48,058 bases of DNA, taken from the NCBI GenBank assembly GCA_016748015.1, contig JAAOMT010000174.1:2864-50921 (forward strand), written 5' to 3'. How positions within the stretch are numbered: position 1 is the stretch's first letter; each line of letters starts with the position of its first letter. Position numbers and translations under genes: made by a program. Of the stretch, positions 1 to 48,058 are shown one piece after another. Source of the stretch: Geosiphon pyriformis uo1. Its lineage: Eukaryota; Fungi; Glomeromycota. The notes beneath the pieces are model-generated. The model searched no databases. It had not been told where the DNA came from and worked only from the letters and a program-made list of their open reading frames with translations.

Positions 1-1444
1 ATTAAAAATTGTAAATTATTCAATAAAAGAAATAAATAGAATTTAGAATAATAAGAAAGACATTTGGAAATTTTAAACTATTTTAATTATATTTTTTTAA
101 AAAAGTTTAAACAACTCAGTCAATAATCAAGTCAACAATTTGTTTTTAAAATAAAATATTATTCTGTATAACTAATATATAGTAACTGAATAAAAAATTA
201 ACTATAATATTAATATTGGCCAATTATTGTTAACAAATCTAAGAAGTTTGGTAAAAAAATTGATTTTTCAATAAAACTTAAAGTGCAAATTATTCTAAAA
301 TATTTTATGCTACAAGATCATTTTTAATAAGAAATAATTGGCAATTTTTACATTCAAATAATAATTATTATTTTATATAAATTTCCAGTAATAACATATT
401 CTTAATTGAAAGTAAAGTATTAAATTGTTTATTTTAAAAGAATTATAAACAAAATCTTAAAATCAAAAAACTTTATTAATTTTAGCAAAAAGATTTTTTT
501 ATAAAACAATATCTTTAAACAAATAAATATTTTATAAGAATCTTGCTAAGATTTTTTTGTTTTTTAAATGTTTTTTGTATTTTAACAAAAACTTCAATTA
601 AATTTTTTCAAAAAAATTTTTTTTTTATATCTAATCTAAAACTTAAAATCTTAGATTTCTTATACAATCTCTTTTTAAAACAATAAATATCAAGTTTCTG
701 TAATTTCAAAAAAATCAAAGTAATACTTGTATATGTTATAAGTTGAAACAGAATTTAATTTGGTTTAGAATCAATTTAAGTTGATTTGAAATTCTAATTC
801 AACTTGAATTAATTCTGAATTATTAATTTAATACTATGTTAATTCTGAATTAACTTAATAAATTATATTATTTAGTCAATTGACCAATAAAAAGTTTTTT
901 TTTTATTAATAAATTATAAATAACTTACTTAAAAAATATTTTCTGACCTTTTTAAAAGCTATTTATTAACTAGAAATAAAAAAACAAGCCAAAACTTTGC
1001 TTTTTTAAAATTACATAAATTAATATATTAAGATATTAAAAATTATTTCTAAAAAAGAAAATTTTAATTTTAAATTAAAGTATTAAATACATACTATTTT
1101 TTATATTACACAAGTTGGAAAACAAAATATATTTTATCTTAAAAAAACAAAAAAACCAATCTGTTTAAAAAAAAATTATATAAAAAATCATGTAAATTTT
1201 ATTTAGAAATAAAACATAAAAAAATGAACAAAACTTATAATATAATATATAATATTAATTTAATTTTTTATATAAATAGATACTAATAATTTTTTATTTA
1301 TAAATTAAAAATAAATATATTTAAGTACTTAAAAATTTAGTAAAACAGTTTTGTTTTTATTATATTAAATATATTAAATAATAATTTTTAATTTAATCAA
1401 TAGCTATAAATCTGATTTTAATAAAGATTTTTTTTTATTAATGT

Positions 1445-2484
1445 TGTTATCTGAGTAAAAAAACCAATCTGAAGTTATAAAAAAATGTGATTAGAACATA
1501 ACATAATACAGAATAGTGTGCAATAATATTGGATAATATATTATAACTTAGAATAGTACAAGATAATATATTATAACATAGGATAACACAGAATAACATG
1601 TAATAACACCAGATAATGTGTTATAATATAGGATAACTAGTAATAATGCCGAAAAACAAAGCAATAACAGAAATAACAAAGCAATAGTTAGCAATAATAA
1701 AACAATCAAAAGCAATTCTATAAAACCAAAAGAATGTATAAAAGTGAGTAGTTATAGAAAATAGAGACAAATAGACAGATAAATACAAATTACTAGACAA
1801 GAATCAAATATTCATATTCCTTTATTATTTATATTCTATATTTTTTTTCTGAAATAAATCAATTATTAAGAAATCAGAATCATGAATTCATGTTCTCAAA
1901 CTTTGTAAAATTTACATAAATTAACCATTGTTTTGTACTTTTGTTCCAGGACAGATGCTCTTAGCATAATCACTTCGAACTATTAACAATTTGGACCAAT
2001 CCCTCTTGATTATGGTAATTGATGATACTAATTCTTTTCTTTCTTTCTTTCTTTTTTTTTTCTTTTTTTTTATTTTTTTATTTTTTTTATTTTTTTGTGG
2101 AGTGACAACATAATAAAATTAACTGTCTGGGAATAGACTTTGTAATAGTCTGGTAAAAGAGGAAAGCTCTTCTTAGGTTTTTGGATATTATCATTATCTT
2201 GATAGCTTACCAGAAGGGTAAAAAGACAACACCAGACCCTAATGACTGTGCTCATTAGCTCAGAGAAGAAAGCTCATCTTTATAAGAAGTTGCAATTAAT
2301 AAGAACCAAAACTCTGTGCCTTATAACCAAAGAACTCAACAAGTAAATTCACAACCAGTAAAATAAGACCTTTAGAGATTGATAATCAAGACTAAGCCAG
2401 CAAAATTATACAAAACACATCTTACCAATAATTGAGAGTACCAAACATTACTATTTTTCTATCCTACCAAATTTACCTATAACA
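1445..2484 (+). repeat. 5' LTR of element A (TGTTA...TAACA)
   Basis: Terminal TGTTAT/ATAACA, followed by TT and a TGGTGCTC PBS. Contains ~10 bp ATAACA-type repeats (~1490-1710) and a T-rich tract (~2030-2098). Confidence 0.85.
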
Positions 2485-2486
2485 TT

Positions 2487-2504
2487 TGGTGCTCTCTATG
2501 AGGT
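2487..2504 (+). promoter_or_regulatory. Primer binding site of element A
   Basis: TGGTGCTCTCTATGAGGT, 2 nt after the LTR end, closely resembling the PBS of element C. The primer tRNA is uncertain (elongator Met or Ile-like). Confidence 0.75.
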
Positions 2505-4761
2505 TATAAATCTATAGAAACAGAACATTCCAGAAATTTACAAAAGTAGCAACTATTGGAACAGTAAGAAAGAACCACTCTCCATACAGAAGAGCATTAT
2601 TTCAATACTTTTAAAAAGACTTAGGAATACCAATAGAAACCACTTATGTAGAAAGTGATTTTTGTAACTATATCAATGCAAAAATTGACTGCTTATTAGG
2701 CTGTGCAACTGACACAGGAAGACTTGGAAAACAAATCCATCAAAGGTTATTAGAGTACTCAACAGCCACGACTACTTAAGCAATTGCTGAAACTTTGCGC
2801 ATAATTGATATAGATATTAAATATTACGTGGTAAAACAATTCCCTTAAATACAACAACTAGTGAAATCTGATCCTAAAAAATATGAAGATGAATCCAACA
2901 ATCCCGCAACTGCCCAAGCCAAGTCCATGGTTAACAAAAAACCAAGATTTTTCTTTTCAACAACTTTATCATACTATCAAACACCCCAAAGTAGAATTGT
3001 ATTCAATTCACCTCTGGAAATTCAGTTAGAAACACCACAAACTTCTGAAAATTTACACCTCTGAGGTCAACACAGTTGGACCAAATCATTAGGAAAATAT
3101 GGATTGTTGTTTGGAAATCTCACTCCAACAATTAATAAAACAGATGGAAATATATTGACATAGAAAACACCACCAATCCAACCCTTAACTGAATTATCAA
3201 CTATCTCTTCTGAAAAAACAGCTATCCTCCAGCCTATTGAAAAAATTAACAAAGGGAAACAACCAAAATTAGCACTAGAAAAACACCCTAGCATGCAAAC
3301 ATTAAACTCCTCAGCATCAACCAGTAAGACTTTATCTATTCACCAGATCATGGCTTACTGAAATATTGCCAAATTAGAGAAATTTTTTGGTGAAGAAGAC
3401 AACACATATACATAAATTGCAGAAGCCAAAAAAGCTATTACTGCCAATAATTGAAATGATAATAGAGCCATTCAAGTGTTGCCATTCTTTCTGACTGGAA
3501 TCACAGACTCATGATATCAAAACTTTGCAGAAAAACCAACTAATTTCACTGCCTTTAAACTTGCCTTTTTTGTAATACTTTTATGATCCCAACACTTTTA
3601 TCAGATTACAAAATCAGTTCAGTATCATAAAACAAAAAGATCACAAAGCAGTAACCACTTATTTTGAATAATTCAACTAAATTCTATATCAAATTCAGGT
3701 CATTGAAAAGGACTACTATATTGTGGTGCAAATTTTTAATCAATTTATCAAAGGATTAAAGAGCAGTCTTCTTTGATCTATAAAACTCTGTCATCCAATA
3801 AATCTACAAAAGACAGTTACTTTTGCTTGTAATTTTGAGTCAGCAGAACAAAAGATTAACCATACTTAAGCCATTAATCTGGCTATCAATGGAACATCCA
3901 ATATCAACACAAAAATAACTCAATTAAGTAAGAAATTAACTCAGAAAATTGAGGAATTTTTAGCCAGTACCATAGAACTCTACCAGTTATCACAACAAAG
4001 AAATAGTAATAACAACAGAATTGTCAGCAACAACAACAATCTTGAAAATCCGATCCCCACAATTATTACTATTGCCAGAAACCTGGACATATTGTCCAGG
4101 ACTGCTGTAAAAAAGTAATGGACCAAAATCAAGAAAATCAATATCAGCAATCAAAACATAGTATTCCAATACTCTATGCCTTAATATCAACCATCTTAAT
4201 ACTTATAACAAATTCAGTATACCCAGCAACCATCTCAAAACTATTATCAGTCATTACAGCCAATGGCTTAAGCAGTACTCTAGTACCAAAATCCCATTAA
4301 TAACCAATCTAGACATTATACAATTGATTACAACCAAAGATGAAAGAACTTCAACAACAATCAGATGCCAACTAACAGTGTACTATTGTGATCTTTAAAT
4401 TGTAGTAATGCCTTATCTTGACTAGCACCAACCAGATATTCTAACCAAGTCTCATATCTTGGTCTCACTAAAAACCAGAATTTTTATAGCTTTACATCTT
4501 TAAAAGGGAAAGACTCTCAACTCTTTGAGATGAAATCCAACCAACCATACTATTCCACTCACCACTATCACTGAAGATACTATTCTTGCTGCTATCTTTC
4601 CCTTCAATATTGATGGTCTGAACACAAATAGCCTTTTCAGTGGAGCTGCTATAAATTAAAACAAACTAATTACGACTCTGTACACTAATACTAGAGTTAA
4701 AAACATAGACATTAAATTAATTCTTAATAGTAGATCAGCAGGCAGTATAATAATGAAACAA
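2505..4761 (+). pseudogene. gag: Decayed gag plus the start of the aspartic protease of element A
   Basis: Stop-riddled frame homologous to element C gag (IAKLEKFFGEED; AITANN*ND; knuckle YYCQKPGHIVQDC ~4070-4108). Then IKLILNSRSAGSII, the decayed DSG protease motif, truncated at ~4761. Confidence 0.85.
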
Positions 4762-4909
4762 TGGTTAATTCACATAAATTCTACAAAGTTTGAGAATATG
4801 AATTTGTGATTCTGATTTCTTAATAATTGATTTATTTTAGAAGAGAAATATAGAATATAAATGATAAAGATGTATAAATATTTGATTCTTGTTTAGTAGT
4901 TTGTATTTA
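4756..4909 (-). repeat. Inverted partial LTR-A, segment 1
   Basis: Reverse complement matches ~1780-1933. Confidence 0.9.
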
Positions 4910-6264
4910 CAGAGGGGTATAAAAAGTATTGGACACTTAATATAATATATAAAAAAGACTATATATAGTAATACCATTATCAATTTAAGCCATAATTTTT
5001 TTTATAATTACTTATAGTTATAATCTACAAATCAACATAAATCACATTCTTGTAAAACACAACAGTGGATCATACACATATATATAAAATATCAAACATT
5101 TTTGTTGTGAAAAAATTTACCGCATCAAATGTGTCTTGGAAAAGAACTTTCTGAATACCAAAAAAGAGGGATTATTTCAGCAATAAAGTTAGGACATACA
5201 AACAGTGAGATTTCTATGACTATTGGATGTTCACGTTCTTCTGTAATACGTGTATAGAAGTCATATGAACTAAAAAAACTTCCTAAAAAACAAACGGGCC
5301 AACCACAAATTTTTGACAAACACATACATGAACAACTCAAATATTTAATAATAGAGAATAAAAAAACCTGCTGCCAAACTCTTTCTCAAATACAATTGAA
5401 TTTTATTAAAGATACCAACAAATCTATTTCTATACAAACTATTTGAATTGGTTTAGCTTAAGAAAGACTTCGCTCGTGCATTCCTTGTTTCAAGCCATTA
5501 ATTTCCAAATCAAATAAAGAAAAACATTTACAATGGGCTTGTACTTATGAAAATTGGACAGTAGAAGATTTTAAACAAGTTGTTTGGTCAGATAAATCTA
5601 CATATACACAATTTAGAACTACAGGATTTGGACGTGTATAGCATAAATCTTCCAAAGAGTTTCATAAGAATTGTATTGCAGCCACAGTTAGAAAAAGCTT
5701 TGGTCGCATGTTTTGGGGATGTTTTTCATGGGTTAGTTTGGGTTCTTTAGTTTTTTTGGTTGGTCATATTACTGGAGTTATACACCGTGAAACCTTGGCT
5801 AATTATGCAATTTTTACGGTAAAACTTTATGCAAAAAAAACTAAAAAAAAGTTTTTTTTTCAGAAAGACAATGCACCAATTCACACATCAAAATTCACGC
5901 ATTCTTTTCTTACCTCTTCAAATGTTGAATTACTTCCTTGGCCAGCACAAAGTCCTGATATTACTCCAATAGAAAATCTTTGATCATATATTGAAGTTAA
6001 AATTTGTCAATGTAATTCACAACCCTCAAATATTGTACAATTGGAATGGTGGATTAAGGAAGAATGGGATGCGATATCTGTAAATTACTATTGTAATTTG
6101 ATCAAGTCTATGCCATGTCGAGTTCAAGCTATTCTTGAAGCAAATGGGGGTCAAATAAAATACTAACATGTATTTTAATATAATAATAAAAAATTAACGA
6201 ATTATAAGTTAGTTCTTTTATATAACATATTATAAAAGTGTCCAATACTTTTTATACCCTCCTG
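4910..6264 (+). mobile_element. Tc1-family DNA transposon
   Basis: 29-bp TIRs (CAGAGGGGTATAAAAAGTATTGGACACTT / AAGTGTCCAATACTTTTTATACCCTCCTG), flanked by TA at 4908-4909 and 6265-6266. Confidence 0.95.
5129..6166 (+). pseudogene. Tc1 DD34E transposase with in-frame stops
   Basis: One frame containing an N-terminal HTH-like region, VVWSDKS, MFWGCF and QKDNAPIH-...-WPAQSPDITPIENL. I count 34 residues between the second D and E. Confidence 0.93.
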
Positions 6265-6510
6265 TATTTATCTGTCTGTTTTTATCTTTTACAACTACTT
6301 GCTTTTATACATTCTTTTGGTTTTATATAATTGCTTCTAATTGTTTTGTTATTGTTAACTATTGTTTTATTATTTCTGTTATTGCTTTATTTTTCTATGT
6401 TATTACTAGTTATCCTATATTATAACACATTATCTGGTGTTATTACATATTATTTTGTGTTATTTTACATTATAACATATTATTTTGCACTATCCTAAGT
6501 TATAACATGT
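6265..6510 (-). repeat. Inverted partial LTR-A, segment 2
   Basis: Reverse complement matches ~1537-1785. Confidence 0.9.
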
Positions 6511-6756
6511 TGTTACAAGTGATTATTTGGGATCTCAAATCAAATAACAAACTTATAACTTGGTGCTCAATTGATATGGTGATGTTTGTTTCTAAAGATT
6601 TTGTTGATCTGAAAGTTTTGTTGTGGAGTTTTTTGTATAATAAACAGATATTCAATTGTTATTTATCCAGTAATCTCCCAGAATTGCAATTCCATCAAAT
6701 TTCTTTCTTAGTGTGGTGGCCAGTAATTTGGCAGGGATGCCTTTTTAGTAAGCTAT

Positions 6757-7738
6757 TGTTACTGGAGGTTTTTGGTCTCTTTTCTTAAATGTTGGTAATG
6801 TTGATTTGCTGTGAATTCACGTTTTTAGGAAGTAGTTGAATCTCCAATAACTGAATTTATCTTCAAATTATCTCTTATAATTTGAACTGCTGGACTTATA
6901 AGTGGAATGGCCAATTCCTTGCCAGTTACTTTATGTAGTTACGTTGTAGTAAATGTCAACTTTTTCCCAGAAATTGCTTGTTTGGAAGCTCATTAAAATG
7001 TATAGTTACTTTGCTGTGAAAGTCAACTCTTCTACAAGAATTTTGTCTGTAGGCTACCCTAATGATTGTAATAAGAAAAAAAAAGGAAAATAAAAGAAAT
7101 GTAAAAGAAATAGAATTTTGTCAAGAGAAACGTTTTCTATCCAGGCCTGAAGTCACTAACAGTTTACTGAAATTGGTAGCTAATCAATTTCGAAATATTA
7201 GTTGGGTTTTTGGGAGTTTTTTCAAGTATAATAATTAAAGAATTTGGTTTTTCGAATTTATTTGATATTTATTTCTTTTTGTGTATATAAAAACAGTTTT
7301 TAAGAGATAAATCTAAAGTAAGATACATTTTTTCAAAGAAAGAAGCTCTTCTTTTATACAACTTGTCATAACACTATTCTATGAACTTGAACTTTGCTAT
7401 TTTCTACAATTTCGCTGAACTAAAGATATATTTCAGCAAACTACAAATTATTTTGGCAAACTATTAGATATTTTGGTGAACTATCAATTATTTTGGCAAA
7501 TTTCTACAAATTTCGGCAAACTTCTGAATGTTACATAGTTTGGGGTATTGCATGATTGATCATCACAATTAGGTTACATTTGTGTTGTGTACAATTTGGG
7601 TTATTAATTAAATGATAATTTTGGACATTTTTGCTAATGTAATAAGTGATTATTTGAAATGATAATATATGCTAATTAATGATAGGAATTATAAGATAAT
7701 TTCATGCTAAATAATATCTCTAATTTTGTCTGGTAACA
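6757..7738 (-). repeat. 3' LTR of element D
   Basis: Direct repeat of 15633-16611 with TGTTAC...GTAACA termini. Contains ~20 bp TTTCGGCAAACT repeats (~7410-7530). Confidence 0.96.
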
Positions 7739-8435
7739 TAACCTCCTCCTTAAGACTGAGCTCTGTCAAAGTCCAAGTACTATCTGTTATTTCCAGATAA
7801 TAATCCAAAATTATTGAAGAAATTTGGTCTGAAAATTGTTGAAATTTCAGTTCTGTGAGCTTTCCAATGTATTGAATCTTCAAAAGTTGAAAAATTGGGT
7901 TTTGTAGTATGTTTTCACAGGTGTGGAATAGGTCATAAAGTCTAAGAGCAGCTCTAAGCCTGTAGCAACTGTTTGTTGATCCAGCTGTTGTCTTGAATTT
8001 GTTGTGGAATTGTTTCTGAATAGCTTCTTTTGTGAGGTTTGCTGTTGTAAGTTCCAGTTTCCGTTTATAGAGTGTTTTTTCAATGTGAAAATATCTATAG
8101 ATTGGAGAATATTCAGTGTTTTCCTCATTGAGACACAGTTGAAGTTTTTGTTGAATTGTAGCATTTGGTGGAATACTAATCGGAGTGAGCATTAGGTTTT
8201 CTCTTAAAGCAAGCTTTAAAAGTTCTGGCAGGTGAATTCCAGTATAACTTCTTGTGTTCTTTTTATACGGGTGATATTTTCGTAAATTTGAGGCTAAATT
8301 TGTAACTACTTCTGTTTGGGTATAATTTATGTGGTTTCTAGTAACAATAATAGATAATTCGGGTATTGTTTTTAAAGCTAACATTAGTTTTTGGGATAAT
8401 TGTTGAATGTTTTGAAGAATAGTCATTATAAGCAA
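7707..8435 (-). CDS. ORF3 of element D: conserved accessory protein of unknown function
   Basis: Uninterrupted 242 codons (likely ATG at 8426) between IN and the 3' LTR, collinear with ORF3 of element C. Confidence 0.8.
   Translation of the reverse strand: MLIMTILQNIQQLSQKLMLALKTIPELSIIVTRNHINYTQTEVVTNLASNLRKYHPYKKNTRSYTGIHLPELLKLALRENLMLTPISIPPNATIQQKLQLCLNEENTEYSPIYRYFHIEKTLYKRKLELTTANLTKEAIQKQFHNKFKTTAGSTNSCYRLRAALRLYDLFHTCENILQNPIFQLLKIQYIGKLTELKFQQFSDQISSIILDYYLEITDSTWTLTELSLKEEVMLPDKIRDII
7739..7753 (-). promoter_or_regulatory. Polypurine tract of element D
   Basis: The minus strand reads AAGGAGGAGG-TTA immediately before the 3' LTR. Confidence 0.85.
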
Positions 8436-8595
8436 TTGAAAAAACTAAAAAAATTATTTTTGGTGTATGGATTTTTATGTTATTTTTGTTTTGTTTTTGT
8501 AAGATTGTTTTCTAAATTATAAGAGAATAACTAATAAAATTAAATTAAGTGTTCAGGTTGGAAGGTTGTTCAATGACAACTATTGGTTCTAAGTT

Positions 8596-9900
8596 TTAGG
8601 GAATATCTTCGGAACTGACCAAAGGGGAATGTGTACCAATTTGTGAAATTAATAGTTCAGGATTGTTTCTGGAATAATAGTGTTTCAAACAATCTCCATA
8701 TGCAACTTTTGCTAGGATTTTGTTATCAAGTCTTAACTTGTATGATCCATTGCTTAGGACTTCATGGATAAAGAATGGTCCATCCCATTTATTTTCAAAT
8801 TTTCTACTCCATTGTTTTTCAGCTTTAGTTCTGTGTAAGAGAACTTTGTTTCCAATTTTGAATTTATTGGTGACTGAAGGCAATTTGTCATCATGCTGTT
8901 CTTTTTGTTGAGCTTAGGAGTGTTCAATATGGGTGGCTACTATTCGTCATTTTCCTTCCAATGTGCTATGCAGAGTGTAAGCTCTTCGCTGAAGCATTTC
9001 TTGGAAATTGTTTTCATCGATTGGTTGTGCTGGATATGTTTCCACTGTAAAACTAATTGGTAAAATTGCCATCCTTCCATAAGTTAAATCAAATGGTGTG
9101 TGTTTCATGATATCTTGTTTTAATGTCTTATATGCTAGTAATACTGATGGAATAAAAAGATCCCATTCTTGCTTAAAATTGGTTGAGACTTTGGCTAATG
9201 ACTTACACAATATTCTGTTAAAATGTTCCACAAATCTGTTTGTTTGTGGATCATAGGGCGAAGACAGAGGTCTTTTGACATTGAATTGTTCACAAATTTC
9301 TTGTATCAGGTTGTTCACAAAGTGTGTTCTCTGATCGGATAAAAGTTCAATTGGACATCCATGTCTACAAATGATGTCTTCGTAGATGAAATTTGCTACT
9401 GATTTTGCATCTGTTCGTTGAATGGCTCTGGCTTCAGGCCATTTAGTAAGATAGTTTACAGTTACTGCAATATAATGGTTTTCTTGAGTGGTAATAGATA
9501 GTGGTCCGACTAAATCAATACCAACTCTGTCAAAAGGCTGTCCAACTTTGATTGGATTTAAAGATTCTGTAGAGCGAGTTTCTTCTCTTCTTTGACAACT
9601 ATCACAAGATTCGACATATTCGTGAATGTCTTTTCTTATTCGAGACCAAAAGTAGTATTCTAGTGTTCTTTGGGTGGTGCTATCTTTTCCGAAGTGTGCT
9701 GATAAAGGATCTGAGTGCATATTGTATAAAATGGTCTCTTTTTCCTGTTCTTGTATTAATCTGAGTGGTTTGGTTGGGTTTTTGAAATTTCAATGATAGA
9801 TAATGTTGTTGTGTAGAAAATATTGTTTGGCTTGTTGTTGTAACCAATGTTTTTTGTCTGGGGACCAATCTGTTGGGATTGTTAATGTCTCCAAATATTG
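8596..9900 (-). pseudogene. pol: Integrase of element D (HHCC, DDE core, GPF C-terminal module)
   Basis: H..AHFG..CDSCQ, RVGIDLVGP, ELLSDQ, NRFVEHFN, KWDGPF. Interrupted by stops. Confidence 0.95.
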
Positions 9901-9989
9901 TTTGAGATTGTTGTAGTTTTTGGAGTTCATTGTTTGTTGTTTTGATGCTGTTAATTCAAATGGGTGTTGGTTTTGTTTTCTAATCTTGC

Positions 9990-11310
9990 CTCATTCTTGA
10001 GAGACAATCAACGTTGGTGTGGAGTTTTCCTGGTTTGTGGTATACAATGTATTGGTAATTAGCTAAAAATCCTGTCCATCGGGTTTGTTTTGCGTTCAGC
10101 TGGGTATTTTTGTTTTGAAGCCATTTAAGTCCAATATTATCAGTAATAATATCAAATTCTTTGGGTCTGAGGTAAAGGTTGAAATGATGTAGGGCCCAAA
10201 TTACTGCTGCGGTTTCTAATTCTGTTGTAGAGTAGTTCTTTTCGGCTGGCTTTAATGTTCTACTAGCATAAGCAATTACTCACTTATTTCCATTGTTATC
10301 TAACTGTGATAAAATAGCACCAAAGGCAGTATAAGAGGCATCAGTTGCTAACCGGAATCAGTTGCTGAAGTCTGGGTAGGTGAGGATTGGAGCTGTTGTG
10401 AGTTTTTCTTTAAGTATCTGGAAGGCATTTTGGTGTTCTTCTGTCCATTTGTATTCGACATTTTTAGTAGTAAGCTGATTGAAGGGTTTTGCAATTTCTG
10501 AGAATCCTTTGATGAATTTTCGGTAATAGAATGCTAATCCAATAAATCCTCTTAATTTTGTGGTATTTCATGGAGTCTTGCAGTTTTTGACAGTACTGAT
10601 TTTTCCAGGGTCTGGTTTAATTTCATCTTTGCTAACAATGTGACCAAGAAAAGCTAAACTTGTTTTTCTGAAGTAGCATTTTTCAATGTTTAGTTTCAAT
10701 CCTGCTTTCTGTAATCATTGAAAAACTTCTCGCAGGTGAATTAAATGTAGCTCGAAAGATGGTGAATAAACATTAGTGTCATCAAGATAAACTACTACTG
10801 ATTTCCAAAGGAGGCCTTTGTAAACAACATCCATGAGTTTTTGGAATGTTGCTGGTGCATTGCATAATCCGAAAGGCATTACATTGAACTTGTAATTTCC
10901 TCTTTGAGTGGTAAATGCTGTTTTGGGATGGTCTTTGGGATCCATAGCAACTTGCCAGTATCCACTTTCTAAATCTAATGTTGAAAAGTATTTGGACTTT
11001 CCAAGAGCATCTAACATGTTATCAATTCGGGGAAGAGGGTAGGCATTCCCAATGGTGACACTGTTGAGTTGTCGGTAATCAACACAAAATTGTATCTTTC
11101 CATTTTTCTTTTTAACTAGGACCACAGGTGAGGCCCATGGGCTCATTGATGGTTGAATAAGCCCATTGTTAAGCATCCATTGTACTTCTTCTTGGATAAA
11201 TTGGTGACTTTCTGGGACAACTCAGTAGGCTTGTTGTCACCTTGGTTTGGCATCTCCTGTATAGATTTGGTGTTGAACCAAATCAGTTCTTCCTAAGTCA
11301 TTGTTGTTTC
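9990..11310 (-). pseudogene. pol: Reverse transcriptase and RNase H of element D
   Basis: SPWASPVVLV, FCVDYRQLN, TLDLESGYWQ, MPFGLCNAP and VYLDD. Downstream ATDAS and NYSTTELE RNase H motifs. Confidence 0.95.
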
Positions 11311-11817
11311 GGCAAAAATGTCAGCAAATTCTACAATTAGCTCTTTGAGCTGGGTCTGTTGTTGTGGTTCAAGTTGTCTCATGTTGATTCGAAATAGTTT
11401 TTCCATGACAACATAGTAGTTTTTAGAGCTAGAGTTTGGGTTGATTTTTGATAGTGAATGTCCAATAATTTCAGAGAAATCGGGGACTGTTTGAAGTAAT
11501 TCTTGTTGAAATATATTACTGTGAATAACTCCAATTTCTAAATTATTTAATAAAATTATGGGGTAATTATTGGGGTTGTAAAAAGTAACTCAGACTTTCT
11601 TTGTTTCTTCTGGAATATAAATGTTTGGAATCGAAATATTATGTTCCAAGCAGACTTGTTCATTGGACTCAAAAATTTGTTGTGTGGTTGTTGGCTTTGT
11701 GCAAGTGTAGATTTCCAGATGTTCTCCAAAGGATGAGATGGTAATTGGTTGTGGAAGTCTGAGAATTTGGTGGGATTTGTTCTGTGTATTAAGAGCTATA
11801 TTAACTGGAACTGTGAA

Positions 11818-13116
11818 TCATCCAGTTGAACCAAAACCTTGGGTTCCTCTATCGCTTTTTCCTAATTGTTCTCTTTGATTGACTAGTTGCAAACCCAAAA
11901 TATTGATTAAGGGTAGGTAAATAGCTTGGGCAATTTTTTCAGCATGTTCAATCTTGAATAGTTTGTCAGTTTCATTTTGAAGCATCACTGTTATGTCTCC
12001 AGTATATCCAGCATCAATTATTCCTCCTCTGACATTGATTCCTTTGCTTGCCAGAGAAAACCGGGAGGCAATTTGAACCATTGCTCCTGGCGGAATTTCG
12101 AGTGCAATTTTGAGATTGATTTTTGTAAGAGATTTGGGTTTGAGAACAAAAGTATCCTTGCCTGGATATTTTAGGTCATATCCAGCATCAATTTCGTGTG
12201 CTTTTTCGGGTTTTATTCCTTGTCTGTTGTTGTTGAAGTATTTAAGTTGTAAGGCAGGCTGATTTTCAATAAGGTAGATGGGTGTTGTTTCAATTTCTTC
12301 CATTTCTTCAGGTTCTCCAAATTCAATTTCATTCTCATTATTTTCGCTGGGCAAGGGGATACTAAGAGCATAGCATTCAGGACACCATTGTTCATCGCAA
12401 GGCATAATGCATTTTTCACATAGCCTAATGTTCATTTGCTCTAATCGTTGAATTTGAGCTTCTTGGGTCAAGTAGGTGTGACTTGTAATTTGGTGGTAGA
12501 CTTCTACTTCATCTTCGTAATCGAATCCAGCTAATTCTATGGTGTATTCAATGTATTCTGCTTTCTTCATTTGATGAACATCTTCTTTGGTAGCTCTATT
12601 AATTAATGCCATTACTAAGTCAAAAATTATTTCAGCATTATGAGGGTAGTGATAAAGTTTGTTGAGAGCACTGTTGTATGCTGTATTAAAAGATGTTCCT
12701 CTTTTTACTTTTTCTGAAATTGATAAAGCATATTGGCAGGTCTGATTGCAGATGCCTTCTCTCATTGCTATATCAATCCAATTGCATTTTTCCAGTAGCA
12801 TATCTCTACAAGTCAAACAAAGGGTGTTGTCCCATTTTCCGCTTCTTTTTATTAGATGGCCCCATTGCTCTTTGTGGCAAGCCTTGCAGTAATAACAAGT
12901 ATGATTCTCATATTCTTCTTCAAGTGAAATGCAGGCTTCCATTAATGATAGTTTTTTGTGGCAGTCCTTACATTTAAGGGGAATATAGGGGTGTTGTTTT
13001 CTTGGTTCGGGTTTTGAGTAAGGTATATTCCATCCAGAGGTTTCGGGTTTAATGTGTAGGGTAAAATGTTCTTGTTCTGTTTCATTGGCCCAGTTGGATG
13101 TTGATCCAAGAGCCAT
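11818..13116 (-). CDS. dut: Polyprotein segment of element D: Cys-rich multi-CxxC domain plus trimeric-type dUTPase
   Basis: All five dUTPase motifs are present (AGYDL, ASRFSL, GIIDAGYTG, KIAQ, RGTQGFGSTG). Upstream are CKDC, CKAC, CLTC, CNQTC and CEKC-x3-C-x4-CPEC. Confidence 0.92.
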   Translation of the reverse strand: MALGSTSNWANETEQEHFTLHIKPETSGWNIPYSKPEPRKQHPYIPLKCKDCHKKLSLMEACISLEEEYENHTCYYCKACHKEQWGHLIKRSGKWDNTLCLTCRDMLLEKCNWIDIAMREGICNQTCQYALSISEKVKRGTSFNTAYNSALNKLYHYPHNAEIIFDLVMALINRATKEDVHQMKKAEYIEYTIELAGFDYEDEVEVYHQITSHTYLTQEAQIQRLEQMNIRLCEKCIMPCDEQWCPECYALSIPLPSENNENEIEFGEPEEMEEIETTPIYLIENQPALQLKYFNNNRQGIKPEKAHEIDAGYDLKYPGKDTFVLKPKSLTKINLKIALEIPPGAMVQIASRFSLASKGINVRGGIIDAGYTGDITVMLQNETDKLFKIEHAEKIAQAIYLPLINILGLQLVNQREQLGKSDRGTQGFGSTG

Positions 13117-13189
13117 GAATGTTTCGATTATTGGTTTTTTTTCTTCTGGTTCAAATTTAAAAGCTGGGGCTTTTTCAGAGCGTTTGTTG

Positions 13190-15600
13190 AATGTACCACA
13201 AATGGCAGATACCCGGGCGTGTTGTCCTTGGTAAGAGATTGTTAACTCTTGTGTTTCTCAATTCAGATTAGCATTGGCTTTTTGAAGCCAATCATTTCTG
13301 ACAAGAGCTTAATACTGGGGTGCATTCATTACAAGAACTTTGACTGGAATGGTGATTCCATCAAGAGTGAATGGAAAATTGTCAATTTCTCTTACTGGGG
13401 TCTTTTTCATGTCATCAGCAGTGACAATTACTGTTTGAGCTGGTTAGTCGACATTTCTTTTCAACTGTTGCATTAACTGGTAGGTGATAATGTTTCCGGC
13501 AGATCCACTGTCTAGGATCAAGTGAATTGGCTTTCCTTCTACTTCAGCTTCTGTGTATATTACAGTGATGGCTTTTTGCTCATTAGCCGCTGTATTGCTA
13601 AGCAAAAATGGTGATTCATTTGCTTCAAATTCAAAAGAAAAGATATCAGAAAGATTGGCGTTTTCAGCAATTCGGGCTGGTGGAATAGTGATGTGGTTAT
13701 GAGAAGGGTTTCATTGTTGTTGTGCTGTAGCTCTACCTTCCGAAAGTACAGTATAGTGAAAATCCTGTTCTTCCGGCATTGTTAAATAACTGGGTTGAGT
13801 GTGGTAATGGTTGGGTCTTGGTTGAGTGGTATTTTAGGGAACAATTGGTTGTTCGAACTGATTCTACTGTTGTTTACTTGGTATCGGTTTTGTGGTGTAA
13901 ATTGATTTTGTGTAATCAGTCTTCAAGCAGGTACTTGATAATGTTGTGTGGGTGGTTGTTGGTATTGCTGTTGGATTGGTTGTGGGGCAGGCTGATAATA
14001 GTTATTTTGGTATTGGGGTTTTGGTGAATAGTAAGCTGGTGGTGATAGTTGATAATAAGATTGCTGTGGTGGAGAGTAACATTGATTACTCCTATTTTGT
14101 TGGTCTCGTTGCAGCTTTCTGCAATCTCTTTTCCAGTGGCCAGAGATTCCACAGTAATGGCAATTCTGGGGCTGGTTATTGGAAAGTGGTGCAAAGTTAT
14201 TTTGATTTCGTCTTTGGGGTGGTTGATATCTTTGGGGTTGTTGTTGTTGTTGGTTGGTAAAATAGTTTTCGACCTTCTTTGTGAGTTGGTCAATTTTTTC
14301 CTCAGCTGCTAAGCTGGTTTCTCCAATTGCCAAATTTACAAGTTTTGTATGATTGGCTTCTTCTATAGCTATTTTGTATCTTTTCGCATGCTGTATGGCA
14401 GAGTTTAAATCTTCTGGCACGTGTAGGTGAACCTTTTTAATTAGTTTATCTTTTAGACCAGTGATAAATTGATCCAAGATTTGAGCATCGGAATAATAAT
14501 CATTTGTCTTGAGTTGGCAAATTCATCTGAGAAGTTTGTTGAATTTCCCAATATAAGTCATAACGGATTCGGAGGGTTCTTGTTTGATATTTCAAAAACG
14601 ATTGCGAAAAGTGATGGAGGTATTATTGTCGGTGAACTGTTTAAGGAAGGCTGCTTTGAAAACATTTCAATTATTAAATAGGGCAGCAAGGTTTTCAAAC
14701 CATTCTCCTGCTGTTCCTTTGAGAAAGTAGGGAATTGTTCTTAACATTCTGGCAGCGTTCCATCCATTTGCATCTCCAGCTTTAGTAACTTGGTCGAGCC
14801 ATTCTTGGGGACTGGTTTTAATATCTTCTCCATTGAATTCAGGAATTTTTGCAATGTATGTTGTCATTTCGTCTTCTCCGTTTTCATCATCTATTGATTT
14901 TTCTTTGGTTATTTCAGAGTTGTTTTCTTTGTTTGCTACTGTCTCAGAGTGTTCACTTTGATTTTCAGCTAGAAAATCAAGGAGATTGGAATTAGTTTGA
15001 AGGGGTTCTTGTTGTCTGGTGGGACTTCTGAGTGATGTAAAATCTTCTGGTCTTGCAAATCAATTCAAGAGTGAATTAGGTGTTTGTGCTTGTGCAAGTA
15101 AAGCTAGAAAAGGTGTGATAGTAAGTGGAAGTTTTGAGCTGGTTCTTTGTTCAGGTGTTTGTAAATGTTTGAATGATATTTTGGGAGTATTGGGTGTTGT
15201 GTGAACAGGTCGGTTATTTTTTTGTCTTTTGTTGCTACTAGTTTCAGTTTCAAATTCGAGTTCAAAGGCAAATTGTGCATTTGAAGGATATTTTTCTTTG
15301 CAGAATTGAATGATATTATAATCAAGTTCCTTAAAATAAGTAGCACAAGCTTCAGCACTAATGTTTTCTGATTCAGTATTGGAATAGTGTAGTATGTTCT
15401 CAAGAAGATCTTTTTTAACTGTTGTAATATTATAGTTCCCAAAGAGATAGTCATTGATTCAATTTTCGATGTATTGAAAAAATGTATTCTTGAAAGCTAT
15501 GATTCCGTCACATATTTCAAATCATTGTTTGCAGTGTGTGTAAATTGATTGATAGTACTCTAAGGTTGTGATGTCTGAGGCGGTCACCACTTTGAATTTG
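13190..15600 (-). pseudogene. gag: gag (capsid-like plus CCHC knuckle) and aspartic protease of element D
   Basis: IAKIPEFNGED..PQEWL..ANGW, DQFITGL, CHYCGISGHWKRDC, and HLILDSGSAGNII near 13490-13525. Confidence 0.92.
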
Positions 15601-15612
15601 TTGCTGTGTTAT

Positions 15613-15630
15613 TTCTGTGGAAGAGCACCA
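15613..15630 (-). promoter_or_regulatory. Primer binding site of element D
   Basis: The minus strand reads TT-TGGTGCTCTTCC after the LTR end. Confidence 0.7.
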
Positions 15631-15632
15631 AA

Positions 15633-16611
15633 TGTTACTAGAAGTTTTTGGTCTCTTTTCTTAAATGTTGGTAATGTTGATTTGCTGTGAATTCACGTTT
15701 TTAGGAAGTAGTTGAACCTCCAATAACTGAATTTATCTTCAAATTATCTCTTATAATTTGAACTGCTGGACTTATAAGTGGAATGGCCAATTCCTTGCCA
15801 GTTACTTTATGTAGTTACGTTGTAGTAAATGTCAACTTTTTCCCAGGAATTGCTTGTTTGGAAGCTCATTAAAATGTATAGTTACTTTGCTGTGAAAGTC
15901 AACTCTTCTACAAGAATTTTGTCTGTAGGCTACCCTAATGATTGTAATAAGAAAAAAAAAGGAAAATAAAAGAAATGTAAAAGAAATAGAATTTTGTCAA
16001 GAGAAACGTTTTCTATCCAGGCCTGAAGTCACTAACAGTTTACTGAAATTGGTAGCTAATCAATTTCGAAATGTTAGTTGGGTTTTTGGGGGTTTTTCCA
16101 AGTATAATAATTAAAGAATTTGGTTTTTCGAATTTATTTGATATTTATTTTTTTGTGTGTATAAAAATGGTTTTTAAGAGATAAATCTAAAGTAAGATAC
16201 ATTTTCTCAAAGAGAGAAGCTCTTCTTTTATACAACTTGTTGTAACACTATTTTATGAACTTGAACTTTGCTATTTTCTACAATTTTGCTGAACTAAAGA
16301 TACATTTCGGCAAACTACAAGTTATTTCAGCAAACTATTAGATATTTCGGTGAACTATCAATTATTTTGGCAAATTTCTACAAATTTCGGCAAACTCTGA
16401 ATATTACATAGTTCGGGGTATTGCATGATTGATCATCGCAATTAGGTTATATTTGTGTTGTGTACAATTTGGGTTATTAATTAAATGATAATTTCGGACA
16501 TTTTTGCTAATGTAATAAGTGATCATTTGAAATGATAATATATGCTAATTAATGATAGGAATTATAAGATAATTTTATGCTAAATAATATCTCTAATTTC
16601 ATCTGGTAATA
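15633..16611 (-). repeat. 5' LTR of element D
   Basis: Direct repeat of 6757-7738, with one terminal C>T change (GTAATA). Confidence 0.96.
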
Positions 16612-17205
16612 CTATCCTTAAATTCTTAATTCCTATACTCTTCCTTTGGGGTCTTTTACCAGGCTATCTTTGATGTTAATAACTCAGTGCTTAATTTTTA
16701 ATCAATTAGTAAAACAAAGAAATAATAAAAATAAAAGAAAATAAAAGAAAATAAGCCAAAGTAATAAATATTAGTATCCTATTAATAGCTGTGATCAAGA
16801 ACTATTGTTCCAGTATAGTTAAGTATTAATTGTTATCAACATGAAGTATTAATAGTGAAGAGTGAATTTGATATTGAATAATTATTTATTTGATATTTGT
16901 GAAGTAAAAGGTTGCTTAGATTAAATCTAAATTGGAAGATCTGTTTTTTTTCTATTTTTAACACTACTGATATATATACATAATTAAGATTTCTCAATTC
17001 CTCAATTCTTCACACCAGAAATCCTACAATTCCTTTGAAAAAAATTCTGGAATTCTGGAATCCTGCAATTTCTTATATGAGAATTCTGAAATTTCTGAAA
17101 TCCTGCAATTTTTTTGAGAAAAATCCTGGAATTTTATATTTACTATGACTACTTCTGATTGGCTAATTTATGTACTAATATATGTTCCATATTCTATAAG
17201 TAACA

Positions 17206-17300
17206 ATATTATCTAATATTATTGCATACTATTCTGTGTTATGTCATATTCTGGTTATGTTTCTTCATAACTTCAGATCAGTTTTTCTACTTAGATAACA
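17206..17300 (-). repeat. Inverted partial LTR-A, segment 3 (LTR 5' tip)
   Basis: Reverse complement matches 1445-~1540. Confidence 0.9.
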
Positions 17301-17423
17301 ATGTTTTACAAGTGCAGCCCAATTACTATCTAGTATACAGAATCAAAACTATAGATCCTAACTAAACACAATTCACATATTTACCATATATGACCAGTCA
17401 CTTAGACTAATTAAAGCAATATT

Positions 17424-20400
17424 AAGTCTTTATACAAACAGAAACTAAACCACTAAAACCAGAAAAAAACAAACAAGATATATAGAAACCAAAACTAACT
17501 CCAAAAAAATCATTAATACCTATTAACTTAACTATACCATTTGATAGAACCAGCACTGTGCCAACAGATATCATAGACACCACCTCTAAATTACCAATTA
17601 AATTTTTTTTTTATATCTACTCTAAACTTAAATCTAATATCTTACAACTTAAAATGGTGTTGCATACCTAAACCACATAAAATTAACCAAGATTTGGGCA
17701 GTCTCTCTATGATTTTCAAAAATTCTTACCACCTCCTAAAACCACTTCATAAGCACAAAGCTTTTGTAGAAAAGTACATATAAGCCAACATCAGATAAAC
17801 ACAAAAAAAAAGATTTCACAATCACAAAAAAAATAAGAAGACAAGAACCATTCAAAAACTTCCAAATTAAAATACATTTAAACAAAATTGCCTTATAAGA
17901 GACAGACTCCTTGTTACATATAAACACATAATTGGAAAACTCAATCTCTCTACAATATAAACATAAAACACCAAGATAACATTTGTTGTAAAACCTCTTC
18001 TTAATAGCAATAAGCAGCCTTCTATAGACAGTCTTCATAAAATAAGTACATAAACCAGCCAAAGTTCTGCTTATAGACTCTAACAGCATGTGTAAATTTG
18101 GATGCCAAACTGCTATAGTATGAACTCAATCAACATCACAAACTAAAAAACTATCTAAAACCTTAGAACCAGGACCAATTTTCTAGCATGCATAATTTAT
18201 TAACTTAAAAATGTTCCAAACAAAATAACAAATATTACCAAAAACTGACAAACTATTAGTTACAATAAAGCATTCACACATATTAAGCAGCTACTCTTAT
18301 CAAAACATCTGTATAAATATTACCCAAAACTTCTGAATAGTCTCTAATCTTCGACTAGACTACAGAAATATTTTTATTAACAATCAAATTTGCAATATGT
18401 CTTCTCTCCATCCAACAACTATTACAAAAATTGGGACCAAATAACTTCAACTCTAAGACACATGTATCTAATATAACCTAATTGTTTAAACACACTACTA
18501 CCAAACAAGAAAAAGACACATATTTCAAAACCAAAGCAATACCACATTTGTTCAAAAGTCTGTCACAGAAGGCCACACCAAATTTTTTTAAAGAACTAAC
18601 TTGATCATAGTAAAAAAATGACTCCAAAACACTCGAAACAGAAAACCTGCCAGGACAAAAGAAAGCACAAGGCAAATTGTTTACCATAAAAATACCATTT
18701 TCCAAAAAAACCTGCACAATTCTGGCCAAAAAATTGTTTAAAGAACTAACTTATAACTGCATTAGATATTGTAAAAGATTCAAAAAAATCCAGTCCAAAA
18801 CCTGTAAATCCAAAAATCTGTATTCAAAAAGCTGATCAAAAATTCCAAAAGCATTAGCAAACATGACAACTGAAGCTAATTTCCTTTCAACCTAAACTTG
18901 CTTAAATGTTTTCAGACTATACAATAAAAAATAATATAGCATTTTATTTAGAAAATCACAAAGCAGTCTAGTCTTTGACTTAAAATTTTTCTTAAACAAA
19001 GCATCCCAATGCTGGTAAACAATAGAAGGGATAAAACTAAACTGAATACAGTAGTCAATAATGGGCTGCAGAACTGCTGAGACCAAATACAAGAACTGTT
19101 TATCCGAAATAGTCTTTTTTAATACCATATTGGAAAAAAACTTAATATTAGACTAAATCTTAGCCAAACTGAACTTGGATAAACTATTAGTAAATAAAAA
19201 AATATCTAAATACCTGTAAGGTATACCACACTTGGCAATTAAAATAAGAGACCCACTAATCCTAAGAGCAGTATTCTTAACTCTCCTATTGATAAGAATG
19301 GCAATTATTTTGTTGTTATTAATTGAAATGTTATTAATTGAGAAAAATTTATTGGCAATATCTAATATAAATTGTGTAGCAGTTTGGCTATTTCCAATCC
19401 AGATAGTATCATCCACAAAAGCCCCAGTCATAAAAAAAGAAGTCATTCTATCTATATTATCAATTCTTTTTGTTTTGGCCACAAACTTGGTATCAATCCA
19501 GTAATTATATACACATCTGTCTTTTGACTTTGCATAAAAGATGATCATAAAAAATTTGTTAAAGAAAAGAAGAGAACACTTCATCTTAATTAAAACTATT
19601 GAGCACCCAATATTCATCTAAAAAACCAAAATCTGTTATAACTCTGTTCAATCTATCCTTATGAATTCCACCAAAAAACTTAATGAATCTCTCGCATATT
19701 TTAATATACTGCAAATTAGCTCTCAAATAATGCCAACCAACCAAATTATATATTTTGTGCATATCCTGCAACATCAATTAAACTTTTCTGCCTTTTTCCA
19801 AAACATCTTTAACCACAAACCAACTGCAAAAATAGGAGACTGCATCAAAGTATCCTTTAAAACAAAGAAGTTATCTTTACAGAAAACACCAAATTTACTG
19901 CAGATAAAAAAGATCTGATCCGAAAAAATTTTAGAAAGAATTTTATGAATAGTTTCAACCAGAGCAATAGGACAAATATTTGTCAAAATGTCATTCTATT
20001 TATAAGGTTTGGGTATCATTGAAACTCATGCCTTTTTCCATAAAATTGGAACAGCACCCAACTTCAAGCACAAATTTAAAAAGTCCAAAAAACTCCTGAG
20101 AATGTTGTTATCACAATTTTTTCACAATTTATTAGGAATTTTACTAAGACTAATAGTTTTCTTATCAGGCAAATGTTTGACAACTTGAACTAACTCACTA
20201 AAACTGATAATGTTCATAATATCAGAGAAAGTATTGTTATTTACATGCTGCAAAAAGACATACTAACAGGCCCAAAGATCAAGCAAAGATCCAGAAACTA
20301 AATTTTTTCTGATCCATCTTTTCATTATAACATTAATCTTAAATTTAACATTATCAGAATTCAAAACCAGCTTATTATCAACAATTAAATAGTCAAAAAC

Positions 20401-21719
20401 CACTTTATAAAATAACTTATCCAATATACTCTTGATTATACAGCCTTTGTCTGAGCAAAAATTTTCTATTCTCTTATTAATAACACATCTAATAGCAACA
20501 GACTTAGCAGTCTTAAATTCATGTATTTTGGAACAATAATAACTTTTTCTGATCCTAAACAAGCAACTAAAAATGTCCATACTGCTGGTGCTATTATTTA
20601 ATATGTTTTGAATTTCAAGAGTCTTAACATTATTAGCAATTAACCAAGTATCAAGAAGTAAGTCAATTCTAAAAAAATTACCAGATTGAAAAAACTTAAC
20701 CACTTTGACAACTAGCAGTTCTAGCTTAAAAAACTTAGAAAATTGTTTGTTAACAGAACATTTAATATTGTAAAACCAATGTTTAGAAAAAACATTATTA
20801 GCTGAATTTACTATCACTTTCTTTAGCAAATTCCACATAGTATTAAGATTTTACTAGCATTTGCAAATAAGAACTTACTAATTACAGAAAAAAACTTAAC
20901 AAAAACACACTCTTTGAAATGAGTCTATTTGGAAGTATTCATACTAGCAATTTTAAACTTCCAACAATCTCTATTAGCTTGTTTACACAAACTATTTAAA
21001 TAAAAATCTAAAAGTCCATCCAGACCAACTGATACTATAACAGCCTTGTAATCAATATCGAAAAAATCAGAAGCAGAAACAACTTTATGACTAACAATTG
21101 TTGACAATAGATACTTACTAACAAAAATGTTAAAAATAATCATTTTGACTCTCTTCAAATTGCTCTATATAAAAGTCTTGGCCAAATGATAGTTTTTAAG
21201 CAAATTAATCAAACCCAGATCTAAACAAAAACAAAAGCTCACACTCTTTTTAAAATCATTCTCATTAAAATTCTCATCCAAGACTATAAAAATGCTGGTG
21301 TTAACTATTTTTGCAATAAAAAAATTAATCTTAACTGCCTGACCAAATCTAGTTCTAGTAAAAGCACCAGCATACAAGCCCAAAATTATAACTAAAAGCT
21401 TGTTTTTAAAAAAAAACTGAACTGAAATGACATGGTCAGACATTTCTTCAATCTTAAAAACATGTTGAACCAGGAAATTGTTCATAATAATTGCTACTTT
21501 AACACCAAGAAAATTCTTATCCAAACCAAATGTAAATACTTATATACTATAAAACTTGTTTATAATCTATGACCTAATACTAGATCTTAATTTTGTTTCT
21601 ATAATTATTGAAATCATATTACTAGAGTCTATGTGCCAATGCACAATATCTTCTTGCTTAGCTGACACATTGATACCATAAATATTATATGTAGCAATTT
21701 TTCAAATCAAACTACTTAT
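17424..21719 (-). pseudogene. LINE copy 1 ORF2 (APE-RT-partial RNase H)
   Basis: Track fragments from 21524 down to 17736 align to ORF2 of copy 2. Confidence 0.88.
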
Positions 21720-23588
21720 TAGGAAGAAGAAGACACCTGAAAACCAGATCCAGTATACAACTGATTTAACTTCATTAAAACTGAACCAATAAAGACTTTA
21801 AAAACCACCAACTTAGACTCTAAACAGTCCACCTTAGTAGTTAGCACTTTCAAACTACTTGGATCCAGAACTGAGACATCAAAGACAATAAAAAAAGAGG
21901 CAAAGACACCAGCATAGGACTGTCTAAAATTATAGTTAAATTCAAATCCAAATCGGCAGCCATTGGGGTAGTCAAGACATGGGAGAAAAAGATGGAAGCC
22001 AGAGACACCAATTCCAAATTGTAGAGCTTGTACACAATACCAGAAACCTAATCTGTTAAAAGTTTCAAGAAATGTTTCAAGAAGGCCAAATAAGTATTTA
22101 AGAGTGAGTTATCAGCAAAGATAAAAAAAAAAGTACCATCCAAATCTGAAACACTAGAAAGAAAGAAACTAGGACCAGAATTAAAGTGAGTACTACCAAA
22201 AAAACCAGTAAGTGAGACTACTTGGGCCCAAAATTTGCCACCAAAAACAGCAGAGCAAAAGATCAGAACACACTTCTTTTTATACAACTTGATGAGCTGA
22301 AAGCAATCTTTCTCAGAAACAACTTTTTTATAGAACTTCTTTGATAATAGCAGCATAGATACATTTGATGCATTATATTTAAGAGCTGAATGTCCAAAAT
22401 GCTCACACTTTTTATAATAAACCAAATCTATCTTAGCCCAAAAGAGTTTTATTCCACTAAAGATTGGTTTCATGTGAAAAACAGATTCCAAATTCTTTTC
22501 AAAGTTAAAGCCAACCACAACACAGCAAATTCTACTACCAGTTTCTATAGATCTATTATAATGCAAGTTTTCTCACCAGCTTTTTTTAAAAAAGTTCTAA
22601 AATCATGTACTGTTATTCTCATTGGCAAGGTAAACAAAAGTACTCTAAATTGATTTCTAGATGTCCAAATTTCATGATTCTCACAGTTTTGGCTATATGC
22701 ACAGAATCTTTTTCAATTAGAAATAATTATCTTAAAACCAATTGATCAGCTTGATCCGATTTGACAAATTCTACTATAACCTTCCACCACATTCCAATTA
22801 ATTGAATTTTAATAGACTTAATCTTCCCAAATTCAAATATTGTGGCAATAATCATATCTTTAAACATGTTCATAGAAATTTTTTTGATTATTACAGTCTG
22901 ATTTGACCTTATTCCTTGTCTCTTAAGATTACTGTTTATGTCAATCTCCTTTTTTCTAGCCAATAAAGCAGCTATTTCCATGCTTTTCTCTGAAGTAAAA
23001 GTAGATTGAATGATCTTTTTAAATTTTAAGGGAGTAGCAACTTCCCCAAAACCATTGATTAATAAAAACAATTTTCTGATAACTTGGATTTTAGCTGTGG
23101 CAAATTTGCTTTCTACTACTAAAAGATTAATATCCAAAGCAAATAATTTCTTAACTAACACTTTCACTGAAGTTTTGATTATTTTTGGATCAATTTATTT
23201 CTTGTTTAAAGAGATAGACAAGTAAAAAAGGAAAACAACTTCATCATCTTCCATATTAAAATTGGAAAAACTGAGCAGAAAGCAAAAACAACACTAGTGT
23301 TGACATGTTTTGCCTTAGAAGTGATAACAGCTAAGCCCAAAAAAAACTCACTATATACAACAAATATGCAAGCATCTTTATCATCACCAGACAGACTATC
23401 TACATCAGAATATATGCTATTATCAGACCCAAATTTACTCAAAGAGATAAACTTCTTATCACTAAAGTGTTTGACATTTCCAAAAATCACTTTTTTCTTT
23501 TAAAAAAAACCACCAGCAGAACCATAAAAAACACTTTTGGGTGCCTTTTTTTTAGACATGATGCTACTTGTAGTAGTCTTTAAATTTA
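21720..23588 (-). pseudogene. LINE copy 1 ORF1
   Basis: MSKKKAPK start region, RRM-like EFGKIKSIKIQ..VEF, and decayed knuckle YKKCEHFGHSALKY. Confidence 0.85.
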
Positions 23589-24369
23589 CAAAAAATGGGT
23601 TATTAGGTAAAGAAATATTGATATAAATTAACAAAAAAAACAGAAAACTTCTTTTTAAAAAATGTGCTTTTTAAGAATTTATTAGAGATAAGAGAGAAAG
23701 AATTTTTTTTAAAAGATTTTATGTATTATTTATAAGTAAATTTGGTTAATATATACAATTAACCAAATAATTCTTACAAATATATTTATTATGTTTGGAA
23801 TTATTTTACAATTTTTTTGGATTACAATTCTTTTTTTTTTAAGAAGCAAAAAAAGTAGCAAGCTTTTTTTTCAACTTTTTATTATATTTAAATTTCTAAC
23901 TATCTTTTAAATTAATAATAAAAAAGAGTTTAAAGCTAAAATAATCAAAAAATTAATAGAAATATAGCCAACTACTTATATTATAAATAGATATCCAAAA
24001 TATTCTTAATTTTAAAAATTAATTAAATAAGCAAATAATATATTTTAACAAAAACTTTTAAAATAAATAGAAAATAAAAAAGCTAATAATTAGTTGTATA
24101 GTTTATATTAATTAATATGTAAAAAATATTATTTTTATATTAATTGAATTATTTAAACAATTATTAATTTATTTTTATGTTTAAATATAATAAACACAAA
24201 AGTTTTTGTAGTTATTGGTTTTTTATTTTATTAAAAAATATTTAAACAAAAAACTTTACATAAATTATTTTCTTTTTGAATTTTTTTTAAATTAATTATA
24301 AAAGAAAAAATTTTTTTTAATAACTTGAATATAAAACCAATTAATAAAAAGCTAATTTAACAGAAAATC

Positions 24370-24452
24370 AAAAATAATAATAATTAGCAATAAAACAAAT
24401 TACAGCAACAAAATAACCAGTAATAACAGCAAAATAACTAGTAACAAAATAA
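24370..24452. repeat. Left part of a degenerate AACAARATAA minisatellite
   Basis: Same units as 31411-31832, separated from them by LINE copy 2. Confidence 0.7.
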
Positions 24453-24586
24453 AAAACTGTTTTAAACTAGGAAACTTCTTTCTGTCTTACCTCCAAAAAT
24501 TCCAATGAGTTATTTTCTGAAAAAGAAGTTTTTTTTTTTTTTGTTAGTATTATATCAATATTTCTTCAACTAATAATCCTTTTGTC

Positions 24587-26602
24587 ATGGATTTGGATGC
24601 TGCTTCTAGTGGCAGTATGTCAAAGAAAAAGGCGCCTAAAGATGCTTTTCATGGTCCTGCTGGTAGTTCCTTTACTCAAAAGAAGAAAGTCATTCTTGAG
24701 AATGTCAAACATTCTGGCAATAAGCAGGACATTTCTCTGAAGTCTGATTCTGGTAATAGTGTTTTTTCTAATGTGGAAAGCTTATCTGATAATGAAAATG
24801 ATGTTGATATGTCTGGTGGTGGTAATGGCTCTCTTCTGGATTCAGCTGTTAATACTCCAAGGGCAAATAGATTAAGTACTGGCATAGATTTTGGCTCCTC
24901 CCTCAGTTCCCCCAACTTCGTCATAGATGAAAAGGTGAAACCTCTTCCACTTTCAATAAAGAAAGTCTTTTCTGATAGCAAATGAGTCGATCCTATTATC
25001 ATCAAAACTCAAGTGGAAGTGCCTGTCAAAAAATTTTTTGTCTTGGATATCAATCTTTTAACTGTTGAAGGCAAATTGGCGACAGCAAAAACTCAATTAA
25101 TCAAGAAAATTTTTTCAAAAATCAATGGTTTTGGGGGGGCCACTACTTCCTCAAAATTTGAAGGAATCATCTGATTAACATTTACTTCTGAAGAGAGCAT
25201 GAGAAAAGCTGGGTCATTGGCTAAAAAAGAAGAGATCATCGTAAACAACAATGTAAGAAAACAAGGGCTTTGTTCAGATCAGATTGTAGTGATCAAAGAA
25301 ATTCTCATGAATACACCTAAAAACATGATCATCGCTGCAGTCTCTGAGTTTAAAATAATTAAGTCAATCAAAATCCAATTGGTTGATATGTGGTAGAATT
25401 TGCCAATTCAGACCAGACTGTGCAATTGGCTTCAAGATGGTTATTTCTAATTGAGAAAGATTTGATTCATGTGGCTATGGCTGTGAGAGATCATAATACA
25501 TGGACTTCTAAGGATTGGTTTAAAGCACTGTTGTTTACTTTGCCTGTGGGCACTACTGCACATGATCTTGGTATGCTTTTGGATGGAGCTAGAGGGAAAA
25601 CTTGTGTCATCAATAGATCATTGGAGACTGGCAATTGGTTCTACTGTGCTGTAGTGTGCTTTGAATCTGATAAAATGTTGGAGTCTGCTTTTTATACTAA
25701 GCCAATTTTTGGTGGTGTTCAATTGTCATGGGCTAGGTTGGAGCTGGTTTGGTGTGATAGATGTGGGCATTTTAGATATTTGGCTCTCGAGTGCAATGTC
25801 TCTGATGTATTACCTTTTGTGCCTCCTAATTTGATGAAAAGACCTTCTTTTGGTACGTCCCACTTTCAGCTAGCCAAATTGTATGCCAGAAAAAATGTTC
25901 CTATTTCTCGTCCAGCTGTCTTTGGTGGTAAATTATGGGCTCAAGTGGTGTCCTTTGCCTCCCCTTTTGGCAGCTCCCTTTCTGGTTCTGGGTTGCTTTC
26001 TGATGGTGCATCTTTATCATTCGGTTTTTCTTGTCATTAGGTCAATGGCTTAGATGATCATCTGGCAGTCTTGAAACAATCTATGGAAATTCTCTCTAAT
26101 CAGGTGTCTGTTATTCTTAGAAAATTGAGTTCTTTTGAGTTGGTGCCATTGGCATCTCCTTCTTGTGCTCCCTTTTTGGCTGTTTCTGTGCATTCGGCTC
26201 CAGTTGTAGACTCAAATATAGCTCTAGATGGTGTGTTGGCTTCATCTACTCCCTCTCTTTCTGGTGGTAATGATTCTGCTGCTGTTTTTAGTTCAAGTGG
26301 TTCAAAGGTTCTTACCTCTAAATTGGGTGGTTTGGAATTCAAGATGTCTGATCTGGAAGCTTTGTTCAGTTCAATTCTGGCAAGATTGGATCTTTTGTGT
26401 TTTGCTTAATTTTTAAATTTCTATACTGATTTTAGAAACTATTTGAATCTGTTATAATTTATATTAAAAAGTTTAATAAACTTATTAAAAAAATCTACCA
26501 GTTGTTAATAAACAAAAAGCAATTACAATTATGCCCAATAATGTTTAAAGCTTCAGATTATAACGTGGTTTGAGTTCGTTTCTACCTCATTTGTCCCAAT
26601 GA
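24587..26602 (+). pseudogene. LINE copy 2 ORF1 (RRM-like plus CCHC knuckle)
   Basis: Fragments at 24587, 25199, 25390 and 26071, with CDRCGHFRYLALEC. Homologous to copy 1. Confidence 0.87.
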
Positions 26603-29600
26603 CCAGTTTAGTTTGGAGGATCCCCATGTGTAATGTGAGGGGTATAAATAATTTGGCAAAACAGGAAGACATTATACGTTGGCATAAGAATTCTGGCAAT
26701 TTGGTTTCCATTCTCACAGAAACAAAGTTAAAGGATAAGTTCTGTCCTTGGCTGGCTAGCAAATTTGATGGTGTTCGTGTTTTTTCTTCTGGATTGAACT
26801 CTGGCTACGTTGGTGCTAGTGTTGTGGTCATTATGGACAATTTTTTAGCTAAGTATGTCAGTAAGATTTCTGAAGTTCCAGGTCGCCTTCTTTGTATTAG
26901 ATTACTCTTTAAAAACAAACTTTCGGTTTCTGTCCTGGGGCTTTACACTGGTGCCTTCTCAACTGCTTGGTTCTTCCAAGCTGGTAGGGTCAATTCCTTG
27001 ATTGCAATGACTGTGAATGAATCTTTTTTTGTCATTCTTGGTGGCAATTTCAACAAAGATGGCTCTTATAAGTGTGCCAGCTTCAAAAGATGTTTTGATT
27101 TGGGTTTGGTCAACTCTCTGAATGGGAGCTCTTTTGTGAAAGCACTAACTTGGTGCAACTTTCATGGTGTTGCTAAAATAATTGATTATGTTTTTGTCTT
27201 TTCTGATTTGGTTGGTGCTTTGGTAGATCATGGTGTGGTTGGTGTTGAGGAATTTTTTGACACTGATCACAAGGCCATTTCTGTTTCTGTGGGCTTGGGT
27301 GGCCTCCTTAATGTCTAGTTGAATTTATTACACAAGCAGGCAAATAAAAATTGTTGGAAGTATAATGTCAAAAGTGCTGATGAGATTAAGTGGTCCAATT
27401 TCAGGATCACTATGGCTGACAATGCTTCTATGTTCTTAAATGAGTTTGTTGCAACTAAACAGTTTTCGGACTTGGATGCAATATGGGACACTGTTTGCAA
27501 AACTATTGTTCTCTCAACAGAGGGAATGTTTAGAAAGAAGTGGTTTAAGGGTTTTAATAGTGTTTTTAATAAGGTGTCTTCCAGGTTTCATAAACTTGAG
27601 CTATTTGTGTTTAAGCTGGTAAAATCTTCTTATTTGGTTTCTGGTGGGGATTTTGCTTCATTGCTGGATACTTGAGACAGGCTTGATTTAGTGGGTGCTT
27701 TGTCAATAAAGTCTCTTTTTCTTTCTGGCTTTGGTTTTGATGCAATTTGTTCTGAGCTGTCTAAGACAAGGAAGTCTTACTGCTCTTCTAAGTTGATAGA
27801 ATCTAAACATACTAAAGAATCTCATATAAGGCAAGCTGTCGAGAGGAGAATGGAGAGTTTTGAGGTAGACAAGGGTTATATCATCAGGAGCATTTTGGAG
27901 TGCTTCTTTTGCAAGGTGGTGCTGGATCATCTGGTTGTGGGGGAAGAGCTGGTCTTGAAGCCTAAGTTGGTTAAGTTTAAGATAGATGTGATTATGGAAG
28001 ATTGAACTTAAAAGCATGTAGTTGTTTCTGATATTTCTGACATTTGGGTGTGCTAATTTCAGCCTTTGAAGTATGTTTTTGATGGCACCTTCTCTAATGT
28101 GATGTGTTCAATCAGATTTGAGGAAATGTTTGGTGTTGTTTCAAATTTGTCCAATGGGAAAGCGGCTGGTCTTTCTGGTATTACTAATGAACTTTGAAAG
28201 CATTGTGATAAGTCGGTTTTGCATATGCTTTTAGTGCTCTTGAATTTTTGCTTGATTTGTGAGTCAGTACCTGGACTTTAGAAAGAAGCTTGTGTTTTGA
28301 TGATTCCTAAACCCTATGAGTGGGAGGGCATTCTCATGAATACTCAACCTATTGCTTTAATTGAAACTGCTCACAAAATTTTTTTTAAGATTCTTTTAGA
28401 CCAGATTTCTTTGGCTTGTAGCTCTTTTGATGTACTCCATGAAGACAATTTCTCTGTCTTGAAGGGGACAATTACTCAGTCATCTATTTTTGCCATTAGT
28501 TTTGTGGTCGAAAATGCTCTGGAGAAAAACTGAGAGCTGTGGCTGATGTTGCAGAACATGTGGAAAGCTTATAACTCTATTGGTTGGGAGCATCTTAGGA
28601 GGAGCCTGGTCAAGATTAAAATGTGTGATAGATTTATTAAGTTCTTTGGTTTCATTCACAATGGTCGTGTTAACAGAGTAATGACAGATTTTGGGTTGAC
28701 TAACAGTTACCATGTTCATAATGGTTTGGATCAGAGGGAGGTTTTTTTGCCATTTCTTTGGCACATATTTTATGATTCACTCTTGTGTAAGGTCAAAAGG
28801 CAGGAAAGTGTGTGTGGTTACTGTTTGATTTCTCATTTTGTCTTCAAAACTGGCTGTGTGGAATCTCAGAGTGGGCTAATTTTGTTTCTGGCTGTTGGTG
28901 CTTTTGTTGATAATATGATTTGGATTGGTAGCAGCCAGGCTGCTACGCAATATATTCTTGACATTGCTAGTGAATTTTTTAGGTTTAATAACATTTCAAT
29001 TAACAACAACAAAACTGTGGCCATTCTCATTAACTGTCGGATTGTTAATCCAGTTTTGATTGTCAATAGCTCGCCTATCTCCATTGCCAAAAGGGGGAAC
29101 CTCATCATTATCTGGGCATATTTTTGTCTTCTGAAGGTCTTTCAAGACCCAGCTTGGCTAAGGCGCATTTAGATGTTTGGTTTTTTATTAATTTTGTTTT
29201 GAAAAAGACAATTTTGGATAAGCAGTTTGCTTATTTGGTGTCTTCAGTTCTCTTTCCTATTGTTGGCTACAGGACTCAATTCAGTTTTGTTCCAGTTAGT
29301 GTGTGTAATAAATGGGATGCTTTGATCCATAAGGGTTTGAAATCTAAATCTGGGCTTCTGTTCAACTTTCCCAATGATGCACTTTATTATCCTTCTCTGT
29401 ACAATTTAAAGATTTTTGAACAGATTCAGGCTGAGAGCAAATTGGTGTCTGTTGTTGCTTTTGCGAATTCTGCTGATGTTTTGGGCCATCTGTTTTCTCA
29501 TAGGTCTTATAACCTTCAGGTTCTTAGCTGGCGTCCTTGTCACCCTTTGTTGTTTCCAGTTCATGTTAGTATTAGCCTTTCAAATAACTTTTTGGCAGAT

Positions 29601-31278
29601 GCAGTTCGTATTTTTTTTGGGTGTAATTTATCTTTGGGTGGCTCTCTGGCTGATGCTTTTTGTCTTCGAGGTGGTACCCCAATGTCCTGTGTTCTTGGTG
29701 AGAAGGTTTTTTTTAAATGTGTGTCTTCCCTCAAGTGTTATGGTATTGCCTTTATGGAACAACTCCACAACTGAAATGGTGTTGTTTTTGCCTGGAAGAC
29801 CTTCAAGCATTGGAAAAAACTGGACCCCTATGGCCCAGTTCCCTTCTGGTTTGATCTGTCTGTTTGTTTTCTTGATGATATTACTTTTTTTTCCATTTGC
29901 TCTTCGCATGTAAAATTTTTTGACCCTTCTGATGTTTGTCAATCTTTTGGTTTTAGTGTCGTTTGTAATAATCTGTCAAATGCTAGTGCCTTTCTGTGTA
30001 TACAAATAGGTCTCTATGTAATTTGGGTACTGTTGACATGAAGGCTGGTGCTGCTGTTTTTTTTGAGGACATTAATTCAGGTTTGGGTGTGAGTGTGTCT
30101 GGTTTGATCTCTTCTACTTAAACAGAATTGCAGGCTATTGTTTTGGCTCTGGAGTGTATTCTTCTTTTTTGCTTAGTTAACCTGTTTTCAAACAGTCAGA
30201 CAGCTTTAGATGCATATAGATTGGAGTCTTTGTTGGTTGGTCCGAACTTCAGGAATTGTTGCTGAATTGAGCACGCCACATCGCCAATGTCATTCATCAG
30301 AAAAATTTAGATGTGAATTGGATTAAGGTTAAAGATTATTTGGGCATTCTGGACAACAAGTGTGCTAATGTGCTTGTTAAAAATGCTACTTTTTCTGCCT
30401 GGTGCCTGCCCCATTTGGTCAGTGAAAGGTTTCTGAAGGCTAGTGGTGCTGTAGTTTCTGGTAATTCTAGGCATTTTGTTCGCGATGTTTTCTGGTTAGT
30501 TTATTATGTGCACTGGGAGATTGGTTCTGGTTCATGAATTGTTCCAGTCAGTTTGCATGCTGATATTTATTGGTTGCGATTCTCTTTGGTGTGGCATCTG
30601 GACTCTCATTTGGCTTCAGGTTTCACTAGTAGACATACTGTTAGCTTACAGACTTACTTTATGAAGACTTTTTATCATTGGCTCCCTGTTGCCATGCAGA
30701 AGTATTTGTATGATAGATGCTATGCCAATGTAGTGTGTTTGTTCTGTGGTAATATTGAGGTCTCAGACCATATTTTTTCTTGTTCATTTGATGCTGCTGG
30801 TCATGTTCAGTTGTTTGTTGTTTATGCGTTGGCTTGGAAGGCTCGTTCTGGTTTGGTCCAGGCTTCTTCATGTGTCTTCTAGTTGCTGTTTACTTGTATT
30901 GCAGACGCTGCAGTCAGTACAGCTCTGTGTAAGGGCTTTGTTTTCAGTAGTTGATATCAGGAGTCATTGTTAGTTTTTATGGATTCCATGGTTACAGCTT
31001 CAAATATTGTGGATTTTGTATGTGAGTTTTGTGTGTCTTTTTGGGATAATATTTGGCTGGTTCACGCTAAACACTGGGCTTTCATGAAGAAGAATGGGCT
31101 GATCTTACATGATGGTTCTATTTTTGTTCCAGTTTCCAGTTTTCCTATGGTGTTTTTTTCTGGCATGGTTAGATTGTTGGGTATTGCTGATGCTGTCGGT
31201 ATTGGTTTTGGGTTTTACAAACCTTGTTTGTTTTTTTCAGGTATTTGTGACATAGTCTCTATTTATATAGGTGCTTAG
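26599..31278 (+). pseudogene. LINE copy 2 ORF2: APE endonuclease, RT, RNase H, C-terminal Cys motif
   Basis: APE: CNVRGIN, LTETKL, GGNFN, IDYVF, TDHKA. RT: PIALIE, KAYNSI, AFVDN. RNase H: VYTNRS..TELQAI..FSNSQ..WIKVK (~29995-30390). C-terminal CLFCG..DHIFSC. Confidence 0.92.
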
Positions 31279-31410
31279 TGTTGTTCTGGTTGGCCTGAAT
31301 GGCTGGTCACATGTGGAAAATGCATGATTCACTCCTAGTTTAGATTATTTAATTGATGTATAATACTAGGTCATGTTTGGACTTCACTTATTAAATGTAA
31401 TAAAAAAAAA

Positions 31411-31832
31411 AACAAAATAACCAACAACAAAAACAGCAAGATAATAAGTGACAAAATAATTAGTAATAACAAAATAATATATAATAAGATAATTAATAAT
31501 AATAGTAAGATAATAAATAATAGGATAATTAACAATAGTAATAAAATAATATACAACAAAATAAATTGTAATAGCAACAAAATAATAAGTAACAAGATAA
31601 CTAATAACAACAATAACAAGATAATTAGCAGCAATAATAAGATAATATGTAACAAAATAATTAACAATAACAACAAAATAATATGTAATAAAATAATAAG
31701 CAATAAAATAATAAACAGCAACAACAAAATAATAGATAACAAAATAACTAGCAATAACAATAAAATAATCAGTAACAAGATAATTAGTAATAGCAACAAA
31801 ATAATTTATACAAGATAATTAGTAGCAGCAAA
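31411..31832. repeat. Degenerate minisatellite (AACAAGATAAYYAGCAGC-like units)
   Basis: Many imperfect 12-21 bp units. Explains the spurious Leu/Ile ORF on the minus strand. Confidence 0.9.
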
Positions 31833-34570
31833 TAGAGTTTTAATCAAATTAAATTAAACTGAATCAATTTTTTAAATAGATTCAGTTAAAATTTGGCATT
31901 GAACTTTTTTGATAAGTCTGAATTTGGTTCAAGTCTGGTTTGAAATTTACAAACATGTTCAAATTTAATAAAATTAAAAAAAAATATAACTTGTATTATT
32001 TGTTTATCAATTATTATTTTATTTAATTATAATTAATTAAAAAAATATATAAAACTATGTATAACAAATTTATTGTTAGTATTATCAATATTATTAAATA
32101 TTTAAAATTTAAAATAATAAAATTTAATAATCCAAATAGTTTAGATATTAATATATTTGGTAAGTGTAATTTTCAAAGTAAAATATAGGACTATTTTGAT
32201 AAATTTGAGTAAATAAAAAAAACAGCTAAATATACAGTCTTAAAATATGTGTATAAATCATTTTTTTGTAAAACTACAGATACTACCAAATTTTTATGGT
32301 ATTATTAAGAAGTTTTCTACTAAACAGTATATATTACAATGAAAAAATATTATAAAAAAAGGCAAAATAGTTAAAACCATTATAAGTTAATTCAAAAAAT
32401 GTTTTAACAGATAAAATTGCTATTTTTTTTTATAATTTTTGGCCAATTTAACTAAAAAACTGCTTTAGTTTTTTGTAGTAACTGTTATTAATATTAATAA
32501 TAAAAGACTTTATAACATAATTACTATTTGGCTTATCAACTATCAGCAATCACTTTTTAAAGTAGAAAACTTTAAATTAATTAAAATATTTCAATATTTG
32601 AATACTATTTTTCAATCTGTTTGTGCTAATACAATTAAAAATAGAATCATCTTGAGTAGATAAAAATTAAGAATAAGTGCTATTTTTATTATAAAATGTC
32701 TTTTTTTTATCTATACTTATAATATAATAGGCATACTTAAATACTATTAAGTTCAAAATTTTTTTTACATCAAATCTTTAGATATTTCTCAATAATAAAG
32801 TCTTTGTTTTTATTATTACTTATTATATCAATAACAATTAGAATCTTTAACAAACAATAATTGATTTTGAATTAATGAGTGAACAACATAATAAAATAAA
32901 CATTATGAATAGATTTTTTAAAATATTAAAATATTATAAAATTACATCAAAGATATATATATATATTTTTGCATGAATTTAGATTAGTCAATAGCCAATG
33001 ATAAAATTAACATATTATACAGTATATTAGTATTATCTAAAATTCAAAGTTATTACAGTATTCATATCATCAAAAATCATATTTTTTAATATTGGTTTAA
33101 ATTAGTTTTTATTATTGCTTTAAAGCTGAATTTTTGGTATTAGTATTATTTGAGACTTAGAGTTATTACAGTACTTATATTATTAAAAACTACATTTTTT
33201 TAATGTTAATTTAAGTGGTTTTATTATTGTTTTAAGCCAAATTTTTAGCCAAAAAAATTAAGAAAAAAGTTTAAAAAAAAATTATATTTACTCTTTTTTT
33301 ATACAAGTTTTTTATTAATTTTATTAGTTATAACCTAATTTTTTTTGGCAGTTTTTTACTATTACTCTCGATAATATTGCAAATAATAATACTTTTGTAA
33401 GAGAGTTAACAAAAAAATTAGAAAAAAAAAACATTTAATAAAACTCAAAAAACTTTTAATTTTGATACTTTGATTATATTTTAAACTTGGCAATACAGAT
33501 AATTTTAGATGAAATAAAAAATAATATTTCTAAGGTATTTATTAAAAATCTAAACTGAATATATTTACTTAAAATTTTCTTAATATAAATTTTGTATAAA
33601 TTAAAGATTAAAGAACTTAACTCTATAATTTGTATTTTGTCTCAATGTTTTAAGCTCTTTTAATATGTCTGTAATATATATTAAATTAAATACTGTAAAC
33701 TCATTCTGAATTGTTTTATCTGGTAAAATTTTACTTATGACATAGTTAAAAATGAATTATCTCTTAAATTAACAAGTTATTTATTTTTGATTTTGTAAAT
33801 TTTAAATAAAAGAATTCTAACTGTAAATTTATAAGCATTAAACATTCTTATTAGCACTTATATTAATCTTCAGTAATATGTTATTTTACACAATTAATGG
33901 GCTGTTTTCAATAAAATTGCTAAATTTCTTGAACTATTTAAGAATATTACAGTTAAAATATTAACTAATTTAAATAATACTGTCTTTTCAATTATTATTT
34001 TTTTAATATCATTTTTAATCATGTCAAAAACACAGTTAATGAAAATAAATCTAGTAAAACATTATAATCTCAATTGTATTTATTTAGTTATTTATTTAAC
34101 ATATTTAATATTAGATTTATTATTTATAATAACAGTTAAAACAGTAAGAAAAAAGTATATTAAATATTACTTTAAAACAAATACAATATTAATGCTCTGT
34201 ACTATATTGAATCTAAGAAAAAAATTTAATTATTTTACAAAAAAAGAATTTTTGGATAATAATATTAATAAAATAAAAAAATTAGAAGTTATTAATTTAT
34301 TCAAATAGTTTTATTTTTTAATTCTCATATGCTAAATAAATCTTAAGAATGCATATTCTCTTTGAAATAAAGTACCCACTAAATATTATACCAACATCAA
34401 ATAACAGTTTTTTGTTAAATAGCAATTTTAATAATACTATAGCATTAGTTACACAATTCATATTAGAAACAGACTTTAACAATAATAATAAAAAACTTGA
34501 CAAAATTAATTATTATATTTCTGAAAAAGTGGCCAATAGAAAAATAAATATAATAATATAGTAAAAAGTA
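31833..34570 (+). mobile_element. Highly decayed hAT-like transposon relic
   Basis: TAGAG-type end with subterminal pentamer-like repeats (31833-31950). Motif relics TITLDNIANNN (~33358), KFLELF..IT (~33920), KYY..LCTILNLRKKFNYF (cf. ATILDPR.K) and DKINYY..**K (cf. dimerisation-domain WWK). Confidence 0.65.
33025..33250. repeat. Diverged tandem duplication, 113 bp period
   Basis: TATTAGTATTAT..GTTATTACAGTA..ATTTTTTAAT..TTATTATTG recurs at 33025 and 33138. Confidence 0.85.
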
Positions 34571-34799
34571 TATAATACAAATCATTATAATCATCAAAAA
34601 TATAGATCAGTCTAAAATTTTAAATAATGATCTTTATGTATTTTTATTTATATAATTAAATTTTATTGGTTAATATACATGTGTTTTTAATATATTATTT
34701 ATAATAAAAAAGAAAATTTTATTAAACTTTATATATTATAAAACCAAATACAGTATTACAAACTTTGAATATTATTTAATTTGTTTAATTTTTCAAGAA

Positions 34800-36894
34800 T
34801 ATTATTTGGAATTCTTTTATGAGATTTATATTTTTTTATAGCATATTCTACTAATTTTTACTAAAACTTTTTTTATAAAAATTCATATAACACTAATATT
34901 TTTTTGAGAATTGTTTAATAGTTATTAAAAATACCAATTCAAGACTTTTAGACACTGTTCTTTGTAATTTTTTCTATAAATAATTGTATTTATTATATGC
35001 ATATTTTTAGCAATTTTTTAATATTTTTTAATAAAATTTAATTTGCAATAAAATTTTGGAAAAAAAATGCACTTATGTCCCATACTTTTGATTAATTCTT
35101 CAATTGTATTTTTTTGAGTAAAAAAATCAGATTTTAAAGATATTATTCGATATGTACAACAAAAAACTTTTGAAGAATCTTTGATTTTTTCTTTGTATTT
35201 TTGGCATTCTAATATTAATTCTTTTGATAACTATTTTCTTCATTCTATTAATACTTGTTTAATTCCTTTAAGCAATCCTCAAAGTTTTTTATCTGAATAT
35301 ATTTTCAGAAAGATCATTAATTGTAATTGATTATCTAATTCAAAAAAAGTATCTTGCATTAATAATTGCTTTCCATCTAGACTTAAATTTATTTTGTTTA
35401 CAATTAAAGCATTTTTACTAAATGCTATATGATTAAAGGTATTATCAAAAGCAAATATGGCTGTACAATTTGAATATAATTTCTTAAAAATTAGAATTGC
35501 TTTATATTTAATTTGTTTAAGAAAATAATTTGCTGTCTAATAACTATCTTAATTATACCAAGTTGTAAATAGCATCATGCTTCTTTTAGTATATTAGAAT
35601 AATTTTCTATATCATTTTGTTGTAAACATAAATGTTTATTAATTTTAGTTAGAAATTTACTAACCATTATTGATCTTTTATTTTTTTTTTTCTTAGTGAC
35701 AAATTTCTATGCTTAGTCTATATGCTATGCTTGCCATTATTTAAATAAAAAATACATTTATTATAGACTACAAGAACTCTTTTTTTTTCATTAGTAAATT
35801 AAAATGTATTTAATTCATAAATTTATTTTTATATTTTGACATATACTTTTTATGCTCATATATTTTTTCTAAAAATTCTTTTCGAGATTGCAAAATATTA
35901 TTTTTTTCATGTTTATCATAATATAAGCCTTAATAATATTGTTAAAATAAATAACCAAGAATTTTGAGCCATCTTACTGCAGTCATAAGATTAATAGTTT
36001 TTTCCTTTATTATTCTAATATTAAGAAACAATTTATGCTTGATGAATTTTTTAAATGTTACTGAAGTGGCATTGAAGTTTTGGTTTCTAATCCAAATATG
36101 ATATCTTTTTACAATGTCTTTATTATTAATTATTCTAATTGTTTTTTGGTGTTTTTTATGTTTTGATGTTAAAACTTATCATTAAGCAACCAATACTTTA
36201 CAAAATATCGAATTCTTTGTGCTTTCTATACACTACCATTAATAAAAACTTTTTGGACAATTTTCAAATTAGCATTAATTTTTCTATGTCCATTATTATT
36301 ATTTAACAAGGTAAAATATTTAAAAATAGCTCTTTTTTAATTATATTTGAAAACAGTTAACTGAACATGTTGTTTTTTTAAATGTTCTTTTAACTCTTGC
36401 TCTTTTTTTATTTGATTAGCATACAGATCAATCTTACTTTCTGAATTGCTTAAAGATTTATTAAATTCAGATTATTGTAAGTCTATAGTTTGAGTATTGC
36501 TAATATTAAAGAAAGTGGTAATTTTTTTTAGTTCCAGTTGCTGCTTTAGTGAATAAACTATTTGGTCTATATTTATTGTAATAAATTAACTTTGATATCT
36601 TTTTTATTATGTAAGGGCCTTACTTTTTTTTTAAATAATTGTTATTTTTCTATATTAAACTGAGTTTTTTTAATTTTGTATTTATTCTAATTACAGCTTT
36701 CATATCTTCTGTATTATCTTATTTATTGTTATTATTATTATTCTACTCTTTATTACTAATATTCAGTCTGTTATATTTATTTACTTCAATATTATGATTA
36801 TTTATTAAAATAGTATAATGTGTTTTTTATATAATTTTTTTGTATTTCTAAATTGATCTTTAGCTTTTCTTTTTTCTTTAGAATGAAATGGCAT
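34800..36894 (-). pseudogene. Decayed IS630/Tc1/mariner-type transposase with a long D-to-E spacer
   Basis: The minus strand gives RWLKILG, YYDKHE, VVYNKC (cf. HDE), AIFAFDNTFNH, KGIKQVLIE, CC, GHKCIFFPKFYCKLNFI (cf. PKFHCELNFIE) and YAIKKYKSHKRIP. Confidence 0.8.
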
Positions 36895-37289
36895 TTTTTT
36901 ATGTAATGTAATATTAATTTAGTGTGTAATTGGTGCTTGGACAAAATTAAAGGATTTGAATTATGTAATGTTGTACAACAAAATTATATTACAATAAAAA
37001 TGGCATTTTTAACTCAGATATATATTTATTCTTTAAATCTTTTTGGTTTCAATTTAAACTTTAATTTCTGTTTTGTAGTTTTGGATAAGAAGCAATCAAA
37101 AAAAGCTCCTTCAGCATTTATTAAAAAAAAAATTTTATTAGAATTGAAAGATCATCTGAGTCGAAAATTCAGATAATATTAATAAAAATAGTTATCACAA
37201 AATTTTTTTGACTTATAACAAAGAATTTGGGCAAAAAGTCTAACATTAACAATTAAACAACCAACTTAAAAGAAATCCAATTTTTAAAT

Positions 37290-37705
37290 TGAAGCTGATT
37301 TCTTAGAGCTAATAAAAGATTTATTGCAAATAATTGTTGATCAAAAAAATAGTAGGTAAGAATATTTGAGATAGATTTTAATTTTAGTATTACAGCTTAG
37401 TTGTGATTTTTTATTTTTATATTTAGTAATTAAAAATATGCCAAATTATTTATGGATTTACTGTCCAAAAAAAAATATCCAGAATATTATAATGTAATTA
37501 AAGAACCAAGGTTCTTAAACATGATTGAGATTGGTACTATGCACGTTTTTTTCATTAGTTGCTTAATATTTGACATATGTTTTTTATATTATATCAATAG
37601 AAAATTCGAAAAAGCTATTATCTATTTATGAATTTGATCAGGACTTGTAATTGATTTCGAAAATGTTATGTATTTTAATGATAATTCATGCATTTTTAAA
37701 GATGT
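37290..37705 (+). pseudogene. Intron-containing bromodomain gene relic, interrupted by element C (resumes at 47502)
   Basis: Exons read ..DLLQIIVDQKNS / KYAKLFMDLLSKKKYPEYYNVIKEPRFLNMIE / KIRKSY..SIYEFDQDL*LI..ENVMYFNDNSCIFKDV|KFL. Introns at 37356-37426 (GTAAG..TTTAG) and ~37530-37600 (donor decayed). Confidence 0.8.
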
Positions 37706-38592
37706 TGTTACTCATAGAAATATAGAAAATATATTAGCATAATTATTAGCCAATCAGAAGTAAGCATAGTAAATATAGAATTCCAGGATTCTTCTTAGGA
37801 ATTGCAGAATTCCAGGAATTTCAGGATTCCCAACGAGAAATTGCAGGATTCCAAAATTCCAAGATTCCTCTCAAAGAAATTGCAGGATTCCAAGAATTCC
37901 AGGATTTCTATCGTGAAGAATTAAGGAATTGAGAAATCCCAATTATGTATATATAGCAGTAGTGTTAAAAACAGAAAAGACAGAATTGATACCACAGAAT
38001 CCTTAGCCTAGAAATGCAATCATCAAATAAATAATTATTTTATATCTCCATCCACTTCCCCACTATCAACCCTTCATGTTGATAGTAATTAATACTTGAC
38101 CACACTGGAACAATAGCTCTTGATCATGGCTATTGATGGGATACTAATCTGCAAATTGCCTTGGCTTATTTCTTTGCTTTCTTTATTTCCTTTTATTTCT
38201 TTTTTTTCTTTATTTTATTTTGATTTGTTGTTATATACTAATTGATAAACGATTAAGTGCTGAGTTATTGACGTTAAGAATAGCCTGGTAAAAGACCCAG
38301 AAATACAGGTAGGATTTTTATATATTATCGGATAGCTTACCAGAAGAGCACGACTGCCAGACTAAATCTGGCCACCATGCTGAGAAAGAAATTGGGAAAA
38401 CTTTTGAAAAATATCTCTACTATTGACACTATTGAATCTCTGTCTATTATATAAAGGACTCAACCAAAACTTTCAGATCCATCAAAACCTTCAGATACAG
38501 TACCTGCAGAACAGCCTCAACAGAAGTAGCTTTTGAGCACCAAGTTATGGGTTTGTTATTTAATTCAACAGCAGAAATAATCACTTGTAACA
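37706..38592 (+). repeat. 5' LTR of element C
   Basis: TGTTAC...GTAACA, direct repeat of 46615-47501, with a GGAATTNCAGGATTCC array at ~37778-37910. Confidence 0.97.
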
Positions 38593-38594
38593 TT

Positions 38595-38612
38595 TGGTGC
38601 TTCCTGTGAGGT
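38595..38612 (+). promoter_or_regulatory. Primer binding site of element C
   Basis: TGGTGCTTCCTGTGAGGT, 2 nt after the LTR. Confidence 0.8.
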
Positions 38613-38654
38613 ATAATCCTACAAAGAACCAGCACTGACAACACCAAACCAAAA

Positions 38655-41416
38655 GTGGCAAAATCAGAAAACATAGGAGCAAATCATTTAGGATTCATAA
38701 AATCTTTATTTCAACATTATTGTCAATACTTAGAATTAAACCACAATCATATATCCGCCAAATCAGCCTTTAATTTCTACGTCAACAAAAAAATTTCCTC
38801 TTTATTGGGAACACCAGTGAACACTGACTCAGCAAGAGAAACTTTCTATAAGGAATTAATTCAAAACACCAACCTACCAACAAACCATAATTTTCCATCT
38901 ATCATCACTGAGATCAACAAAGAAATTGAACACCATACTTAACAAAGATATCCAATTACATACACTAGTAAAGGCAAGAGAAAATTACAAACACCAGCAG
39001 TAACACCCCGAAAAATACAGCCACCTGCTTGGAAGAAAAACAGAGTTGAATCCCTAAGCAACCTATCCTACCACTATACATCTGGAAGCACCATCAACAT
39101 ATCATTAACCAATGCATTTCCATCAACTGTGACATCAGCATTTAGATGATTCCTATTCCAAAGTAGACAAAGAAAAACAGAATTGTTAAGACCATATAAC
39201 AAATACTTTGAGGGATTTATTTCGCAATCATCAACCCCATCAGGACTTCGATCACTACCGCCTCCACCAAATTTCGGAATCTCTGATCCATAGGAAGCAG
39301 CAGAATCAGAAAAAGAGGAAGAAGAATCAGAGGATCAAGAATTCACTTACCTACATCCAATCCCTGAAAACCCGGAAGTTGAAACCCGAACATTCAAACT
39401 CAGTAACAGTTAAAAAATCTGGAAATTGAAACTCTGAATATTCGAATGCTGCCAAATCCAAAAAATCAAAAACCCAAATTAATTAATCAGCAAAACTTAC
39501 CTCCAGTAATTGTTATTGATCAACTGCCGATTAATCCAGTAGTCAAATCTATACAACAGCCACTTCAACTACCACCCCAACAACTACTTCAACAGCCATT
39601 ACAACCATCTAACCTAGACCCAATGGACTATGCACCCATCGCAAAACTCGACAACTTTACTGGCGAAAAAGATGATGCTCAAATATGGCTGAATGATGTA
39701 GAAAAGACCATCACAGCCAACAGATGGAATGACACTTGAGCAATGCAAACCATTTCCTACTTTCTCAAGGATACCACCAATTCATGGTACCAGAGCTTGG
39801 TTAATAAACCACAAGATTTCAATGCCTTCAAAGCAAAATTCCTAAGATACTTCAGCAACAACAATAGCATCAATCACCTAATCAATACATTCACCACCAT
39901 AAAACAAGAAGAAACTGAAGCAGTTACCACTTACCTGAGACGCTTCCATTGAAACTTGTACCAAATTCAAGCAATTGACAACAACTATTTCACAGCACCA
40001 CAGATATTCAACCAGTTTATCCATGGCCTATGCAGCAGCATCTTGCAACATGTACGTCTGTTGCATCCTGGCATGCTTCAAGACACAGTCACACATGCCA
40101 GAGATTTTGAATCTGCTGAGTCAGAAGCTAACCATGCTCAAGCCATTAATCTAGTAATGAATGGATCATCTGAATTGGATTCTAAATTAGAAAAGTTCAG
40201 TGAATCAATCAATAAGAGATTGGAAGGATACTTAGCTGACAATCACACCATCTATTAGCCTCCACAACGACGCAATAACCAAGGACATCCTAATCATGGC
40301 CAAAATCAATGATGTCCATCTTCATCAACCAATCAACAGTGGCAACAGGAAATGCATATCTGCCACTATTGTGGTAACCAAGAACATATCCAAATTGACT
40401 GTCACCAGCGTTTAAATAACCAACAATTGGGAAATCAATATCGAAACCCCAATCACCAGTTCCAAACTCCGAATCAGTACCCAAATCAAAACCCACCCGC
40501 TTACTTACCAGTAACACAGTCATCAGTCTATTAGTCTCCAGTATATCAACCTCCGATTTATCAGCCGCAGCCACAAGTAATATATCAACTGCAGCCACAA
40601 ATAATTTATCAACCCCAACAGATCCAAACACCACCCCAAAACTTACCACATAACAGAATCCAAAGACCGAGAATGAGTCAACAGAGCTGGAGATTGGCAA
40701 TAGTAGTTCATCAACCGATCCCCAATTCTTCACAGCAACCATCTGGATTATGCCAGTGGAATTCGGGTACTGGTTAACTCCAGAACCCGAATTCCCAGAA
40801 CTATTTAAGTCTTCTGGTCACCCCAGAAGATGCTTTAACTAATAACCCGGCATTTACACCAAAACAACCACTCATCAGTAATATCCCACCTGCTATCATC
40901 ACCAAAAACAAGTCATTGGCCACTATTTTCTCATTCGAATTCGAGGAAACAGCTGCAACGCTATTGTTTAGTGGAGCCGCTCTTGAAGCCAAACCAATCA
41001 CCACGATGTACACTGACGCCAAAGTTGAAGGACAATCCATCAAATTGATCCTGGACAGTAGTTCTGCAGGCAGCATAATCACAAAACAACTCATGGATCA
41101 ATTAGGTTGCTGAATTGATTGAGCTGCCAGCGCCAAAATCATCACTGCCAATGGAGCGACCAAAACTCCAATCAGCAAAATCGATGACTTTCCTTTTGAA
41201 GTCAATGGCATCGTGACTTCCATTAAAGTTCTAGTAATAGAAGCCACTCAATACCAAGCTCTTGTTGATAATAACTGGCTATCCAAAGTCAATGCAATGT
41301 TAGACTGGAACACCCAAGAACTCCAGCTAATGTATCAGAGCCAACACATACATGTTCCGGCCACATGTGGCCACTTCAAAACTCCTCCAAGAGAGAAACT
41401 ATTGATTGAACTGTAG
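38655..41416 (+). pseudogene. gag: gag and aspartic protease of element C
   Basis: YAPIAKLDNFTGE, NQFIHGL, CHYCGNQEHIQIDC, a Q/P-rich linker, and IKLILDSSSAGSII. One frame from 39446. Confidence 0.92.
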
Positions 41417-41714
41417 GAGGAGAAAGAAAAGCCTATCTGAAAAGCCTACCAAGTGTCGTGGGCGGATGAAGAGCACAACGAACTACTGCCGATACTCTCT
41501 TGGGATGACAACAACAAGGAAAAAAGGAAACAGAAGGAAAAACTTACCTGGAAAACTGATGACCTGACATGGACCGACAATGACGAGAGCGAACTGATGT
41601 CAAGCTGGGAATGGGAAGAGGACAAAAAAAATAAAGAAAAAGGGAAAGAAGAAGAGACCACCCAAACTACCACCATTTATAACACCTACACTATACCACA
41701 ATGATCTACTTATC

Positions 41715-42350
41715 ATTGACCTAAGCTGATATGTATTAATTGTGACAAGAAATTGTCGTCAATGGATGCATACTGTGGGGACGATGAGGAATATTCAACA
41801 GCAACTAGGTTTTATTGCCACCCATGTGTCTTTGAATGCTTTGGAAGACCAAAACAAGTAGGAAAATGGGACAATCAGCCATGTTTAGCTTGTGGAAAGA
41901 CTCTTTTGGACGAAGAGATATGGAACGACATCCCAGAATGTGAAAGAACGTGTGATGTATCATGTCAATACATGATTCTAATAAGTGACTGGGTAAGGAA
42001 AGAAACCCCAATAAAAGCAGTCTGGAGAAGAGCCGTACAGTGACTGGACAGTTGTTCATATGACAATGACAAAATTTGGCAAATGGCATGTGCCAAAATC
42101 AAAGGGGCAACACCAGAAGAGATAAAAACAATCAAAGACAACCCCTCAGAACCTTTAGAGCTTGACTGGGACGCAGAACCCATCATAAACCTCCTGGATC
42201 CAGAACAATTTCACGAACACTACCAAGAATTAGCACCCACAAGGGAAGAATAAGAACAATGGTTAGAGCAGTTGAACACTTGACTATGTCAACACTGCCT
42301 AATTCCCTGTGACTTCCAGTATTGTGATGAGTGTGATCTCATTTACAATT
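41715..42350 (+). pseudogene. Cys-rich multi-CxxC domain of element C
   Basis: CINC, CHPC, GKWDNQPCLAC, CDVSCQY and LCQHCLIPCDFQYCDEC, collinear with element D. Confidence 0.85.
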
Positions 42351-42421
42351 CACCACCACGCATAATCTACTCAATCTCTGAAGAAGAAGAACCAATCAGC
42401 AGCTGCACATCAGAATCAGAA

Positions 42422-43156
42422 TTGTTGATCAATCACGATTCAAACTCCGACAATGATGACGATAACAATAGTTCAAGCTCTGTTCAAATTGGCAATGATG
42501 ATGAAAACGATTCAGACTCAGATTCAAAACCCAATGTAAACTATGAACAATACATTGCACTACCAGATCTCTCCAAAGAACAAGAGTTGAAATGTTATAG
42601 TGACAATGGGGAAGGTATTATGCCAGAACGTGCGCATGATACGGATGCAGAGTTTGATTTGAGATATCCAGGAAAAAATGCCATCAAATTAGAACTGCAT
42701 TCACACACCTGCATTGATCTGAAAATAGCACTAGAAATTCTGACAACAACAATGGTTCAATTAGCATCTAGAAGTAGTTTAGTGAAAAGAGGGATTAATA
42801 TAAGAGGAGGAATAATTGACACAGAATATGTAGAAAATATTATCACTATGCTACAAAATGACTCAGAAAAGGCCTATGTAATAGAACCCAATAAAAAGAT
42901 AGCACAGGCAATATTCCTGCCTCTGGTTAGAATAGCTCAGTTAGTATCAGTAAGAAAGAGGGAGGAATTAGGAATAACGGCGAGAGGAATACAGGGATTC
43001 GGATCCACAGGTAGAATAGATGTACTAGTTAACATGGCAGAGGAAGAAACTATTGGCCAAGGAGAAATTATTTCAACTGGTCAAGCTATTTCCATCCCAC
43101 CATATAGCCAGTATATGTTAGCAATAGAAAGGAAGGAAAAGGAGCAAGAAACTTAG
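42422..43156 (+). CDS. dut: Polyprotein segment with dUTPase, element C
   Basis: AEFDL, ASRSSL, GIIDTEY, KIAQ and RGIQGFGSTG. Confidence 0.92.
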   Translation: MLINHDSNSDNDDDNNSSSSVQIGNDDENDSDSDSKPNVNYEQYIALPDLSKEQELKCYSDNGEGIMPERAHDTDAEFDLRYPGKNAIKLELHSHTCIDLKIALEILTTTMVQLASRSSLVKRGINIRGGIIDTEYVENIITMLQNDSEKAYVIEPNKKIAQAIFLPLVRIAQLVSVRKREELGITARGIQGFGSTGRIDVLVNMAEEETIGQGEIISTGQAISIPPYSQYMLAIERKEKEQET

Positions 43157-44471
43157 ATCCATTCCAATGTATGCAGCTCAAGATGTTACTCAACAATTTT
43201 AATGACATTTTTGTCAGCAAAAATAAGTTTGGCTAAACTGACATCATCCAGCATCAGATCAAGACTGGAGATGGATTGCCAATTAAATAAAGAACATACA
43301 GAGTGCCGCCAGCCAGCCATGAGATTATTTGTCAAGAGATAAACAGAATGCTTGACAACAGGCTAATTCAACCATCAATGAGCCCATGGTCGTCACCGGT
43401 ACTTGTCCATAAGAAAAATGGAAAAATCTGGTTTTGTGTAGACTACAAGAAACTCAATGGTGTAACTCATAGAGACAGTTATCCAACTCCACGAATACAG
43501 GAATTATTCGATGCTTTTGGTAAGAACAAATGGTTCTCCACATTAGATTTGGACAGTGGTTACTGGCAAGTAGCCATGAATCCAGCTGACAAAGAGAAAA
43601 TAGCATTTACTACTAAAGAAGGGAATTTTGAATTTAAAGTGATGCCATTCGGCTTAACCAATGTCCCAGCAACTTTCCAATGGCTAATGGAAATTATTTA
43701 TACTGGCTTATTGTGGATCATCTTCAACAAGTGTTTGAAAGACTGAGAAGAGCAGGACTGAAGTTGAATGCGACAAAATGCTTCTTTGGCAAGACAGAAC
43801 TCAAATTTTTGGGACACATAGTCAGCAAAGATGGCATCAAAACAGATCCAGAAAAAATAGAGATAGTAAAGAACTTTCCAGTGCTGACCAATATGACAGA
43901 ACTGAAATCATTTTTGGGATTTGCCAGCTACTATCATTGTTTTATCAAGAACTTTTCCAAGATAGCACAGCCACTCAATCAACTGCAAAACAAAAATGTG
44001 AAATATGAATGGACAGAAAGTCAACAAGAAGCTTTTGATATTTTGAGGAAAAAGCTTATCCAAGCTCCAGTACTGATCTATTCAAATTACAGCAAACCAT
44101 TTATCATCACCACCGATGCATCCAGCCAAGCATTGGGAGCAGTATTATCTCAGAGAGAACTGGATGGCAGAAAACATTCAGTAGCATATGCCAGCAGAGG
44201 TTTAACACCAGCCAAAAAGAACTATGGAACACCAGAACAAAAACACTTAGCAATATACTGGGCCATCATGAAATGGAAAGAATACTTGAGCCAAAAGTTT
44301 GAAGTATACACAAATCACAAGGGATTAACATCACTTCAAAAACAAGAATTTGGAGATGGAAGACAGTCAAGATGGAAAATGGCACTCCCACTATATAATT
44401 ATACTATACATTATAAAAAGAGAAAAGACAATGGAAATGCTGATGGTTTATTGCGAATAAGACAAATCTAA
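43157..44471 (+). pseudogene. pol: RT and RNase H of element C (YLDD motif deleted)
   Basis: SPWSSPV, CVDYKKLN, TLDLDSGYWQ, MPFGLTN; GLLW joins directly to DHLQQVF. Then TTDASS and NADGL. Confidence 0.94.
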
Positions 44472-44539
44472 GAACATTTCAACCCAAAAATATAATAAAA
44501 CCAGAACAATACCAACAGAAAAATACAACAAAAGGTGAA

Positions 44540-45800
44540 CATACAAAAATATCAACAATTGCAACATTATCTAAATACTCAACAGTTCAAGGAGAATTTA
44601 TCTCATATGGAATGAAGAAGTATCAAACAACAATCAAAATATTTTATCACTTACCAAAATATACTTTATCGGAAAAATAGAAGAGATCCAGATCAACCAA
44701 CCAGAGTAATTACAGAGCCAGAAAAAGAGACAGTATTATTCAACATGCACTCAAATCCAACAGCAGGACATTTTCACAAAGAAGCAACCATAGAAAGAAC
44801 TAGAAAAAGATACTATTGGCCATCAATGTACTCAGACATCATTTAATATGTTCAAAATTGTGATGCTTGTCAGCGAAGAGGAAGAACAAGACCCAGTGAA
44901 CTATTAAGACCAACCAAAGTAAGACAACCATTTGACTGTATGGGAATTGATTTAGTTGGACCATTAACAATCACCAGCAGAGGAAACAGATACATAGCAG
45001 TAACTATAGACTATCTCACTAAATGGCCAGAGGCAAAAGCAATTCAAAGAGCGGATGCAGAATCCATTGCCGAATTCATTCATCAGGATTTAATTTGTCA
45101 ACATGGATGTCCAAAAGAATTATTATTAGACCAAGGAACTCATTTTGTGAACAAAACATTAACAGAATTAGGCCAAAGATTCGGAATCAAAAGACCATTA
45201 TCATCACCATACCATCCACAAACCAATAGATTAGTAGAAAGATTCAACAGAACATTGTGTGAAGCAATAGCCAAGCTCAGATAAGAAAACCAGAATGATT
45301 GGGATTTGTTTATACCATCAGTACTATTTGCTTATCGGACAATGAAACAGGATACTACACAAGCAACACCATTTGAATTAGTATATGAGAGAATAGCAAC
45401 ATTACCAGTAGAGAGAAAAATTAATACATATTCAGCTGAACCAATAACAGAGGAAAATTTTCAAGAAACATTGCTGAGAAGAACATATGACTTAATGGAA
45501 ACATTGGAAAACAAACAAAGAAGAGTAGCTAATAATATCCAAAAGTCACAAGAAACACAGAAAGAAAGACACGATAGTCAATTATCAGACAAACCAGTTG
45601 AATTCAAGATTGGAGACAAAGTATTACTACATTGTATCAAAGCAGAAAAACAATGGAGTGGAAAATTTGACCCCAAATGGGATGGACCATTTCACATAGA
45701 AGAAATTCTAGGAAATGAAGCTTACAAATTAAAATTGAATAACAAAATTTAAACCAAAGCAGCACATGGAGATCGACTGAAACCATATCACAACATCACA
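44540..45800 (+). pseudogene. pol: Integrase of element C
   Basis: H..AGHF..CDACQ, GIDLVGP, LLDQGTHF, LVERFNRTL and KWDGPF. Confidence 0.95.
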
Positions 45801-45941
45801 CTACTATCTACCAGTAATATTCTACAATTAGGAATACAGAAAATACTAGTCCAACCAGATGAAATTCCATAAGATCGGGAACCAATCATTATTATCGACA
45901 ACAACACGTTAAATTAATTCATCAAAAGAATATATAAAGAC

Positions 45942-46601
45942 ATGGTAGACATGACAGGAAATATCAGAAAAATGGAAATTACAGACAACATTCACTCACT
46001 AGCACAACAACTCTTTCAATTAATCCAACACCAAGAAATGGAGATTACAATCAATTAACAAACCATTCAATATCAAGATACTAGAAAGACATTTCAACTC
46101 AGAACACAGAAGAAAACTGAAAATACTGTGGACAAAATCATGGCAAAAGTAAAATTAGCAATAAAAGAATCGACAAAGGAGTCACTATATCAAGAGTTGA
46201 CTAAAGAAACTTGGAATTGGTGGATACAACAATTTCCACAAAACTATTGTTATTTTTACTTGGAACAACACATAAATATTCAGAATCTATATATGGATAA
46301 AACAAAGTGATTATTTGACAAAAGAATACTACAACAATTAGAACATTTTGTGGGAAAGAACAACTTATCCACACAAGCTTGAACCATATATTGAATACAT
46401 ACACCATTTCAAGATAAACCAGAAATATTGCTCAATAAAGCAATGGATAGGGTTACCAGTAATCAATTGGGAAAAATCACCAATGCTCAATTTGAAGAAT
46501 TACAGACCCAAATAACACAAGTAATTCTTGAAAACAAAATCCAGAAAATACTTCAAGAGGGGGAATTACATGAGTTAGATTTCGACAGAGCTCAATATTA
46601 A
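45942..46601 (+). pseudogene. ORF3 of element C (four in-frame stops), homolog of element D ORF3
   Basis: One frame from ATG 45942/45972 to TAA 46601. Each stop is a TAA or TGA explainable by C>T. Includes track ORF 46128-46310. Confidence 0.8.
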
Positions 46602-46614
46602 AAGGAGGAAATAA
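46600..46614 (+). promoter_or_regulatory. Polypurine tract of element C
   Basis: AAAAGGAGGAAA-TAA immediately before the 3' LTR. Confidence 0.85.
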
Positions 46615-47501
46615 TGTTACTCATAGAAATATAGAAAATATATTAGCATAATTATTAGCCAATCAGAAGTAAGCATAGTAAATGTGGAATTCCAGGATTC
46701 CTTTTAGGAATTGCAGGATTCCAGGAATTTCAGAATTCCCAACAAGGAATTGCAGGATTCCAGAATTTTAGGATTCCTCTCAAAGGAATCACAGGATTCC
46801 AGAAATTCCAGAATTCCTATTGTGAAGAATCGAGGAATTGAGGAATCCCAATTATGTATATATAGCAGTAATGTTAGAAACAGAAAAGACAGAATCGATA
46901 CCACAGAATCTTTAGCCTAGAAATGCAATTATCAAATAAATAATTATTTTATATCTCTATCCACTTTCCCACTATCAATCCTTCATGTTGATAGTAATTG
47001 ATACTTGACTATGCTAGAACAATAGCTCTTGATCATGGCTATTGACAGGATACTAATCTGCAAATCACCTTGGCTTATTTTTTTGCTTTTTTTATTTCCT
47101 TTTATTTCTTTTTTTTCTTTATTTTATTTTGATTTGTTGTTATATACTAATTGATAAACGATTAAGCATTGAGTTATTAATGTCAAGGATAGCCTGGTAA
47201 AAAATCCAGAAATACAGGTAGGATTTTTATATATTATCAGATAGCTTACCAGAAGAGCACGACTGCCAGACTAAATCCGGCCACCATGTTGAGAAAGAAA
47301 TTGGGAAAACTCTTGGAAAATATCTCTACTATTGACATTATTGAATCTCTGTCCATTATACAAAGGACTCAACCAAAACCTTTAGATCCATCAAAACCTT
47401 CAGATACAGCACCTGCAGAACAGTCTCAACAGAAATAGCTTTTGAGCACCAAGTTACAGGTTTGTTATTTAATTCAACAGTAGAAATAATTACCTGTAAC
47501 A
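46615..47501 (+). repeat. 3' LTR of element C
   Basis: Direct repeat of 37706-38592. Confidence 0.97.
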
Positions 47502-48058
47502 ATGTTAAATTCTTATAAATAAAAAGTTTATTAGGCTTTTACAAAAAAATCTGGGTTTTATCTACTTGAACTAATATGTTTCATACATTTTTTGCATTAA
47601 AATAAACTTGTTAGAAAATATACAACACTAACAAAAAAGAATTATTTAAGATTATAGGTTTTAAAACAACTTTAGTTTTCTTAATTAAGATAAAGCCAAA
47701 AATCTTCAATTCCAATCTAATTCTTTTAAATTAACACTAACTGATATAAGTTTTTTAATTATTGTGATAAGCTATTATATATTACATTCTAATAAGTTGT
47801 TGAAATATTCAACAATTAAAATTTTTTTTATAGTCTAGAAAACTATTTCTAAAACTAAATTATAATTTAGTTAAATATATGATAAGTATTTTAGTCATTA
47901 TATTTCTTTTTAATATAATTTATAATTCAAATATTAAATTTAACCAGAAATCTTTATTACAGGGGATTTTATATATCTTTTAGATCCAAGCAATTTTTTA
48001 AAATACAATATTATAGTCATTAAAAAATTATTTGTGAATTTAAAGTAAGTATTTACAT

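Follow-up and report, generated by a model that had tools for sequence, protein, structure and literature searches.

The window, which denotes the whole 48,058-nucleotide stretch of Geosiphon pyriformis DNA analyzed here, holds two decayed Ty3/Gypsy copies from two families of one lineage: element D (6757-16611, minus strand) and element C (37706-47501, plus strand). Their features are collected in Table 1. The paired long terminal repeats (LTRs) are 980 bp with 96.5% identity in D and 887 bp with 92.2% identity in C. As originally predicted, the LTRs of the two families are dissimilar, since two 19-nt matches (E = 0.009 and 0.37) are the only similarity between them; both elements are flanked by 4-bp target-site duplications (CTAT/CTAT and ATGT/ATGT), and a TT-TGGTGCT primer-binding site lies directly 3' of both 5' LTRs. 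The predicted common termini, TGTTAC or GTAACA, were recovered at seven of eight LTR ends, and the eighth, the D end at 16611, differs by one transition. Elongator tRNA-Met is presumably a candidate primer, which is a guess on our part; no tRNA genes were found within the window. A polypurine tract is present, as expected of the internal region between two Metaviridae LTRs.

Table 1. Positions of the features of elements D and C within the window
Feature	Position	Strand	Basis or remark
D target-site duplication	6753..6756, second copy 16612-16615	.	4 bp
D 3' LTR	6757..7738	-	LTR pair, ends
D ORF3, 239 aa, open	7707..8426	-	runs across polypurine tract into 3' LTR
D integrase, own ATG	8545..9930	-	HHCC, rve, SH3-like tail; no chromodomain
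D RNase H-integrase spacer	9931..9979	-	49 nt, A or C = 41/49, no ATG, no GT
D ORF1, Gag-protease-Cys domain-dUTPase-linker-RT-RNase H	9980..15590, start approximate	-	ORFs, Pfam, family alignments
D reverse transcriptase + RNase H	9983..11308	-	alignment
D dUTPase, five motifs	11821..12249	-	Pfam, motif alignment
D Cys-rich domain	12340..12990	-	13 cysteines in common with C; three predicted zinc sites
D aspartic protease	13231..13593	-	Pfam
D Gag capsid (PF03732) + CCHC knuckle (PF00098)	14115..14735	-	Pfam
D primer-binding site core	15624..15630	-	two bases past LTR
D 5' LTR	15633..16611	-	LTR pair, ends
C target-site duplication	37702-37705 and 47502-47505	.	4 bp
C 5' LTR	37706..38592	+	LTR pair, TSD
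C primer-binding site core	38595..38601	+	sequence match after 5' LTR
C Gag-protease-Cys-dUTPase frame	39446..43156	+	ORF, Pfam; 15 internal stops
C Cys-rich domain	41717..42346	+	profile, D-C alignment
C dUTPase, motifs 1 and 3 eroded	42584..43012	+	Pfam, motif check
C RT-RNase H, ends at stop	43216..44471	+	YxDD segment deleted at 43716-43719
C RNase H-integrase spacer	44472..44534	+	63 nt, A or C = 51/63, two more in-frame stops
C integrase, separate ORF	44535..45917	+	GTG in C; every sister contig covering the site has ATG
C ORF3, homologous to D ORF3	45942..46601	+	internal stops
C 3' LTR	46615..47501	+	LTR pair

Pfam identified Gag capsid and nucleocapsid domains (PF03732, PF19259, and PF00098), and in both elements a Gypsy-type reverse transcriptase (RT) stands in the order protease, RT, RNase H, integrase. 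Amino acid identity between D and C is 41% over Gag CA-NC, in line with the divergent gags first noted, 52% for protease, and 64%/51% for RT. ORF1 of D is broken by stops and by two frameshifts (near 13842 and 11310); because family proteins span both breaks in frame (18 Geosiphon proteins at the gag/protease break and 33 of the 38 matches that extend to the pre-RT break), the frameshifts are private to D, and the family has one frame. The reported single frame from gag to dUTPase in C does exist, but it is interrupted by its internal stops, and a Gag-like N-terminal stretch lies outside it, in another frame upstream of 39446. The RT of C has lost its YxDD segment. Premature stops number 23 in 2539 codons of D and 27 in 2328 codons of C, 101 of 102 LTR differences are transitions, and C-to-T decay is fastest at CpG (rate of 0.55 versus 0.11 to 0.15 elsewhere).

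The junction between RNase H and integrase

The original prediction implied that RT, RNase H, and integrase form one polyprotein. Instead, in both D and C, integrase is a separate ORF that is not fused to RT-RNase H: a stop follows RNase H, then comes an A/C-rich spacer of 49 to 63 nt, and then a start codon of integrase's own. The two integrases align end to end, equal in length and colinear, with 55% amino acid identity. Pfam found no chromodomain in the D integrase, with which that of C is collinear by alignment, so the predicted lack of a chromodomain stands. Among sister contigs of C, each of the 57 that cover the integrase start has A there, and the RNase H stop has no listed variant at ≥25%; spacer length varies, with some variants out of frame. 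Loose ends were also seen at the D spacer.

Is this layout particular to the two copies? An intact element from a metagenome, L001, has a 2018-codon open frame encoding Gag-PR-dUTPase-RT-RH, and the ATG of its integrase overlaps the RNase H stop. In an RT-RNase H tree of 96 rows (quick search, midpoint-rooted, with database hits as outgroups and no named reference clades), D, C, and L001 fall within a 60-row clade (SH-aLRT 91). All 53 complete members of this clade, namely D, C, L001, and 50 database proteins, stop just past RNase H, the 50 proteins within 25 aa of its end; the 7 remaining proteins do not extend to the RNase H end. Conversely, all 25 proteins that continue past RNase H fall outside the clade. 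The same protein lengths recur over contigs (509 aa, 5/8; 1321 aa, 8/12; 1020 aa, 4/5). The three-ORF layout is thus kept in sister copies and in the intact relative.

Could the stop be a mere product of decay, or be bypassed by frameshift or readthrough, so that Pol is an ordinary polyprotein? The many premature stops in D and C would fit such an explanation. However, the stop is common to sister copies, intact L001, and the 50 other proteins, and C has three in-frame stops ahead of the start codon. Frameshifting or readthrough is further disfavored because the frame of integrase relative to ORF1 differs among the elements (D, +1; C, 0 with stops; L001, overlap). We consider this explanation largely refuted and its residual probability very small.

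The lineage therefore works as a Gypsy element yet departs from the canonical gene layout. D and C share with the Metaviridae (PMC7879559) the LTRs, a tRNA-type primer-binding site, the polypurine tract, a Gag with capsid and CCHC knuckle, and the protease-RT-RNase H-integrase order. The family profile in that source places integrase within pol, whereas integrase lies outside the pol ORF in D, C, L001, and the clade; the profile describes a third gene only as an env with transmembrane domains, whereas ORF3 of D and C lacks a hydrophobic segment. Chromoviruses, unlike D and C, carry a C-terminal chromodomain on integrase. A viral-contig scan for integrase returned nothing. In the openly accessible papers and listings covered, neither the lineage nor an integrase standing as its own ORF is described. 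Sequence comparison supports D and C as members of a genuine Gypsy lineage outside the chromoviruses, one whose additional modules are conserved.

Accessory modules and the third ORF

The claim that a Cys-rich domain, a dUTPase, and a third ORF occupy the same positions in D and C was borne out, as all three are homologous pairs. The Cys domains share 36% amino acid identity (Z of 56), and 13 cysteines are common to the D-family alignment and C. The dUTPases are 55% identical; that of D is of the trimeric type (PF00692, Pfam E = 5e-21; aligned to 3lqw) and has all five motifs, including the motif 3 aspartate, whereas only part of the five-motif assignment holds for C. Neutral evolution had been proposed as the test of the accessory modules. 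Between-family dS is saturated, and we therefore give pN/pS rather than dN/dS: values between D and C were 0.60 for the Cys domain and 0.33 for dUTPase, so purifying selection acts on both, whereas ORF3, which is 25% identical and close to saturation at synonymous sites, gave 0.85 (0.73 to 1.03), a value indistinguishable from 1.

Beyond the two families, the modules vary. The Geosiphon Cys profile matched none of 120 RT hits. Of 24 relatives that have a single RT preceded by a protease, 1 carries dUTPase, 18 have another kind of zinc module, and 5 lack any CxxC. These data speak against the fixed three-part kit that had been claimed. Between L001 and the Geosiphon Cys domain, the last zinc module alone is significant (hhalign, 95%), with Z of 0.3 to 2.0 when that module is left out. 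We rejected the WxGP-CWC zinc module as a homolog of the Geosiphon Cys domain (hhalign probability of 0.3 and 1.2%). At least 304 database proteins match the Cys domain, the best 120 all annotated as Geosiphon hypothetical proteins. PDB sequence searches returned dUTPases or noise and nothing else, and the ESM Atlas leads for the Cys domain and ORF3 all stayed below 0.9. Of 80 dUTPase loci in the viral-contig scan, none had an RT or protease match, and element-type loci made up 2 of 51 in the metagenome scan (31 of 64 parts). Binding of about three zinc ions is predicted for the Cys domain, which may be one occupant of a variable accessory slot in the protease-RT interval. By analogy with lentiviruses and betaretroviruses, in which dUTPase excludes uracil from cDNA according to the available part of PMC4531489, the enzyme would likely do the same here.

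The ORF3 proteins of D and C share 25% amino acid identity (Z of 12; score of 108 versus 58 for the best shuffle), and at least 200 database proteins match, the best 120 all annotated as Geosiphon hypothetical proteins. A hydropathy scan of five third ORFs revealed no transmembrane or hydrophobic segment (maximum 19-residue hydropathy of 0.1 to 1.3 in all five), in contrast to errantiviruses and other env-bearing Gypsy elements, whose ORF3 encodes a membrane-spanning envelope glycoprotein. This gives no support to virus-like entry. Two full-length ORF3 relatives from metagenomes, P0394 and P0397, likewise have hydropathy maxima of ≤1.3. The ORF3 profile misses the third ORF of L001, so homology there is positional only. 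A first ORF3 structure model was poor (pLDDT of 45); the P0397 model (pLDDT of 80) is mostly helical and soluble. For it, Foldseek searches of PDB and BFVD gave nothing at E ≤ 0.001 and VIA gave nothing at Z ≥ 5, which is not proof of a new fold. Resemblances to helical DNA-binding domains of the ParB or YhcG-N type, namely to Spo0J (Z of 3.8, rmsd of 5.0, 93 aligned) and, in 3 of 32 ORF3 members, to DUF1016_N (best E of 0.05), are below significance. ORF3 might, tentatively, act as a regulator that is helical and binds nucleic acid, and not as an envelope.

Do the Cys domain, dUTPase, and ORF3 form a counter-defense kit, as was proposed? Both families retain all three, two of them under purifying selection, and the copies bear heavy host-imposed C-to-T decay; arbuscular mycorrhizal fungi methylate transposable elements and target them with small RNAs, according to the available part of 10.1101/2021.03.30.436303. 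Against this stand the patchy distribution of the modules over the clade and the lack of a transmembrane segment in ORF3. Moreover, dUTPase cannot act on methylcytosine deamination and thus offers no shield against the decay seen. We found no evidence of counter-defense and regard it as improbable.

The combination of dUTPase, zinc motif, and ORF3 is not unique, as it has a precedent in the bdelloid element Juno (PMC5408684, available part). Juno, Vesta, and TelKA have, like D and C, a dUTPase between protease and RT, non-env ORF3s, and no chromodomain; Juno also has an extra zinc knuckle, but after dUTPase. Their ORF3s, unlike those here, are GDSL esterases, DEDDy nucleases, or transmembrane proteins, and a separate integrase is not mentioned in that part of the source, by whose description alone they were compared (PMC5408684). 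Among fungal Gypsy elements, PosPlaTy3-5, the Phanerochaete elements, and Tuber Tmt1 also carry dUTPase between protease and RT; they belong to basidiomycetes and an ascomycete, are largely chromodomain bearing, and acquired dUTPase independently, and the available part of PMC2864245 describes neither a multi-CxxC domain nor a separate integrase in them. Ylt1 and SN_1006, compared by description only, lack a chromodomain like D and C, and the 25-species table behind them has no Glomeromycotina genome (available parts of PMC2864245 and PMC3248453). Planarian Burro/GYPSM1 likewise has accessory domains, including a dUTPase-like one between protease and RT, but its other accessory domains differ, its env is in frame, and it is much larger (PMC6431247, available part).

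How integrase may be made, and what follows

How, then, is integrase produced? We lean toward a model in which a single protein spans Gag through RNase H, integrase has a gene of its own, and the third product is soluble; integrase would likely arise by ribosome restart after the RNase H stop. ORF1 would be translated without frameshifting and cleaved by its own protease. Ribosomes ending after RNase H would restart at the first AUG across the unstructured A/C-rich spacer, or at the overlap in L001, which would yield integrase below the level of Gag, and integrase could enter particles unfused, through contacts with RNA, Gag, or RT. Restart after an ORF of ~1,850 codons normally requires a tethering element. 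UGGG(A), the calicivirus-type ribosome-tethering motif of termination-reinitiation, is absent near the stop in all three junction regions, and no unusual RNA fold was found there (z of -1.6, 1.3, and 0.4). In RNA viruses that use termination-reinitiation, stop and start are adjacent; L001 overlaps, but those of D and C are 49 and 63 nt apart.

These spacers, in place of overlaps, would also suit a rather unlikely alternative with the same layout, in which integrase and ORF3 come from subgenomic RNAs made by an internal promoter or splicing, much as foamy viruses produce Pol separately from Gag. Within the 118-nt integrase-ORF3 spacer of D lies a T-run ending in AG that resembles a splice acceptor, and ORF3s of other LTR elements typically come from spliced messages (PMC5408684, available part). 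However, overlapping start and stop leave no room for an intron in L001, GT is absent from the RNase H-integrase spacers, and subgenomic RNAs would leave the tight stop-start coupling without purpose. Taken just as sources of integrase, restart and subgenomic RNA appear about equally probable. A broader proposal combines restart with several further elements: an undescribed, Glomeromycotina-wide three-cistron Gypsy clade whose integrase, made by coupled restart, is packaged unfused, with a zinc-finger/dUTPase slot between protease and RT and with ORF3 as a new helical nucleic-acid-binding regulator family like a retroviral accessory gene. As a whole it is conceivable, but we hold it to be doubtful.

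LTR elements make up 41.2% of the G. pyriformis genome (PMC11952901, available part); given this share and the many proteins matching the Cys domain and ORF3, numerous predicted genes of this fungus are likely fragments of transposons. The Cys domain and ORF3 themselves are two protein families without a Pfam, PHROG, or PDB match in these searches, whose scans were blank or weak. In Gypsy elements and retroviruses, integrase is normally packaged by fusion into Pol (PMC7879559). A widespread fungal clade in which integrase is unlinked must solve translation, dosage, and packaging differently, and intact relatives such as L001 make the question of how integrase is produced directly testable.

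Structure and decay of the two elements

Comparison of the two Ty3/Gypsy elements, D and C, confirmed both their positions and the predicted lack of relationship between their long terminal repeats (LTRs). The predicted 4-bp target site duplications (TSDs) and shared primer binding site (PBS) were present in both, and TGTTAC/GTAACA termini were found at seven of eight LTR ends. The LTR pairs are 96.5% (D) and 92.2% (C) identical. Pfam identified capsid, protease, and dUTPase in both elements and, in D, CCHC and an integrase with an SH3-like tail but, as anticipated, no chromodomain. Identity between D and C ranges from 64% in reverse transcriptase (RT), the highest value, to 36% in the cysteine-rich, predicted zinc-binding region between protease and dUTPase (Cys domain) and 25% in the third ORF, 3' of integrase (ORF3), all far above shuffled sequences. 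A profile built without C ORF3 and without two C-family proteins recovered C ORF3 at an E value of 2e-40. A relative that is intact and was assembled as a circle (L001, on a metagenome contig) has the motif GAGCTCA immediately 5' of its 3' LTR, as do D and C.

Both copies are dead, with 23 in-frame stops in 2539 codons of D and 27 in 2328 codons of C, from which the YxDD segment is missing. Transitions account for 101 of 102 LTR differences, at a rate highest at CpG, and 258 of the 371 differences between D and the majority are C-to-T or G-to-A changes private to D. Both frameshifts in ORF1 (the Gag through RNase H frame) of D are also private, the first being spanned by 18 proteins and the second by 33 of 38 matches; the D family thus encodes Gag through RNase H in a single frame.

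Features of D, C, and other repeats in the window
Feature	Position	Remarks
D	6757-16611	minus strand
D ORF3 end	7707-7738	crosses polypurine tract, stops within 3' LTR
D post-dUTPase linker	11372-11817	148 residues
C	37706-47501	plus strand
C post-dUTPase linker	43013-43150	~45 residues
Solo LTR split by insertion of D	6511-6756 + 16612-17205	reverse orientation; ~70-73% like C LTR; TGTTAC/GTAACA ends; 4-bp TSD (ATGT/ATAT)
Third element of D/C lineage	~1950-4761	truncated
Third-element PBS	2487	TT-TGGTGCT
Third-element Gag capsid + CCHC	3350-4159	
Third-element protease region	cut at ~4761	start only
Inverted arms around third element	1444-1933 vs 4756-4909, 6263-6511, 17206-17301	83-89% alike; right arm broken up by later insertions
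Decayed element, two opposite copies	18850-20473 vs 27846-29471; 22359-23744 vs 24430-25810	divergent, 65-68% alike

The inverted arms may mark the capture of a Gypsy fragment by a foldback or TIR element. Judging from ORF translations, the decayed opposite pair is apparently LINE-like.

An integrase ORF apart from RT-RNase H

The original prediction placed RT, RNase H, and integrase in a continuous pol. Instead, integrase is an ORF apart, and in both elements a stop lies four residues past the last RNase H motif. In D, 49 nt of spacer separate this stop from a +1-frame ATG, whereas C has a 63-nt spacer, with two further in-frame stops, ahead of a GTG. Among 57 C-family sister contigs, the first base of that GTG is A in all covering depth, no variant of the RNase H stop is listed, and spacer-length variants occur. 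L001 has an open main frame of 2018 codons (Gag-protease-Cys region-dUTPase-RT-RNase H), whose stop overlaps the integrase ATG, together with a third ORF, an LTR starting TGTTAC, and a similar PBS.

How widespread is the split? An RT-RNase H tree of D, C, L001, and 93 of 120 RT matches (27 with <330 aligned residues were dropped) contained a clade of 60 rows (SH-aLRT 91; 96 with the fused sister protein P0336), in which 53 members terminate ≤25 residues past RNase H and seven stop short of its end. All 25 proteins continuing past RNase H fall outside this clade, as does P0267, a multi-RT protein with a short tail. Identical protein lengths recur on separate contigs, which argues that the stops are real. 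The named hosts within the clade or its clusters are Rhizophagus clarus and Paraglomus brasilianum, and the majority of members are metagenome proteins. In the 20-row group closest to D and C, RT-RNase H proteins (P0282, P0313, and their clusters) begin at a fixed methionine ~90 to 100 residues before RT, with lengths of 509 aa (5/8 members) or 505 aa (8/15 listed); here RT-RNase H may be separate from Gag-protease too.

The frame relation differs among elements, which argues against frameshift and readthrough. An intron is disfavored by the start/stop overlap in L001 and by the absence of GT from the D and C spacers, and neither a tethering motif nor a special fold was detected at the RNase H-integrase junctions. 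We prefer, with slightly better than even confidence, ribosome restart on the unstructured A/C-rich spacer; its chief rival, integrase production from a subgenomic RNA, we consider less likely. ORF1 without a frameshift would yield equal Gag and RT, and an integrase uncoupled from ORF1 would be made at a lower dose.

The protease-RT slot and ORF3

The Cys domain has 13 cysteines common to the D family and C, grouped 4, 4, and 5. The accessory modules had been proposed as a kit, but the protease-RT slot is variable outside Geosiphon: in 18 of 24 relatives with a single RT it is occupied by another zinc module, WxGP-CWC, five lack CxxC, and one (P0302) has a related dUTPase, 53% to D. In L001 the slot contains dUTPase, a WxGP module, and additional CxxC pairs, and it also has the last of the Geosiphon zinc modules, matched by hhalign at 95%; there is no significant similarity between the remainder of its Cys region and the Geosiphon Cys domain. 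A second metagenome locus, L002, has that last zinc module and dUTPase.

The expectation of selection on the modules between D and C held for the Cys domain (pN/pS 0.60; 0.49-0.72) and dUTPase (0.33), both coarse values with saturated synonymous sites, whereas for ORF3 (0.85; 0.73-1.03) selection was not demonstrated. The retention of full-length ORF3 in divergent families suggests that it, too, is under selection. ORF3 had 94 matches at E ≤ 0.001 among cluster representatives; ten were looked up, seven from Geosiphon and three metagenome proteins (two full-length). ORF3 is modeled as a helical domain (pLDDT 80), no transmembrane segment was found in it, and its resemblances to DUF1016_N and Spo0J helical regions are sub-threshold leads only.

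The element dUTPase most likely restricts uracil in the cDNA under low host dUTPase, the role described for the retroviral enzyme (PMC4531489; PMC2864245). The suggested counter-defense role was unsupported in this analysis.

Abundance and precedents

D and C belong to very abundant families. The best 120 of at least 304 Cys-domain matches and the best 120 of at least 200 ORF3 matches are all Geosiphon hypothetical proteins, and the Geosiphon pyriformis annotation includes a protein identical to the D Cys-domain region. In one public DNA run, all 30 bins of the D interior were covered, by 45,596 contigs. GC content of the window is 30.6%; LTR sequences make up 41.2% of the G. pyriformis genome (PMC11952901). 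Many annotated Geosiphon "genes" look chimeric, among them P0388, P0429, P0401, and P0417, which resemble ORF3, integrase, and other repeats combined; these are probably fragments fused by gene prediction.

D and C work like Ty3/Gypsy elements and have the LTRs, PBS, Gag, and domain order of Metaviridae (PMC7879559); in contrast to canonical members, they lack an integrase within pol and env as the third gene. A dUTPase also sits between protease and RT in Postia, Phanerochaete, and Tuber elements (PMC2864245), in planarian Burro, and in rotifer Juno/Vesta/TelKA, lineages with ORF3s; Juno has an extra zinc knuckle. Since dUTPase, zinc knuckle, and ORF3 are known elsewhere, the combination is less unusual than first supposed. 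No description of this Cys domain, of this ORF3 family, or of the separate integrase was found in the open-access literature covered; we consider it improbable that the lineage is already described. The feature shared by D and C is real, and its significance rests mainly on the separate integrase and on two uncharacterized protein families, the Cys domain and ORF3.
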